DNA from: Terriglobales bacterium
GTDB taxonomy: Bacteria > Acidobacteriota > Terriglobia > Terriglobales > Acidobacteriaceae
DNA length: 64,000 nt
Assembly (NCBI GenBank): GCA_049520915.1
Contig: JBEKPH010000006.1
Span: 50,382 to 114,381, forward strand
Direction: 5' to 3'
Under the pieces are notes generated by a model. That model did no database searches and was not told the DNA's origin. It saw nothing but the letters and a program-made list of their open reading frames with translations. The translations under genes and the position numbers were made by a program. Positions within the stretch are counted from its first letter, which is position 1. Each line of letters begins with the position of its first letter. This document shows, piece by piece, positions 1 through 64,000 of this stretch.

Positions 1-884
1 TTATACCCGATGTAGGAAAAGGCATAGGCGCCGCCGGACGGATCGTAAAGGAGCATCGCATCCGTGCCGAGAGCGCGCTGACGACCGAAGGTCAGCGTGC
101 CGAAATGCGTGGACGATATTCCGGCATAGTATTCGTCATTGAAGGGTTGGCCCGCGCGTGCGCCGTCGATGGCGAACGAATAACTGCTCCTGGGAAGGCC
201 GTTGTTGGCGATCTGGGTGGCCGACGCGTTGGCGAGCAGGCCTGACTGCGGATTGATGCCAGTGGACGCGTTGAACACAACGGACCAGCCAGGCAGAAAC
301 TCCTCCTTGCCCCGGATGCCCAGACCCGTCTGCTGTAGGTTGTTCGGTGCAACAACAAATCGATGTTGATAGCCGTTTCGGTTCACCAGAGATTCGCCTT
401 CATAGTTATAGCCGTTTTCCGGTAGGCCATGGCTGACCCAGCCGACGCCGACGTCATACGCACCGTACAGCGTGATGCCGTGCCAGGTCAGCGTGCAGTC
501 GGTGGTGGCGAACTCGTGGCCGCTCGCGCACGCGTCGGGAGTGCCGGCGAGCGTCTTCCGCTGCATCTTAATGTCGACCGTAGCGTCCTGGCCAACCGCC
601 AAGCTGATTCCGGTGCGCGTTTCGTCGGCAAACCCTAGTTTTGCCGCACGAATCTCGAAGCGCCCCAGAGGCAAGCCGGACACCTGAAAGTGTCCGCCGC
701 CGTCGGTTGTGATCGTGCGCGTTGCACCTGTGTCGAAGTTCTTGACTGTCACCGCGACATCGCGAAGAGCTGCGCCGGTTTGGTCCGTCACGACGCCGGA
801 AAGGCTCGCTCCCGTTTGGGCCCACGCCGAGAATGAAGAAAGCAAGGAAACAACCGCTGCGACAAACAGGTAAGCCTTACGCAT
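1..884 (-). CDS. Outer-membrane protein: signal peptide + carboxypeptidase-regulatory-like domain fused to a Gram-negative porin-type barrel (3' end lies beyond the window)
   Basis: Absent from the ORF track because it runs off the window. My minus-strand translation from ATG 884: MRKAYLFVAAVVSLLSSFSAWAQ (signal), then TGASLSGVVTDQTGAALRDVAVTVKNFDTGATRTITTDGGGHFQVSGLPLGRFEIRAAKLGF (CarboxypepD_reg-like), then ITLYGAYDVGVGW...NNLQQTGLGIRGKEEF (porin-like). The frame stays open to nt 1. Confidence 0.6.
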   Translation of the reverse strand, partial: MRKAYLFVAAVVSLLSSFSAWAQTGASLSGVVTDQTGAALRDVAVTVKNFDTGATRTITTDGGGHFQVSGLPLGRFEIRAAKLGFADETRTGISLAVGQDATVDIKMQRKTLAGTPDACASGHEFATTDCTLTWHGITLYGAYDVGVGWVSHGLPENGYNYEGESLVNRNGYQHRFVVAPNNLQQTGLGIRGKEEFLPGWSVVFNASTGINPQSGLLANASATQIANNGLPRSSYSFAIDGARAGQPFNDEYYAGISSTHFGTLTFGRQRALGTDAMLLYDPSGGAYAFSYIGY

Positions 885-1055
885 TGCGACCTCGAAAATC
901 ACTCGTCTGGGACAGAAGCCGAAAGTGTACATTAGATACGATTCTATTGTCCATAAATGTATGATATGGTCCGTTTTGCAATGAGCCAATGGACTAACTT
1001 ATGCGGACGCGATGGAGTTGACGAGGAATTTCCTTGTCGTTACGATTGCGTCGCG

Positions 1056-1496
1056 ATGCAGAAGAACGGCAAATCCGAAGGGAATATTGAAGGCCTGCTG
1101 AAGCTTCGAGAGGCAGCCTTGCAACTGGGGGTCAGCTTTCCAACGATTAAGCAGTGGATTTACAAGAAGAAGATTCGCAGCAATCAGACGGTGGGAGGAC
1201 ATCATCGTATCCCGCAGAGCGAAGTGGACAGATTGCTTTTCAGAACCCGTGGCAAGACCGAGCAGCAACGCAAAAAAGAAATCCGGCGCGTGAGTGGTCG
1301 CAATCAGCTAGTAGGACGAATTGAGTCCGTGCAGATTAGCGGTTTGATGGCTGAGGTCAGGGTTTCAATCGGAGGTCAGCAAATCACGTCGATCATCACT
1401 GCCCGCTCCGCCAGAGAAATGCAGCTCAAGCGGGGACAGACTGCCGCAGCCCTCGTAAAGGCTACCGAAGTAATGATCTTGCGGGTTGACTCATGA
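1056..1496 (+). CDS. Excisionase/MerR-type HTH + Mop/TOBE (molybdate-binding) domain regulator
   Basis: Track ORF 957..1496; likely start is ATG 1056 (MQKNGK). LREAALQLGVSFPTIKQWIYKKKI..GGHHRIPQSEV is an excisionase-type HTH. SGRNQLVGRIESVQISGLMAEVRVSIGGQQITSIIT...ATEVMIL is a Mop/TOBE fold signature. Confidence 0.7.
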   Translation: MQKNGKSEGNIEGLLKLREAALQLGVSFPTIKQWIYKKKIRSNQTVGGHHRIPQSEVDRLLFRTRGKTEQQRKKEIRRVSGRNQLVGRIESVQISGLMAEVRVSIGGQQITSIITARSAREMQLKRGQTAAALVKATEVMILRVDS

Positions 1497-1576
1497 AGAA
1501 CCGACCGTTTCCACACGTGCGAATCGTTCTGCTGCTGGATACAGGGCCGGTCGACGACTGCCCAGGAACGCGAGCC

Positions 1577-3040
1577 TTAAAGGCCCTTGGTCTGGTATTG
1601 CAGGATCGCCAGAGCGAGGTTGTAGTCATAGCCCGCTTGCGCATCCGTAATTTGAGCCTGCGTCTGCTGCAGTTGCGCCTGGCTTAGTTCGACAATCGAA
1701 CTCAAACCCAGTTTATAGCGGGCCTGCGCAAGCTTTAGTGCCAGATTTGATTGCTCCAACAACTGCCGCGTAACCGACAAGCGTTCGTAAGCGTTGCTTG
1801 CGTTCAGCCAGCTTGTACGTACATCCCGTGAGACTCGGTTTTCGATGTCGCGAACGCGCTCTTCGGCGGCTTGGGCTCTTAGCCCCGCTTCACGCGCACG
1901 CGCGGAATATAAGAAGCCGTTGAACACCGGAATATTCACGTCAACGCCCACCGCCCCATACCAGCTTGATATAACCGGATCTCGGACTGGGGCCTCGCCC
2001 ACGACACCCATCGCGTGTATATCGGGGAAGAACAAATCCCGTTCCGCACTGTGGAACTTCTTTGCCGACTCAGACTGAAACTGCAGCGAAAGAATCTCAG
2101 GCCGATCGGCGAAGGCAGTCGCAATCAGATCGTCGACGTTTCCTGGAGGTGGCGCCACCGCTTCGGCATCCTCGATGAGCTGAAAGCTTTGCAAATTGCG
2201 AAATCCAAGAACCTCCGACAACGTCGCCAGCGCTGCGTTCTCGTTGTTTTGTGCGTCGAGGAGCAACAGCTTTGCTTGGGCCAGGTTAACGCTGGCGAAA
2301 CTGAAGTCGAGCTCGGACTTCAATTTGTTCTTGTAGAGCGCGCCCACCTGGTCGGCAACCGTTTGCCGGTCAGCCACTGTCCGTTGCGCCACAGCCAGAA
2401 CAGCCTGGCTTTGCAATGCGTTGTAAAACGCTTGATCGACTGCCAGTAAAATTTGTTCCTTGGTCGCAGCGGCATTCTGATTCTCCGCTTGGGCGTTTAG
2501 GCTCGCGCTCGCGATCAGGTTTTTTGTCCGGCCGAAGTCAGTCAGCAACTGGCTCACTGAAGCTCCCGCGGCGGCGCGCGGATATACGGTTGGATTGTTT
2601 AGAGCCCCAGCCGAAATCCGCGATCCCGGATCGGAATCGACCCCTGTAAGGTCGATGCTTGCGGTCGGCCACAAGTTCGACCGCACCTGTCGTGTCACCT
2701 GCTGCGAGGCCAGCGCCGTCAAACGAGCTACCGAAATCAAAGGATTATTTTTCAACGCCAACGCCTGAGCTTCTTTAAGAGAAAGCGGTGTCGGTGCTGC
2801 GCCGTTGCCTGCACTAGTCGAGTTTTGCGCGCCAGCAACGGGACCGCTCAGGACTGCTGGAGAGGTTCTCTGTTGAGGCATCGGGGCAGTTGGCAAACTG
2901 GAGGGCGTGTCCGAAGAAGAGGTAGCCTGCGCCAGTCCGAAGGTCGGAACCAGCAAAGCAAGCCAGACCGCCAACACTGTCTTGATTCGATGGAATGCCG
3001 ACTTACTCGCGGTTTGTTTCGCCCTCAGCTTAAATCTCAC
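1577..3040 (-). CDS. TolC-like outer membrane efflux protein (OEP family)
   Basis: 487-aa ORF with a signal peptide and two coiled repeats typical of OEP/TolC (LSLKEAQALALKNNP..., RAQAAEERVRD...). Its 5' end overlaps the stop of the RND permease gene by 4 nt. Confidence 0.85.
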   Translation of the reverse strand: MRFKLRAKQTASKSAFHRIKTVLAVWLALLVPTFGLAQATSSSDTPSSLPTAPMPQQRTSPAVLSGPVAGAQNSTSAGNGAAPTPLSLKEAQALALKNNPLISVARLTALASQQVTRQVRSNLWPTASIDLTGVDSDPGSRISAGALNNPTVYPRAAAGASVSQLLTDFGRTKNLIASASLNAQAENQNAAATKEQILLAVDQAFYNALQSQAVLAVAQRTVADRQTVADQVGALYKNKLKSELDFSFASVNLAQAKLLLLDAQNNENAALATLSEVLGFRNLQSFQLIEDAEAVAPPPGNVDDLIATAFADRPEILSLQFQSESAKKFHSAERDLFFPDIHAMGVVGEAPVRDPVISSWYGAVGVDVNIPVFNGFLYSARAREAGLRAQAAEERVRDIENRVSRDVRTSWLNASNAYERLSVTRQLLEQSNLALKLAQARYKLGLSSIVELSQAQLQQTQAQITDAQAGYDYNLALAILQYQTKGL

Positions 3041-6000
3041 AGTTGCACCACAGCCGGCTTGTTGCGATACACAAGCATGTAAGCTGCAGGTACGATGAAG
3101 ACTGTGAGCGTTACAGATGCCGTCAATCCCCCGATAATCGCTCTCGCCATGGGCGCATACTGCTCGGCCCCCGTACCAAGCTTGATTGCCATGGGGATCA
3201 TCCCAATAATGGTTGCTAACGATGTCATCAGGATAGGTCGCAATCGTACTCTACAGGCGGTTATAACCGCCTCTTCGACGCTCTTACCCTGTTCTTCAAG
3301 GCGATGAGCGAAGTCAACGATCAGAATGCTATTCGACGCCGAGATGCCTACCAGCATCAGCACACCCATCAGCGACATCACGTTCAACGTCGTACCGGTC
3401 AGCGGCAAGATAATCAGTACGCCGATCAAGGCCATCGGAATCGCCAGCATGATGAGGAACGGATCTTTAAACGACTTGAACTGCGCTACGAGGATGAGGT
3501 AAAGCAGAACCGCAGATAGCGACAGGCCGAGGGCGAAACTGCGGAAGGAGGCATTCATCCCCAGCGCCATACCGCGTAGGTTAATGCGGACGTTGTCCGG
3601 AACCTTCAGTTTTGGGATGATGCGGCCGACTTCAGCCGATACTTTCCCTAAGTCTTCGCTTGCTGGCGTTACATACACATCTGTTACGCGCTGCACCTGA
3701 TAGTGATCGACTTCCGTCGGCGTCTCAACGTTTTCAACCTTCACTACCGCATCGAGCGTGGTTGGCTGTCTAAGTCCTGGTGCATGGATCGGAATATTCG
3801 TCAGATCCGCGAAGTTTTGAATCGCGGCCCGGCCCTTTTCGAAATATTGCACCGTCAGAAAGTAATCGTTGCCACTCTTGCGATCGACCCAGTAGTTGGG
3901 CGCGATCATCGAGTTTGAATTCAGCGCCGTGATGACGTTGTCCACAACGTCTTTTTGGGTCAGCCCGAGTTCAGCGGCGTGCACCCGATCCACGTTCAGC
4001 CGCAAAGTCGGATAATTCAGATCTTGCGGAATGTATACCTCTCCTACTCCCTTGAGGCTCCGAATCTGGTTGGCCAACTCCTGCGCAAGCGCATATGTCT
4101 CATGGAGGTCGGGACTGCTCACCTGAACGTCGATTGGTGCCGGCATTCCCATATTCAACACCGCATCCACCATCGAACCGCTGGAGAAGAACGTGCGGAT
4201 ATCGGGGAACTGCTGAGCCATTTTCTTGCGCACAAGATCCATGTACTCGAAGCTGCTGCGACTATGGGAATCTTGCAACGCAACCTGCACCGTTGCCGTG
4301 TAAGGGCCAGCGTTGTTGGTGTAGAGCGCCGAAAAATCGGGTACGACCCCCAGGTTGGACACGATCATTTTCATATCTGTAGGACTCACAGTGTTTCGGA
4401 TCAGATCTTCCACCTTCGCTACATACTGTTCCGTAACCTCCAGACGGGTGCCGGTCGGGACCTTCAAATTCACCGTGAACTGACCCGCATCAGTTTGGGG
4501 AAAAAATGCGAGGCCGAGGAAGGGATAGATCGCGAGGCTAGCGACAAACACACCCGCCAGAATCGCCACCGTCACTGCAGGACGGACCAGCGCTCTCCGC
4601 ACCCAGTATTCGTAATAGTCGAGCACGCGATTGAATCCGCGATTGAAGCGGGCGTTGAAGCGTTCCGCCCATGGTTTGTCGATCGCGTAGGTCGGTTCGA
4701 CTTCGTATTCGCCCTCCTTGTTGTGCCCAGTGTTCTTACCTGCCTCATGCACAGGAGCCTTCAGGAAGCGGGCACAGAACAGCGGAATGACCGTCATCGC
4801 CACTACGAACGAAGCAACGAGTGACAAGCAGAAAGACAGTGCGAGCGAAGAGAATAGGAACTTGCTCACTCCATACAAAAAGGTAACGGGCAAGAAATCA
4901 ACCACATCTACCAGGGTTGCCGCCAGCACCGCGAGACTCACTTCCGCTCCTCCAATTTCAGCAGCGACCGCGGGCAGGGCTCCCATCTCAAGATGGCGAT
5001 AAATGTTTTCGAGCGAGATGACCGAATTATCGATCACTCGTGAGAAAGCCAGCGCCAATCCTCCAAGAATCATCGTGTTGATCGTGCTTCCCCCAAGGTA
5101 GAGAAAGACGAATGTAGCCAGCGCGGAAAGCGGAATCGACAGGAATACCGCGGTAGTCGCGCGAAAGCTTCCGAGGAAGATCAGGATCATCACACTGGTC
5201 AGAATCAGACCAATCACCCCTTCGTGCAGCAGGGTCTTGATCGCTTCTTTCACATACGCTGATTGGTCGAAGACGACTGTCGCCTTAAGCTGCTTTGGGA
5301 TGTCAAAGAGATGCTTGATCGCCTCGCGTATCCCATTCACCACCGCAATCGTGTTCGTGTCACCACCCTGCTTCATGATGGGCAGATAGACAGACCGTTG
5401 TCCATCGACCCGCACCAGGTTGTATTGAATTTGATTCGCGTCTTCCGCTTTGCCAATGTCGTTGATCGTCACCCAGGAATTCCCAACCGTCTTAATGGGA
5501 ACCTTACCGAGTTCGTCCATATTCTTGACCAGGCTGTTGGAGTAGACGTAATAGTCGTCGGGCCCGATTTTGACATCCCCGGCAGGCAAGATTAGGTTCG
5601 AATCGTTCACGGCATTTACGACGTCCATGGGGCTGAGTTGCCGCGATGCCAGTTTGTAGGGATCGACGTACACCATGATCTGGCGGTACTTACCACCAAA
5701 GGGAGGTGGGATCTCAGCGCCGGGGACGACGGCAATCTGATTGCGGATTGTGAATTGCCCAATATCGTGAATCTGAGTCTGACTCAGTCCTTGGCCTTTC
5801 AGAGTTACAAGGCAAACCGGCAAACTGGAGGCATCGAATTTGAGCACCACAGGCGGCAGCGTGCCTGGCGGCAAGCGCTTCAAATCGGCCAAGGCAAGAT
5901 TCGACAGTTGAGTTACATCGGCGTCAGCATTGGTACCTGGCTGGAAGTAAATCTTGATGATGCTTACGCCCAGCAGCGATCGCGATTCCATGTGATCGAT

Positions 6001-6222
6001 TCCGCTGGCCAACGTAAAGAATCGCTCTAAAGGATCGGTAATATCCGTCTCGATGTCTTCGGGGGGCATGCCGGAATAAAACGTGGCGACGACCACTTCC
6101 GGAAGATTGATGGTGGGGAATAGATCGACTGGCATGCGGGCCAAACTAGTCACTCCCAGCACGACCAGCGCGAGACAAACCACCACGACAAAATAGGGAT
6201 TGCGAATTGAAAAACCTGACAT
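3037..6222 (-). CDS. RND efflux transporter permease (AcrB/HAE family)
   Basis: 1,061 aa. N-terminus MSGFSIRNPYFVVVVCLALVVLG, 12-TM organisation and VIDNSVISLENIYRH / ILIVDFA motifs are typical of ACR_tran proteins. Confidence 0.95.
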   Translation of the reverse strand: MSGFSIRNPYFVVVVCLALVVLGVTSLARMPVDLFPTINLPEVVVATFYSGMPPEDIETDITDPLERFFTLASGIDHMESRSLLGVSIIKIYFQPGTNADADVTQLSNLALADLKRLPPGTLPPVVLKFDASSLPVCLVTLKGQGLSQTQIHDIGQFTIRNQIAVVPGAEIPPPFGGKYRQIMVYVDPYKLASRQLSPMDVVNAVNDSNLILPAGDVKIGPDDYYVYSNSLVKNMDELGKVPIKTVGNSWVTINDIGKAEDANQIQYNLVRVDGQRSVYLPIMKQGGDTNTIAVVNGIREAIKHLFDIPKQLKATVVFDQSAYVKEAIKTLLHEGVIGLILTSVMILIFLGSFRATTAVFLSIPLSALATFVFLYLGGSTINTMILGGLALAFSRVIDNSVISLENIYRHLEMGALPAVAAEIGGAEVSLAVLAATLVDVVDFLPVTFLYGVSKFLFSSLALSFCLSLVASFVVAMTVIPLFCARFLKAPVHEAGKNTGHNKEGEYEVEPTYAIDKPWAERFNARFNRGFNRVLDYYEYWVRRALVRPAVTVAILAGVFVASLAIYPFLGLAFFPQTDAGQFTVNLKVPTGTRLEVTEQYVAKVEDLIRNTVSPTDMKMIVSNLGVVPDFSALYTNNAGPYTATVQVALQDSHSRSSFEYMDLVRKKMAQQFPDIRTFFSSGSMVDAVLNMGMPAPIDVQVSSPDLHETYALAQELANQIRSLKGVGEVYIPQDLNYPTLRLNVDRVHAAELGLTQKDVVDNVITALNSNSMIAPNYWVDRKSGNDYFLTVQYFEKGRAAIQNFADLTNIPIHAPGLRQPTTLDAVVKVENVETPTEVDHYQVQRVTDVYVTPASEDLGKVSAEVGRIIPKLKVPDNVRINLRGMALGMNASFRSFALGLSLSAVLLYLILVAQFKSFKDPFLIMLAIPMALIGVLIILPLTGTTLNVMSLMGVLMLVGISASNSILIVDFAHRLEEQGKSVEEAVITACRVRLRPILMTSLATIIGMIPMAIKLGTGAEQYAPMARAIIGGLTASVTLTVFIVPAAYMLVYRNKPAVVQL

Positions 6223-6306
6223 GTTATCTCAATCTCACCTGACCAACCTCAGTCCGCGGGTCTGTTCCGCTATTCACCCACGTCGAGCAGTATTGTTTAC
6301 CGCACC

Positions 6307-7581
6307 TTAGTCCGTATCTTTGTCGTGATACTGCATAACCTGCACCAGTTGAGGATGCACTTGCTCTCCCGGTTTCAGTCCACTTCGATCACTCACAACA
6401 ACTTCTTCACCTTCGTTTAGACCGGCAACCACCTCCGCGTCATTTGCTGTCTGTATTCCCAGGGTTATCGGACGATCCTCAATCACTCCATTAGCATTGA
6501 CCACGTAAACAGAAACCTTCCCCTCTTCGTGGTTCACTGCCACCAGGGGCACAGTGGGAATATCTTCCTTATGTTCGAGCGTCAAATCGGCATCGGCATA
6601 CAACCCCGGCATCAACAGACGATTGGGATTCGCCACATCAACTTCCGTATGCATCGTTCGCGTATCTTCTTTCACATCGACCGCAAAGCGAGCTACTTTC
6701 CCAGGGAAAGTCTGATTGAGCGAGGGCACACGAACATTGACGGGGTCACCAACCTTGATAAAGCGAACGTAAGACTCCGGAACCGGAATCACCAACCGGA
6801 AAAGATCGTCTTCAGACAGTTTGACGATGGGAGCTGCCTGCGAGCCTGTCCCCGCTTGTACGAGAGTGCCGAGATTGGCGTAGCGCTCGGTGACGACTCC
6901 CGGGAAAGGCGCAGTGATTTTCGAGTAGTCAAACAAACTCTGATCGTGAACCAGTTTTGCCCTGGTCACGGACAATTGGCTTTGGGCCGCCTCTAACGCC
7001 GACTGACCGGCGTCGGCTTGGGACGACGCAGCCAGGTCTTTGCCTTGTGCATCGTCTACCTCTTGTTGCGCAACAATTCCTGGCTGTGTTTGCGATACAT
7101 CATTCAGGCGTGTGTACTGCAAGTGGAGAGCGTTGTATTGCGCCTTGTAGCGGCTCAATTCGTGCTCAGCCCGCGTGACCTGATTCATGGCATTCTTAAT
7201 TCCAGCCTGGTCTTCCTGGAGTTGCGCTTGTAACTCTGGTATTTCAAGAATCGCCATTACTTCGCCGGCTTTGACATGAGTGCCATAGTCGACCATGAGT
7301 TTCTTAATGAATCCAGACTCTTTGGCGTAAACGTCGATCTCTTGAAAGGGCACCAATTCTGAGGAAAGTGTGATGTCATGTCCGAGCGACTTGCGAACGA
7401 CCTTAGTCACGCCGACTCCAACAGCGGGGGCGCTTGCATGAACAGCGTTGTCTCCATCCTTGGAGCAAGCGCCCGTGCTCAACGTTATAAGAATTGCAAG
7501 CGTGACAAGCGATCCGGAAGCGGCTTTCGGTAATCTTGTGCTGTGTTTCTTCATTCCAGTAAAACCAAATTTGTTCTTCAT
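6307..7581 (-). CDS. RND efflux periplasmic adaptor (MFP/HlyD family) lipoprotein
   Basis: Track ORF 6307..7659. The upstream gene ends at 7649, so the start is more likely ATG 7581 or 7554 (MKKHSTRLPKAASGSLVTLAILITLSTGAC lipobox). Contains coiled-coil hairpin and barrel-sandwich motifs (ITAPFPGVV, VIPVPESYV). Confidence 0.9.
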   Translation of the reverse strand: MKNKFGFTGMKKHSTRLPKAASGSLVTLAILITLSTGACSKDGDNAVHASAPAVGVGVTKVVRKSLGHDITLSSELVPFQEIDVYAKESGFIKKLMVDYGTHVKAGEVMAILEIPELQAQLQEDQAGIKNAMNQVTRAEHELSRYKAQYNALHLQYTRLNDVSQTQPGIVAQQEVDDAQGKDLAASSQADAGQSALEAAQSQLSVTRAKLVHDQSLFDYSKITAPFPGVVTERYANLGTLVQAGTGSQAAPIVKLSEDDLFRLVIPVPESYVRFIKVGDPVNVRVPSLNQTFPGKVARFAVDVKEDTRTMHTEVDVANPNRLLMPGLYADADLTLEHKEDIPTVPLVAVNHEEGKVSVYVVNANGVIEDRPITLGIQTANDAEVVAGLNEGEEVVVSDRSGLKPGEQVHPQLVQVMQYHDKDTD

Positions 7582-7648
7582 CGAGCTGTTTGCTGGCATT
7601 CTCGCTCGTCGGGCGCCTGCGGCGTCGCGCAATATCGTACAAATCGCG

Positions 7649-8362
7649 TTACTCGTCATGCGTCACCGCCATAATTTCGTTCAACCCCGCAACCGAAAAG
7701 GAACTCGACCGGCAAAAGTCGATGACCGTCTTTTCATGCTGATGCAGTTTCGCAGCAACCGCCGGAATCTTGGATGCCAGTCCCTTGGGAACCGTCAAGA
7801 CTCCGTGACGGTCGCCATGCAATAAGTCTCCGGACCCAATTTCCATTCCGCCCACGCGTACCGTCGCTCCAAGATCGAAAGTGTGGGCGTAGGCATGCGA
7901 TACGGCAACGGCTCCGGCAAACAACTGGAGCCCCATGGCCCGCACCGCGGGGAGTTCTCGAACCGCGCCATTGGTGACGTACCCGATGCACCCCAAGGCT
8001 TTTAGGATGGCGGCGTGCATATCGCCGATGAACGCGCCACGCCCCGGCGGCCTGTCCATGTCTTCCAAGACCAAAATCCGTGGTGCCGGTGACTTCAGCA
8101 CGCTGTTCCAAAAGTCGCCTCTATCGTGGAACGCACCTCCTCCCATCGGTGGCTCGCCGCTTCGCAAACGCGCGGTCACCGCGTACCCCACCATGGGAGG
8201 AGGCATGTTGTCTTCCTGAAATACACACCGGACACTGTCATCGGTAAATCCAGTGTTCCGAAGCCTGGCACCAAACATCTCGATGGCGTTCGACACCATG
8301 CATGTGTCAAACGCGCGCAGAGCCTCAATATCCTTTTCAGAGAGAACTGACTCGACAGCCAT
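7649..8362 (-). CDS. RraA family protein (RraA / 4-hydroxy-4-methyl-2-oxoglutarate aldolase-like)
   Basis: GDMHAAILKALGCIGYVTNGAVRELPAVRAMGLQLFAGAVAVSH...GDLLHGDRHGVLTVP matches the RraA-like fold. Start chosen at internal ATG 8362 (MAVESVL); the track start 8425 is possible. Confidence 0.7.
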   Translation of the reverse strand: MAVESVLSEKDIEALRAFDTCMVSNAIEMFGARLRNTGFTDDSVRCVFQEDNMPPPMVGYAVTARLRSGEPPMGGGAFHDRGDFWNSVLKSPAPRILVLEDMDRPPGRGAFIGDMHAAILKALGCIGYVTNGAVRELPAVRAMGLQLFAGAVAVSHAYAHTFDLGATVRVGGMEIGSGDLLHGDRHGVLTVPKGLASKIPAVAAKLHQHEKTVIDFCRSSSFSVAGLNEIMAVTHDE

Positions 8363-8402
8363 GCACGTTTCCTTTCCCGCAACCTGACTCACAACGTATG
8401 GG

Positions 8403-8801
8403 CTACTTATCTGGACTGCAGGCATTCCCTGAAGCCGGGTCGTGCCGCACGATCCTCAATTTCACGTCTCCATTTCCGGGAACTTTGACGAAGAGGAAAT
8501 TCTTCTGTGGACTTACTTCAACTGGCTGATCTAGCGCAAACACGGTGGGCATGTAGTCAATCGCCGATTTGTAGCGACCGAGATAGACGACGCAGTTCAG
8601 ACGTATGGAAACATTTGCGTCAAATTCGGTCAACGCGTCGGGCGCGTCCGTCACTTTGCGGTGAAGCGTAGTGGCAGGATCGTGGTTCTCGACGCTGACC
8701 ACAACTGCTTTCTGATATTGCCGGGTTGAGGCGTTCAACGGGACGGCAGATCCGCTGAAAATGAGCAGGGAGCAGATTACCGAAACGAAGTGTTTTCGCA
8801 C
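8403..8801 (-). CDS. Small secreted protein of unknown function (paralogue A)
   Basis: GTG start preceded by GGAGG. Signal peptide MRKHFVSVICSLLIFSGSAVPLNA. Shares VVSVExH...DAP...IxIRxxCxVYxxxYxSAIDYxPxVF with the next gene. Confidence 0.55.
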   Translation of the reverse strand: MRKHFVSVICSLLIFSGSAVPLNASTRQYQKAVVVSVENHDPATTLHRKVTDAPDALTEFDANVSIRLNCVVYLGRYKSAIDYMPTVFALDQPVEVSPQKNFLFVKVPGNGDVKLRIVRHDPASGNACSPDK

Positions 8802-8906
8802 GATACCTCCAGGTAAGGACAGGTTTCAGATACGCCGAATCGACGCATCGGTAAAAGGAAACCGGTGTGGCGGGAGTACGTCTCGCCACGCCCGAAGAAC
8901 GAAGAG

Positions 8907-9308
8907 CTAATTGCCCGCCGCACAGGCCGGATCTTGCACTCCGTGATGTCCATCAATCGGCATCCGCACTTCGCGATATCCAGGAATGTTGACATTCATG
9001 ACGTGCTTGCGCAGATTCACTCGGATGGGATGATGGGCAGTGAAAACCGCCGGCAGATAGTCGATCGCTGAATCGTACTGGGTGCGATAGACGGTGCAGC
9101 CAACCCGTATGCCGATATCGTAGGAATAGACCTCCGATTGCATCGGCGCATCCGAAGGATTGCTACCGAGATAGTTACTGGGCGCCGCTTCGTGGCTCTC
9201 CACACTAACCACCGTTCCAGACCAATAATCGGTCGGTTTAAGAGAGGCGAAGGCGTTTACCGCCGACATCGTGCCGACGAGAATAACAAGCGCGAGAATT
9301 TTGTTCAT
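8907..9308 (-). CDS. Small secreted protein of unknown function (paralogue B)
   Basis: Internal ATG 9308 preceded by GGAGGAG. Signal peptide MNKILALVILVGTMSAVNAFA. Same conserved core as 8403..8801. Confidence 0.6.
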   Translation of the reverse strand: MNKILALVILVGTMSAVNAFASLKPTDYWSGTVVSVESHEAAPSNYLGSNPSDAPMQSEVYSYDIGIRVGCTVYRTQYDSAIDYLPAVFTAHHPIRVNLRKHVMNVNIPGYREVRMPIDGHHGVQDPACAAGN

Positions 9309-9541
9309 ATCTCCTCCCGGAGAAGGCACTATGCAGTGCCTGATCGGTGGAGTTATCGAAGCGTAGCCATAGGCTGACGCTTTCGAGAACTCGATTCGCG
9401 GGGTATTCAATCGGTACGCACTCGAAACATCCGTTCGGGCCCAACTCAAGACGGATATACCCTAAGTCGATTTGAGTTCCACGCGTGGGATCAAATGGCT
9501 TGAGCTAGTTTCAGGAAGCAGGATTGAATGAAAATCGCGAG

Positions 9542-9895
9542 TCAACAGGAGGATGGAGGGGGGCGATTATAGAGCCAGCTCTCAGAATTGAGATTGGTTG
9601 GTGGGACAACGACTGAAACCGCAAAAACAGCAGATCGAGGCGGTTGATAGAAAGTGAAACTGGGAGCGGGAGCCGTCCATTGCAGCCCGTTGCCCAAAAG
9701 GTGTTGCCGCTTGGCGTCGGGGACTTGAGATTTTACCGCCGTAACTTTCTGAACATCCGGCCCCGAATCCGGACCTAACGCCGTGTAACGCGTCGCCACA
9801 CTTCCCGTGAGGGAACAGATGGCTAACAGAACAATCGCAACCCGGAATCGATTCGCGAAACCTGTTGCTAGACGGGATGTCCGCAGTGTGCGCAT
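9542..9895 (-). CDS. Hypothetical secreted/membrane-anchored protein
   Basis: ORF with MRTLRTSRLATGFANRFRVAIVLLAICSLTG signal-like N-terminus. No recognisable domain. Confidence 0.3.
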   Translation of the reverse strand: MRTLRTSRLATGFANRFRVAIVLLAICSLTGSVATRYTALGPDSGPDVQKVTAVKSQVPDAKRQHLLGNGLQWTAPAPSFTFYQPPRSAVFAVSVVVPPTNLNSESWLYNRPPPSSC

Positions 9896-10192
9896 TGGAG
9901 AGCAGTGTCGAAGCTCAACTTTAGAAGCATTATACCTGAGTGGAAAACGATAACCAATTACATCCACCAAACTTTAGACGCACGCCACGCTACCTAAGTT
10001 GCCGTCTAATTCGAGACCGAAACCCAAAGCGATGAATCTAAAAGGCATTCGCTTCAGCACCGATGACCGCACGGAAGCGATGTAACATAATTATTCGAGG
10101 ATCGGGTCGGCCGCCTGCCGCTGTCGTCTACGGCGGCGATAATCCGCGATCTGTCGAGTGGCGCATAATCGAAGGCGCAGGAGATACCAATC

Positions 10193-10993
10193 ATGACCAC
10201 CGCAGCTCTCGGAAAACATGCAAGCACGGCGTCGACGAATGACCAGCCAGCGATCCCCGAGCCATCGTACGCCGAACGGGCGCGTACCTTGATGTACTTG
10301 GGCCGCATCGGCAGCATCTCGACCCTCTCGCGAAAACAGCCGGGATTCCCGTTTGGATCCGTCATGCCCTACGGGCTAGACGATCAAGGACGTCCCATTT
10401 TTCTCATCAGCACGATGGCGATGCATACCCAGAATTTGAAGGCTGACGCCCGCGCCAGTTTGCTCGTCACTCAAAGTGACGCCGATGGTGATCCGCTCGG
10501 AGCATCCAGGGTTACTCTGGTGGGAAATGTAAGGCTCATACCCGAGCCCGAGGTGGCGACGGCGCGCGACCTTTACTTGGCTCGTTATGCAAATAGCAAA
10601 TATTGGGTGGATTTTGAGGACTTTTCTTTTTACCGCATGGATGTCGTCGACGTTTATTATGTCGGCGGGTTTGGGGTGATGGGATGGATATCGGCGTCAG
10701 ACTATGGCAGCAGCCAGCCCGATCCTCTTGCTGACTCAATGACCGAAATCATGCAGCATATGAACGCCGACCACAAGGACGCGCTCGTCTTGCTGGCGCG
10801 AGAATTTGCCCACATTGAGTCAGATGAAGCGACGATGACAGCGGTCGACCGCCTCGGTTTTCAATTACGATTGAAAACTCAGGATGGTATGCGCGGCGTC
10901 AGGATCGCGTTCTTGCGAGAGGTGAGCAATCCGTCCGAAAGTAGAAAGGTCTTAGTCGATATGGTACAGCGGGCCCGATCGCGGACCGAGTGA
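10193..10993 (+). CDS. HugZ-like protein (pyridoxamine-5'-phosphate-oxidase-like FMN-binding split barrel + DUF2470-like C-terminal domain)
   Basis: ARTLMYLGRIGSISTLSRKQPGFPFGSVMPYGLDDQGRPIFLISTMAMHTQNL and the C-terminal MQHMNADHKDALVLLA motif are typical of the HugZ / heme-utilisation PNPOx-like family. Confidence 0.7.
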   Translation: MTTAALGKHASTASTNDQPAIPEPSYAERARTLMYLGRIGSISTLSRKQPGFPFGSVMPYGLDDQGRPIFLISTMAMHTQNLKADARASLLVTQSDADGDPLGASRVTLVGNVRLIPEPEVATARDLYLARYANSKYWVDFEDFSFYRMDVVDVYYVGGFGVMGWISASDYGSSQPDPLADSMTEIMQHMNADHKDALVLLAREFAHIESDEATMTAVDRLGFQLRLKTQDGMRGVRIAFLREVSNPSESRKVLVDMVQRARSRTE

Positions 10994-11267
10994 ATCGCAT
11001 CATCTAGCGGTCATAAAATAAACTGGCGCACATCCTTTCTATTAGATTCGACCAACGCGAGTGGACTTGGAGAGCTGACCTTTGGGTTATGAGCGGTATC
11101 GGTACTCAGTAAATAATTAAATTGACGGGCACGAGTGTCGCTCCAAGTACCCCTGAAATGCCGCCATCGGCCAGGGGTTTCGTCATACAATGGTGCCCTT
11201 CTCGAAGTCGAGAAGAGGTCTAGCTCAAATCTTGCTTTCGTGCCGGACACTGAATAGAGGGGACTTC

Positions 11268-13196
11268 ATGCAATCGATCTTTCGGTTCTTCTTTCGGTCC
11301 TTCGGAGTGTGCGTTGCAGTGCTGCTCGTGAGCGCTTTCGGCGCCACGTCTGCTTTTGGACAGGCGGTGCCTCACTTCAATCACATCATTTGGGTCATGG
11401 AGGAGAACCTCAACTACTCCGACATCACCAGCGCTTCGTGGCCGAATCTGTATGCGTTGGGGCACACGTATGGGTATTCCACTAATTTTTTCTCGGACAC
11501 GCATCCATCGATTGGCAACTACGAAGAAGACATCAGCGGCAAGATTTTGACCAACGATGATTCGTGCGATCCGAATGGCAGCGGCGGCTCGGATTGCCCG
11601 TTTCCCAGCACAGTGGACAACCTCGTGCGCGAGGTTCTAGCGCAAGGGCTGACATGGAAGTCTTATGCCGAGTGCATACCGAATGTGGGTTACTTAGGCG
11701 GAAATTATGTGGCAAAGTCCTGCCCCACCGACCTCACCGGCAACAACACGTATTACGTTCGCCACAACCCGTTCCCGTACTACTCGGATGTCTACAACAA
11801 CCCGACGCAGGCCGATAATATTGTTCCCTTCAGCCAATTCGCAACCGATGTGGCGAACAAAAACTTGCCGGATCTGGTCTATGTTGCGCCCGACGGGTGC
11901 GACGATGCCCACGATTGCCCTTCGTATCCCGGCCATATTGATCTGAATGCGGATACATGGTTGCAGACGAATGTCATCGGGCCGTTGACCGACCCATCGG
12001 GTTATGGACCGACGTTCGATGATGGCGACTTGCTGATTGTAGCGTTTGACGAATCAAGGAATGACAACCGGAACGGTGGCGGCCAGATTTTCATTGCGAT
12101 GGTCAGCCCGAAATACTCGAAGACGGCTTATGTCTCGAGTATTTCTTACGGCGAAGGAGCACTGGCGTGCACGTTGTTGCAGGGACTCGGATTGACTGCC
12201 GTGTATGGGGACGCGTGCAGCACGGCGCCTCCGACTTCCTATGCCACTGCCGCTATGTCAGATTTCTTTGGAACAACACAATCATTCTCGTTAGCGGCGA
12301 ATCCAAACACGCTCAGCATAACGCAGGCGAAAACCGGCACAAGCACAATCACCGTAACGGACAATAACGGTTTCAACGGTGAAGTCACCTTAAGTGCCTC
12401 AGGTCTGCCCAGTGGGGTGACCGCGCAGTTCGTTCCGAATCCGACAACCACAACCAGCACGTTGACGTTTACGGTCGGCAGTGGCGCTGCTCTCGGAACC
12501 TCGACCATCACCATTAGCGGCGTTTCGGGAAGCTTGACCAATCAAACGACGCTATCGCTAACAGTGACGGCAAGCGGGCCGATCGTGAGTCTCTCGCCGA
12601 CGTCTCTGACATTTCCGAAAACCGACGTGGGCGAGACCAGCAGCCCGAAAACAGTCACCCTGACCAATACCGGAGCCTCGATCCTCAACATTAGTAGCAT
12701 CGCGCCGAGCGGAGATTTTGCCATTCAAAGCACGACCTGCGGCGGCACGCTGGCAGCGAAGACAAAATGTGCGGTGAAGGTCACTTTCACGCCGACCCAC
12801 GCTGGAACGCGCACCGGAGCTCTCACATTCACCGACAATGCGCCGGGCAGTCCACAAGCAGTGGCGCTGTCTGGAACAGGTGCGGTGGTGGTGCCAACAC
12901 TTACGCCGGCCAGCGCGACTTACGCGAAGCAGAAGGTCGGTACGACCAGTAAGCCGAAGACGTTCACCCTCACCAACAAGCAGTCGGTGACGCTGACGAA
13001 CATTGCGATATCGATTACGGGGGACTTTGCAGTTTCGGCGACGACCTGCGGCGGAAGCCTGGCGGCGAAAGGGAAATGCACGATCAGCGTGACCTTCACG
13101 CCGACCGAGACGGGAACAAGAACCGGGCAGCTGCAAGTTAACGACAACGCCAGCAACAGTCCGCAAACCGCGAACTTGTCGGGCACTGGGGACTAA
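11268..13196 (+). CDS. Secreted phosphoesterase-family protein (acid phosphatase/phospholipase C-like) with C-terminal Ig-like and two ASH/choice-of-anchor-D-like domains
   Basis: Likely start ATG 11268 (MQSIFRFFFRSFGVCVAVLLVSAFGATSAFGQ signal). HIIWVMEENLNYSDI, YVRHNPFPYY and DLVYVAPDGCDDAHD are phosphoesterase-family motifs. The C-terminus holds repeated beta-sandwich modules. Confidence 0.8.
   Translation: MQSIFRFFFRSFGVCVAVLLVSAFGATSAFGQAVPHFNHIIWVMEENLNYSDITSASWPNLYALGHTYGYSTNFFSDTHPSIGNYEEDISGKILTNDDSCDPNGSGGSDCPFPSTVDNLVREVLAQGLTWKSYAECIPNVGYLGGNYVAKSCPTDLTGNNTYYVRHNPFPYYSDVYNNPTQADNIVPFSQFATDVANKNLPDLVYVAPDGCDDAHDCPSYPGHIDLNADTWLQTNVIGPLTDPSGYGPTFDDGDLLIVAFDESRNDNRNGGGQIFIAMVSPKYSKTAYVSSISYGEGALACTLLQGLGLTAVYGDACSTAPPTSYATAAMSDFFGTTQSFSLAANPNTLSITQAKTGTSTITVTDNNGFNGEVTLSASGLPSGVTAQFVPNPTTTTSTLTFTVGSGAALGTSTITISGVSGSLTNQTTLSLTVTASGPIVSLSPTSLTFPKTDVGETSSPKTVTLTNTGASILNISSIAPSGDFAIQSTTCGGTLAAKTKCAVKVTFTPTHAGTRTGALTFTDNAPGSPQAVALSGTGAVVVPTLTPASATYAKQKVGTTSKPKTFTLTNKQSVTLTNIAISITGDFAVSATTCGGSLAAKGKCTISVTFTPTETGTRTGQLQVNDNASNSPQTANLSGTGD
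12579..13193 (+). repeat. Tandem duplication of a ~100-aa ASH/HYDIN-like ('choice-of-anchor D'-type) domain within the phosphoesterase gene
   Basis: 12579..12881 and 12882..13193 encode LTFPKTDVGETSSPKTVTLTNTG...GDFAIQSTTCGGTLAAKTKCAVKVTFTPTHAGTRTGAL and YAKQKVGTTSKPKTFTLTNKQ...GDFAVSATTCGGSLAAKGKCTISVTFTPTETGTRTGQL. Confidence 0.8.
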
Positions 13197-13399
13197 AATC
13201 ACGGCTGGGAATTTGGTATTGGTTAGTGAAGTGAAGCCGAAGCAGCCAAACCACATACCGCAATCATGAATCCTCAGCGAAGATTAGTGGCCAAGATCGA
13301 AGGCAGTCAAATCACGACCGATCGACTCGGAGACCAACTGCTGGTTCGTGTGACTCGCGCCATTCCGCTTGTCAGAACGCCGAGCGCCAGCGTTGACAG

Positions 13400-14491
13400 C
13401 TAGCTCATCTCCTTCACGGTGATGTCATACTTGAAGTTGTCCGGATCGAAGGGATCTACTCGTCCCTCTGCTGTTTCCGCCTGCGGATACATGAAATAAA
13501 CGACCGGCTTTTTGGCGGAGCCTGGCAGCGCAACGTCGTGAGCATAGTTATAAGCCATCCAATTCATCTCCCATGAACCGAACAGGCGGTTGCGCGCCTT
13601 CGACACCATCTCGTCGCTCAGATGGCGATTCCCGGGTGGCTCTTCCAGAACTACCTTGCGTACGTCTGCCGGGTCCACCGGAACCCAGCCGTATTCGCGA
13701 AGGTATATCTCCGTGCGGCAGTGCTGGCCCTTGGTCGCTTTATCCGTCGCTAGTCCAAGGCTTTTATAGCCCAAATCTGATTTGGCAATCCGCAAACCAT
13801 AAACATGCCGCGCCGGCAGGCCCACGGAGCGTGCCAGGCCAACGTAGAGGGCATTTAGGTCGGCACATTTTCCGCCCATATCGCCCGACTCCAACATGAA
13901 CCGAATGTCGCCGCGCCCGCAGCCGCGAACCTTGGGATCGCGGAAGGTGTTGTCCACCACCCAGTCGTAAAGAGCGCGGGCCTTCTCTATCTCGGTGGTC
14001 ACACCGGCGGTCGCCTTAAGCGCGGTCTCTTTGACAATGCCGTCTGTAGGCACATAACGGGTAGGTTGAAGGAAGTAGTCGAGCTCTTCTTTTGAAACGC
14101 GTGGCGCTCTGCCGGGAACCGACAGATCGACGGCGTAGTTCTTCAGCGACACATGGCTGGTCAGCGTCAGCACGGGCGTCGCGTTAGCGGGGTAACTCGC
14201 CGCTACGATGGCAAGTGCGTTCGGCTTGTCTTTGCTTAACTGAGCGGTTCCGCCCTCAGCGCTGAACTTGTTGGCATGCGTCCGCTGAAATGGCGTATCA
14301 CGAATCAGCGCCGCCGGCAGCCAGATGTGAGTCACTCCATTTGTCTTCACTACTTCTACCCTCGTGGTGACCTCGAACGTCCGCCAGTTGCCGCTCGGCT
14401 GGAATGCGTCGGCAAAGACCGGCATTGATTTTGTAACTGCCAAGCCAGCGCAGAGTGCGCCGGTCGATTGGAGAAAGTTGCGCCGATTCAT
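13400..14491 (-). CDS. Tat-exported transglutaminase-like superfamily protein
   Basis: Twin-arginine signal MNRRNFLQSTGALCAGLAV. GGKCADLNALYVGLARSVGLPARHVYG and CRTEIYLREYGWVPVDPAD form a transglutaminase-core Cys/His/Asp context. Confidence 0.8.
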   Translation of the reverse strand: MNRRNFLQSTGALCAGLAVTKSMPVFADAFQPSGNWRTFEVTTRVEVVKTNGVTHIWLPAALIRDTPFQRTHANKFSAEGGTAQLSKDKPNALAIVAASYPANATPVLTLTSHVSLKNYAVDLSVPGRAPRVSKEELDYFLQPTRYVPTDGIVKETALKATAGVTTEIEKARALYDWVVDNTFRDPKVRGCGRGDIRFMLESGDMGGKCADLNALYVGLARSVGLPARHVYGLRIAKSDLGYKSLGLATDKATKGQHCRTEIYLREYGWVPVDPADVRKVVLEEPPGNRHLSDEMVSKARNRLFGSWEMNWMAYNYAHDVALPGSAKKPVVYFMYPQAETAEGRVDPFDPDNFKYDITVKEMS

Positions 14492-14510
14492 AAGCTCCCG
14501 TCTGTTGCAA

Positions 14511-14654
14511 TCATTTCGCGTTCAGCCGGTCCAGAGTGTTAGGCCCACGAAAGAGTACGTCAGCGAGTTCGCGTAGCGCTTTAGTGCTTTCAGGGCTGAT
14601 CGCCATCGGGCCGAGGATGCCTGGGGCGCCTTCGGGTACTTGAATGTGGGCCAT
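14511..14654 (-). pseudogene. 47-codon N-terminal fragment of a carboxymuconolactone decarboxylase/AhpD-like protein
   Basis: Too short for the ORF track. My translation is MAHIQVPEGAPGILGPMAISPESTKALRELADVLFRGPNTLDRLNAK*. It resembles the N-termini of CMD-family proteins (M.HI.lpe..PGI.g......t..pl.eLa.vLLrgp..L) but stops before the CxxC core. Confidence 0.4.
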
Positions 14655-14675
14655 GACGTTTTTCCTTTCTGCTAC

Positions 14676-15740
14676 CTAAACTCCAAGAGACTTCGCTGCC
14701 ATGGCTGTTCCTTCGACACGGTTCCTTACCTTTGCGAAAGCCGTCTCCCGCGATGTGGACGTGTCATCCGCGAACGGTGAGAAGCCGCAGTCGTCGGTCG
14801 TTCCCAACGCCTCGATGGGGATCAGCTCAGCGGCTTCTAGCACACGATCACGTACCTCCTCAGGATTCTCCACTTTGGGATCGATCGGGTCTGTGACGCC
14901 AACGAATAGAAGTTGTCCAGGTTTGAGCAGGCTGCGAATGGAAGCCAGGACACGGCGACGGTCGGGTTCGCTCGCCAACTGAATGTAGAAGCGCCCCACA
15001 TTCAGACGGAAGAGGGACGGCAAAAGACCCAAGTAATCCACATCGGCGCTGTGCGTGGAATCATGGTCGCCGCCGGGACATGTATGGACTCCAATCTGCT
15101 GTCGTTCAGTCGCAGTAAAGCGCTCGAGAACACGATTGTTCAAATCAATGAACGCGCTCAGCACTTCTCCCGACGGATCGAGTTTCAATGCCAATCGTCC
15201 TTCGGTGAAATCGATTTGCACGCACGCAGCGCCGGCTTCCAGACACTCGCGAATATCGCGTTCCGCTTCGCCAACCAGATCGTCGAGGAACGTTTCCCGC
15301 GAATATCCATCGATTCCAGTTTGCGGATAAAGCAGACTCAGGGCGGACGCCGAAATCACAGCCTGTTTCACCGGCCGATGAGCATGCTGCTGAGCGGACT
15401 TCAGATAAGTCACAGCGTGGACGCCATAGCGGAACGGGCCCGATGCCAGTTTAGGGAGTTGCCTGGTGTGTCCATCGGCAAATGGAATGACCGCTCCATC
15501 AGGCGCGAGATTGCCGAGTCCGGAAAGAGGATAAGTAGCAAAGCTCGGCTTCGTCTGCTCACCATCGGTGATGATGGGCGAGCCAGTCTCCTCTAGTCGC
15601 GAAATCGTGCCGCGGAGCGCCGACTCCTCGACCGTTTTGAGTTGTCCGGCAGAAATTTCTCCCGACGCATGAGCTCGCATTGCTGCCAGCAAATCTGCTG
15701 GGCGCGGGATGCTTCCGATCGGTTCGGTCGGTATCGGCAT
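14676..15740 (-). CDS. Cobalamin-independent methionine synthase (MetE C-terminal-like) family protein
   Basis: MPIPTEPIGSIPRPADLL N-terminus, GVHTCPGGDHDSTH metal-site context and the FYIQLASE motif. Confidence 0.75.
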   Translation of the reverse strand: MPIPTEPIGSIPRPADLLAAMRAHASGEISAGQLKTVEESALRGTISRLEETGSPIITDGEQTKPSFATYPLSGLGNLAPDGAVIPFADGHTRQLPKLASGPFRYGVHAVTYLKSAQQHAHRPVKQAVISASALSLLYPQTGIDGYSRETFLDDLVGEAERDIRECLEAGAACVQIDFTEGRLALKLDPSGEVLSAFIDLNNRVLERFTATERQQIGVHTCPGGDHDSTHSADVDYLGLLPSLFRLNVGRFYIQLASEPDRRRVLASIRSLLKPGQLLFVGVTDPIDPKVENPEEVRDRVLEAAELIPIEALGTTDDCGFSPFADDTSTSRETAFAKVRNRVEGTAMAAKSLGV

Positions 15741-15968
15741 AGTGTAGGGCTCTTTGACTTAAACTAGAAACTCCAGCGCAACTTCATGTTGTCGCGCTTT
15801 TGCTTGTCAGACGACAGATTTCTCCCCTTCAATTTTCGAAGCGATTCTGGATGCGGAAAACCTTACCAACGATTGCTAAATCGCAGCAATACTAGAAAAA
15901 GGCTAGAGATGGAAGTCGCGTGACCCGTATATCATTCGACTCCTGCATACGGCGAAGAGATCGACCAA

Positions 15969-17261
15969 ATGAATGAGGAGTCTATTTCCGAGGCGGTCGG
16001 CGTTGGCGAAACTGCACTGCAGCGCGCCGAGGTACCCTCTGACCTCACTGAATTCGATCCCCGTTATTACGGCTGGCGTGTCGTTTTGGCGGCGTGTCTC
16101 GGTGTGATGGCCGGATTCGGCTCGCTGTTTGTCTATACCTTCTCCGTTTTCGTGAAGCCGCTCGCTGCGGAATTCGGCTGGAGTCGCGAAGCCATCTCCA
16201 GCGGATTCGCAATCGCTGCCGTCACCCTGGGAATGTGTTCGCCCCTCCTGGGTCATTGGATCGATCGCTTTGGACCCCGGCGCATCATTCTTGTCTGCAT
16301 GACGGTGTACGTCTGCGGCATTGCCTCGTTGTCACTCTTGCACTCGGGACTGTGGCAGTTTTATGTGACTTGCTTCGTGCTGGGAGTCGTCGGGAATGGT
16401 GCAGCTCATCTGGCTTACTCGCGATCGATTTCCACTTGGTTTCACCGCCGTTTAGGAATGGCGTTGGCTTTTGTGATGGTTGGAGCGGGGTTGGGCGCAA
16501 TGATTTTGCCCGTCGTAGCCCAATCCATCATCAGCCGTTCGGGTTGGCGCGCCTCCTACGCGTTTCTCGGAGGTCTAGCATTGATACTCGGCTTACCCCT
16601 GAGTTGGCGCTACATCCGCGATCGTCAGCCGCGCGGACGCGAGTCCGCTGCTGTTGAGTATTCCGGAATGACCTGGCAGCAAGGCTTACGGTCTTTTGCC
16701 TTCTCGATTATCACGGCCATCCTTTTTGTGAGTTCGATCAGCATGAACGGGGCGATCACTCATCTATCCGCCTTGCTGACCGATCGAGGCCTCACGCCTG
16801 GAGACGCGGCGCTATGCGCCTCGATACTCGGCGGATCGAGCCTGCTTGGCCGGATCGTTGTGGGATGGCTGCTGGATCGATTTTTCGGGCCACGTGTCGC
16901 GTTTATGATTAACCTCACTACCGCCCTTGGCGTTTTTCTCCTCGCTCGGGCGAGCAGTTTCCCGGCCGGTTGCCTTGCGGCTGCACTGATTGGCGTCGGG
17001 GCCGGAGGCGAAGCCGCGACTACACCCTACCTGCTCACGCGTTACTTTGGGCTGCGTGCTTTTTCCACCCTTTACGGTCTCACTTGGACGTTCTACGCCG
17101 CCGCGGGAGCAATTGGGCCGGTGATACTAGGGCGCGCATTTGATGCCACTGGCTCCTATTCTTCTTTGCTGGTTCTCCTCGCGGCAGCGCTCGGGCTGGC
17201 TGCCGCAACAAATCTGTTGCTTCCACGCTATTCGGATTCGTTCGCTACTGAGGTTCACTGA
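15969..17261 (+). CDS. MFS transporter
   Basis: 430 aa with about 12 predicted TM helices. DRFGPRRIILV (motif A-like) lies between TM2 and TM3. Confidence 0.85.
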   Translation: MNEESISEAVGVGETALQRAEVPSDLTEFDPRYYGWRVVLAACLGVMAGFGSLFVYTFSVFVKPLAAEFGWSREAISSGFAIAAVTLGMCSPLLGHWIDRFGPRRIILVCMTVYVCGIASLSLLHSGLWQFYVTCFVLGVVGNGAAHLAYSRSISTWFHRRLGMALAFVMVGAGLGAMILPVVAQSIISRSGWRASYAFLGGLALILGLPLSWRYIRDRQPRGRESAAVEYSGMTWQQGLRSFAFSIITAILFVSSISMNGAITHLSALLTDRGLTPGDAALCASILGGSSLLGRIVVGWLLDRFFGPRVAFMINLTTALGVFLLARASSFPAGCLAAALIGVGAGGEAATTPYLLTRYFGLRAFSTLYGLTWTFYAAAGAIGPVILGRAFDATGSYSSLLVLLAAALGLAAATNLLLPRYSDSFATEVH

Positions 17262-17444
17262 GCGAAGACTCCAAGCCAGCGTGGAGCACGCGCGGCAGTC
17301 CTTTCTCTCGGAGCATCTGCGCTCCTCTCACCCGGTTATTTCCGTACTCTAGCGGCTCCCCACTGTTTTCCGGAGGCCAGTGGTTCCGGGGCATAACTTC
17401 CGGGTAGCCGGTCATCAGCCATCAAACATGGCCACCAGCCATCC

Positions 17445-20400
17445 CTATTGCAACTTCGCGTACTCTGCCTTGGTTTGCTTCAGGATAGGGATATCGGGAT
17501 CGGCGTCTTTCCAGAGGGTGAGGAAGTCTTTGTAGGCGGCGAGCGCCCGGACGCGGGCTGCATCGGCATCCGCTCCCTGCGAGGTTCTCGCCTGCAAGGC
17601 GTTTGCCCGAGCGACTCCCAGATGCGCCAGCGCTCCCGTCCAGCAATTCCACACGATGCCGTTGTGATCGATAATCTTCTGAAATTCGGCGGCAGCGGCA
17701 GCACCTTGTCCGTCGGCCAAGTATGCTTCACCACGCACGTACGTCGGATACAGGCAGGAGATATTCATGACGAAGGGAATGTTGCCTAACTCAATGGGCG
17801 AGGCAGATTGCAAGGCGTTCAGGGCGGAAGCCGGGTCCTTTCTGTCCAGTGCCAATTGCGCCTTAATCGATGGCAGCCAGAGCGACTGCATTTGCGTGCC
17901 CAGAGGAAATCGTTCCCCCAAGTCTCGGGTCAACGATTCGGCTCGCGTCGTGTCGCCCGCCATGGCAAACGCAAGCGCCGCTTCGACCTCGACGCCCTGA
18001 CTCGCGGGAGCAAGCTTCAAAGCTTCTGCCGCTGTCTGCCGGGCTCCCGTGATATTGCCGTAAGTCGCTTCTCGTTGAGCCGCAATTGCCAGATCGATTG
18101 CCCCAGCCTCTTTATTGTCGGATCGCGCAGCTGAATCTAAGGCCCGCTTGGTCAGCTCCCGAGCCTTGTTCGCACGACCGGCATAAGCCTCGGTGTCGGA
18201 TGCGAGCGCCAGTCCAAAAGCTTCATACTTGGGCTTGCCTGCAAACCACTGTTGCTGTTCCGCCATTGCAGCGGAATCCGAACCGACAAAGGCAAGAGCG
18301 TAAGTCGCAGTGTGCAATATCAAATCATCCCCTTTTCGAGCCTGCGTGTCGTCGACGATCTGCCGCGTCTCGTCGAAACGCTGCAGGGCTAGACTATAGT
18401 TGGCGAGATTCTCGTTCCATGATGCACGATCACCTGCAAGGCGCCTGCCTTGCCTCACGATCTCTGCGGCTTTCTCATAATGCCCCTGCGCGGCATGCGC
18501 CAGGCCCAAATTGTTGTACGCTCCGTATTCCCGTGGATAGCTCTCAATCCACTGCTCATATATCTGCGCCGCTTTATCTAGCTCTCTGGTCACATTTTGG
18601 TAGTAGTTGGCTGTGATGGCTAGTTTTTCCCGTTCGCTGGCATGTTCCCGCAACTGGAATGCTTTCGTGACGTACTCACTGGTCCGCTCAGTCTGGCCGA
18701 GATAGGCATAGCCCAAGCCTACTCCCCTGTAGCCCATAGCAAAATTCGGATCAAGCTCGATGGCACGTTGATCGTACGGCAAGGCTGCGCCAATGCCTTT
18801 CTCGTTTTGGGCCTTTATCCCAAGGCTATACGCTTTCAACGCTTCGAGCGAAGAAGTTGTTGCCTGTTCGAGTGGAACATCAAACCGCTGCACCGTGGCC
18901 AGCGATTCACCCAGTTCGCCGCGCAGCTTGGATGCCGCCTCGCCCAACACTTCGAGCACCTTTTCCTTCGACGCCGCTGTCACTTGCTCTTCGGCCAGCA
19001 AGTCGCCGGTCTGGCAGTTCATCGCCTTCAATTCCAGGACATACTTGCTGCCCAAACTGCCGATTGCTCCGGCAATGTAGGCTTTGCTACCCGCCCGCTG
19101 GCAAAGCTCGCGAGCCACATCGAGTGTGAGTTTCGTGCCGGCTGGGAGGGTCATCAATTTCAGAGTCTTCGCAACCGTGCTGTCGGGGAGTACGTTCAGG
19201 AAAGGCGACTGCCGCAAGGAGATGCTGAGCGCGGTTCTCAGCGTGTCGTCGAATATTGCGTCTCCGGTACTGTTCGCAAAATCGGCGAGGACGATAGTGT
19301 CTTTGTCGGTGAGTTTCGGGCTTCGGTGGAAATAGAAATAACTACTGGTCGCCAAAACCAGGATCGCCACAGCAATCGGAACGATTGCCCTCCACCGTTT
19401 CGTGGGCGTGGCTGAGCCGCTTGTCTTCGTAGCGATCGAGGCTCGCCCCGACTCTGTGTCCCGTTTGAGTCTCTGCAATTCGGAGCGAAGATCCGCCGCG
19501 TGCTGGTAGCGTAAATCCAGGCTTTTCTCCAAGCTCTTCAGGATGATTCTTTCCATATCCGAGGAAAGATCGGGTTTGAGACGGACCGGGGGCACCGGTT
19601 CCCGGCTCAAAATCGATTCGAAAATCACTCCTGTACTTTCTCCCCGGAAGGGCAGCGTTCCTGTGGACATCTCGTACATGACAGTGCCAAAGGAAAACAA
19701 ATCGGTCCGCGCATCCAACTCCCTGGCGCGAACCTGTTCTGGTGACATATAGGTCACCGTGCCCATCGCTGTTCCGGGACCGGTTAGAGAATCCTGCAGC
19801 GTTGGGGAGTTGTGATCAGCGTTGGTCTGTTTGAGAACCTTGGCAAGTCCGAAATCGAGCACCTTCGCATGCCCGCGCAAGGTAACGAAAATGTTCGCGG
19901 ACTTGATGTCACGGTGCACGATTCCGGCGGCATGTGCCGCATCCAGCGCGTCGGCGACTTGAATAGAAAGCGCGACCAGCCTCTCCTCCTCCATCGGATG
20001 GCCTGCAATGCACTTCTTCAGATCCATTCCATCAAGAAACTCCATGGAAATGAACATGACATCATTGTGTTTACCGATTTCGTAGACCGTGCATATATTG
20101 GGATGATTGAGAGCAGAAGCCGCCCGCGCCTCTCTGCGGAAGCGTTCCAGAGCTTGCGGGTCTTGCGACAGATCATCAGGCAGGAATTTCAGAGCGACGA
20201 AGCGTCCAAGCTCGCTATCCTCGGCCTTGTAAACGACGCCCATCCCCCCGCCCCCCAGCTTTCCCATGATGCGGTAATGGGATACGGTGTCGCCGGTCGC
20301 GAAATCACGCCTTTCGTGGGTGCCTCTGTTCCGCTCGTGAGCGATCGCGCGCGCGGCCTCTTCTATAGCAGGATTCTCCAGAAAGCTTCCTGCCTGTTGC

Positions 20401-20546
20401 TGTGCCGTCAGCAGAGAGCGGACTTCGCGTTCCAGCGACTCGTCAGTTGCGCATGCGTGCCGCAGAAACTGGTCGCGCTCCCCAGGCGGACGCTCCAGCA
20501 CCGACTGCAGTAGGCTGTCGACTTGCTTCCACCGATCAGAGTCCAT
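17445..20546 (-). CDS. Ser/Thr protein kinase with TM segment and C-terminal TPR region (partner of the ECF sigma factor, module 1)
   Basis: [34 protein letters not shown] and YMSPEQ. Single TM ([22 protein letters not shown]). Long TPR-like tail. The start overlaps the sigma gene stop by 11 nt. Confidence 0.9.
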
Positions 20547-21027
20547 GGGTCGTGCCCCCAGCCAGTTCGCGGTAGAGCCATGCTTTGGCGGTGCTCCAAT
20601 CGCGCATCACAGTGGCGGGCGAGACTTGGAGAACCTCGGCTGTCTCTTCTACGCTGAGTCCGCCGAAGAAGCGCATTTCCACGACCGGCACCTTGCGGGG
20701 ATCCAGTCGCGCCAGTTCAACCAGAATGCGCCTCATCAATCGGGCCGAAACTGCAACAAAGTGGGCGCGATTCTGCCACTTCACGCCCTTGTAGTCCGCC
20801 CGGCGCATGGAGGCCTCGTTGACCAACGCACTTGTTTGGAGGCTATGTCCGGGCCGCTCGCGTCTCATGCAGTGACGTGCGAGACGGTGGAGTTCGTCAT
20901 AGACGATGAGGGTCAGCGTGTCGCGCGCGCCGCGGTCTCCGTCACCCCAGGCGCGAAGCAGTCCGCTAACCTCGCCGATAGGTGGTTTCTGAGCCTGGTT
21001 ATCGCCCGGTAGCGTTGATTTCTCCAT
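20536..21027 (-). CDS. ECF sigma factor (TIGR02999/ECF43-like), with a 41-aa internal in-frame deletion relative to its paralogue at 62010..62624
   Basis: Start chosen at ATG 21027 ([11 protein letters not shown]), which aligns residue-for-residue with the paralogue. [13 protein letters not shown]...LVNEA...WQNRAHF...LMRRILVE|[47 protein letters not shown]. Confidence 0.8.
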
Positions 21028-21087
21028 CGCGTCACGCCTCGGAATCTTAACCCATAACGGAGTGCTTTCAAGAAAAGTTAATTTCGC

Positions 21088-21118
21088 ATGATAGGTCTGA
21101 CCCACCGTTTGCGCCTAT
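21088..21118 (-). promoter_or_regulatory. Conserved 31-nt element upstream of the ECF sigma gene (copy 1; copy 2 at 62697..62727)
   Basis: Plus strand atgataggtctgacccaccgtttgcgcctat versus atgataggtccgcgccacagattgcgcctac: 25/31 identical by hand alignment, while the flanking leader sequence has diverged. It contains a TATCAT (-10-like) hexamer on the gene strand. Confidence 0.35.
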
Positions 21119-21175
21119 CTCGGTGAGTATATAGAAGCAACTCGCGAGGACTGGATATGAAATCGAGAGGCTGCA

Positions 21176-21222
21176 GAAATCTAAGTCAGGCTCCCGAACG
21201 GAGCACTTACCAAGGAGGATTT
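21176..21222 (+). promoter_or_regulatory. Conserved 5' leader element, copy A (hairpin CTCC-n-GAAC-GGAG + SD)
   Basis: gaaatctaagtcaggctcccgaacggagcacttaccaaggaggattt immediately precedes ATG 21223. 39/47 positions match copy B. Confidence 0.45.
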
Positions 21223-22038
21223 ATGAAAGAAACGTTTCTTGCGGCTCTAAGCAGTGCGACTCGCAACGCACTAATCGTGATTGCCGGATTCACCATGCTC
21301 ATGGCTTTGGCGTCCTCTGCCACGGCTCAGACAATGCACTTCGGGGTGCGCTGCCAGTCTACCTTCCAAAACGGGTGGTCCGTCACCATCGATGTATACA
21401 GCGCGTGTGACGACTTCATCTCTCAGACCACGCCCTACGACTACGTCGATTTTTACTATAACCTGCAAGGTGCACAACCGGCCTTTTACTTCGGGCAGGG
21501 GGCGGAAACCTGTAATTCCTGCGGCGGTGCCGACAGCGTCGACTTCTTCTTTATGGCGACGCACGGCGGCATCCAAAACCAAAACTCCGCGTTCTATACC
21601 ATGTGGGATTATCAGACATACGCATCAACACCCTCCATGCGCCTCGGCGATTCCGGGAAGCAACTCAAGGTGCTGGCCACTCTCTCATGTGACACCTTTA
21701 AGAACGACGACGGGCTGTTGTGGAACCGCTGGGGAAGCGCCTTTAGTGGAGGACTCAAAATCGGTGTAGGCGGACACGATCTGCTTTATACCAACAATGA
21801 CACCCAAGCCGCAACGGACTTTGGCTCATATCTGCATAATGCCGGCACTCCCATCGGCTGGGCCTGGCTAGACGCCCTCTATTACGCCCTCAACAACAAC
21901 CATCCCGCTGTTGCCAACACTGGCGCCTACTCGGCTGACTGCTGGAATCGGCAGGGTGTCACCCTGAACCAGGTGATGTCAGAGCCCATTCTGCGTGACG
22001 GCCAGAACGGCTATGTCTGCTGGTCGAATTGGAACTAG
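21223..22038 (+). CDS. Secreted hypothetical protein (271 aa) with a clan-CD-like His-Gly ... Cys arrangement
   Basis: ATG 21223 after AAGGAGG. Signal peptide MKETFLAALSSATRNALIVIAGFTMLMALASSATAQ. VDFFFMATHGG and LKVLATLSCDTF are strand-HG / strand-C motifs. Confidence 0.65.
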   Translation: MKETFLAALSSATRNALIVIAGFTMLMALASSATAQTMHFGVRCQSTFQNGWSVTIDVYSACDDFISQTTPYDYVDFYYNLQGAQPAFYFGQGAETCNSCGGADSVDFFFMATHGGIQNQNSAFYTMWDYQTYASTPSMRLGDSGKQLKVLATLSCDTFKNDDGLLWNRWGSAFSGGLKIGVGGHDLLYTNNDTQAATDFGSYLHNAGTPIGWAWLDALYYALNNNHPAVANTGAYSADCWNRQGVTLNQVMSEPILRDGQNGYVCWSNWN

Positions 22039-22105
22039 TGGTCGTTTTTCCGCAGGAAACGAACTTGTAATAAAAGCAATTCATTCCAATAACAAGGAGA
22101 ATGCA

Positions 22106-23137
22106 ATGAAAAACAAGAATTTTATTTTCTCGGCAAAGGCGGTGTTAGCAACCAGCATAATGATCACCGGGATCGCAGGCGCGGAAGAGCTTCCGCAAAC
22201 CAGAGCTCACGAGCAGTTCTCAGTGACGCAAGGATTCCGTGAACCTGTTGTGGCCGAACTGCATCGCGTAAGTGCAGCCGATCAAAGCAAAGTGAGTTCC
22301 GCTCTCATCGAGAAGCTGCGTCCGGGCAGCGCTTACCAGAGTGCCAAGCAGGGCAGCAAGCTGCACATCACCGGCAAAGAGTGGTCGCTGGACGTGACCG
22401 CCGACGGCTCAGGGGCCGAGTATCAGGATCACGCCGTGGGAGCCCGGGCACACTCGCTGGGTAAGCCCTTGCCGGAAAAGATGTCGGCGGCTGAACTTGA
22501 ACAGAAAGGCCGTGCTTTCGTTGCCGCCAACCTGGCTTCCCAGATCGTGCTCGGACTTAACGAAGAACTGATCTCGCTTCGCGCCGACTATCGTACCGAA
22601 GGGGGCCACGACCTCACCACCGGTGAGATCACTCATGCTGTGGTAGCCAGCCGCATCGTCTTCGGCCGCACTCTCCATGGAGTTCCGATCGTGGGCAACG
22701 GTTCCAAGGTCATCATTACTTTCACTAACGACGGTTCCCTGGAGTCGTTCCGCTACGATTGGCCGAAGTATCAGACGGCGGCGTCCCAGAAAGTCGTCGA
22801 TGCCGGTGAAATTCTCTCGCGCGTTCAGAAGGTCATTGGGGTTCGCAGCGGCGTCACCGCGCCCACGTCGGGCGTGACCGTGCCGAGCAGCGAAGACGAA
22901 GCTTACCCGGTCGCGCTGACGCCGAACACTCAGCTCCAATCGCTGGACTGCGGCTACTACGATGCCAGCTCCTTCGCTGAACACACTACTCAATCGATAC
23001 AGCCGGGATGCACGTATCTCACCGTTTCCCAGGATTCCACCGGAATGCGGGCGGGATATGCCGGTGCGGTGCCGGCGGGGGCTCAGTTCGAACAGGAATC
23101 AACGTGGTTGGAAACGCAGATCCTGAGTAAAAAATAA
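22106..23137 (+). CDS. Secreted hypothetical protein (343 aa)
   Basis: ATG 22106 after AAGGAG. Signal peptide MKNKNFIFSAKAVLATSIMITGIAGA. No recognisable domain. Confidence 0.6.
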   Translation: MKNKNFIFSAKAVLATSIMITGIAGAEELPQTRAHEQFSVTQGFREPVVAELHRVSAADQSKVSSALIEKLRPGSAYQSAKQGSKLHITGKEWSLDVTADGSGAEYQDHAVGARAHSLGKPLPEKMSAAELEQKGRAFVAANLASQIVLGLNEELISLRADYRTEGGHDLTTGEITHAVVASRIVFGRTLHGVPIVGNGSKVIITFTNDGSLESFRYDWPKYQTAASQKVVDAGEILSRVQKVIGVRSGVTAPTSGVTVPSSEDEAYPVALTPNTQLQSLDCGYYDASSFAEHTTQSIQPGCTYLTVSQDSTGMRAGYAGAVPAGAQFEQESTWLETQILSKK

Positions 23138-23207
23138 GAGCTATTAAAGTCGGCGTCAAGATGCGCCTGCAGGCGAACCTGCCGAGATGGGCTCAGCGTA
23201 AAAGATG

Positions 23208-23241
23208 AAAAGGGGAGCGCAACCGCTCCCCTTTTGTTTTT
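23208..23241 (+). terminator. Rho-independent terminator
   Basis: aggggagcg-caac-cgctcccct followed by tttgttttt, 70 nt after the stop at 23137. Confidence 0.6.
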
Positions 23242-23395
23242 CGCTAACGTATCGCCGGGATGCCACTTGCCGATTCCCCATTCCGGCTATGACCCCTTAG
23301 CCCGTCAAATCCCGCTACATCAAATGAGGGGCTTTCATGGTAACCGATTCCGATGCCCTTCAATACGGAATTGCAGGCGTTGCTTTACGCAGTGA

Positions 23396-23445
23396 GAAAT
23401 CAAACTCAGACTCCGGAACGGAGCATTTAGAAAAGGAGAATTATT
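23396..23445 (+). promoter_or_regulatory. Conserved 5' leader element, copy B
   Basis: gaaatcaaactcagactccggaacggagcatttagaaaaggagaattatt immediately precedes ATG 23446. See copy A. Confidence 0.45.
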
Positions 23446-24417
23446 ATGTAAAACCTCAGCATAACCCGAAACCTCCACAACCGCGTCCTGGCCGCTACTT
23501 TTCTATTCATCACCAGCGGGATAGTAAGCGCACAGGCAGGAAAGACCTACAGTCAACTCAAAGCAGAGCACCCCGGCTGGGCGCAGGCTCCGGGCGCGCT
23601 GGTCCGCCCCGATTGCCTGCACCAGGTCCCCAATGGCGCAAAAGTCAGCGAGTCGGCCCACGGCCGAGCCGGCGAAGATGTGACCTTGAATGGCCAACTC
23701 ATCGCCCACTTTGATCCCTGCCCGGAGAACTCCATTTCCACTCGTCACCTGGTGCAGGATCCCGGCACTGGTAATGGCTGGGCCGAAGCTGCGCAATGGG
23801 ATACGGCGCTGAAGTCGCCCGACAACATCGATTACTTGTATGGTTATTGGACTGTGCCGGCAGCTCCCAAGACCTCCGGCGCTTTGGTTTATTTCTTCAA
23901 CGGCGTTGAGCCCAATGGCGGAGGTTGGATCATCCAACCCGTGCTCCAGTACGGCGACAACGGCGCATTCGGCGGTGATTACTGGGTCTTCGCCAGCTGG
24001 CTCGTCCACAGCAACACGGACTATTTCGTTAGCTCGACGGTGTTGTCAGTAAACCCCGGCGACAAAGTTAACGGCTCCCTCTGGGAAACCAGCATTTCTG
24101 GCGGCACTCTGGGCTACGACATTGCTGCAACCGATAACACCACGAATCAAAGTTCCTTACTGTCTCTCACGGCTACGGGGTATCAGTGGATTTGGGCCTA
24201 TGCAGGCGTCCTCGAGGCATACAACGTGACTTCGTGCTCCGAGTTTCCGGGGGGCAGCAGCGGATCCCTGGAATTCACTAAAACCCATGTCTATCATGGA
24301 TACCCCGGCTTGGACCTCCTTACCCCGGATTTCTACAGCGCCGAATATAATTACGGAGGTCCGTCCTGCAACTTCAAAGTTGATGTTTCCGGAAGTTCTT
24401 CAACCCTGCACTTTTGA
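23446..24417 (+). pseudogene. Secreted G1 (eqolisin)-like / ConA-fold protein gene interrupted by TAA at codon 2
   Basis: AAAAGGAGAATTATT-ATG-TAA, then an in-frame NLSITRNLHNRVLAATFLFITSGIVSAQA signal peptide with no ATG/GTG/TTG until 23680 (the track ORF). The mature part aligns by eye with scytalidoglutamic-peptidase blocks (NGWAEA, YGYWTVPA, WIIQPVLQYG, AGVLEAY). Confidence 0.6.
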
Positions 24418-24503
24418 AGCGTTCGCTTGCCGGAAAAACCCGTTGGCGACTACGCGCGAAGTTGGCAGGCGAACCCAACTGAGCCGACTCCAGGCAACCG
24501 ACC

Positions 24504-24538
24504 AAGGGAACCGTCCAGCGGTTCCCTTTTCGTTTTTT
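24504..24538 (+). terminator. Rho-independent terminator
   Basis: aagggaaccg-tccag-cggttccctt followed by ttcgtttttt. Confidence 0.6.
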
Positions 24539-24687
24539 GACCGTTGTTCTTACTCCGTGTCCATGGGGCGTCGCCCCGCCAGAATCGTGACAGCAACCTG
24601 TACCGTATTGCGAATCAGAGTCATAGAGATCCTTTCAACCGATAGGAAGCGCAGCGCGACATTTCGCTGTACTAATCCGCGCACAAC

Positions 24688-26214
24688 TCACACGACGATT
24701 GACATGGGTTGGTGCGACACGGCGACTGCGGAAGCCACCTTTGAATGCTTGCGGGTCGTTTTGTTTTCGCGAGTGGAGCGTTGGCTGCAGATTCTCCAAA
24801 GGTACATAGCCGCGTAAGCGCGCCAAGGCCTCCAGGGTTCGGCGCGTAACTCCAGATCGCGAGAGTTTTCCAGATCCATGGCATGCAAGAGCCCGAGATC
24901 GCTAGTGGGAAATGCATCCGGTTCGCCGAGCGCGCGCATGGCCACGTATTGCGTCGTCCACTTTCCTATTCCCCCTATCTCAATGAGCCGGTTCAGAAGC
25001 GATTCGGAGCCGGCACCTCTCTCAAAGCGGATCTTGCCATTGCGAACCGCGCGAGCCAGAGCGTGAATGGTTTCGATTCGCTTGCCAGTCAGCCCAATTT
25101 CGCGGAGTGGTGCAGTGGCAAGAACTTCCGGTGTTGGAAAAATGTGAGTCAGACCGGCTACCCCACAGAAGGGTTTGCCAAAGCGGTTTGCCATGCGGCC
25201 CGCCATGGACGTTGCACCTTTAACCGTGATCTGTTGTCCGAGAATTGCCCGAACGGCAAGTTCGAATCCGTTCCAGCAGCCTGGTACCCGGATCCCGGGA
25301 TCACCTTCCACACTCGCGCGCAAGACGGGATCACCTCTAAGATGTTGCACGATCGCGGCCCAATCCGCGTTCAAATCGAACATCGAGCGGACGCGTTCCA
25401 CAATGAAAAACAGCGACTGAGGATCGCTGAAAGCAATCCGTAGAAGAAGGGCATCGCGTCCTTCCGCGGGGGCGACTTCGAAATATCCGTCGCGGCCATT
25501 CAAGGAGAAGGTCCGCCGATATTTGCCATCTTCCACAGCTTCGACGCCCGGTGTGGCCCGCGCTGCCAGAAAATCCAGCATGCCTTGCCAGTGGTACGGT
25601 GGACGAAAGTGAAGGCGAAAGAGGTAGTGATGGTCGGGTTGGACCTCCGTCCGTCGCGCCAGGCGCCGAATTTGAGTCGGCGTTCGGTGGTAGATCTTGC
25701 GAATACCGGCATTGAATCGCCGAACGCAGCCGAATCCCGAGGCTAGAGCGACCTGATTCATTGGCAGATTCGTTTCGTCGATGAGCTTCTTGGCGAAGTG
25801 CAGACGGCGAGTCTGAGCCACCGCGAATGGAGTCGCGCCAAGATGTTTCAGAAACAAGCGCCGCAGGTGTCGCGCTCCAACGCCCAAACGTTCCGCGAGA
25901 ACTTCTACTCCACCGTCCTCAAGACCACTCTCGCCGATCAAGCGCAACGCCCGCGAAACGGTATTTGAGGTACCCAGCCAGGCTGGAGTTCCGGGCGAAC
26001 TCTCGGGACGACATCGCAAACAGGGTCGAAACCCGGCTTCGGCGGCTGCAGCCGCACTCGGAAAATAGCGAACGTTCTTTTCCTTCGCGGTAGGTGCGGG
26101 ACAAATCGAACGACAATAGACACCGCTCCCGACGACGCCGATAAAGAACTTGCCGTCAAATCGGGGGTCGCGCGTCAATCGCGCCCGCGAGCAAACCTGG
26201 AAATCGAGATTCAT
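24688..26214 (-). CDS. Ada-type Zn-finger/AraC HTH regulator fused to AlkA-type DNA-3-methyladenine glycosylase II
   Basis: Start at ATG 26214 (MNLDFQVCSRAR). FDGKFFIGVVGSGVYCRSICPA...FRPCLRCRP is an Ada Zn-binding domain. It is followed by an AraC HTH and then AlkA_N + HhH-GPD (ILGQQITVKGA...GIGKWTTQYVAMRALGEPDAFPTSDLGL). Confidence 0.85.
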   Translation of the reverse strand: MNLDFQVCSRARLTRDPRFDGKFFIGVVGSGVYCRSICPAPTAKEKNVRYFPSAAAAAEAGFRPCLRCRPESSPGTPAWLGTSNTVSRALRLIGESGLEDGGVEVLAERLGVGARHLRRLFLKHLGATPFAVAQTRRLHFAKKLIDETNLPMNQVALASGFGCVRRFNAGIRKIYHRTPTQIRRLARRTEVQPDHHYLFRLHFRPPYHWQGMLDFLAARATPGVEAVEDGKYRRTFSLNGRDGYFEVAPAEGRDALLLRIAFSDPQSLFFIVERVRSMFDLNADWAAIVQHLRGDPVLRASVEGDPGIRVPGCWNGFELAVRAILGQQITVKGATSMAGRMANRFGKPFCGVAGLTHIFPTPEVLATAPLREIGLTGKRIETIHALARAVRNGKIRFERGAGSESLLNRLIEIGGIGKWTTQYVAMRALGEPDAFPTSDLGLLHAMDLENSRDLELRAEPWRPWRAYAAMYLWRICSQRSTRENKTTRKHSKVASAVAVSHQPMSIVV

Positions 26215-26528
26215 TTCTGGGTTCAGAATTCTTGAACTTACGCCGCACAGATCATAGCCCAGTCCGCCGAAGGTACTAGACGTTTTCGGACTGCTATCCA
26301 CAGTTCGTTTTCTCAGGCGAGTAGCCGGGTCCGCAAACGTCCAATTAGCGCGATTCAAGTCCGCAAGCGTCCATTCCCAAACCGTCGATTTCGCTATCGT
26401 TTGTGGAGTACGGCGGACATTTGCTGGTCGCAAGAAACTGCAGAGCGATTCGCCGACTTGTTGTTTCCACGGCGAGCTACGCCAGACTGACGAACGGTTC
26501 GCCGGCAAACATCGTCGTCTCTCTTTAT

Positions 26529-26813
26529 ATGTGTCCTTCCCGCGTGCGCCACTGCGTCGAGTGCCCCAAATGCCATACCCGATATCTGCCTGGCAGCACG
26601 CCGTATCGCAACGGGTCATACCTAATGCCGCTGGTCGAGGGACTTGCAAATGATTGGACGCTCTATTGTTCCTGCGGTAGACCTTATATTCCCAGCCGAT
26701 GCAACTGGAACGAGTTGAAGCGGTATGCGATTCAAGCGCGGGCGTATGAGCGCGGTTACGGTCCACCAGAGGAAATCGTTCCCATGAACGGCAGATCGCG
26801 GCTCCCGAAGTAG
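26529..26813 (+). CDS. Small Cys-rich (zinc-ribbon-like) hypothetical protein
   Basis: MCPSRVRHCVECPKCHTRY...LYCSCGRPYIPSRC (CxxCxxC ... CxC). Divergent from the ada-alkA gene. No family recognised. Confidence 0.35.
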   Translation: MCPSRVRHCVECPKCHTRYLPGSTPYRNGSYLMPLVEGLANDWTLYCSCGRPYIPSRCNWNELKRYAIQARAYERGYGPPEEIVPMNGRSRLPK

Positions 26814-27064
26814 GGTGCGACTTCAGGAGCCATCCATGGGCACTTTTTTTCGCAGATCCGACACCAAATGTATGCCGGCGACACGGCGCTCCATATCGCG
26901 GCAGCGGGTTTCAAATTCGAACTCACCCAATGCCTGATCGATCATGGCGCAAACTGTACTGCCAAAGACCGGCGCGGAGCGGAGCGGAACGTATTTGATA
27001 GAGACTCCTAGCACTATTCAATCATCTCCGCCGGGAGGCGCGGCTCCAATGTCCATTTTCTGCT

Positions 27065-27877
27065 TTGGTTTTCTCCTCGTCAGGGAATCACTTTGTACAC
27101 CGTGCCCATGTCGTTTGCTCCTCCCGCCAAGGTTGTGCCGTAAAGCGCATTCTTCACAATGATCACCCCGCCGTAAGGATGATATCCCTGGTGATGTTGG
27201 GCGAAGCTTTGGCTCACATGGGCGCGCGGGAAGAAGGTTCGAAGCTAATTGCGGAGAGTATTGGTTATTACGAAACCTTGGGGAAGGAAGTCAATGGCCT
27301 TAATGAGAGACGTGAGCTCATAATTTCCCAACAACAGGGGGCCGACATTCGATTGATGAACGGAGATGCCGCTGGAGCATTGGCTATTTATCAAAGAGCC
27401 CAGAGTGCATTGGAGGTCATGGCCAAACCTGATCCCGAAAATGCGATGCTGCGGATCGACTTGGCGAACATGAACTACTACCGGGGGAGGGCCCTCACGG
27501 TGTTAGGCCGAAACGGCGAGGCCAGTCGCTCTTTGCAGCGAGCGCTTGCGGACTTCGAAAAAACTCGCGACGCGGCAGAGGCTTCCGGCGAGTACCCGCG
27601 GGGACCGGCCGCAATTTACATTTGGCTGGGAGATCTCTCTGTCCACCAGTCCAATCTCTCTTTGGCGCTGCAGCATTTTCAACGCACGATTACATTGTTA
27701 GAATCACCGGCAAGGTGCCCTGGTCGACCGTATCAGACGGCTTGGCCGCAGTTATCGTACTCAAATCAGCCACACCCATCTTCATCACTAACGCGGGTGT
27801 GGCTGCGGGCGATCCCAGAGTTGTCGGAGTGTCGGGCCTCGGCGCAGCCAAGGAGAGGAGCGTATCGAGACGGTTAG
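27065..27877 (+). pseudogene. TPR-like repeat protein fragment (probable remnant)
   Basis: KRILHNDHPAVRMISLVMLGEAL, AGALAIYQRAQSALEVMAKPDPENAMLRIDLANMNYYRGRAL and SRSLQRALADFEK are TPR-type helices. There is no convincing start or signal, and the tail is low-complexity. Confidence 0.3.
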
Positions 27878-28153
27878 CCTGGATATCCCGGTGGGTCAGG
27901 GGATTGACCCCGAAGAAATCCTCGATTGTAACGGGTAGCCCGACCGCTTGCGCAGCCACTAGCCGAGGTCCACCACTTGGCGCGCGCGACTAGCCCGTTG
28001 CTGACCGCGAGGGCTCTCGCCTTACTTTCCGAACGAGAGTCAGCCGGTGCCGTCCCGCGTATTCGAAGGTTTCCCAAATTACGGAGATTGCACTTTAAAT
28101 CGGAGTTTCAGAAAGTTCAGTAAAAGACAGACCTCAGCCTCCGAGCGTCCCAC

Positions 28154-28954
28154 TTATGTAGCAAAAACACCCTTGATATCTGCGACTTCGATTACGTCAC
28201 CTGATTCGAGTTGCTTTTGGCCGCCCTCGACCACGATATCATTCACCCTGATGGTCACCGCGTTTTCGGAAGCGGCGATAAAGTAACCATCTTCGGCTCG
28301 GTAAATCAAGGCTGCAACGCGGGGAGCAAACCAGCGCTTTAGCCGAATGCCGGCCATCTTCGATTTACCGATCAGGGTCAGTTTGCCGGTCAGGACGTAG
28401 CGCTGCTGATCAGTTCGGCCTTTGACGATGCTCAGCGTGCCAATGGTCTGATGTACTTGAGTGGTTTTGACTGGCGGCAGGCTTTGAGCCATGCCGACTC
28501 TCCGGACCACAACCGAGCCGGCAGAGGAGGCTGCGACTGCGGCTTGAGTGAGCATTTCTTTCGCTTTTGCCGTGTCCAAGACCATAGTGGGATCAAGTTG
28601 TGGCGGCATGGGCAATTGCAGGCCAACGACGCCATTAACAGTTCCATACGGTGCGGCGACCGGACGTACTTCGTCACGAAATTCGATCGTGTGCTTGCCG
28701 ATCGTGGCGTTGTCTCCGTCCTTCAGCACCGCCTTGCTGATGCGTTGATCATTGACGTAAGTGCCATTAAAGCTCTCAACGTCTTCGATGACATAGTGAT
28801 CGCCTTCCGCGTAGATCCGGGCGTGATATCCGGAGACGGCAGGATTGTCGATACGAAAGACGTTGTCTGGCTGACGGCCAATGGTGACGGTGCCGCCAGA
28901 AAGCAAGAGCTCTTGTAAGACCCGGTCTTCAAACTTGAGAAACAGCTCAGCCAT
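28154..28954 (-). CDS. FHA domain protein (N-terminal canonical FHA, second FHA-like domain at the C-terminus)
   Basis: TIGRQPDNVFRIDNPAVSGYHARIYAEGDHYVIEDVESFNGTYVNDQRI, and C-terminal LTLIGKSKMAGIRL...AALIYRAEDGYFIAASENAVTIRVND. Confidence 0.85.
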   Translation of the reverse strand: MAELFLKFEDRVLQELLLSGGTVTIGRQPDNVFRIDNPAVSGYHARIYAEGDHYVIEDVESFNGTYVNDQRISKAVLKDGDNATIGKHTIEFRDEVRPVAAPYGTVNGVVGLQLPMPPQLDPTMVLDTAKAKEMLTQAAVAASSAGSVVVRRVGMAQSLPPVKTTQVHQTIGTLSIVKGRTDQQRYVLTGKLTLIGKSKMAGIRLKRWFAPRVAALIYRAEDGYFIAASENAVTIRVNDIVVEGGQKQLESGDVIEVADIKGVFAT

Positions 28955-29148
28955 GGCGCGACTCCAAAATGCGGGATCTGAGAAAACAATTGCGGCAGGG
29001 GAGAGTGATCTTTCCTTGGCGCTGCCACTCGACGATCACGTTCTATTCTGCGCCTGAAAACACAAAAGGAAAGAGTACCAAGGTACCTGAGACCAAACGG
29101 GGTTCGCTGGAGAGTTCTGATAGGCGCCGAATGCGGTCAATGCACTGC

Positions 29149-31878
29149 TCACAGCTTAGTATCGGCCGACAACGCTAAATTGAACTGATCGCGCAGAAAC
29201 TTGACTGCCTCGTCTCGTCCGGAAGACGCGGTCTGAGGCGTCGCATTCAAGTACAAAACGTACAATTCCGCGGCTCCGTCGCTGTCGCCTTGTTGCGCCA
29301 GTGTTCTCGCCGCCTGCAGGACTTCCGCCGGCAGTTCCGTCACTTTTTCTCGCACCGCTTTCACCAGGGCATTTCGGGAATCAATTTCCAGATCTGTCAG
29401 AAGCTGGGCCCCGTCGGGCTCCACGCCCTGGTTGGTGATTCCGGCAGTGTCATCCGCTTTGACATCTTGCAAAACAATGGTCGTGGTGTGTTTTTCCTTA
29501 TGCACGTCGACAGGCTGGCCGAAAAGATTACCCGTCGGATCGCGAAACTGGAATTCGATCTCCGCCGACGCGGTCAGATCAATGGTCTTCTTTGTGTAGT
29601 GGTAAGACTCAACAACGATCTCCTGGCGGCTCTGCTCGGTCGTGTCCAACTTATGTCGCAACTCGTCGACGCTCTTCTGTGCCTGCTGCACCGCGTCCGT
29701 GGCATCTGCGATTGCTTGCTTCTTCTTGTGTTGCCCTTGGGCGTCGGCCAGCGCATGTTGAGCCGAGATAAGCTGCTGCTGGGCGGTTTCATATTCACTT
29801 TCAATTTGCAGCCAAGCCGGATTTTTCGACTCATGCGCGCCCGCCCGGTATTTCGATTCCGGAGCTTCCAGGTGTGCATTCTTGACTATGCGATGTTCCA
29901 AAACCTGCCCGACAAGCGTGAAATTCGGATGTTGAGCCTCCTCCGCCTCCGACGGATTCCGCATGACCGCAATCGGCGTCCCTAGAGAATCGAGTCCGCT
30001 GGTTATCGCGTCTGCAAGCTGGTCGGCAAAACCATGGCTGTCGCGACGTGAAGTTTGATCGCGAAATACGATGCTGACCGAGAGTTGGGATCGCCGTTGA
30101 TACAGTGGTTCGTAACGGGCCATCTCTTCTTTTAGGGTATCGAGATCGGTAATCCCGTAGCGCGCTGCTTGTTTCAGGTAAAGCCACCCCACACCGGCTC
30201 CGGATCCCGAAGTTTTCTGTAGATATCGATTGGCTTGGTCGAGATAGTAAGCACTGATCTTGGCGGAAAGGAAGTCGCGTTTGAGGGTGATCGCCGGGTC
30301 ATCTCCTAAAGCGCTGGCACGATCCCACAAAACATAGGCCTCGAGCGCCGCATTCTCGTCAGCCGGGTTTTTGATCGGAAGGTGCGACTCCTGGATTTTC
30401 TGGGCGCGCTGCACTGCGGCGCCAATATAATCGTGCGACAACGCTGTCAGCTGTGGCGTTACCAAGGCGCGTTGTTTCTCAGGTAAGTCGGCGAGTACGC
30501 CATAGGCCTCGACGAACTGCTTCTTGCGCGCGTATTGGTCGCTTTCGAGAACAGCAGCGTCTACCGCCTGTTGATTGCGCTGGGCCTCGAGTTGAGCCGC
30601 AGCGTTGTCGGCCGCCGTCTGGACATCCTTGCGGTCGGGCCGGAAGGCCGCCGCTTTGCCAAACTCCGTGATTGCTTTTTCCCACTCGTGATGGGCGGAC
30701 TGCTTCTGTCCGTTATCGTAGTAGTGTTGAAACGCCGCATTGATCACGCCATCCACGCGGGGCATTTCGGAAGCGAAGGCGAGATAAGCACCCAGCGAGT
30801 TGACGGCCTGATCGTAATGCGATTCTGCGATCAACACCTGCGCGTTCACGATGGCGGTATCCAGTTTCCGCTGCTCGGCGGCAATCTCGCGCTGCAGACT
30901 AAGCAGCGGAGCATAGCCTGGCCGCACTTCCAACAGACGTTCTACGTGCACCTTGGCAGCAGACAGTTGCGAATATCCAGACGCATGGTCTTGCACGGCT
31001 TTTCGGTACGCCTGCAGTCGTGTCTGATCGGGTCGCGCCAGGTTGTCCAATTCTCGCGATATGTCGTCCATTAACCGCGCGGCGGGCTTGAAATCGGGAG
31101 ATGCCTGGCTGGCGGACTGTGCCTCCAAGAATGCCTGCCGCAGCATAGCGAGGTCTTGCTTCTTGGCGCCGCTCGAACTTTGAAACTGCGCAAAAGCAGC
31201 TTCGGCTGCCTGCTGATGAAATGCCGCGATGGTATTTTGAGCAGAAACTCGCCGTTCGGAAGACGGATAACGCGTTGAGAAATCCTCCCAGTCGCTGAGC
31301 GTATTTGCTCGTTGCGCACGCAGGAAGTCGGCAAGTTCAACGTCCGGCGCGGCGATAAACACCAACTGCACACCGGGCTTGAAGCCTGGGATCACCGCAT
31401 CGCGAGGCGAGGAGGAGGCAGGCGTCCCTCGAATCGTGGCTTGTTCAGCTGCCGCCGCTGGCGTGAGTTCAACGCTCCGTTCGAATTTCAGATTGCTGGG
31501 CAGAACGCATACAGACTTGCCGTTTGCGGTTAGCGTGAGCACGCCGTCGGCGCCGCGCTGAAGCGAGCTAGCTCCCACCATTGACACTCGCGGAAGCCCA
31601 TTATAAGTATTCTTGTCGAGCCTCGAAACCCCGTCGCAGCTGCGAACTTCGATCTTTCCATTGACTGCTGCTTCCGTGATCTGTACATACGCCGCGCCCT
31701 GAGTGCCGTCGAACAAAACTACCGCGGTCAGGGCCGCGTCTTTGGCGCTCGTCGTGATCGATGCTCCGCCCACAAAAACAACGACGAGAACAATCGCGAC
31801 GCAGCAGTGTTCGAGACAAGACGCCTCGCTTGGCCGCTTCGAACGACGGGAGAAACAAATAGGCTTCCACAACTTCAT
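29149..31878 (-). CDS. Large (909 aa) membrane-anchored, mostly helical hypothetical protein
   Basis: Start ATG 31878 (MKLWKPICFSRRSKR + TM CCVAIVLVVVFVGGASI). Long Ala/Gln-rich helical repeats. No catalytic motif recognised. Confidence 0.6.
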   Translation of the reverse strand: MKLWKPICFSRRSKRPSEASCLEHCCVAIVLVVVFVGGASITTSAKDAALTAVVLFDGTQGAAYVQITEAAVNGKIEVRSCDGVSRLDKNTYNGLPRVSMVGASSLQRGADGVLTLTANGKSVCVLPSNLKFERSVELTPAAAAEQATIRGTPASSSPRDAVIPGFKPGVQLVFIAAPDVELADFLRAQRANTLSDWEDFSTRYPSSERRVSAQNTIAAFHQQAAEAAFAQFQSSSGAKKQDLAMLRQAFLEAQSASQASPDFKPAARLMDDISRELDNLARPDQTRLQAYRKAVQDHASGYSQLSAAKVHVERLLEVRPGYAPLLSLQREIAAEQRKLDTAIVNAQVLIAESHYDQAVNSLGAYLAFASEMPRVDGVINAAFQHYYDNGQKQSAHHEWEKAITEFGKAAAFRPDRKDVQTAADNAAAQLEAQRNQQAVDAAVLESDQYARKKQFVEAYGVLADLPEKQRALVTPQLTALSHDYIGAAVQRAQKIQESHLPIKNPADENAALEAYVLWDRASALGDDPAITLKRDFLSAKISAYYLDQANRYLQKTSGSGAGVGWLYLKQAARYGITDLDTLKEEMARYEPLYQRRSQLSVSIVFRDQTSRRDSHGFADQLADAITSGLDSLGTPIAVMRNPSEAEEAQHPNFTLVGQVLEHRIVKNAHLEAPESKYRAGAHESKNPAWLQIESEYETAQQQLISAQHALADAQGQHKKKQAIADATDAVQQAQKSVDELRHKLDTTEQSRQEIVVESYHYTKKTIDLTASAEIEFQFRDPTGNLFGQPVDVHKEKHTTTIVLQDVKADDTAGITNQGVEPDGAQLLTDLEIDSRNALVKAVREKVTELPAEVLQAARTLAQQGDSDGAAELYVLYLNATPQTASSGRDEAVKFLRDQFNLALSADTKL

Positions 31879-32060
31879 AAAAGTCCGCAAGCATACATTT
31901 TCTCCCGGGAACGAGCGGGTGAAAGAAGATAGATAGCCCAATTAAAACTAAAGTAAGTGGGAAGCAAAACTTGTCGGCGCTATGATTGAAGATGAGTGCG
32001 TAGACTCCATAACTTGTGCGTTTACGCATATTTGCGATAACGGCGCACTAGAGATTTCTC

Positions 32061-33851
32061 ATGGAATTGGAAAAACCACCCAACGACCGGGTTGAGCGGC
32101 GGGGATCTGCTGATGAGCCCACGACTGGGCGCGCGCATCCTTCGAGTCAGTCGCACCTCACGGCATTGAGCCGTTACCAGATTCAGGAAGAATTAGGGCG
32201 CGGCGCCATGGGAGCTGTCTATAAGGCATTCGACCCCGTAATTGCCCGTACTGTCGCGCTCAAGACCATTCTGATCGACAATAACGCTCCGGATCGCGCC
32301 CAGATGATCGAAAGGCTCAAACAAGAAGCCAAAGCGGCCGGCGGACTGGATCATCCCAATATCATCACCATCTACGACGTTGGCGAGGAAAACGGCGCCA
32401 TTTACTTGAGCATGCAGTTCGTCAAAGGCACCACCCTCGCCGAGTTATTGGCTCGTGTTGGCGTGCCTTCCCTCTCAACGCTTCTCGCTTGGGCTGACCA
32501 AATGTTGGCTGCGGTCGGTTTTGCACATGCCCGCGGCGTCATTCATCGCGACCTTAAACCGGCCAACCTCATGGTGACCGACCAGGGCGTCATTAAAGTC
32601 CTCGACTTCGGAATTGCCAAGATCGACAACACATCCCTCACGCAAACCGGGATGGTCCTCGGTACGCTTGGCTACATGGCTCCCGAGCAGATCGCCGGCA
32701 AGAAAGTGGATCATCGCGCCGACATCTTCTCCCTGGGTGCCGTTGTCTATGAATTGCTGACCCGCGAAAAAGCTTTTGCCGGTGATGTCGCAACCGTCCT
32801 CTACAAGATCGTAAACGAGGATCCTGTCGCGCCATCGCTCATTAACCCGGCGATTCCCGGCGGGATCGATGCCGTGATTCGCAAAGCCCTCGCCAAAGAC
32901 CCACGGGATCGATTCCAGACTTGCGAGGAAATGCGGCAGGCCTTCCTCGATCAATCTGTTCGCGCGCCGCTCACTCTGGCCGCGACCGCGACCGCAGAAA
33001 GGGTGGTTGCCAACCGGTCGCCAGCCGCAGCCAGCGCCCGGCGTGCCCCTCAGTTCGAAACAACTCCACCGCGAATCTGGCCGCGTATGATTCTGGGCTT
33101 TGCGCTCCTTTTCATCGCAGCGGCGAGTTGGGCTTTCTATATCCGTTCGCAAACAGGCGTGTTTCCTCCGTTTGCTGCGAAACTCGAGACCAAGATCAGA
33201 GCGTTGATTTCGGGCACTGGAGAGCCCAGCGAGTCCTCCACGCAGGTTCCGCGCCCTGCGGATGAGCACAACGTCGCGCCCGTCCGCGCTCAGAATCCAG
33301 AGGCGGCGGATGCTCCGGCGGCCGCTTCACAAGTATCCGCAAATCCCGGGGCCTCGAGTCCCGCAGCCGTACCAACCCTGCAGCCGGTAGTTGCCCAGTC
33401 ATCAAGCGATCATCCGACAAGTGAAAGCGCAACCATCTCTGGCGCCCCGACATCACCAGCGGCGACGTCCCAGAAGCCTCTCGATTCGTCACAGGCCGCT
33501 TCATCTCAAACCATTGAGTCGAGTGACCACCAGCAACCTGCGACCGACAATTCAACTGTCCATGGCTCACTTACCGCGTCTTCTGCCTCCCGCGATGATG
33601 ACAAGCAAAGCGTACCGCCAGCCGCACTAAAGCCGTCTGCCCAAAAAAGTGCTCCGGAAGCGGCTTCGACGGTAGACGGTTTCAGCCGGCAGGACATCCC
33701 GGATCTGCTTCGACAGGCCGATTCCTCAACCGCGCGCGGCGATTATCGTCTGGCGCGTTATGAATATGGACTTGTGCTAAAGCTCGATCGCAACAATGCC
33801 CCGGCGCGAGAAGGTCTGCGCCGCTTGCTGGCTGCATGGCAGTCGCGCTGA
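32061..33851 (+). CDS. Ser/Thr protein kinase with TM segment, low-complexity linker and short C-terminal TPR-like motif
   Basis: LGRGAMGAVYKA, VALKTI, HRDLKPANLMV, DFGIAK and GYMAPEQ. TM MILGFALLFIAAASWAFYI. Confidence 0.9.
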   Translation: MELEKPPNDRVERRGSADEPTTGRAHPSSQSHLTALSRYQIQEELGRGAMGAVYKAFDPVIARTVALKTILIDNNAPDRAQMIERLKQEAKAAGGLDHPNIITIYDVGEENGAIYLSMQFVKGTTLAELLARVGVPSLSTLLAWADQMLAAVGFAHARGVIHRDLKPANLMVTDQGVIKVLDFGIAKIDNTSLTQTGMVLGTLGYMAPEQIAGKKVDHRADIFSLGAVVYELLTREKAFAGDVATVLYKIVNEDPVAPSLINPAIPGGIDAVIRKALAKDPRDRFQTCEEMRQAFLDQSVRAPLTLAATATAERVVANRSPAAASARRAPQFETTPPRIWPRMILGFALLFIAAASWAFYIRSQTGVFPPFAAKLETKIRALISGTGEPSESSTQVPRPADEHNVAPVRAQNPEAADAPAAASQVSANPGASSPAAVPTLQPVVAQSSSDHPTSESATISGAPTSPAATSQKPLDSSQAASSQTIESSDHQQPATDNSTVHGSLTASSASRDDDKQSVPPAALKPSAQKSAPEAASTVDGFSRQDIPDLLRQADSSTARGDYRLARYEYGLVLKLDRNNAPAREGLRRLLAAWQSR

Positions 33852-34160
33852 CGTTTGAGCCTAGCGAGGAATAACTTTCCCGCTTCTACAGCGGCGTCAG
33901 ACAAGAATGACAGCCAACAAAGAAAGACGGCCAGCGACCACAACGGCACGATGGTTCTCTGCCCGCCACGGTTGGTGAGGCTTTAGTTAGATCTATGTGC
34001 GCACTCCAGCGAACTCAGATCCATCGCGCTGGCGGCGATCCAAAGGGTTACTCGGTGTTGGCAACCGCCCAATGCTGGATGCGGATTCTGAAGAGTCATA
34101 TTTTGCAGTGTGCGAATCGGACATGAACCCGCCAGAGCGAGTTCAGAGGCAGAATGCATC

Positions 34161-35144
34161 TTACTTGGCGTGCTCGTCGCTGGCAGTCTCCTCCTGCTGT
34201 TCTTCAGCCTTTTGCCAACTCGAATTGGGGTTGTATTCCTTCATGCTCCTGGCGACAACATCGGTCTTCTTACCAAGATCTTTTTCGTAAACTACCCCGT
34301 CCTGGTTAACAATGAATGTCATCACGCCGGACGATCTGTACTCCGCTGGATAGGCCACGAAAGCAAAGCCGCCGGTCATTTTGCCGTTTACTATGTAACT
34401 CTTCGCGCCACTTGGTCCGTTTTTCCCCTGACGAGTCAGGATGTGAAAATAGTATCCCCGATAGGGGGTCGGAGCGTCCCCCTGGCTCTTGGAGTAGTCC
34501 TCTGCAACTGCCGCCGCCACCAGCGGTCCGATGGGGCTCTCTGGTGCCCCGTCCACGGCTTTCCAATAGAGACCATTGTGTTGTCCCTCATCACTGAGGA
34601 TTTTCTCAGCGTACTCGTTGTGCTGTGCGGAGTAGTATTCCTTTTGCGAAGCGACGAGTTCCTGGCAAACGCGAATGGACGATATTTCGTTCTGGCCAAT
34701 TCGTCTGTACAAAATCTCTTTCTTACCCGCCTCAGTGTCGAAATACCACGAATCTCCGTGGTTCACGAGCGGTATCGGCGTGGGCCAGTTCTCCGCTCCG
34801 ATGTATAAGGTGGTGGTTCCATCCGGTTCTTTCACCAAACGGTGCATCTCCTGATATTTCTCCACAAAATTGGCGCGGCTGGTGGCATCCTCGGATTCGT
34901 CACCTGACGAGACGATCTGCTTCCCGTCTGGTCCAAGGATATTGAGCATCGTTTTTTCGTCGTTGCCCTGCGCTGCCGTGAAGATTGCCCGGCTTGCATC
35001 TTCCGGCGATGAAAATGTTTTCTGGCCTGGCTGCTGCGCCATGGAACGCGTAGGTAGGCACATCGTCAAAACGATCGCGACCGCCACCAGCTTAGAAAGG
35101 TCGGCCCAAGCAATTTTGTCGAAGTTCAGCGTCGTTCGTCGCAT
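34161..35144 (-). CDS. DUF2950 family secreted protein
   Basis: YRGYYFHILTRQGKNGPSGAKSYIVNGKMTGGFAFVAYPAEYRSSGVMTFIVNQDGVVYEKDLG is the family signature. Start chosen at ATG 35144 (GGAGAG 7 nt upstream). Confidence 0.75.
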   Translation of the reverse strand: MRRTTLNFDKIAWADLSKLVAVAIVLTMCLPTRSMAQQPGQKTFSSPEDASRAIFTAAQGNDEKTMLNILGPDGKQIVSSGDESEDATSRANFVEKYQEMHRLVKEPDGTTTLYIGAENWPTPIPLVNHGDSWYFDTEAGKKEILYRRIGQNEISSIRVCQELVASQKEYYSAQHNEYAEKILSDEGQHNGLYWKAVDGAPESPIGPLVAAAVAEDYSKSQGDAPTPYRGYYFHILTRQGKNGPSGAKSYIVNGKMTGGFAFVAYPAEYRSSGVMTFIVNQDGVVYEKDLGKKTDVVARSMKEYNPNSSWQKAEEQQEETASDEHAK

Positions 35145-35204
35145 ATGGCTTCTCTCCATTTCTAACTTTTGCAAACTACCCGGAACATGGAAGGAACATC
35201 AGAC

Positions 35205-36428
35205 TCAATGACGGCCGCCACCACCGTGACCTCCGCCACCGCCATGCGTGCCACCACCGAAACCGCCGCCCCGCGCGCCGCCGCCCATACTGGCGCTTCC
35301 GCGTGAGGATGAGCCTCGCGCCTGTCCGCCGCGCTGGTAGCCGCTGAACGCGCCCGAACGAACTCCGCTCTGTCCGCGCGCTGCAGCGTATCCTCGTGCC
35401 GCTCGACTGTTTCCGTTGAAAGCTCTGCCGCTCGCGCCGGAACGGGCGTTTTCTCCCCCGCGTTCGCCGTTAAATCCGCCGCGAGCGTTCGATCCGCCTC
35501 GGGTGCCGTTCGACCCGCGTTGCACGTTCCTGGCTACGCCCCGCTCGCCTCCTCCTCGGTAGTAGCTGTTCCGGTTGTAAAACGTATTGCTGCGGGAGAA
35601 GTACCTGCCTCCGCCGTAAAGTCCGTATCCGCCGCGCCAGTTGAACCCCCAGTTATTCCAGCCCCAGCCAAAACCGCCATACCAGCCGACCCCGAACCCC
35701 ATTCCGAAGGAAAGGTACGGGCCGCCAAACCAGATTCCGGGATACGGATACCATCCCGGCCACGCCATTACGGGTCCTCCATAAACCGCCCACGGATCAT
35801 ACGCGGGGATGTAAACCTCGTCCGGGTCGGACGGCGCAATGCTGATGTCAGAGTTTTGCGTCGACACAGTTTGCTGTGGAGTGGTCTTGAGATTGCCCGA
35901 TTCTTGCGCCCGCCGGCGCATCACTTGCACCGCATTCATAACGTTCGCTTGCTGGTTGTAGTATGCGTCGCCCAGAGACGATGCCCAGGAGAGATTCTTG
36001 TCCATGTTTCCCAGAACGGATGGAAATGCAGCGAGGGCCTTGACGCTTGGGTCCCAGGGTTGTTGGTCCACCGCCTTACCCAAATCGGCGCCCTTCAAAT
36101 CAGGATGCGCTTGCACCCAGCGGTCAGCCTCGACGACCTGCTCAGGAAAGGTCGAAGCCGCCAGAATCTGCGCCACCAGCGAGTCCGGATACAGCGCAAT
36201 CGGCGCGACCAACTGCTGCAACTGCTCGGGAGTCTGTTGAGTGTATGACGGCGACTGTGCGCCCTGCTGGTCTTGGGACGGCGTCGGTGCTTGTGCGCTC
36301 TGGTCTTGATCAGCAAACAAATTTTGAGGCCAAGCCACGAAGCACAGGGCTAACGACAAGAGACAAACCAGATTCCGCTTGCCCAATCGAGACCTCGAAA
36401 AGCCCGCGACATATTTGAAAATATTCAT
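35205..36428 (-). CDS. DUF3300 family secreted protein with Gly/Arg-rich tail
   Basis: LVAPIALYPDSLVAQILAASTFPEQVVEADRW signature. Start ATG 36428 (GAGGAG 10 nt upstream), or ATG 36455, which overlaps the upstream stop as ATGA. Confidence 0.8.
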   Translation of the reverse strand: MNIFKYVAGFSRSRLGKRNLVCLLSLALCFVAWPQNLFADQDQSAQAPTPSQDQQGAQSPSYTQQTPEQLQQLVAPIALYPDSLVAQILAASTFPEQVVEADRWVQAHPDLKGADLGKAVDQQPWDPSVKALAAFPSVLGNMDKNLSWASSLGDAYYNQQANVMNAVQVMRRRAQESGNLKTTPQQTVSTQNSDISIAPSDPDEVYIPAYDPWAVYGGPVMAWPGWYPYPGIWFGGPYLSFGMGFGVGWYGGFGWGWNNWGFNWRGGYGLYGGGRYFSRSNTFYNRNSYYRGGGERGVARNVQRGSNGTRGGSNARGGFNGERGGENARSGASGRAFNGNSRAARGYAAARGQSGVRSGAFSGYQRGGQARGSSSRGSASMGGGARGGGFGGGTHGGGGGHGGGGRH

Positions 36429-36451
36429 GTTCCTGAATCTCCTCTGTACTT

Positions 36452-37117
36452 TCATTGCTCGCGTCGCGCAAGTTCTCGGTGTCCTGCGATGGTCGAGTTG
36501 TTGCGGGCGTCCGGCGTAAGGGAAAGATTGGCGTATAAGGGCATTCTGATTTGCTGGTCGAAAGCGGTCCTGACCTCGACCACAGTGTTGTTCTTGCCGA
36601 TGGTGATCTTCGCGGCCTGACCGAGGTCGGAAATCTTTACATTTTTTAGCTGGGTGTCGAGGCCTTCGGTGATAGCCTTGCCACCAGTGAGGACGGCAAT
36701 GCTCCGCAACGTTCTCTCGCCCTGATCCCCAGAGCCGGCTGTCCTGACGGCGGCAACTTGCAGCGGGCCATGCAGATTCCTCACGACGAGAGTAGCCAGC
36801 GCGTCGCCCCCAACATCCCCTGCGATTATGACCAGCGGCCTGCCACTCTTTGTGATCTGCTCTAGTAGTGGGAGGAGGTCCTGCTTAGAACCGATTTGCT
36901 TTTCGTGAATGAGAATGTAAGCGTTCTCGAAGGCAACTTCCATGCGTTCGTGATCTGTGACGAAGTAAGGCGAGAGGTATCCGGAGTCGAATTGCATAAA
37001 GCGACCTCGCGGCTTGTCGCTAACGCAGCTGGGAACGATGCTCCTGTGGTCCATGGCGCCAGGAACTTCAACACCCGCCGGAATGTGGTGGTCTACGGTA
37101 GCAAGTTTGGCTGTCAT
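36452..37117 (-). CDS. GroEL apical-domain-only ORF (truncated, divergent chaperonin paralogue; possibly a pseudogene)
   Basis: [109 protein letters not shown] aligns with the GroEL apical region (about residues 190-375 of E. coli GroEL). Both equatorial halves are absent. Confidence 0.7.
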
Positions 37118-37467
37118 GCTTGCAGAGTCTCCGTGAGCTGTGCCTCAAGGCATGCTCTTCCTTGCGTGAGATGGATCATTCTCTTCTCGGCGACGTGCGA
37201 GATTCTTCGATCTAGCAATTGCAAATGATAGTTTTGTTGTCGTTATCGGTTCCTTCGACTGCTGAATGATTTCCGATTCTTTAGCAGTCTCACAACTCGT
37301 TATCTCTTCTTTTCACTCGCGTTTGTCATTGCATGCAAGTATGTCCGATTTCAACTTTGCAATATGGTCAGTTTGGTACACTCTGCAAATAAACCGCGCG
37401 CGATTTTAACGAACAGATTGGAGTGTATCCATGACCTTAACGAGTCAGAACAGAGGACATGTGACCT

Positions 37468-37689
37468 CTATGCTTCCTTTCGTTCGCGTTTTTTCGCGGA
37501 GTAGCGTTTATGAGACTTCTGAAGCGCACCTGCCTTGACCTCGATGCGATGCACATGCCCATACTCGCGCAGGTTCTCGTATACAAAACGCACGATTCGT
37601 GCCGGGATGGCAAACCCTAGTCCCTCGCTCCCGCCCGCTGCGGAGAGAATAAAAGTGTTAATCCCCACTCCGTAGCCGTCCGTATCCAA
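37468..37689 (-). pseudogene. HtrA/DegP-type serine protease fragment (~50 aa of the protease-domain C-terminus)
   Basis: GVGINTFILSAAGGSEGLGFAIPARIVRFVYENLREYGHVHR matches the HtrA block around the catalytic Ser (GINTaI.S.sGG..GiGFAIP). The N-terminal His/Asp part and the PDZ domains are missing. Confidence 0.6.
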
Positions 37690-38263
37690 AAAGCAATCGA
37701 TTTTTATTCAGGGCGACTCGTCCGACGCTGTTTTTTATATACGGAAAGGAAAAGTACGGCTCACAGTTGTGGCGAAGACCGGGAAGGAAGCCACAACCGG
37801 CATTCTGAACGAGGGCGATTTCTTCGGAGAAGGTTGCCTTACGGGGCAGCCTCTCCGCCTATGCTCCGCAACCGCAATGACCGATTGCTCTGTGATGCGG
37901 ATCGATAAGAAGACCATGATGGAAGTGCTTCACCGCGAACAGGCATTTTCCGATATGTTCGTGGCATACTTGCTGGCCCGGAATATCCAGTACGAAGCAG
38001 ATTTGGTTGACCAGCTTTTCAATTCCAGTGAGAAACGACTGGCTCGCCTTCTGCTCTTGCTCGCTCGCTTCGGCAAGGATGGAAACTCGCAAGTTGCTAT
38101 TCCCAAACTCAGTCAAGAAACCCTCGCGGAGATGGTGGGCACAAGCCGCCCGCGGGTTAGCTTTTTCATGAACAGGTTTAGGAGATTGGGCTTCATTGAT
38201 TATCACGCTGGCGATGCATTACAAATTCATAGTTCACTCCTGAACGTTGTGCTCCACGACTAG
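37676..38263 (+). pseudogene. Crp/Fnr family regulator lacking its 5' end
   Basis: The track ORF starts at GTG 37769, but the frame is open from 37676 and already encodes IFIQGDSSDAVFYIRKGKVRLTVVAKTGKEATTGILNEGDFFGE (cNMP-binding beta-roll). No start codon exists for the missing ~40 N-terminal residues. The C-terminal HTH is intact (ETLAEMVGTSRPRVSFFMNRF). Confidence 0.6.
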
Positions 38264-38336
38264 GACTTCGTTTCGGGGCTAAACTGCTAAATCGGAATTT
38301 CGTTTTGCAAGCAACTTAATAAGGAGAATGGCGGCG

Positions 38337-38738
38337 ATGATTGAAAAGCTTAAGGAAAGCAGGGGATATGCTTTCGGGTTCAAGGTTATCGGAAGAATGA
38401 GCGGCGATGAAGTCAAGGCGTTTGAGCCGCAGATCGAATTTCTCATCAAGGAAAGGAAAGAACGGCCGATTGGGATCCTCGCGGATCTCTCGCAGATGGA
38501 GGGCGCGGATTGGAAAGCACGTTGGAATGAGATGCGTTTTCTCCAGAAATATACCGATCCTATCGCGCGAATGGCCGTGGTCGGTGCAGACAAATGGGAG
38601 GAAGTGGTGGCTATGCTTCTCGCCGGAACTTCTGTTCTTCAGGCCGAAACCCGCTATTTTGCAACTTCAGAGATCGCTCCAGCCTGGGACTGGGCCAGGC
38701 TTGGTCAGGGTTGCCGTCCCTCCACTCAAAGTGACTGA
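38337..38738 (+). CDS. STAS/SpoIIAA-like (DUF3478-type) protein
   Basis: MIEKLKESRGYAFGFKVIGRMSGDEVKAFEPQIEFLIKERKERPIGILADLSQMEGADWKARW...ARMAVVGADKW. ATG 38337 has better SD spacing (AAGGAGA) than ATG 38328. Confidence 0.7.
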   Translation: MIEKLKESRGYAFGFKVIGRMSGDEVKAFEPQIEFLIKERKERPIGILADLSQMEGADWKARWNEMRFLQKYTDPIARMAVVGADKWEEVVAMLLAGTSVLQAETRYFATSEIAPAWDWARLGQGCRPSTQSD

Positions 38739-38870
38739 TCCAATCGCCGTGCTTCCGTCCCAAGATGGCACCTCCACTGTCCGCCGGCACTCGATCAGGC
38801 TGGTAACCGACAGAAAAGATGCTCAGAAAAGCATGGTATGGGGCATCCCGCGCCACTTTCCTCCATCCGG

Positions 38871-40505
38871 TTACGGCGCCACCACGTCAAATGGCCGCAT
38901 CATCTCATTATCCTCGTGTTCAAGGATGTGGCAGTGCCAAACATAGCGCCCCGTGAAGCCTTCGAATCGAATAATAATGCGCGTCACCATGCCCGGATCG
39001 GCCCGCACCGTATCTTTCCACCCCGACTCGACCGGCTCATGAGGCACCACCGCTCCCGTGTACTTGACCTCGCCTGTCGCCCAATAGGCGGCAATATTAA
39101 AAGCCCTGCGATCAAGAATCTGAAACCGCACCAGATGCAGATGGATGGGATGAGCGTCGTCCGTTAAGTTGATCAGATTCCAAATTTCAATCGAGTCGAG
39201 AACTGGATTCTCTGTCACCGGCATGCTCCAATGCGCATTGTTCAATAACATCTTCACCGGCCGCTGGACGAGGTCGTCAATCTCCACCAGCGTGAGCATT
39301 CGAGTCTTTACGGCGGAAGATTCCGCAATCTTTGGGACCGGCCTCAGGTTCTTGGGAACCACACTTTCGTCGCTTGAGGGGGCGGACGACTCCGTCCGCC
39401 TTGCCACGCGAAACTGCAAGATATTTAAATTGTCATTCTTGAGACTTACGTTGCTTCCGCTACATCCCGAAAAATCGACAATCAGGTCGGCGCGTTCACC
39501 AGGCGCAAGCGAAGCCCGCGGTAGCGTGACTGGTGCCGACAGCAGTCCCTGGTCGGTCCCAATCTGCTGAAAAGTCAACGCGTTCGATGGATCACCAGCG
39601 TCCAGCGTCAAATGAAAGAACCTGCCATTGGCCCCATTCAGCACACGAAAGCGATACCTCCGCGCATCAACTTCCAGATAAGGGAAAAGCTTTCCATTCA
39701 CAAGGACGGCATCGCCAAAAACCTCGGGTACCCATGGCGAGTTCGCATCGCCCGATACGGGATAGTTGAGCTGACCCTCCAGATCGAAGATGCGATCGAA
39801 AATCAACAACGGGATTTCATACTTGCCCCGCGGCAACCCCAGCGAATCTTCAAATTCGTCGCGCACAAAAAATGCGCCAAGCAATCCCGCAAAAACATTG
39901 AGCCGATTTATTCCTAATGCATGGTCGTGATACCACAGCATTGCCGCATCCTGCCGGTTGGGATAATGACACACGGCCGACTTGCCCGGCACATACCAGT
40001 TCTCAGGATATCCATCGCTCTCCGGTCGAGCTTTAGCCCCATGCATATGAACGACCGTTCGCACTCCGGGCTTGTCCGCCTCCGCGCCGTGGATGCCATG
40101 GTCGATAGGCAGAAAGTGCTTTTCCGGCAACTCATTCACCCACTCCACCAGCAAGCCCTCTCCACTGCGTGTCTCAAAGATCGGTCCTGGAGAACTCGAC
40201 CCATATCCCCAAAGGCGAGTCGGCTTCATGTCCCGGTGAACTTTACCTTCAAACTCTCGCATCGCGATCCGGTAGTAAGGAATCTGCACCGTGGCATCCT
40301 CCGGACTCGGACGATGGCCACTCGGCGCAATGACCTCCGGCAGTGGCAGAGGATCGACAAATTGCGCGAGCTTGCTGGTATTTAGCTCGGTGCGAAACTT
40401 AGGCTCGGCCGGGTGAACTGCCGCATGAGACATTCCCTGGCGCATGGCCAAAGCCATTGTCGTCAGACCGCTTTGCGCCAGAAACACGCGCCGTGTAATC
40501 GCCAA
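38871..40505 (-). CDS. Tat-exported multicopper oxidase (CotA/bilirubin-oxidase-like)
   Basis: MAITRRVFLAQSGLTTMALA Tat signal. Copper ligand motifs HMHG, WYHDHA, HPIHLH and HCHILEHEDNEMM. Confidence 0.9.
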   Translation of the reverse strand: MAITRRVFLAQSGLTTMALAMRQGMSHAAVHPAEPKFRTELNTSKLAQFVDPLPLPEVIAPSGHRPSPEDATVQIPYYRIAMREFEGKVHRDMKPTRLWGYGSSSPGPIFETRSGEGLLVEWVNELPEKHFLPIDHGIHGAEADKPGVRTVVHMHGAKARPESDGYPENWYVPGKSAVCHYPNRQDAAMLWYHDHALGINRLNVFAGLLGAFFVRDEFEDSLGLPRGKYEIPLLIFDRIFDLEGQLNYPVSGDANSPWVPEVFGDAVLVNGKLFPYLEVDARRYRFRVLNGANGRFFHLTLDAGDPSNALTFQQIGTDQGLLSAPVTLPRASLAPGERADLIVDFSGCSGSNVSLKNDNLNILQFRVARRTESSAPSSDESVVPKNLRPVPKIAESSAVKTRMLTLVEIDDLVQRPVKMLLNNAHWSMPVTENPVLDSIEIWNLINLTDDAHPIHLHLVRFQILDRRAFNIAAYWATGEVKYTGAVVPHEPVESGWKDTVRADPGMVTRIIIRFEGFTGRYVWHCHILEHEDNEMMRPFDVVAP

Positions 40506-40617
40506 AGATGATTCTCCTCACGCAGTCGCGTTCCTACTGACTGATGAACCAAACACAAGAGCGGACATGCGAATCGATTCTCGCATGCCCGCCCAGACTG
40601 AATCGAAGGTGTTGCGT

Positions 40618-42282
40618 TTACGGCTTCTGTTTTTCTCCAGTAAGCGGATTCAAGAGCAACGTCCCATTCGCTCTGATTTTTTTGAAGTTAAACATCTGAG
40701 CGATGGAGCTTGAAATCGTATCGAATGAGCCCTGGCCAATGCGTTGTCCGCCCAGCCAATTGTCTTCGATGAAGTGGATGATCGACGTCTGGTCGGTCAC
40801 CGTATGGTCGACAAAGTTCTGCCGCGCCCACGGTGAAATAACCAACAGTGGCAACCTCGGACCGTAGCCGCAGCGGCCAAGTGCATGCGGATTTGCTGCC
40901 GGATTGTAGCCCGGCAGCGAGGTGGCGGCCGTGCCGCAAACGCCAGGTCCAGTCAGAGCATCGGCCGGTCCGGTTGAAGTATTGACGATCGGCGGCATTT
41001 GATGGTCGTACCATCCGTCGGAGTCGTCATACGCAATCACCACAGCGGTGTTGCTCCAAGTGGGCAGTCCTTCCAGAAAGTTGATCGTGTTGACCACGAA
41101 ATCCTGCTCGTCAATCGGGTCCGAGTATCCAGCGTGGCCATCCTGATAGGAAGGCGCCTTCAGGAAGCTGACCGCCGGCTGATTTCCCGCTGCCGCTGCC
41201 GCGTAAAATTCATTGATGTCGTACTGGTGATTCGCCGGACCTGCATTACCGACTTCAGCAATCGAATTCGGCAAAGTGTGGTTCGGGTTTGCGGTCGTCG
41301 CCCAATAAGCGAAGAACGAATGATGCGGTGTGTAATCGTTCTCCTTGACGCCCGTGATATTCGAAGTTGTGCTGCGGTTGCAGCCCGTGCTCCCGTTCGA
41401 GTTCACGACGGTAAGGTCGAATCCGCCCATGAAGCCTCCCCAGGTCACACCCGCGGCATTCAGCAGATCGCCGATATTCTGGCTTCCCATCTCTCCCTGT
41501 GCCCGTGACGGACTGGAGCAGATATCGCCCAGCGGATCGGCATCATTGATCAAGGTCAACGAACCATCCGGACCCCCCGCCACTTCATCTCCGGTCCCGT
41601 TCAAAGTTGCGATCACACCGTTCGTTTGTCCCGACACTAGATTGATTAGCCCGGGAGTCGAAGGCCCGAACGTCGTTCCAAAAGAGTTGTCGTTCATCGC
41701 GAAATGCTGAGCGTAATTCCAATAGCCAGTCACGGTATTCCCGTCGAAATATCCCATGACGAGACCGTTAGTATCCACGATTCCGCCCCCACCTGGCGGC
41801 GGACCGGCCGTGCCGGTGTAAAGTGGGAACAGGTCCATCAATCCGTTGTCGAACGCTTGCTGCTCGGGCGTGTAGCCATGATCCTGATCCGCCGTAGCCG
41901 CCTGGCCGACATCGAGGCGGAACGGATTCGTTGCGCCCGTGCCATTCGAGGGGTTCAAATTCGGGTTCGTGTTAATCAGCGCGTTGGTGAGTCCGTTGAC
42001 TGTTGGAGTATTCGCGACCGCCGTGAATTTATTTTCAAACTTCGGGTTCAGCGCATTGGGATAAGTTCCAAAGTAGTGATCGAAAGAGACATTCTCCTGG
42101 AAAATCACTACCAGATACTGAATCGGTGTCGCCGTGGCTGGCAAGGCCTTCACGGTTCTGGTTACCGGTTTAGCGGAAGAGGCGAAAGCGGGAACAACGC
42201 TCGGTCCCAGGGCAATGGTCATCGTCAATATTGACGCCATCACCCGCCTGAGGTTGGCAAAAGGTTGCTGCTGTTCAAACAT
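40618..42282 (-). CDS. Secreted phosphoesterase family protein (acid phosphatase AcpA / phospholipase C-like)
   Basis: Start ATG 42282 (GGAGA upstream; signal MFEQQQPFANLRRVMASILTMTIALGPSVVPAFA). IQYLVVIFQENVSFDHYFGTYPNA, HHSFFAYW and TAVVIAYDDSDGWYDH. Confidence 0.85.
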   Translation of the reverse strand: MFEQQQPFANLRRVMASILTMTIALGPSVVPAFASSAKPVTRTVKALPATATPIQYLVVIFQENVSFDHYFGTYPNALNPKFENKFTAVANTPTVNGLTNALINTNPNLNPSNGTGATNPFRLDVGQAATADQDHGYTPEQQAFDNGLMDLFPLYTGTAGPPPGGGGIVDTNGLVMGYFDGNTVTGYWNYAQHFAMNDNSFGTTFGPSTPGLINLVSGQTNGVIATLNGTGDEVAGGPDGSLTLINDADPLGDICSSPSRAQGEMGSQNIGDLLNAAGVTWGGFMGGFDLTVVNSNGSTGCNRSTTSNITGVKENDYTPHHSFFAYWATTANPNHTLPNSIAEVGNAGPANHQYDINEFYAAAAAGNQPAVSFLKAPSYQDGHAGYSDPIDEQDFVVNTINFLEGLPTWSNTAVVIAYDDSDGWYDHQMPPIVNTSTGPADALTGPGVCGTAATSLPGYNPAANPHALGRCGYGPRLPLLVISPWARQNFVDHTVTDQTSIIHFIEDNWLGGQRIGQGSFDTISSSIAQMFNFKKIRANGTLLLNPLTGEKQKP

Positions 42283-42456
42283 TGCTGAAATCTCCGTTCC
42301 TTCGAATTGCCTGGCCAGGGCGCAGAACTGTTGCGTGGCGGAAGCTTCGAGAACATTAGGCGGGCGATGTTTCTGTAACGTGACTGCAATATTAATGGGA
42401 GATGAATTCATGCCTGATTGCGGCGGACTGGAACAATCTTGCACACAAGGTGAGGA

Positions 42457-42564
42457 AAGCAAAACGTCTATGCCGCCACCAGAGCCGAGGTCTAGAACAG
42501 TTTCACCCTGATTCATCTTCGCGAGAGCACTGGTTAAGGCAAATTCGTCAACGGACGGCGGAGG
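42457..42564 (-). pseudogene. Fragment of a class I SAM-dependent (ArsM-like) methyltransferase, read through in-frame into the phosphoesterase ORF
   Basis: SVDEFALTSALAKMNQGETVLDLGSGGGIDVLLSS contains SAM motif I (VLDLGSGGG.D). Nothing methyltransferase-like follows it. Confidence 0.4.
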
Positions 42565-43105
42565 TCACTGACTCCGACCGCTGTTCGTAGAACGGATAAT
42601 CCGTGTAGCCGTGAGCGTCGAAGGTATAGAACGTGCTGCGATCATACGCATTCAGAGGCAGCCCGAACTGGATACGCTTTGGCAAATCGGGATTCGATAA
42701 GAAATGCCGCCCGAACGCAATCAGGTCGGCATCGCCGTTCTCGACGACCTCCTCGGCAGTTCCGGGTTCAAAGCCCCCGGCTGCGATGATTGTCCGTTTA
42801 ATATCTTTCGGAGCCGTGCCGCCGCAATCGCATACCGCCCCTCTGCGATGACTACATTTCTTCCTACCCGGCTCGATGATATGCAGATAGGCCACGCCGA
42901 ACTGATTTGATTCCTGTGCCACATGGTCGAACAACGCCTCTGGATCACTATCGGACATGCCATTCCATCTGCCGCCCGGCGCAATGCGGACGGCCACTCG
43001 GTTACCGCCCCACACCGAAACTAGTGCTTCGACCACTTGAAGCAAGAAGCGGGACCGATTTCCGATCGAACCGCCATAACTATCGGTTCGCTGAGATGGC
43101 ACCAA
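42548..43105 (-). pseudogene. C-terminal half of an Old Yellow Enzyme-type NADH:flavin oxidoreductase
   Basis: QRTDSYGGSIGNRSRFLLQVVEAL...RVAVRIAP...AYLHIIEP...ADLIAFGRHFLSNPDLPKRI...GYTDYPFY. The ~180 N-terminal residues (FMN/substrate half) are absent. Confidence 0.7.
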
Positions 43106-43189
43106 TGCCAGACATCCTCTAACTCGCTAATAGTTTTTATCGGATTAGAAGTCAACGCTGATGTGATGTCCTAGCGTCACTTCAGGCAA

Positions 43190-43350
43190 TGCTGCCGGAG
43201 TAGGGGTCTATGATGCCGAAGATCAGGCGGTCCCGGTTCCTACTGGACACCGTCGCATCCCAAACCTGATAGTCGATCGCCAAACCGCGAACCAGCGGAA
43301 CAACAGACTGGGCTCCAGTTCTTCCATCAGCAGCCGTTCGCTGCGTTTGG
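43190..43350 (-). mobile_element. IS5/IS1182-like transposase N-terminal (DUF772-type) remnant with a frameshift
   Basis: Minus strand reads RSERLLMEELEPSLLFRWFA, then, one frame over, GLAIDYQVWDATVSSRNRDRLIFG. This matches the conserved SER.L.EeL.yNLLFRWF.gl.iD..vwD.t.fSKNRdRLl block. No DDE domain follows. Confidence 0.5.
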
Positions 43351-43389
43351 CGCTATCAGATTTGGGCGGGGCTCCAAGAAAATGGCCGC

Positions 43390-45552
43390 TCATTTCCGCG
43401 TAAGCTTGCGCTTTTGAACCTCCTCAGATGTCGGACAATTTGTGGGAGGGACGGTAACTTGGCACTGTGTCGCGTAGTAGCCCAGCGTTACTTGCCCCGT
43501 CTGATACGGTCCGTTAACCAAGTCTGTCTCGACGAAGAAACCTTGATTCGAATCGATGGAGTAGTAATCCAACGAAATTGGATTCGTGAAAACGCTGGCG
43601 ATGGGTGCATTCGGATCGGCGTTCAGAGTTCCTGGCAAATTGTCGGATGTCGCAGTACCGAAGTTGCCGAGGAAGCCGTTTCCCAGTTGAGCGCTTGCGT
43701 CGGCGGTTCCCGAAAGAGGCGGCGTGTTGGCGGAGTTCACCGTCATCTGGGCCGTGCCGTCGGTTTCGATGCCATTTTCCTGCGTGAAACTCGCGCCGTA
43801 GAGGCCGCTGAAAGTTGGTGTGGCAGCGGTTTGCGCATAAGCAAGGCCCGATCCAATCCAGGGATAATGCAGGTTAGGAGAAGGCCCAACTGCTCCGAAG
43901 CCGAGCACCAGGGCCGCAGGCTGACCCGATCCGCTTAGGCCGGTCAGATAGAAGAACATTTGGGGACTATAGCTGGGACTTGGCACGGGACTAAAATCGG
44001 CCGGCGTAAGGCAGGCGCGGCCGGTTCCACTCACCACCGTTCCACTGTCGGCCCCGCAAGAGGCGCTGGCGGAATCGACCGCATAAATACCGGTAAATGC
44101 TGCACTGATCTCTGCTCCTTCGATTCCTCCAGTCTTGCAGCTTTCTTGCACGCAGTTGAGCTGAAGAAAGGTGTCGGTGAATCCGCTCGTCAGCGCTCCG
44201 TCGGCTTGACCATCGGCGGTGAATACACCGGCTGAAGTCAAAGTCGCCGGAACGAGATTGCTTTGGTAGAGGTCAACGCCTGTCACTCCGAACGTGTAAT
44301 TTCCTGATAGCGATCCATTGCCAAACGTACCGTAAGCGCCCGAGGCTTGGGCAATCGCGAGGCCACCGGTTGAGGCAAAGCCGCTCGTGGTCGCGGTGTT
44401 GTCGCTCTCAATTAGCTGTATATGGCCGGAGTCCACAATATAGCCCGTCAAGATGGCCGTCACTGGCTTAGAGTGGATGCCATCGAGATAACCAACCAGC
44501 TTGATTGTCACTTGGCCGAAGGCATCGGGTCCCGAAGTCACCTGCGAGCCCGTAGCGAACGAGCCATCGCTGATCTTCTGCTTTTCTCCGATGAACTCGT
44601 CGGTGACGCCGGAGATCGTGGTCTGTCCCGCCGCGATCTCCAAGACGCCTCCGAAAGCGAGCGCTTGGCTGTCGACTACATCTGTGCCGGTCATTGCGAA
44701 GGCGTAGCTACCCGACGGCGCTGCGACCGTAGTCTGTTGCAGATCCATGGTTCCGGTCGCGGAATAGCCGGTAGTATCCAATCCAATTTGCGAGACTAGC
44801 GCTTCGGGATTCTGCGAATTGTTGAGGAAGACGAAGCTGAAAATTTCTGTGCCTGCGTTGCTGCTGCTGTCACTCCAGTTCAGTGTGATCGTTCCGCGGC
44901 CGTCGCCGCCGAGAAAATAACTGCTCGTGTTCAGTAAGGTGGCGTTGTCGGAAACCCCACCTGAATTGGCAGTTTGCTCCCCGCCCGACACACCTCCTTG
45001 TCCATCGACGGCGATCACGCCCGCGAACTGATACGGCACAGAGAAGCCATCGACTCCCTGCAGTTGCAGTACATAGTTCCCCGCCTGCAAACTGCCATTG
45101 AAGCTACCAATCGTCAGCGGCGCCACTACGTTCACCGAAGGACTGTTCGTCGATAGCGCCACGATTTCAACCACCGTGCTATTTGTGGAGAGAGTAGCCG
45201 GTGCGGTGTAGGTGACCGGGCTTCCGCTGGCGGTATGCGGATTGCTCAGTGTGCCGCAGAGGCCGTTTTGATTCTTCGGATCTGCCTGGCAGGTCAACTC
45301 CCAGCTCACTCCGTCGTTGTCCGGATCGTTCGTAACGACAGCCGTCACATTTTCAGCAGATCCAACAGACAGCGCCGCTCCGGGCTCCGGTTGAAAGGCG
45401 ATCGTCACATTCTGCGGTGGGGGCGGTGGAGGGTTTTGCACGTTCGCGGTGCTTCCTCCGCATCCGGCAAGAAATGACATCATCGCCGCCGTCATAAGAA
45501 AAGGAACCCATCGTCGCATCACCACTGCCGCCCTCCTGAAATTGAGTCGCAT
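43390..45552 (-). CDS. Lipoprotein of unknown function (720 aa), last gene of the TBDR operon
   Basis: Lipobox FLAGC|GG. Poly-Pro linker. Ig-like module (VSWELTCQADPKNQNGLCGTLS...YTAP). Four G-x-Y-x-F/L...G-x-D internal repeats. Many paired Cys. Confidence 0.75.
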   Translation of the reverse strand: MRLNFRRAAVVMRRWVPFLMTAAMMSFLAGCGGSTANVQNPPPPPPQNVTIAFQPEPGAALSVGSAENVTAVVTNDPDNDGVSWELTCQADPKNQNGLCGTLSNPHTASGSPVTYTAPATLSTNSTVVEIVALSTNSPSVNVVAPLTIGSFNGSLQAGNYVLQLQGVDGFSVPYQFAGVIAVDGQGGVSGGEQTANSGGVSDNATLLNTSSYFLGGDGRGTITLNWSDSSSNAGTEIFSFVFLNNSQNPEALVSQIGLDTTGYSATGTMDLQQTTVAAPSGSYAFAMTGTDVVDSQALAFGGVLEIAAGQTTISGVTDEFIGEKQKISDGSFATGSQVTSGPDAFGQVTIKLVGYLDGIHSKPVTAILTGYIVDSGHIQLIESDNTATTSGFASTGGLAIAQASGAYGTFGNGSLSGNYTFGVTGVDLYQSNLVPATLTSAGVFTADGQADGALTSGFTDTFLQLNCVQESCKTGGIEGAEISAAFTGIYAVDSASASCGADSGTVVSGTGRACLTPADFSPVPSPSYSPQMFFYLTGLSGSGQPAALVLGFGAVGPSPNLHYPWIGSGLAYAQTAATPTFSGLYGASFTQENGIETDGTAQMTVNSANTPPLSGTADASAQLGNGFLGNFGTATSDNLPGTLNADPNAPIASVFTNPISLDYYSIDSNQGFFVETDLVNGPYQTGQVTLGYYATQCQVTVPPTNCPTSEEVQKRKLTRK

Positions 45553-45555
45553 CGT

Positions 45556-47862
45556 TTATTGTCCGGTCCCGCGCAGGTACACCACTTGCGGCAGGTTCAG
45601 CGGTTCCTGCTGATAATTGATCGTGAGCGTTCCGGGAATGAAGCCCGTGACACCGGGCTTGAAAGTAACCGTCAAGGTGCAACTGCTGCCCGGCGCCAGG
45701 CTGATCGGACAATCGTCGGACTCGGAATAACTGCCACTGGCGGTGATCTTTCCGATGAACGTGACCGTTTGGGTGGTCGCGAGATTCGGATCGTTGAGCA
45801 GCGTAATGGTCAAGGGTGCGGTGCTCTTCCCTTGTGTCTGATTCCCGAAGTCCAGTCCTGCCCCAGGCGTCATGCGCAAGGGACTCGCGGAATTCGAACG
45901 CAGTTCCACCGGAAACCGTCCGCTATCGATTTCGCAGTCGGTCGTGACTGCGCCCGCACACTGCAGGGTGTTCAGTTCGAGAAAATAATCCAGCCCGTTG
46001 CCCACATTGGTCTTCGGTTGTGGCACATAGGTAACCTGAATATTGCAGGACGCCTGCGCAGCCAACAGATTTCCGGTGCACGTGTCTTCAGAAATCTGAA
46101 AGTTTGGTAGCTTACTGCTGTCGTCACTGTCGCACGTGTAATTGATGGTCTCTCCGTTCGCCGTAATCGGAAGACTGCCCGATCCGTTGCTCACCACCTG
46201 CAATCCGGCGACTGGACTGTTTGCCAACAAGGGATGAGGGAGCAGGTTCTGCCCATGTTGCGGATTCACGCAAGTTGCCTGTCCCAGAATTTGCACCGGA
46301 GAGCCGCTCACATTCGTAAACGAGAGAGTCTGGGGCACACTCGCTTCCGGCGGATTCACTTGTTCTTCCGCTCCGAAATCGAGTTCTTGCACCGAAGGTT
46401 GAAGCGCGCTCCGCGCCACACCGGTCGCCGGCACCGTAAATGCGGTATCGGTGTCGGGACTAGAGGGACTATGGACCGTTACCAGCGCGCTCTGCGTGAG
46501 TGGACACCACTCGGGTGCGGCGCCCGCAATCGTCGGTGGCGCTCCGAACGGTAGCCACGGACAACTCTCTTGCGGCGTGAAGGTTACGGTGATCGCACAG
46601 GACTGCCCCACTGCGAGAGAAAAATTGGTGCCGAGTGACGCGGCACAGTTATCCTGCTCAGTAAAACTGGGCAGCTCATTGAAATCGCTTTGGCCACCAA
46701 ATGTATTGTCGCCCTCGTTACTAAAACTAAGAGTCAATGGACCAAGCGGTGCGCTGGTGTTGTTCGCGAGCGTGATTGTCTGCGAACTCGCGGCTGCGCC
46801 GAGCACCTGTGTCGGGAACGCCAGGAATGCCGGCGTTAGGGTAATTGGTGCTTGGCACGCGCTGCTACTTCCGACCGAAAGACAGATATTGCCAAAGTCG
46901 CCCGCTGTCGTCGTGCTCCCCAAACTGCCGCCGCAACCCTTCGACGCCACCAGATACGACGGCCCAATTCCGTGCAGGATATTGCCGCCCCCTTGCGCGG
47001 AATCGTAAGTCACCGGGCTCACTCCCGTAGCTCCCAGAAACTGCGCTCCTGCGGGCTCACCGATCTGCCCGAGATTCGATCCGTCCGTGCCAATTACTTG
47101 GAGGATCACCGAGTCACCGCTAATTGTTCCTGTGAGCGATGCCAGAGGAAAGCAAGGATAGTCGCTCAACAGAGTCACGGGATCCTGAAAACTCAAAGTC
47201 CCAGTCACAGTCGCGTTGCTGGCGCCGATATTTTCGCCTTGGGTCACAGTACCTGCAACTAAGGCGAAATCCTGATTCGCCAATCCGTAACTACCGCCTG
47301 TACTGTGAAATGTTCCCTGAATCGTCCCTGTAAGTGGCGGCACCGAAACCGCGCTCCATGACAATCCGGTTTCGGCATACCCGCAAACCGAACCGTCAGA
47401 CGCCGTTCCCGCAGTCGAGGTGTAAGTTCCCGCCATCGTCGAGCCATCCGAGCTCAACGTTCCGGTTAAAACAAAACTCTGGCTACCGGCCGCCGCGTTG
47501 ATCGTCACGGTCTGCCCACTGTTCGTTACTGATAGCGGAGCCGATCCGCCGTTGCATGGACCCGGCGCCGAAGCGGACGAAGTAATCGAGTACACCGCTT
47601 GTCCCGCCGTCGCGCCGTTTTGCGTCAGCAGAAATCCTCCTTGCAGGCCACCGCTGAAGGTCGGATCGCCCGCATTTCCATCGCTCTGCGAGGCCATCGT
47701 GAACTGCCAATTCCCCGAGAGCGAGGCGCCTTGTTGTGATCCGCCAGAAGAGCCTCTCCCGCCGCAGGCCGAAAACGTCAGCATCAGCGCCAGGGAGAAA
47801 AGCGGCAAGAGGCACGCGTTCGTGGCGCACCGCGATTTTCGGTGTTTAGTAAATCTCAGCAT
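45556..47862 (-). CDS. Lipoprotein of unknown function (768 aa); N-terminal ~400 aa paralogous to the upstream gene, C-terminal ASH/choice-of-anchor-D-like domains
   Basis: Start ATG 47862 (MLRFTKHRKSRCATNACLLPLFSLALMLTFSAC|GG). LSGNWQFTMA..., GTIQGTFHS, GDFGNICL, ACQAPITL. C-terminal LDFGNQTQGKSTAPLTITLLN...CTLTVTFKP. Confidence 0.75.
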   Translation of the reverse strand: MLRFTKHRKSRCATNACLLPLFSLALMLTFSACGGRGSSGGSQQGASLSGNWQFTMASQSDGNAGDPTFSGGLQGGFLLTQNGATAGQAVYSITSSASAPGPCNGGSAPLSVTNSGQTVTINAAAGSQSFVLTGTLSSDGSTMAGTYTSTAGTASDGSVCGYAETGLSWSAVSVPPLTGTIQGTFHSTGGSYGLANQDFALVAGTVTQGENIGASNATVTGTLSFQDPVTLLSDYPCFPLASLTGTISGDSVILQVIGTDGSNLGQIGEPAGAQFLGATGVSPVTYDSAQGGGNILHGIGPSYLVASKGCGGSLGSTTTAGDFGNICLSVGSSSACQAPITLTPAFLAFPTQVLGAAASSQTITLANNTSAPLGPLTLSFSNEGDNTFGGQSDFNELPSFTEQDNCAASLGTNFSLAVGQSCAITVTFTPQESCPWLPFGAPPTIAGAAPEWCPLTQSALVTVHSPSSPDTDTAFTVPATGVARSALQPSVQELDFGAEEQVNPPEASVPQTLSFTNVSGSPVQILGQATCVNPQHGQNLLPHPLLANSPVAGLQVVSNGSGSLPITANGETINYTCDSDDSSKLPNFQISEDTCTGNLLAAQASCNIQVTYVPQPKTNVGNGLDYFLELNTLQCAGAVTTDCEIDSGRFPVELRSNSASPLRMTPGAGLDFGNQTQGKSTAPLTITLLNDPNLATTQTVTFIGKITASGSYSESDDCPISLAPGSSCTLTVTFKPGVTGFIPGTLTINYQQEPLNLPQVVYLRGTGQ

Positions 47863-49351
47863 GGTGCTCCGCATCCCCGTAATTAACATCGTTGCCTGCA
47901 TTCATCTCCGCACCAAAATCGAATGCGCGACCCAAAACAGCGTCGCCGCCGGATGCCGTGCCACTAATCGGAACCGAAAAAATCATTTCGCTATTGGGAT
48001 CAGTAACGAGCAGGGTCGCTGTCAGAGGCGCTGGACAGTTCCCCGGCGGCGTTCCCGGTGCGCAGATTTCAAGCGGCTGGAAGGTAACGCTGACGGCGCA
48101 GAATTGCCCTACGATCATCTGGAAGGGCTGCCCTCCCGACGGCAAGCCGTTCGCGCCGCAAGTGTCGGTCTCCGTAAAATTGAGCGCACCGCTATTGTTC
48201 GTTAGATTTAACGTCAAGTTCAGCGACGACGCGGAGCTATCGGTCAAGGTAATTACCTGCGTCGTTGCTGGCGCCCCGATCATTTGCGAAGAGAAGGTCA
48301 GATACGACGGAGCCAGAGTTATCGGCTCTTGGCAGGCGCTCGCTCCATTTAACGCAAGACAGATATTCCCGAAATCTCCGGAGACGGTTGTGCTGCTTAA
48401 GCTGCCCGGGCATGCGGTCGTCACGACCAAGTAAGACGGCCCGGCCCCCTGTAACACATAGCCCCCGCTCACGGATTGCAGGATCACAGGACTTATGCCC
48501 GTGCCGCCCAAGGAACCAAAGGGTTCGCCGATAAAGCCCCACTCGGTTCCGTCAGCTCCCACAAGTTGTAACGTCGTCAAGTTCCCACTAACTTGACCGG
48601 TTACGGAAGCACTCGCGAAGCAAGGATAGACACTCTTATTCGTCAGCACATTTACAAAACTCAAATTGCCGGATACGGCGGCGCTACTGGCGCCTGTGTT
48701 ATCTGCTTGGTTGAGTGCGCCCGATACCAGAAATTCCTGTTCATTCAGCCCCGCCGCCCCGCCCGCACTGTGAAACGTTCCTTGGATCGAACCCTCAAGC
48801 GGTGGCACAAAAATGGCGCTCCATTGCAGACCCGTCTGCGCGGTTCCGCACGGAGAGCCGTTGCCAGCCGTTCCCGCAGTCGAGTCATACGTCCCCGACA
48901 TCGACAAGCCATCCAGGCTCAACGTTCCTGACAGTGTGAAGGTTTGCGTTCCAGCGATCGCGGTGAGGCTCACCGCCTGATTCTCGAGAGTTCCGGTAAT
49001 CGGAGCAGAGCCGGTGCTGCACGGAACCAACAGGTTCGTCAGGGAGACTGCGTAGTTTGCGGATCCTTGTACAGCGCCCCTCGTTTGCAGAAGAAATCCG
49101 CCCTCGAGTCCGCCCAAAAATGAGCCATCGGAGGGAGGCGCCATCGTGAACTGCCAGTTGCCGGCTAGCGACAGATCCGGGGTGGGGTTCGAGTTGCTAC
49201 CGCCTCCACATGACGACAGCATCATCGTGCTCGCAACCAACACAACAAACAAACACACGTCGAGAAGTAAGGTCACGAAGGCGAGTCCGCGACTCCCGCT
49301 GCACTGCGTCCGTCTTTTATTCGTAGTCTCCATCACGTTGAACGAGGGCAT
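47846..49351 (-). CDS. Lipoprotein of unknown function (501 aa)
   Basis: ATG 49351 lies one nt after the receptor stop (alternative ATG 49333, METTNKRR). Lipobox MLSSC|GGG. LAGNWQFTMA, GSIQGTFHS, GDFGNICL, ACQEPITL. Confidence 0.75.
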   Translation of the reverse strand: MPSFNVMETTNKRRTQCSGSRGLAFVTLLLDVCLFVVLVASTMMLSSCGGGSNSNPTPDLSLAGNWQFTMAPPSDGSFLGGLEGGFLLQTRGAVQGSANYAVSLTNLLVPCSTGSAPITGTLENQAVSLTAIAGTQTFTLSGTLSLDGLSMSGTYDSTAGTAGNGSPCGTAQTGLQWSAIFVPPLEGSIQGTFHSAGGAAGLNEQEFLVSGALNQADNTGASSAAVSGNLSFVNVLTNKSVYPCFASASVTGQVSGNLTTLQLVGADGTEWGFIGEPFGSLGGTGISPVILQSVSGGYVLQGAGPSYLVVTTACPGSLSSTTVSGDFGNICLALNGASACQEPITLAPSYLTFSSQMIGAPATTQVITLTDSSASSLNLTLNLTNNSGALNFTETDTCGANGLPSGGQPFQMIVGQFCAVSVTFQPLEICAPGTPPGNCPAPLTATLLVTDPNSEMIFSVPISGTASGGDAVLGRAFDFGAEMNAGNDVNYGDAEHHAEIY

Positions 49352-49352
49352 C

Positions 49353-52300
49353 CTAGAAAGCCAACTTCAAACCAAACTGAATCGTGCGCGGGCGATGCGC
49401 GTCGAGCGGATGCAAGAAAGACGCTCCCGTAACGCAATCGCCACCGGAGCCGGCGCCGCCGCCACCTTTGAATCCCGCCGAATTCTGCGGACCGGCGTAG
49501 CAACTCACGATGTTGTTTCCGCTGCTGCCCGGGTTATCCGGATCGTAGACACGGAACTGGGTATGGTTGAGAACGTTAAAAGCTTCCGCGCGGAATTCCA
49601 GGACGCCCGATTCCCGTATCTTGAAATGCTTCAGCAAAGCCACATCGAAATTCAGCCGGCCCGGATTATTTAGGTAATTCCGTCCGGCATCTCCGAAGGT
49701 GAGCCCGCGGGGCGCAACGAACTGCGAAGGATTCGTAAGCAGCGGTCCGAAACTCGCTGCATTGTTCAGAGGCGCCGGCAGTCCCTTGGCGATGTCCGGA
49801 TACGATGCGGCTACACCGAGACCACTGGAAACTCCAGCATTGTCCGTCAGAGAAATTCCGGTGTTACCGGCACTGTTAATCACCGTATACGGCGTACCCG
49901 ACTGCATCAGCGTCACGCCCGAGAGTTCCCATCCGTCTAGAAACTTATTTGCAAGATCGGAGCAGCAGTGGGACTTGATCGAGTCGGGATCACTCGGCGT
50001 TCTCTCGTTGCCCCAGTCTGTGAAGCGCTTCGGAAAATCCTTGAGCGGAAGCTGATACACATAGCTGACGTTAAGCAAGTGCCGTTCGTCGAAATTCGAG
50101 CTGGCCTTGTTCTCCCGCAGATCGTAAGAATTCACCAGCACAGGATCGCTGCGATCCGAGGCATCGTCGATCGAGTGGCTGTAGGAATACGAAAGGCCAA
50201 CCGTGAGCGGCCCGCTTGTGCGTCGGATCGTGGTCTGCAGCGCGTGATAATTCGAATCTGCGACATTTTGTAACGACAACACCCGGCCCAAGCCTGGATA
50301 AGGCCGGCCGGGGAGAGAGTTCACGTTCGGAATATTTGGATTCGTACATGCCGCCTGCAAATGAACGTACGCTGGATTTTGCGGAGTAACCTGTGTGCCA
50401 TTCTGCAAAAGAAACGCCGTTGTCCCGTCGCCCGGAACTCCGCTTGCCCCCGGGGCTGCCACCGTGCACTCGGTAATCGTCAACGGCTCGTTCGGACCAA
50501 ACGGATTCTCATTAATCGGCAGAGGCGCTAGTTGGTTCAACTGACGTTCTACCGTCAGATGCGTCCCCTTGCTTCCGACGTACGCCAGATTGAGCACGAT
50601 GTTACTGCGCAATTCGCGCTGCACGCCGAAACTCCACTGCTGCGCGTAGGGCCACACGGCCTTGGTTGGAATGGATGTAACGTCGAGAGGAAAAACGGAT
50701 CCGCTCAGCGGCGCCGATCCACCGACTGGACTGTCGCAGCCGCTGTTCGACGGGTCGAAGGCCGCGCCATATCCAACGTTGCCGATGCAGGTGTAATTCA
50801 GCGGAAGCGGCTGTGTCATGCTGAGCACCGCGGGCGCGCTCGCCTCAAGCGATCCCGTATTGGCTTCGTTCCCGGTACCGTGTTCGAAGAAGATGCCGTA
50901 CCCGCCGCGGATTGAAGTCTTGCCGTCTCCAAAAGGATCCCAGGCAAAACCAACTCGCGGCGCCGGATTGAACAGATGACCTTTCATGCAGCTCGCGGGC
51001 GTTCCATCGAAGCCGCAGCGCACTAATCCCAAGTCGCTCACCACTCCGGGATCAATCTGGTACGTGACCGGATTAAACGGCACGGGCGTTGAGCCCGCGC
51101 TCTGGTCGAGCAGTTCTCCATAGATTGGATCGACCGCGAATCGTGTCGCGTTGAAGCGCGAGGCTTCCCAGTTCCATGCGTTGCGGTTTTTTTCGCTATA
51201 CGTTCCAAACAGACTTACTCGCACTCCCAGGTTCACGGTAAGTCGGGACGTAACCTTCCAGTCATCCTGAAAATAAGGCTCGGCGATCTGGTACCGCTGA
51301 TAATACCGGTGATTTGCCGAATCTTGAGTGAAGCTCTGGATAAAGCCGGCGGGTACGCCCCTAGGGTTGGCATCCGACTCCACCAGAAAGTCTGCAAAGG
51401 CATTTCCCGTGCTGTGTGCCAGATTGCTGTAAGTTAGAAGCCCTTGTAAGTCGCCGGACGCCGCACCGATCGCGTTATTATCCTGGTTGCGCTGCGAGTA
51501 GACGTACTGCGCTCCAAACTGCAATGTGTGTCTACCCAGCGCCTTGGCTATGTCATCTCTCGCGGCGTACGTGGGATTTGTGTGTCCCCACGGCATATAT
51601 GAAGGATCGGCCGCAAACCCTCTTCCGCCATAGGCCGCGTTCGTCCCCAGGAAGTTTAGTCCTGGCATCTTGCCACCAAAACCGTTGTTGAAGATGTGGC
51701 CAATAGCGCATTGCGGAAAGCCAGTCGCAGGATCGACACTCAGCGCCGGGTTGCATTGGCCTGGAGACGATGGATCAGTTACGAGCGGCTGGTCGAGCGT
51801 CGGATTCCGCTGAAACTGCGCGCCACCCGGGCCATTCTGGTCGGCCAATGTGATGCTGGAATTCACGTAGCTGACCACGATATCGTTCAAGAGAGTCGGT
51901 GAGATCGTGTGCGTGAAGCGCGCCACCAGGCTTGTGCCCGGCCCGAAGAATCGATTCTGAATGGTCGGAAATGTATCCCGGACCACTCCCCACTGCGGCG
52001 TCAGAACCGAGGTATCCCAGGCATCGTGAACATAACGAAATGAAGTTTTGAACTTATCGTTGAAGACGTGGTCAATCTTAAATAATTCCTCGCGCCAGTA
52101 AGTAGAAGGAGAAACGCTGGTGTTGTAGCAACGGTTCGGATCGGTCGGGTCGGGTGCGGCCGGATTGAAATTAGTGACTTTGAAGTTGCAACCGAAGGGC
52201 GCATTGGGCAACGGGATCAGATTCGAGTTCAATATCGCCAGTGCGTTCTTGTCCACAGAATAATGAGATTCAGCGCCTGGCTGCCCAACCTGTTCCAAAT

Positions 52301-53918
52301 GGTTGCTGTTAATCGTAACCGGACCAGCGCTTGTCTGGATTCCCGGGCAGTCCGGGAACAGCGAACGGAGAAAGGTGGAGCCTCCGCCGCCCAACGGGCA
52401 TACGTCACTAAAGTCGAAGTCCCGAAAAACGACACCGGTAGAACTGGTTTGCAGATTCTGCTGCACCCCGTTCGCAGTCAGAATCAGACCGCGTTCTTTT
52501 AAGCCGGGAACCGCCTGGTTATACTCTACCGGCGTCTTCTCTAGCCGAAATTCTTCGGAATAAAAGAAGAAGGTCTTATCTTTCCTAGTGTCGAAAACCC
52601 TCGGAATGTAGAGTGGCCCTCCGATCGTTCCACCAAAATCATGCCGCCGATATAACGGCGCCTTGTCACCAAACGTCTGACCCGGAGTAGTCGAGCCCGG
52701 CGCCGGCGGGGCCTGGTAGACGACATCGAAGAAATTGCGGGAATTAAACGCCTCGTTACGTATGAATTCGTAAAGATTTCCGTGGAACTTAGGAGTTCCC
52801 GACTTCGTGGTCACCTGTACCGTCCCCGATGCGGTGCGCCCGAACTGAGCGCCGTAATTCGAAGTTAAGACTTTTACTTCTTGAATCGCATCAAGGCTTG
52901 GATAGACCATCAGCGTGGCAGCCGCTCCGTTTAGCCCGGTATTCAACACGTCGCCGCCGTCGACTTCAAAGGTGTTGTACTCGACCCGTCCTCCGTTCAC
53001 GCTGTACTTAACGCTGCCTACGACTCCAACCTTCGCTTCATCTTGCCCGGTCTGATTGCTGACACCGGGAGCAAGCGCTATCAACTGCGTGAAGTTACGG
53101 CCGTTGAGTCCGATCGAGACCACTTCTTTTTGCGTGATCGTGCCAGAGACGCTGGCGCTCTCTGTCTCCACTTTGTCGACGCCGCCTTCTTCGACATTGA
53201 CCTCAGTTTTCGCGCTCTCGGGTTCCAGAGGAGCGTCCAAAGCCAGCTCCAAGCCGGCGGTCAGGGCAACATTGTCAAACACTTTCGGCGCAAACTCAGG
53301 AGCAGTTACAGTTAGGGTATAAGTTCCGGGCGCGAGATCGGTGAATGAGTAAACGCCTTTGGCGTCAACTGTCATTTCGCGTTTCTCGCTTGCGGGACCT
53401 GTCAACACGGCCTTCGCGGCCGTTACAACCGCGCCGCTTTGGTCAGTCGCCGTTCCGCTGATCGCGGCTTTATCTCCGGCGATTTTCTTCGTAGCAGGCG
53501 CGGCGGTCCGTTGCGCTTGCTCCGCACCTACCTCGACTGCCGGCGTGGCGCTGGCCGTTTCCATGACTGCGTCTAGCGTCAATTTCTTACCCGCCGTTAA
53601 GGTGAAGTTTTCGAAGACGGTATCAGCGAAATTCCCAACCGAAACTGTCAACGTGTAGATCCCTGGATTGAGCCCTGTGACTGAGTAAGCGCCATCGTCG
53701 TTGACCGCAACACTGAGGGTTGCTCCAAAAGAACTCGTGAGCACAGCCTTCGCATCGTGTAGGACAGCGCCGCTTTTGTCCGTTACCTTCCCGGTGACGA
53801 TGGCCTTATCCGACACGGCGCCCATCTGCTCCTGCGCGACGCCGACCCCAAGCCCCGTCAACATCAGCGCCAGGGCGCAGAAGGTCCGAATAGACCAAGA
53901 TGAAACGCAGAACCGCAC
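49353..53918 (-). CDS. TonB-dependent receptor-like outer membrane protein with two N-terminal carboxypeptidase-regulatory-like domains
   Basis: Start chosen at GTG 53918 (GGAG 8 nt upstream; signal RFCVSSWSIRTFCALALMLTGLGVGVAQ). Two copies of the GKVTDKSGAVL / GTATDQSGAVV...Y.LTV module. Plug motifs LNGRNFTQLIALAPGV, SVNGGRVEYNTFEVDG and TKSGTPKFHG. C-terminal ...RTIQFGLKLAF. Confidence 0.85.
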   Translation of the reverse strand: MRFCVSSWSIRTFCALALMLTGLGVGVAQEQMGAVSDKAIVTGKVTDKSGAVLHDAKAVLTSSFGATLSVAVNDDGAYSVTGLNPGIYTLTVSVGNFADTVFENFTLTAGKKLTLDAVMETASATPAVEVGAEQAQRTAAPATKKIAGDKAAISGTATDQSGAVVTAAKAVLTGPASEKREMTVDAKGVYSFTDLAPGTYTLTVTAPEFAPKVFDNVALTAGLELALDAPLEPESAKTEVNVEEGGVDKVETESASVSGTITQKEVVSIGLNGRNFTQLIALAPGVSNQTGQDEAKVGVVGSVKYSVNGGRVEYNTFEVDGGDVLNTGLNGAAATLMVYPSLDAIQEVKVLTSNYGAQFGRTASGTVQVTTKSGTPKFHGNLYEFIRNEAFNSRNFFDVVYQAPPAPGSTTPGQTFGDKAPLYRRHDFGGTIGGPLYIPRVFDTRKDKTFFFYSEEFRLEKTPVEYNQAVPGLKERGLILTANGVQQNLQTSSTGVVFRDFDFSDVCPLGGGGSTFLRSLFPDCPGIQTSAGPVTINSNHLEQVGQPGAESHYSVDKNALAILNSNLIPLPNAPFGCNFKVTNFNPAAPDPTDPNRCYNTSVSPSTYWREELFKIDHVFNDKFKTSFRYVHDAWDTSVLTPQWGVVRDTFPTIQNRFFGPGTSLVARFTHTISPTLLNDIVVSYVNSSITLADQNGPGGAQFQRNPTLDQPLVTDPSSPGQCNPALSVDPATGFPQCAIGHIFNNGFGGKMPGLNFLGTNAAYGGRGFAADPSYMPWGHTNPTYAARDDIAKALGRHTLQFGAQYVYSQRNQDNNAIGAASGDLQGLLTYSNLAHSTGNAFADFLVESDANPRGVPAGFIQSFTQDSANHRYYQRYQIAEPYFQDDWKVTSRLTVNLGVRVSLFGTYSEKNRNAWNWEASRFNATRFAVDPIYGELLDQSAGSTPVPFNPVTYQIDPGVVSDLGLVRCGFDGTPASCMKGHLFNPAPRVGFAWDPFGDGKTSIRGGYGIFFEHGTGNEANTGSLEASAPAVLSMTQPLPLNYTCIGNVGYGAAFDPSNSGCDSPVGGSAPLSGSVFPLDVTSIPTKAVWPYAQQWSFGVQRELRSNIVLNLAYVGSKGTHLTVERQLNQLAPLPINENPFGPNEPLTITECTVAAPGASGVPGDGTTAFLLQNGTQVTPQNPAYVHLQAACTNPNIPNVNSLPGRPYPGLGRVLSLQNVADSNYHALQTTIRRTSGPLTVGLSYSYSHSIDDASDRSDPVLVNSYDLRENKASSNFDERHLLNVSYVYQLPLKDFPKRFTDWGNERTPSDPDSIKSHCCSDLANKFLDGWELSGVTLMQSGTPYTVINSAGNTGISLTDNAGVSSGLGVAASYPDIAKGLPAPLNNAASFGPLLTNPSQFVAPRGLTFGDAGRNYLNNPGRLNFDVALLKHFKIRESGVLEFRAEAFNVLNHTQFRVYDPDNPGSSGNNIVSCYAGPQNSAGFKGGGGAGSGGDCVTGASFLHPLDAHRPRTIQFGLKLAF

Positions 53919-54492
53919 ACTTATGACTCCGGAATAAGTTGTCTTGAAAGGATGTAAAGGCAAGCCGGGATTGTATATGGGCGATTCGAGCGTCGAAGAT
54001 TAAAAGACTGTGAATTGTGCTTCGCTTGTGAGACGAGCAGCTTGTAACATTGGGTTCATAAGTCTTCCCAGCCCCTGTAACACTGCATTCACATTTCCTG
54101 TCCATTGCGGTCGGCCCTACGAGCTGATATCGGGGGTATACGAAGAACGCATGCTGACTCCTTGCGTCTAAGTCGCAGAAGATTACTCTGTACGGTTGGC
54201 CCAACTGAAGCTTCGATCTCACCATCTTATCGTTCAAGCAACTTTCACTAACTTGTCACAAAACCTTAACATCGCCAGACAAACGAACGGCTAGACTTCG
54301 GGCTGCAATTCAAGCTTCGCTGCGGTGGGTTGCGGATCGCTCGTCAACTACACCGCAGCACAATTCACTCAATTAACAAGGCCGTGAACGAACCGATGTG
54401 GCGGTGCGTAAGGGCGGGTTTTCATGCGTGTGGCGAATGCCCCATGTTCAGAACAACGTTTCACAAACCTATTACGAGAGGGATCAAAAGTT

Positions 54493-56304
54493 ATGTCGCG
54501 TATGAAATCAATTTTCGCTGGACTGTTGCTGACCGCGATCGTGTCCGTTGTGCCCATGGCACAGGCTGCGACCACAGTTGAAGTGACGATTGCGGGATCA
54601 TCGGCCATGTGGCAGACGATGGCTCTGGGCGCTTACAAGGCGGCCGGTGCGGGCGCCGGACACTGGACGAGCGCTTCCAATGCCATCAACCTGACCGACT
54701 CGCGTGTTACCCCCGTCAACGTCGACGCCGGCACTGTCTGGATCGTCTGGAATTCTACTGCTACCAAGGTATGGTCCTTCGACAAGGTTGACTCCGTCGT
54801 CGGAGATCGCTGCTACTTCGCTCAGCCGCAGTGCAGCGTGAACGCTACGTTGGCCAATCTCTCGGGCAGCGGTTCCAATCAGATTGCGTCCAACCTCTGG
54901 GGTGATGGCTCTTCGGACTCGGCTCTCCCCTCGAACGTTCAGTCGCTCTTCACCAACGGAACTCCCGTCACTGTTGCTGCAACCGATATTCGTCCGGAAG
55001 ACGCAGCCTTCGCAGTATGTCGCGTGAACTCTCTGCTAGGCGCGGGATCGTTTGGCGGCGGATCGAGCGACGGTCTCGACGGTCTCGGATACAACTCCAA
55101 CATCGCCGCGGGCGTCTGCCCTGGCGTGTTTGGCCAGGCGGGTGGTCTCGGATCGACGTCCGACTATGTTGGAAACCCGATCAAGAGCGGTTACCCAGGC
55201 AGCACTTCCACGGCAAACGTTCTATCATTCAATATCAAAGGTAAGGACCCCATCAGCGGCACGACTATTCCAGCCTTCACGGTTGTGGAAGTGGGCGCGA
55301 CACCAATCGTATTCATCACCGAACGCGACAAAGGACAATTGGCGAACCTCACCAACGCCACTGAGCAGGAATTGCAACAGGTTTTTTCAGGCAATAACTG
55401 CGATGCAAGCGCCTTTGGTTTGCCCTCGGGCGGCATCGGCGTTTTCCTGCGCGAACCCCTGTCGGGCACGTACAACACGACGGAAGCCACGGTCATGCGT
55501 CATGCCGCGGTTTATCCTGGCGCGATTCTTGGCGTGAGCATGGAAACGAATGTCGGCGCCAATAATCCTCTGGCCGGCCAGTCTTCGGCTTGCCCGGGAA
55601 CTTCCGGAAAGCGGTATCGTGCGATCGGTACCGGCGAGGAAGTGAAATCCGTTCAAAATTCCGGCGTAAACCTCGGCAGCGATGGAATCGGTTATACCTT
55701 CTTCAGTTACGGTAACGTAGGGTCGATCGCTAACAAGCCCGCCTATGGCTACATCACGCTGAACAACGTGGATCCAATCTTCGCCAGCTACGGACCGCAG
55801 GCTTCTACCGGCCTCGGATACGACCCCGGTGAGCCCGCCAGCGCAGGCACCCTGCCGGCCGCTGCCAACCTGCCTTGCAGTGGTGCATTCCCCTGCTCCG
55901 AGAAACTGATCTGGGCGGGCGGACTTTCCTTCCCGAACCTCCGCAACGGAACCTATCCGTCGTGGTCAATCGTGCGCCTGGTAAGCAACGGAACCGCGTT
56001 GGCGAATGCTAAGACTCTGGTTAAGGACTCACAAGCATTTGTTGTTGACTCAGTTCCCGACTATGTACCAGCCACCAAGACGGTCGGAACAACTACGACT
56101 GATCCTGGTCTGTTGTTGGTCCGCTCGCACTATCAGCAATATGATGGTGCCGACACCCTTTTGGGCGCGGCTCCTGTGAACAGCGGGACAACGGAAGCTG
56201 GCGGCGACATGGGCGGAACGATTCTCGTGTGCCCGACGCTTACCACTTGCCCCAAAACCACCCAGCAGGTTCAGGGTAACCAAGGTCTTCAGGTTCGACA
56301 GTAG
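54493..56304 (+). CDS. Secreted PstS/PBP-like (type 2 periplasmic binding fold) protein, unusually long (603 aa)
   Basis: ATG 54493 (GAGAGGGA upstream; signal MSRMKSIFAGLLLTAIVSVVPMAQA). The mature N-terminus TTVEVTIAGSSAMWQTMA resembles the PstS-family start (I.gaGSs). The rest is Gly/Ser-rich and not classifiable by eye. Confidence 0.55.
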   Translation: MSRMKSIFAGLLLTAIVSVVPMAQAATTVEVTIAGSSAMWQTMALGAYKAAGAGAGHWTSASNAINLTDSRVTPVNVDAGTVWIVWNSTATKVWSFDKVDSVVGDRCYFAQPQCSVNATLANLSGSGSNQIASNLWGDGSSDSALPSNVQSLFTNGTPVTVAATDIRPEDAAFAVCRVNSLLGAGSFGGGSSDGLDGLGYNSNIAAGVCPGVFGQAGGLGSTSDYVGNPIKSGYPGSTSTANVLSFNIKGKDPISGTTIPAFTVVEVGATPIVFITERDKGQLANLTNATEQELQQVFSGNNCDASAFGLPSGGIGVFLREPLSGTYNTTEATVMRHAAVYPGAILGVSMETNVGANNPLAGQSSACPGTSGKRYRAIGTGEEVKSVQNSGVNLGSDGIGYTFFSYGNVGSIANKPAYGYITLNNVDPIFASYGPQASTGLGYDPGEPASAGTLPAAANLPCSGAFPCSEKLIWAGGLSFPNLRNGTYPSWSIVRLVSNGTALANAKTLVKDSQAFVVDSVPDYVPATKTVGTTTTDPGLLLVRSHYQQYDGADTLLGAAPVNSGTTEAGGDMGGTILVCPTLTTCPKTTQQVQGNQGLQVRQ

Positions 56305-56333
56305 TCTGACCGAAACCGTTTTCATCGAACGCA

Positions 56334-56367
56334 GAAAGGCGGACCTGCAAGGGTCCGCCTCTTTCTT
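56334..56367 (+). terminator. Rho-independent terminator
   Basis: aggcggacc-tgcaag-ggtccgcct followed by ctttctt, 30 nt after the stop at 56304. Confidence 0.6.
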
Positions 56368-56507
56368 GTGATCTGCATTCCCCTCCTCCGGTTCTCCAAA
56401 CCACCAAGTCACAGAACATTAACAATCGGAAGGTATTCTCTTAATCTGCACAGTTACAAAAGGCGTTTTCTTCGCAGAGCGAACATTAACAAAACTGGGA
56501 AAGAGTT

Positions 56508-57509
56508 ATGTCCAATATTGTTTTTCATTTTCCATTCGGGGCCATATCCAAATCCATAAAGGCGCTCATTCTGATAAGCACAGCTCTTTTGACTGTTTCT
56601 ATCAGCGCTGCTCAACTCTTGCCGGCGCCTTCGCCGCTAGCCAACTCTTCCGATGCCCGCTTTAACGATGTCCATGAGGATTGGACCTCGCCCGCTCTCG
56701 CCGATACGCACCTTGTTCCGATCCAACCGCTTCTCGGGCTTATCGATGATAAGCCGCGATACACCGTCGAGTTGCTGCAAGTCCAATGGCGGCGAGGCGA
56801 TCCTATCGACCTGTACGTCATGAAGCCGAAGGGAGTCAAGAAGCCGCCGGTCATCCTATATCTCTACGGCTATCCGTCAACCACCGACATTTTCAGGAAC
56901 GACGCTTACGAAGATCTCGTAACGAAGAATGGCTTTGCCGCTGTTGGCTTCGTTTCCGCGCTCACCGGACATCGTTACCACGACCGTCCCCTGAAGCAGT
57001 GGTTTCTGAGTGAGCTTCAGGAGTCGCTCGCCACCTCCGCCCATGACGTACAGATGGTGTTGAACTATCTCGCATCTCGCGACGATCTCGACATGGATCG
57101 CATCGGCATGTTCGCCACCGGTTCGGGAGCCAGCATTGCCATCCTTACATCGGCCGTCGATCCCCGCATCAAGGTGCTCGAAGCCCTCGACCCGTGGAGC
57201 GACTGGCCCACATGGTTGGCCACTTCCCCATTCGTTCCCGAGGACGAACGGGCGCAGTACGTGACGCCCGATTTCCTGAAAAGAGTAGCGCCGCTCGACC
57301 CTTTAGAATGGTTGCCGAAAGTTCAGGCGAAGAAATTTCGTCTGGACGATGAGCTTTACGGTCGAGACACTCCCAACCCAGCCAAAGAGCGCTTACGGGC
57401 CGCTGTTCCCGATGGCGCCCGGGTAGTGGTCTACAACACGCCTAACGAATTCAAAGCAGCTTTCGCCGACGGCAAAAACCTGGAGTGGATTCAACACCAA
57501 CTCCAGTCG
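56508..57509 (+). CDS. Secreted alpha/beta hydrolase (dienelactone hydrolase / acetyl-xylan-esterase-like); the ORF lacks its own stop and runs into the integrase remnant
   Basis: Signal MSNIVFHFPFGAISKSIKALILISTALLTVSISAAQ. PPVILYLYGYP, the nucleophile elbow RIGMFATGSGASIA, then ...NLEWIQHQLQS. The track ORF continues to 58481. Confidence 0.65.
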
Positions 57510-57536
57510 CGTTCACTACCGGCAGCGACGACGAGC

Positions 57537-58654
57537 TGGGTGCTGCGTTACCCGATTACAGCTTCGGACGGAAGAAGAGTGGAAAACATCATGCAAGTGG
57601 GTCTCGTTCGGGATCTCCCGAAGGAAAAAGACGCATGGCGTGAAGTGGACAAGCTCGGACTGTCCGTCAAAATCAACGGAGATCCCTGTTTCGGTCGCAT
57701 TCGGTTTAGCTCTCTGGCGGAACATTACTTGAAGGCCGATTTCGGCGCAGATGCTGTGCGGCCGAAATCGGTAAACACCATCCCCATCGTTGAGCATTAC
57801 GTCCGTGATTACCTCATCAAGAGATTCGGTGAAAATATCGCGGAGGACATCAAACCACTTGAAATTCAGAAGTGGCTGAAATCCCTCAACGAAACCAACG
57901 GGCTTGCCTGGCCGACGATTGCGAAGATACGGGGCCTCATGCTCCGCATCTACAAGATCCGCCTCCGTCACGAACACGTCGCGAAGAATCCCGTGCTGCA
58001 CGTCGAGACGCGTTCCAAGTCCACTTACCGGGCGATCATCATCACCCCGGCCCAAACGCTGACCATACTCAAATCTCTCGTCTCCCCGCTTCACTACACA
58101 TTAGTGCTCACCTGTGCGGCGACCGCGCTGCGGTCGTCGGAGACTCTGGCGCTACGCTGGGCGGACGTGCTGTGGAGTGAAGGAAAGATTAGGGTATCGA
58201 AGCGCTGGGCCAAGGGCGAAGACGGAGAAACGAAAACCAATGCGCCGGACGGCTACGTCCCGCTGCATCCGGTCCTCGCGGGGCATCTTCTCGCGTGGCA
58301 AAGACAGACACCGCATGCGAAGGCAACCGACTTCATGTTTCCGTCGATGAGAGCAGGGGAAGGAAACCACTCTGCTCCTCCGTATTCGTCGCCGACCATT
58401 TGCGACCTGCCGCGAAGAAAGCTGGAGTACACATCGAGGACGGGCCACGGTTCGGTCTTCACAACTCGCGTCACAGCTTAAGCAACTGGCTGGTGAACAT
58501 GGCGAAAGTCGAACCTAAGACCGTGCAGGGACTCTTGCGTCACAGCAAGATTCAAACGACCCTCGATCTGCACACTCAGGAGGACAGCGACGAGACACGG
58601 GCGGCGCAGGGTGAATTCCTGACAGCCGTGGGGATGAATGTAACGGTACAGTAG
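57537..58654 (+). pseudogene. Tyrosine recombinase (phage-type integrase) remnant: no own start, one frameshift, catalytic Tyr replaced by His
   Basis: WVLRYPITASDGRR..., CAATALRSSETLALRW (Arg I). The frame switches near 58355-58366 (track ORFs 56508..58481 and 58295..58654). GLHNSRHS (H-x-x-R). LLRHSKIQTTLDLHTQ has CAC (58571-58573) where the family has the nucleophilic Tyr. Confidence 0.75.
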
Positions 58655-58703
58655 ATGTGGGTTGGAGTTTCCGGTGTCACGTCCGGTAACTCTTTGAAAA
58701 GAA

Positions 58704-58748
58704 TGGCGGGGACGACGAGACTCGAACTCGCGACCTCTGCCGTGACAG
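58704..58748 (-). other. 3' half of tRNA-Asp(GTC): anticodon loop to CCA only; probable att-site remnant, not a functional tRNA
   Basis: Minus strand is CTGTCAC-GGCAG-AGGTC-GCGAG-TTCGAGT-CTCGT-CGTCCCC-G-CCA: anticodon loop with GTC, 3' anticodon stem, variable loop, T-arm, 3' acceptor, discriminator G, CCA. This layout matches E. coli tRNA-Asp. The expected 5' strand (GGGGACG..., D-arm, CTGCC) is absent upstream. Confidence 0.65.
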
Positions 58749-58942
58749 TGAAGTCTTCAAGCGTAACTAGCTGAAAACACGCGGCACGGATGGCGCTACA
58801 GAAACGTTTTAATGACTCTCGGAAACAGCTCGTGGACCCTTATTGGACCATAATTTCTTGTGTGCTTTCACACGGCAGAGGTTGGCGCTTGCTCAGCTCG
58901 GCAACGAGACAGCATCGACTCTCCACGCGGGGGGTAGCACTG

Positions 58943-61900
58943 CTATTGCACCTTCTCGTACTCAGCTCTGGCTTGTTTCAGGATGGGGATTGCCGGATCA
59001 GCATCCTGCCAGAGCTTCAGAAAATCGTCATACGCAAATTTGGCGTGCGTCCGGTCACCAGCCATGACGTATGCCCGCGCTAGTTGCACGGACGCCAGCG
59101 CGCCGATCGGATCACTGACCACAATTCCGCGATGCTCTCGAATCCTCCGGAACTCGGCCACGGCTTCCGCTCCCCGGTTCGCCGCAAGGTAGGCTTGGCC
59201 TCGAACATAGCTCGGATATAAATTTCCGAATAATCCGGCGAAACTGCTGCGATGCGAGCCCAGTTCATAGGGAGCGGCAGGCTGCAGCAGTTCAAGCGCT
59301 TTCGATGGCTGGTCTTGGTTCAGCACAATCATGGCTCGCAGAGTAGGCAAATAACTAAATCGCACCGACGTGTCTTCCGGAAATCGTTTCTCCAGATCTG
59401 CTGCTAAGGTTGAGGACTGCGAGGTATCTCCAGCGATCGCGAGCGCCAGTCCTGCGCCGTACTCCACTTCGCGGTCATTCGACAAGAGCAGCGCTGCATT
59501 GGCGCGCTCGCGGGCAGCAACAACGTTTCCGAAGAAAGCTTCCCGGAGAGCGGCTCCTGCCTCAAACAAGCCCGCTCTTTCGCGATGCGCCGCCTGTTGA
59601 GCTGTGTCTACGGCACTGCGCGACAACTGCCTCGCCTGTTGCAAGTGCCCGGTATACGCCAGGGCGAACGCCTCGTGGTTCGCGATTCGGGCCTCGCCTC
59701 CCGGGCTGGACTTGGCTACACTGATTTCGCGCTCCATTCCGCCAGCATCCCCTTTAAGAAACGCCATGTCGTACCGCAGTGCCGTAAGTTGAGGGCTATC
59801 TAAATTTCGTGCAGTGCCGGTGGCGATGATATTTTCGGCGTCATCCATGCGTTCCAGGGCAATGTAATCGCTGGCAAGAACAGCATAAGGAAATATGGAA
59901 TCCGGATCGATCGCCATCACTTTTTGTGATTCTTCAATCGAATTCTCATACCTGCCGGATGCGAGATAAATAAATCCCGCCAGGAAGCTGTGGGGAAGTC
60001 TCTCCCGGGGATAGGTCTGCAGCCACAAGCTGCAGGTCTGTTCCGCCTTTTCCAGATTCCCCGTAGCCCGCCCGTCGTAGTAAGCCAGGATAAAAAACTT
60101 TTCCGCGTCGCTGGCATGCTCCCGTAGTTCATAAGCCCGGCTGGTGTTTTCTGCGGCCAGCGCCGACTCGCCACCATCTCCATACATAAGCCCCAGCGCC
60201 GCGTAGGCGCTGGCGAATTTCGGATCGAGATCAATGGCGCGCTTGAAAAACGGAATGGCAGCACCAGACCCTTTCGACCACGTGACTTGCCACCCCGCGC
60301 TATAGGCTTTCAGCGCTTCCATGGAAGAGGTTGTCGCTTCGGCAAGCGGGGTGTTGTACTTCTGAACCGTGATCAACGATTCGCCGACCCGGCTCCTGAA
60401 CTTGCTGGCAATCTCTCCGAGGGCGTTCAAAACATCTTCTTTTCTCGCCGCTTGAATCTGTTCTTCTACCAGGACGTTGCCAGTGTGGCAATCCTTCGCG
60501 CGCAAACCTACGACATACTGGCTTCCAAGGCTCGCGATCGTTCCGTCCAAAACTGCAGCACTGCCGGTTCGCTCGCATATGTCGCGCGCAATCCCGGGCG
60601 TCAGACGAGCATCCGCTGGCTGACCCATCAGGCGGAGCACTGCCTGCATCCGCTCTTCCGAGATAAGACTTAGAAACGGCGACTGCTCGAGCTGCACCGC
60701 CAGGCCCTGCCGCAAGGTTCCGTCAAACACTGGATCGCCGGTTGAGTTTGCGAAGTCCGCGAGGACAATGGTGTCTTGGTCGGTCAGCTTGGGCGCGCGA
60801 CGGAGATACAAATATCCTCCAACCGACAAGATCAACACCGCCGCAACTGCCGCAACTACAATCCCACGTTTCTTGATATGGGCCGAGATTCCGGCGGCGG
60901 TTGTCGTCGGCAGTTGCGCCGAATCCGTGTCGCGCCTCAGCCGTCTTAGATCTGCCCTGATTTCCGAGGCGTGTTGATAGCGAAGATTCAGGTCTTTCTC
61001 CAGACATTTGCCAATGATCCTCTCCAGTTCGACTGGTAGATCAGCATTCAATCGCACAGCAGGGACCGGTGCACGATTCAGAATGGAGTCAAACACTAGT
61101 CCTGTGCTTTCGCCGCGGAAGGGCAAGGTTCCGGTTGCGGACTCGTAGAGCACGACGCCGAAGGAGAAAAGATCAGAGCGAGAGTCCAGTTCTTTTCCTC
61201 GCACTTGCTCGGGTGACATGTATGAGACTGTGCCGACCGCGGTGCCTGGGTTGGTAAGAGATTCCTCCTTCGTCGAGGCGTCAATGTTCAGGCGTTCGCC
61301 TTTGATGGAAAGCTTGGCCAAGCCAAAATCGAGGATCTTGGCGTGTCCGCTCTTGGTGACAAAGATATTCGCGGTCTTGATGTCACGGTGCACGATGCCA
61401 GCGGCATGCGCGGCGTCTAGTGCGTCCGCAATCTCGACGCCCAGCGACAAAATCGAATCGGTCTCCATGGGACGCCCAGCGATGCGGTGCTTCAGCGTCA
61501 CACCGTCCAGAAATTCCATAGCGATGAAAGACTGCTCGCCCTGTTTACTGATTTCGTAGATAGTGCAGATATTGGGATGATTGAGCGCCGAGGCCGCGCG
61601 GGCTTCACGGCGGAAGCGTTCCAGAGCTTGCGGGTCGCGGGACATTCCTTCGGGGAGAAATTTCAGGGCTACAAAGCGACCCAACTCAGTGTCCTCAGCC
61701 TGATAAACGACGCCCATCCCGCCGCTGCCCAGCTTTCCCACGATGCGGTAATGGGACACGATGCATCCGATCGGAAAACTGCTGCTCTCATGCATGACGT
61801 TGTCTTGTCTCTGCGCCAGAGCTCGCGCGGCCGCGTCGATTGCGGGACTTTCGAGAAAGCTTCCAGCTTTCTGCTGTGCCTTCAGCAATGAGCGGACTTC

Positions 61901-62020
61901 GCGTTCCAGCACCTGGTCGCCGGCACAAGCCTGACGCAGAAAAACTTCGCGCTCACCAGGAGGGTGCTCCAGAACTGATTGCAGTAGACTGTCGATCTGT
62001 TTCCACCGTTCAGGTTCCAT
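58943..62020 (-). CDS. Ser/Thr protein kinase with TM segment and C-terminal TPR region (module 2)
   Basis: [34 protein letters not shown] and YMSPEQ. 52 of the first 71 residues are identical to the kinase at 17445..20546. Same 11-nt overlap with its sigma gene. Confidence 0.9.
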
Positions 62021-62624
62021 CGGTCGCCCCGCCAGTCAGTTCACGGTAGAGCCAGGCCTTGGCGGTGCTCCAGTCGCGCATCACAGTGACAGAGGAAATT
62101 TTGAGCACTTCTGCCGTTTCCTCCACACTGAGTCCCGCAAAGAATCGCATCTCGACGACCTGCACTTTACGGGGATCGACCCGCGCCAGAGCTTCGAGCG
62201 CGTCATCGAGAGCCACCAGGTCGGCAGCGCGATCGCCGCCGACTTCGGCGGTGTCTTCCAAGGAAACATGCAGCACCTCGCCACCTCGCTTTAAGTTGTG
62301 GCGCCGCGCATGGTCTACCAGAATGCGCCGCATCAACTGGGATGAAACCGCGAAGAAATGGGCCCGATTCTGCCACCGCATGCTCTTGTAATCCACCAGC
62401 CGCATATAGGCTTCATTGACCAGGGTGGTTGCCTGCAGGCTGTGACCGGGACGCTCGCCTCGCATGTACCGGCTAGCGAGGCGGTGGAGTTCGTCATAAA
62501 CGATGGGGGTCAGCCGGTCGAGCGCAGATCGATCTCCATCGCTCCAAGCTCGAAGCAACCCGCTCACTTCCCAATTGTCGGGGTCCGGCGAGACTTTGCT
62601 CACCGGCTGCTCTGAGTTGCCCAT
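62010..62624 (-). CDS. ECF sigma factor (TIGR02999/ECF43-like), full-length paralogue
   Basis: Start ATG 62624 ([10 protein letters not shown]). [13 protein letters not shown]...[11 protein letters not shown]...[32 protein letters not shown]...[54 protein letters not shown]. Confidence 0.85.
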
Positions 62625-62696
62625 GGCCCCTCGCACGGGAATCATACCCTGCCCAGCCTGCCCTTCCCAGCCCTTCAAAGATAAAGATGCGTCCGG

Positions 62697-62727
62697 ATGA
62701 TAGGTCCGCGCCACAGATTGCGCCTAC
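62697..62727 (-). promoter_or_regulatory. Conserved 31-nt element upstream of the ECF sigma gene (copy 2)
   Basis: See 21088..21118. It sits at the same position relative to the GTG-initiated track ORF in both modules. Confidence 0.35.
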
Positions 62728-62795
62728 CTAGACGGGAGCGAAATAAGCTCAAGAATATCAGCCGCAAACGACGCGGACAAAACTTAGGAGGCCAC

Positions 62796-64000
62796 ATGAA
62801 ATGCCAATCCCTGCTGTCGCTTTCGGCATGGTTACTCGCGGTGCTGGCGGTTCCACTGACTATAACCGCGCAGGACACTCAGCAACGTCCTCTCACGCAA
62901 TACACAGTGACCGACCTCGGCACTTTGCCTGGCGGGAATTTCAGCCAGCCGTTTTTCGTTAACCGGTACGGTCTGGTGAGTGGCTCTTCGAGCCTCGCGG
63001 ACGGCAGCCAGCATGCAACTCTCTGGCTTGACGGACTGATGGGCGACATTGGCGCGCCCGGATTGGGAGGACCCAACAGCATCGCGTTTGGCGACGACGA
63101 AAGATTCCAGTCCGCCGGTGAAGCTGAAACCTCTACTCCGGATCCCAACGGGGAAGATTTTTGCGGGTTCGGCACCCACCTCACCTGTTTACCTTTCTTG
63201 TGGCAGGACGGAAAAATGGTTCAGCTCCCGACACTCGGTGGCAGCAATGGCGCGGCGAATGCGATCAGCAATCGTGGGAAAGTGGCAGGATTTGCGGAGA
63301 ACTCGACGCCGGACTCAGGATGCCCGGCTCCCCAGCTTCTCCAATTTAAGCCCGTCATCTGGGAAAAAGGAGCGATTCACAGACTGCCTACGGTTGGGGG
63401 CGATCCAGACGGCGTCGTCTACAACATCAACGACAGCGGAGAGGTTGTCGGCGCGTCGGGCACCTGTGCAACTTTCAATCCGAGCTTCCTCAACAGCCTG
63501 CTGGCGGTTCATGCCTTGCTCTGGGAAAACGGCAAAGCGACAGACCTCGGCAATCTCGGCGGCCAAACCGGACAAGCGGGCGGAAATGCTGCCTATAGCG
63601 TTAATAACCGAGGTGAGGTCGTCGGTGGCTCGGACCTTTCGGGCGACACAACTTTTCATGCTTTTCTCTGGACCAGAGAAATAGGGATACAGGATTTAGG
63701 CACACTCTCCGGCGACTTGGCGAGCAACGGTATCAGCATCAACGATGAAAGCACTGTGGTTGGCGTGTCTCTGGACGCGAACTTCAACCCGCGGGCGTTT
63801 CTGTGGGAGAAAGGACTGATGACCGATCTGAACGCACTGGTTGCGGGGGATTCTCCCCTGTATCTGCTCACTGGTTGCTCCATCAATTCGCGCGGAAAAA
63901 TCACTGGCTTGGGTCTCACCAGCACCGGGGAGATTCACACCTATCTGGCGAGCCCGATACAAGGTGGTGCGGCCAGTGAGAGTACTGCACAAGGCGTGAT
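62796..64000 (+). CDS. Secreted HAF-family extracellular repeat protein (3' end beyond the window)
   Basis: Absent from the track (no stop in the window). TAGGAGG-n5-ATG 62796. Signal MKCQSLLSLSAWLLAVLAVPLTITAQ. Repeats of N..G.VvG.S......HA.LW..G...DLG: HATLWLDG, LPFLWQDG, KPVIWEKG, HALLWENG, HAFLWTRE, RAFLWEKG. Confidence 0.75.
   Translation, partial: MKCQSLLSLSAWLLAVLAVPLTITAQDTQQRPLTQYTVTDLGTLPGGNFSQPFFVNRYGLVSGSSSLADGSQHATLWLDGLMGDIGAPGLGGPNSIAFGDDERFQSAGEAETSTPDPNGEDFCGFGTHLTCLPFLWQDGKMVQLPTLGGSNGAANAISNRGKVAGFAENSTPDSGCPAPQLLQFKPVIWEKGAIHRLPTVGGDPDGVVYNINDSGEVVGASGTCATFNPSFLNSLLAVHALLWENGKATDLGNLGGQTGQAGGNAAYSVNNRGEVVGGSDLSGDTTFHAFLWTREIGIQDLGTLSGDLASNGISINDESTVVGVSLDANFNPRAFLWEKGLMTDLNALVAGDSPLYLLTGCSINSRGKITGLGLTSTGEIHTYLASPIQGGAASESTAQGV

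Follow-up and report, generated by a model that had tools for sequence, protein, structure and literature searches.

Genes for outer-membrane transporters and for surface lipoproteins may stand together for several reasons, and the window (the whole stretch of 64,000 nucleotides analysed here) poses the question of which applies to four closely packed minus-strand genes encoding an Oar/OMP_b-brl_4-type TonB-dependent transporter (TBDT), designated R, and three lipobox proteins, L1, L2 and L3. A gene for a 603-aa PstS-like protein is the divergent neighbour of R-L1-L2-L3. The genes considered are as follows.

38871..40505, minus strand: multicopper oxidase with Cu-oxidase_2/_3 matches
40618..42282, minus strand: PF04185 phosphoesterase (phospholipase C/acid phosphatase family) with a signal peptide
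43390..45552, minus strand: L3, 720 aa, lipobox LAGC/GG
45556..47862, minus strand: L2, about 768 aa, lipobox FSAC/GG
47846..49351, minus strand: L1, 501 aa, lipobox LSSC/GGG
49353..53918, minus strand: R, 1,521 aa, TonB-dependent-transporter-like outer-membrane protein
54493..56304, plus strand: PstS-like protein, 603 aa, secreted, PBP_like_2-related, divergent from R
56508..57539, plus strand: alpha/beta-hydrolase-like protein, about 340 aa, secreted, downstream of the PstS-like gene

Layout and conservation of the locus

The original prediction had described four genes with almost no spacing, and the ORFs, stops and starts are as it described them. The TAG of R (49355-49353) is followed by one nucleotide and then by the L1 ATG (49351); the TAA of L1 (47848-47846) overlaps the start of L2, at ATG 47862 with GGAG four nucleotides upstream (alternative, ATG 47874); and the L2 TAA (45558-45556) is separated by 'acg' from the L3 ATG (45552). 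R starts at GTG 53918, also with GGAG upstream, and the PstS-like start, ATG 54493, is backed both by its conserved RBS, GAGAGGGA, and by the alignment of homologues.

Synteny was assessed in 80 GTDB species representatives and in metagenome contigs, which together held 84 related loci. The gene order hydrolase<-PstS-like / R->[L1]->L2->L3 repeats across about 80 species-level Terriglobales MAGs, and the carriers (at least 80 species) are uncultured soil and peat Acidobacteria. L3 was present in 84/84 loci, R in 82/84, at about 74% identity, the PstS-like gene in 78/84 (81% identity in locus L001) and the hydrolase-like gene in 66/84, the missing copies of the last three being largely explained by contig ends that cut the locus. 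The neighbourhood is indeed conserved, as had been proposed: R-L2-L3 and the divergent PstS-like gene keep their synteny in essentially every untruncated locus of the 80 species. The conserved core is R, L2 and L3; L1, an optional duplicate, accompanies it in about half of the species, and in 45 of 81 loci as counted by an additional copy of the N-domain common to L1 and L2. The hydrolase-like gene is a further conserved member; its ORF in the window is an in-frame fusion to an integrase remnant reaching 58481, and residues 1-340 are conserved in the 66 loci as proteins of 327-346 aa. Identity across the related loci declines from R (74%) through the hydrolase (66%), the PstS-like protein (63%) and L2 (57%) to L3 (46%), a gradient that fits exposed, fast-evolving lipoproteins beside a conserved barrel.

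The transporter and its lipoproteins

R opens with a signal peptide and two CarboxypepD_reg domains at its N-terminus, continues through a plug-like segment into a large OMP_b-brl_4 barrel, and ends in a C-terminal Phe. Its barrel matches Pfam PF25183 (OMP_b-brl_4; 1.4e-144) and its N-terminus matches PF13620 (CarboxypepD_reg) in two stretches, which upholds the two domains claimed for the 1,521-aa receptor, whereas the plug claimed with them is weak (17.3 bits, under the Pfam cut-off). SusC/RagA NCBIfam models gave no match in R. Compared by architecture only, R is like Oar of Myxococcus xanthus, a TBDT with the CarboxypepD_reg N-terminal extension found in 28% of TBDTs (PMC6434023); Oar, however, which has been implicated in protein secretion, carries a single extension domain and is not encoded together with lipoproteins, whereas R has two such domains, about 1,500 aa and a lipoprotein operon. 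One could suppose that R likewise acts outward, exporting or surface-displaying the lipoproteins or the PstS-like and hydrolase proteins, since it carries Oar's extension (a likeness by architecture alone), since Oar is needed for protein secretion (PMC6434023), namely that of PopC, since the cluster holds no Slam-like or other lipoprotein exporter, and since the highly conserved L3 tether, CGGSTANVQNPPPPPP, is preserved in the manner of a sorting signal. We consider this improbable: the Oar substrate is encoded apart from Oar and is not a lipoprotein, tight pairing of TBDT and lipoprotein genes is the hallmark of import (SusCD, PusCD, TbpAB, BtuBG), and a periplasmic-type binding protein and hydrolases suit import and processing. 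Neither an inner-membrane transporter nor TonB/ExbBD genes were found in the cluster.

All three predicted lipoboxes are present, and the lipobox Cys is invariant across 80-85 homologues of L2 and L3. L1, with a pair of beta modules at its N-terminus and a single Ig-like domain, is by sequence an L2 paralogue (49% identity over 456 aa, E 4e-118). L2, for which 891 homologues were found and which has many invariant Cys, is built of two beta modules that have no assignment (about residues 54-335) and three choice-of-anchor-D/ASH Ig-like domains; it matches NF012200 (4.3e-17, 62.6 bits against a cut-off of 45) and also Cep192_D4/ASH, its AF2 model (pLDDT 79) has ASH/hydin Ig arrays as fold matches, and Ig1 and Ig3 pair with an hhalign probability of 97.5%. 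The earlier statement that no enzymatic or SusD/RagB-like motif could be recognised in the three proteins is correct insofar as L1-L3 have no SusD/RagB-like match in Pfam or NCBIfam, but it must be amended for L2, in which a domain, choice-of-anchor D, can be recognised. All three nonetheless lie outside characterised families, as expected: neither L1 nor L3 matched anything in Pfam or NCBIfam, and the only matches of L2 are generic Ig-type domains.

L3 combines a tether and an Ig-like domain with four beta modules of 8-9 strands each that form a duplication, [M1-M2][M3-M4], in which M1 matches M3 (E 3e-8) and M2 matches M4 (E 8e-5). Its AlphaFold (AF2) model is confident (pLDDT 85, pTM 0.81), and the best PDB fold matches are TbpB (E 9e-5, probability 0.98, with a low global TM of 0.16-0.21), TbpA-TbpB complexes and hemophilin also being matched; TbpB Pfam models were absent among its matches. 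The modelling that the original prediction had called for thus yields a predicted TbpB-like bilobed lipoprotein, whose [A-B][A'-B'] duplication resembles the two lobes of TbpB. As in TbpA/TbpB (also HpuAB and the hemophilin systems), a lipidated, tethered, all-beta bilobed protein derived from internal duplication stands beside a TBDT. L3 shares no sequence homology and little global similarity with TbpB, and it differs in its additional Ig domain and in having four modules that resemble one another. The locus also departs from TbpA/TbpB in placing the TBDT gene ahead of the lipoprotein genes, a reversal of order, and in showing no Slam translocon within the cluster; its carriers are free-living soil bacteria, which have no host protein as ligand. 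Modules of the L3 type are found in giant repeat proteins of 1,000-3,500 aa as well, remote from any TBDT, and the fold is therefore not specific to co-receptors. This occurrence in other contexts, together with the generic choice-of-anchor-D/ASH Ig domains at the L2 C-terminus, would suit adhesins or structural proteins of the cell envelope, built of Ig and beta-repeat domains and merely co-transcribed with a transporter to which they hand over no substrate. Such a role seems quite unlikely to us in view of the invariant order and close coupling of R-L2-L3 in 80 species, the co-regulation of the module with a binding protein, and the bilobed TbpB-like organisation of L3.

The PstS-like protein, accessory enzymes and shared promoter repeats

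The PstS-like family is confined to Terriglobia and annotated solely as 'hypothetical'. Its profile matches Sll0540 (8e-6) and the PstS-family protein 1twy (3e-3) in the PDB, and, as in PstS/PBP_like_2, there is a type II binding-protein core, with N-terminal G-S-S, T-D and R-x3-S-G-T aligning to PstS-family structures. Within this anion motif (LREPLSGT, aligned with R..SGT) E321, S324 and G325 are invariant, R320 and T326 almost so. In contrast to PstS, the protein is twice as large, exceeding it by about 300 aa, falls below the Pfam and TIGR thresholds and is unlinked to pstCAB, and hhalign gave no significant match to E. coli PstS. The description of an oversized PstS-like protein therefore holds for the PDB profile matches and the retained R..SGT but not at the curated level, the PF12849 (PBP_like_2) score being 19.6 bits against a cut-off of 27. 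The hydrolase-like profile matches a lipase (1e-3) and an acetyl xylan esterase (9e-3) in the PDB, with a weak AXE1 match. The PF04185 phosphoesterase (Pfam 5e-72; below the NCBIfam PC-PLC and AcpA cut-offs) is an accessory cluster member, adjoining the module in about 9 related loci (about 10%), on either side and in three arrangements; the multicopper oxidase was matched in 6 loci, and in those 6, as in the window, the two genes are side by side.

The region between the PstS-like gene and R holds four conserved elements.

54242..54272, plus strand: PstS-like operator/promoter element, three 11-bp-phased direct repeats, CTTTCAC-taac-TTGTCAC-aaaa-CCTTAAC
54426..54447, plus strand: small conserved leader hairpin of the PstS-like gene, GCGTGTGGC-N5-GCCCCATGT
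53998..54016, minus strand: element upstream of R, AATTCACA-gtc-TTTTAATC (family consensus TTTTCACA-ttc-CTTTAACC)
53967..53979, minus strand: conserved CATATACAATCCC block with a -10-like TACAAT, some 50 nt ahead of the start codon of R (k-mer conservation and alignment)

The PstS-like promoter repeats overlap a -10-like TAACAT and recur in 38/40 intergenic regions, always 215-230 nt away from the start codon, and the element upstream of R, present in 35/40 loci, carries the same half-sites in identical orientation relative to transcription. Both divergent promoters thus have in common TTTTCAC/TTGTCAC/yTTTAAC as 11-bp-phased direct repeats; tandem half-sites number 63 pairs against 0.1 in shuffles and, in 1.7 Mb of loci, occur only in this R/PstS-like intergenic region. 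RNAalifold gives the hairpin 8 pairs, of which 3 show double changes; G-U/G-C alternations are numerous, and Rfam has no match to it. OmpR-family regulators besides PhoB also use similar phased repeats. The E. coli Pho box is CTGTCAT (PMC4415409) and the cyanobacterial one is CTTAACCT x3 with a 3-bp linker (PMC1906773). The repeats of both promoters resemble these published Pho boxes in their layout of 8 bp plus a 3-bp linker and in TTGTCAC and CTTTAACC.

A proposed phosphorus-capture module

A functional precedent is found in Flavobacterium, whose PusCD TBDT-lipoprotein complexes are induced by Pi limitation and are accompanied by a periplasmic PLC (bioRxiv 10.64898/2026.09.03.749221); in Bacteroidota, limiting Pi raises the levels of Pus proteins, whose complexes take up organophosphorus (bioRxiv 10.64898/2026.09.03.749221; PMC8115612). 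Like these and other SusCD-like systems, the locus encodes a TBDT with a CarboxypepD_reg N-terminal extension, lipoprotein genes directly downstream, and secreted or periplasmic phosphoesterases in the cluster. Unlike them, it belongs to another phylum, lacks a SusD/RagB-like protein by Pfam/NCBIfam, has an OMP_b-brl_4 barrel and two extension domains rather than one, and has a PstS-like partner and no ECF sigma/anti-sigma pair.

We conclude, with a probability of about one half, that the locus is an outer-membrane module for nutrient capture, conserved, co-regulated and restricted to Terriglobia (Acidobacteriota), with a putative role in surface capture and uptake, probably of phosphorus. The hint at phosphorus in the original prediction has gained strength from the Pho-box-like repeats in both promoters, the retained R..SGT and the recurrence of the PF04185 adjacency in different arrangements. 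Weighing against the module reading are the sub-threshold score of the PstS-like protein, the low global TM of the TbpB match and the presence of L3-type modules far from any TBDT, together with the adjacency of the phosphoesterase in only about 10% of loci, the weak plug match and the lack from the cluster of genes for an inner-membrane transporter, TonB/ExbBD or a Slam-like protein; the use of similar repeats by OmpR-family regulators other than PhoB counts in the same direction. The same TBDT and surface lipoproteins might instead serve another cargo, for example a protein, a metal or its chelate, or a polymer of plant or humic origin, and the PstS-like protein would then bind some other anion or act as a periplasmic chaperone. 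The folds closest to L3, those of TbpB and hemophilin, belong to proteins of iron and haem uptake, a multicopper oxidase accompanies the phosphoesterase, the PstS-like assignment is under curated thresholds, and the phased repeats could suit any OmpR-type regulator. We nevertheless find this reading rather doubtful, because the protein with the R..SGT motif has only phosphate binders as its best PDB relatives, because the half-sites look like published Pho boxes and not like Fur-type palindromes (PMC1906773), and because the PF04185 adjacency is recurrent.

If phosphorus is the cargo, a PhoB/SphR-type winged-helix response regulator would bind the repeats and activate both transcription units, most probably when phosphate is limiting. 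The lipoproteins would extend from the cell surface on long tethers, L3 as a TbpB-like bilobed binder and L1 and L2 as Ig-stalked binders, and would capture a phosphorus-bearing substrate (for example organic phosphoesters, particle-bound phosphate or the head groups of phospholipids) and deliver it to the transporter, which would move it into the periplasm driven by TonB energy. There the hydrolase, together with the PF04185 phosphoesterase where present, would release phosphate or a phosphorylated moiety, and the PstS-like protein would bind this product and pass it to an inner-membrane transporter encoded elsewhere. The cluster may represent a phosphorus-scavenging machine whose origin is independent of the known ones.

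Gene layout and conservation of the cluster

The original prediction described four tightly packed minus-strand genes, a TonB-dependent transporter (TBDT) gene followed by three lipoprotein genes, and the open reading frames of the window agree with that description. The genes of the cluster and its immediate surroundings are:

49353-53918 (-), R, TBDT of 1,521 aa
47846-49351 (-), L1, lipoprotein
45556-47862 (-), L2, lipoprotein
43390-45552 (-), L3, lipoprotein
54493-56304 (+), PstS-like protein, divergent from R
56508-57539 (+), hydrolase, beyond the PstS-like gene
40618-42282 (-), PF04185 phosphoesterase
38871-40505 (-), multicopper oxidase

The three junctions are as had been proposed: the R stop codon (TAG, 49355-49353) is separated by one base from the L1 start (ATG 49351), the L1 stop (TAA, 47848-47846) lies inside the 5′ end of L2, and the L2 stop (TAA, 45558-45556) is followed by 'acg' and then by the L3 ATG at 45552. 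We place the L2 start at ATG 47862, which has GGAG upstream (47874 is an alternative), and the PstS-like start at ATG 54493 (603 aa), as judged from a conserved ribosome binding site (RBS) and homologues; R most likely begins at GTG 53918, also with GGAG upstream, giving 1,521 aa. The lipobox claimed for each of the three downstream proteins is present in their sequences, and for L2 and L3 alike its cysteine is invariant across 80-85 homologues. No strong terminator-like hairpin was found from R through L3. Hairpins of this kind follow the PstS-like gene (56337-56360, +) and the phosphoesterase gene (40594-40559, -), so transcription of the hydrolase and multicopper oxidase genes may be partly independent.

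When one genome was scanned for each GTDB species, 141 relatives were obtained, and the best 80 loci all come from MAGs assigned to Acidobacteriaceae, Terriglobales, Ca. Sulfotelmatobacter or Ca. Acidoferrum. When the window proteins were compared by tblastn with 84 related loci, the neighbourhood proved to be conserved: essentially all loci that are not truncated show the arrangement hydrolase<-PstS-like / R->[L1]->L2->L3, and L3 was recovered in 84/84 loci, R in 82/84, the PstS-like gene in 78/84 and the hydrolase in 66/84. The N-domain shared by L1 and L2 is present twice in 45 loci and once in 36, which points to R, L2 and L3 as the core. Mean identity to the window falls from 74% for R through 66% for the hydrolase, 63% for the PstS-like protein and 57% for L2 to 46% for L3, the pattern expected of exposed lipoproteins beside a constrained barrel. 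As a conserved module the cluster has good support. Relatives number 891 for L2, 496 for L3 and 1,724 for the PstS-like protein; their annotation is hypothetical or choice-of-anchor D, and those that are named all come from Terriglobales or Korobacteraceae MAGs. The lipoprotein, PstS-like and hydrolase families are confined to Terriglobia and are without curated family annotation.

The transporter and its lipoproteins

The barrel of R matches OMP_b-brl_4 in Pfam (PF25183, 1.4e-144, 484 bits against a cut-off of 30, residues 385-1477), and both of the CarboxypepD_reg domains previously assigned to it were recovered (PF13620, 1.9e-29, two stretches). The plug assignment stood only in part: Plug (PF07715) was matched at 17.3 bits, yet under the Pfam cut-off of 23.9, and the sequence contains a plug-like motif (LNGRNFTQLIALAPGV). 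The C-terminal residue is Phe. No TonB box was identified in R, a phmmer search of R against the PDB gave nothing useful, and the SusC/RagA signature is absent, the sole NCBIfam match being a spurious one to PqqU (16 bits). Neither Pfam nor NCBIfam gave a SusD/RagB-type match for L1, L2 or L3, and because there is thus no SusD-like protein and no SusC signature, the cluster cannot be counted as a SusCD system. Acidobacteriota encode very many Oar-type TonB transporters, and our literature search found none from this phylum described with partner lipoproteins. That R itself has an Oar-like role in export or display (for Oar, see PMC6434023) strikes us as improbable.

L1 and L2 are paralogues (49% identity across 456 aa) that have two all-beta modules in common, at about residues 54-335 of L2, and carry choice-of-anchor-D/ASH-type Ig-like domains, one in L1 and three in L2. 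L2 belongs to the choice-of-anchor D family NF012200 of NCBIfam (62.6 bits against a cut-off of 45, two stretches), and its Ig domains dominated the matches in a fold search, which left the N-terminal modules shared by L1 and L2 unassigned. The tether of L2 shows no conservation past CGG. Elsewhere in the window, a second PF04185 phosphoesterase domain (11190-13196, +) is fused to Ig-like domains of the ASH/choice-of-anchor-D type that also forms the C-terminus of L2, suggesting that Ig domains of this type serve the display of extracellular phosphoesterases in this genome.

The expectation that lipoproteins of the cluster lie outside known families was borne out for L3, for which no family was found in Pfam or NCBIfam even with ten divergent homologues included. 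Its AlphaFold model is confident (pLDDT 85, pTM 0.81) and consists of a disordered, Pro-rich tether (pLDDT below 50 over residues 1-40), an Ig-like domain and four beta modules (M1-M4) of 7-9 strands each. In Foldseek, transferrin-binding protein B (TbpB) accounted for four of the five PDB hits below E 1e-3, TbpA-TbpB complexes among them. The top TbpB hits reached an E value of 9e-5 and a probability of 0.98, but global TM values were only 0.16-0.21, as is expected for flexible multi-domain proteins; hemophilin appeared further down the list. Comparison by hhalign revealed an internal duplication, M1 pairing with M3 (probability 95%, E 3e-8) and M2 with M4 (probability 61%, E 8e-5), which is the two-lobe plan of TbpB. 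L3 also shares with TbpB a lipobox (LAGC, with the Cys invariant) and a flexible N-terminal anchor peptide. Pfam scans of L3 and its homologues detected no TbpB family, and the model argues for structural resemblance only. Surface exposure of L3 and its binding to R are predicted from gene adjacency. The tether after the cysteine (CGGSTANVQNPPPPPP, residues 31-46, window 45460-45420, -) is at least 90% conserved, as compared with a mean identity of ~46% for the mature protein, and may act as a sorting or docking signal. Profile-profile comparison showed no homology between L3 and L2, nor between the N-terminal modules of L2 and the modules of L3.

The L3 profile matches 2,453 representative clusters. 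Its beta module is repeated up to 16 times in giant proteins of up to 3,542 aa (P0361, P0363, P0364, P0369), and no Pfam domain was found in the four large L3-module proteins scanned; another L3-module protein, P0398 (967 aa; locus L085, 8001-10904), has FG-GAP proteins rather than a TBDT as its neighbours. That giant repeat proteins away from any TBDT also contain such modules favours a reading in which the lipoproteins are adhesins or structural proteins that share with R nothing beyond its transcript, an explanation to which we give little weight.

The divergent unit, the predicted operators and the neighbouring genes

The PstS-like protein scored 19.6 bits against PBP_like_2 (PF12849, cut-off 27) and 15.4 bits against TIGR02136 (cut-off 206.6), below both thresholds for family membership. 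A profile of 47 sequences nevertheless retrieved the PstS-family structures Sll0540 (8e-6) and 1twy (3e-3) from the PDB, aligning LREPLSGT to the phosphate-binding R..SGT (RpseSGT in Sll0540, ReasSGT in 1twy) and the N-terminal IAGSS to ISGST. Residues G35, S36, E321, S324 and G325 are invariant, and R320 and T326 nearly so. With a single sequence, phmmer found nothing useful in the PDB, and hhalign of the profile against E. coli PstS (an approximate query sequence) was not significant, with only one short, positionally plausible segment aligned. The protein is thus best described as sub-threshold for PstS with the predicted anion-binding motifs retained. Beyond it, the open reading frame at 56508-58481 (+) is an in-frame fusion of an alpha/beta-hydrolase-like part with a signal peptide (residues 1-340) to a truncated tyrosine recombinase. 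The hydrolase profile matched a lipase (1e-3) and an acetyl xylan esterase (9e-3) in the PDB, and its homologues terminate at 327-346 aa; the recombinase part gave weak Phage_integrase and XerA matches and has a frame-decayed C-terminus. The fusion looks like the scar of an element integrated at the hydrolase 3′ end.

The region between the PstS-like gene and R spans 349-860 nt across loci and contains two footprints. The first, found in 38 of 40 loci and always 215-230 nt away from the start of the PstS-like gene, reads GGAATTTTCAC-cAAC-TTGTCAC-AgAG-CCTTAAC-AT in the sense direction (window 54242-54272); the second, found in 35 of 40, lies ~95 nt upstream of R and reads AATTTTCACA-ttc-CTTTAACC-ttg, with CATATACAATCCC ~20 nt further downstream (window 54016-53967). 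Because both have the same half-sites, the same 11-bp spacing and the same orientation relative to transcription, we infer that one winged-helix regulator co-regulates the two units. A strict tandem half-site scan of 1.7 Mb of locus DNA yielded 63 pairs, all in this intergenic region (0.1 expected from shuffles). A search of the window for additional copies of the element recovered this site and no other, and there is no copy upstream of the phosphoesterase. The layout matches that of PhoB-type response-regulator operators, and the repeats resemble published Pho boxes, which are CTGTCAT in E. coli (PMC4415409) and, in cyanobacteria, three or more 8-bp repeats (CTTAACCT) spaced by 3-bp linkers (PMC1906773). 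By this analogy, the regulator is plausibly PhoB. The PstS-like leader also holds a conserved hairpin (GCGTGTGGC-N5-GCCCCATGT, window 54426-54447, +) ~50 nt upstream of the RBS, in which frequent switching between G-U and G-C from species to species suggests that the element acts as RNA and not as DNA. A riboswitch was considered and dropped, as Rfam had no match in the divergent intergenic region, leader hairpin included, and RNAalifold of the 285-nt leader gave one small hairpin.

The phosphoesterase adjoins the module in the window and in about nine related loci, and lies 3′ of L3 (window, L029, L052), 3′ of the hydrolase (L001, L048, L065) or in an inverted block (L002, L012); the multicopper oxidase is next to it in six of nine. 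This linkage is recurrent but facultative. The gap between L3 and the phosphoesterase is 120-760 nt in L029 and L052 and holds ~1.1 kb of gene debris in the window (42283-43389, -). The debris and other features of the 64 kb are:

43221-43303, frameshifted IS5-type transposase remnant in the debris (DUF772, 1.6e-9)
42548-43105, Old Yellow Enzyme C-terminal fragment in the debris
42516-42440, SAM-methyltransferase-like N-terminal fragment, fused onto the mechanical phosphoesterase ORF
17445-20546 (-), 32061-33851 (+), 58943-62020 (-), 28154-28954 (-), three Ser/Thr protein kinases and an FHA-domain protein
1577-7659, RND efflux operon

Two of the three kinases carry TPR repeats and are ~1,030 aa long.

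A candidate phosphorus capture system

A TBDT with a cognate surface lipoprotein is the design of SusCD/PusCD, TbpAB, HpuAB and BtuBG. In the acidic soils and peatlands that Acidobacteriota dominate, phosphorus is in short supply, and most of it is organic or bound to minerals. The closest functional precedent for R and its lipoproteins is PusCD of Flavobacterium, TBDT-lipoprotein complexes whose abundance rises when Pi is limiting; they take up phosphoinositol compounds, and periplasmic PLCs are encoded alongside them (bioRxiv 10.64898/2026.09.03.749221). In our literature searches, neither TBDT-lipoprotein systems nor Pho boxes turned up as described for Acidobacteria.

The observed parts, namely an operon of TBDT and lipoprotein genes, a divergently transcribed unit for the binding protein and hydrolase, cis-elements common to both, an L3 of TbpB-like architecture and PstS-type motifs, are consistent with a surface-capture and TonB-import module for phosphorus, a composite reading that we hold at a probability of roughly one half. 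The module would be induced by phosphate limitation; the tethered L3, together with L1/L2, would catch a phosphorus-bearing substrate at the cell surface; R would import it in a TonB-dependent manner; the hydrolase and phosphoesterase would process it in the periplasm; and the PstS-like protein would bind the product. The link to phosphorus is testable but unproven, and the same machine might carry another cargo, which we judge unlikely, if the strongest of the alternatives. A bolder extension of the phosphorus reading, which we offer tentatively, is that Terriglobia independently evolved Pi-starvation-controlled capture, in which TbpB-like and Ig-stalked lipoproteins would deliver to an Oar-type transporter while a giant PstS-like receptor and esterases process the cargo in the periplasm; this may be a third, non-homologous solution beside SusCD/PusCD and TbpAB, and a major phosphorus route in peat and acid soils.

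The cluster, conserved across many species, is a specific candidate for the first TBDT-lipoprotein complex of the Acidobacteriota. Its protein families are defined, with memberships of roughly 500 to 2,500, and it comes with a predicted operator and a testable ligand hypothesis. If this holds true, the TBDT-plus-surface-lipoprotein design would have evolved convergently with new folds, and models of the soil phosphorus cycle would gain a step that they now lack.
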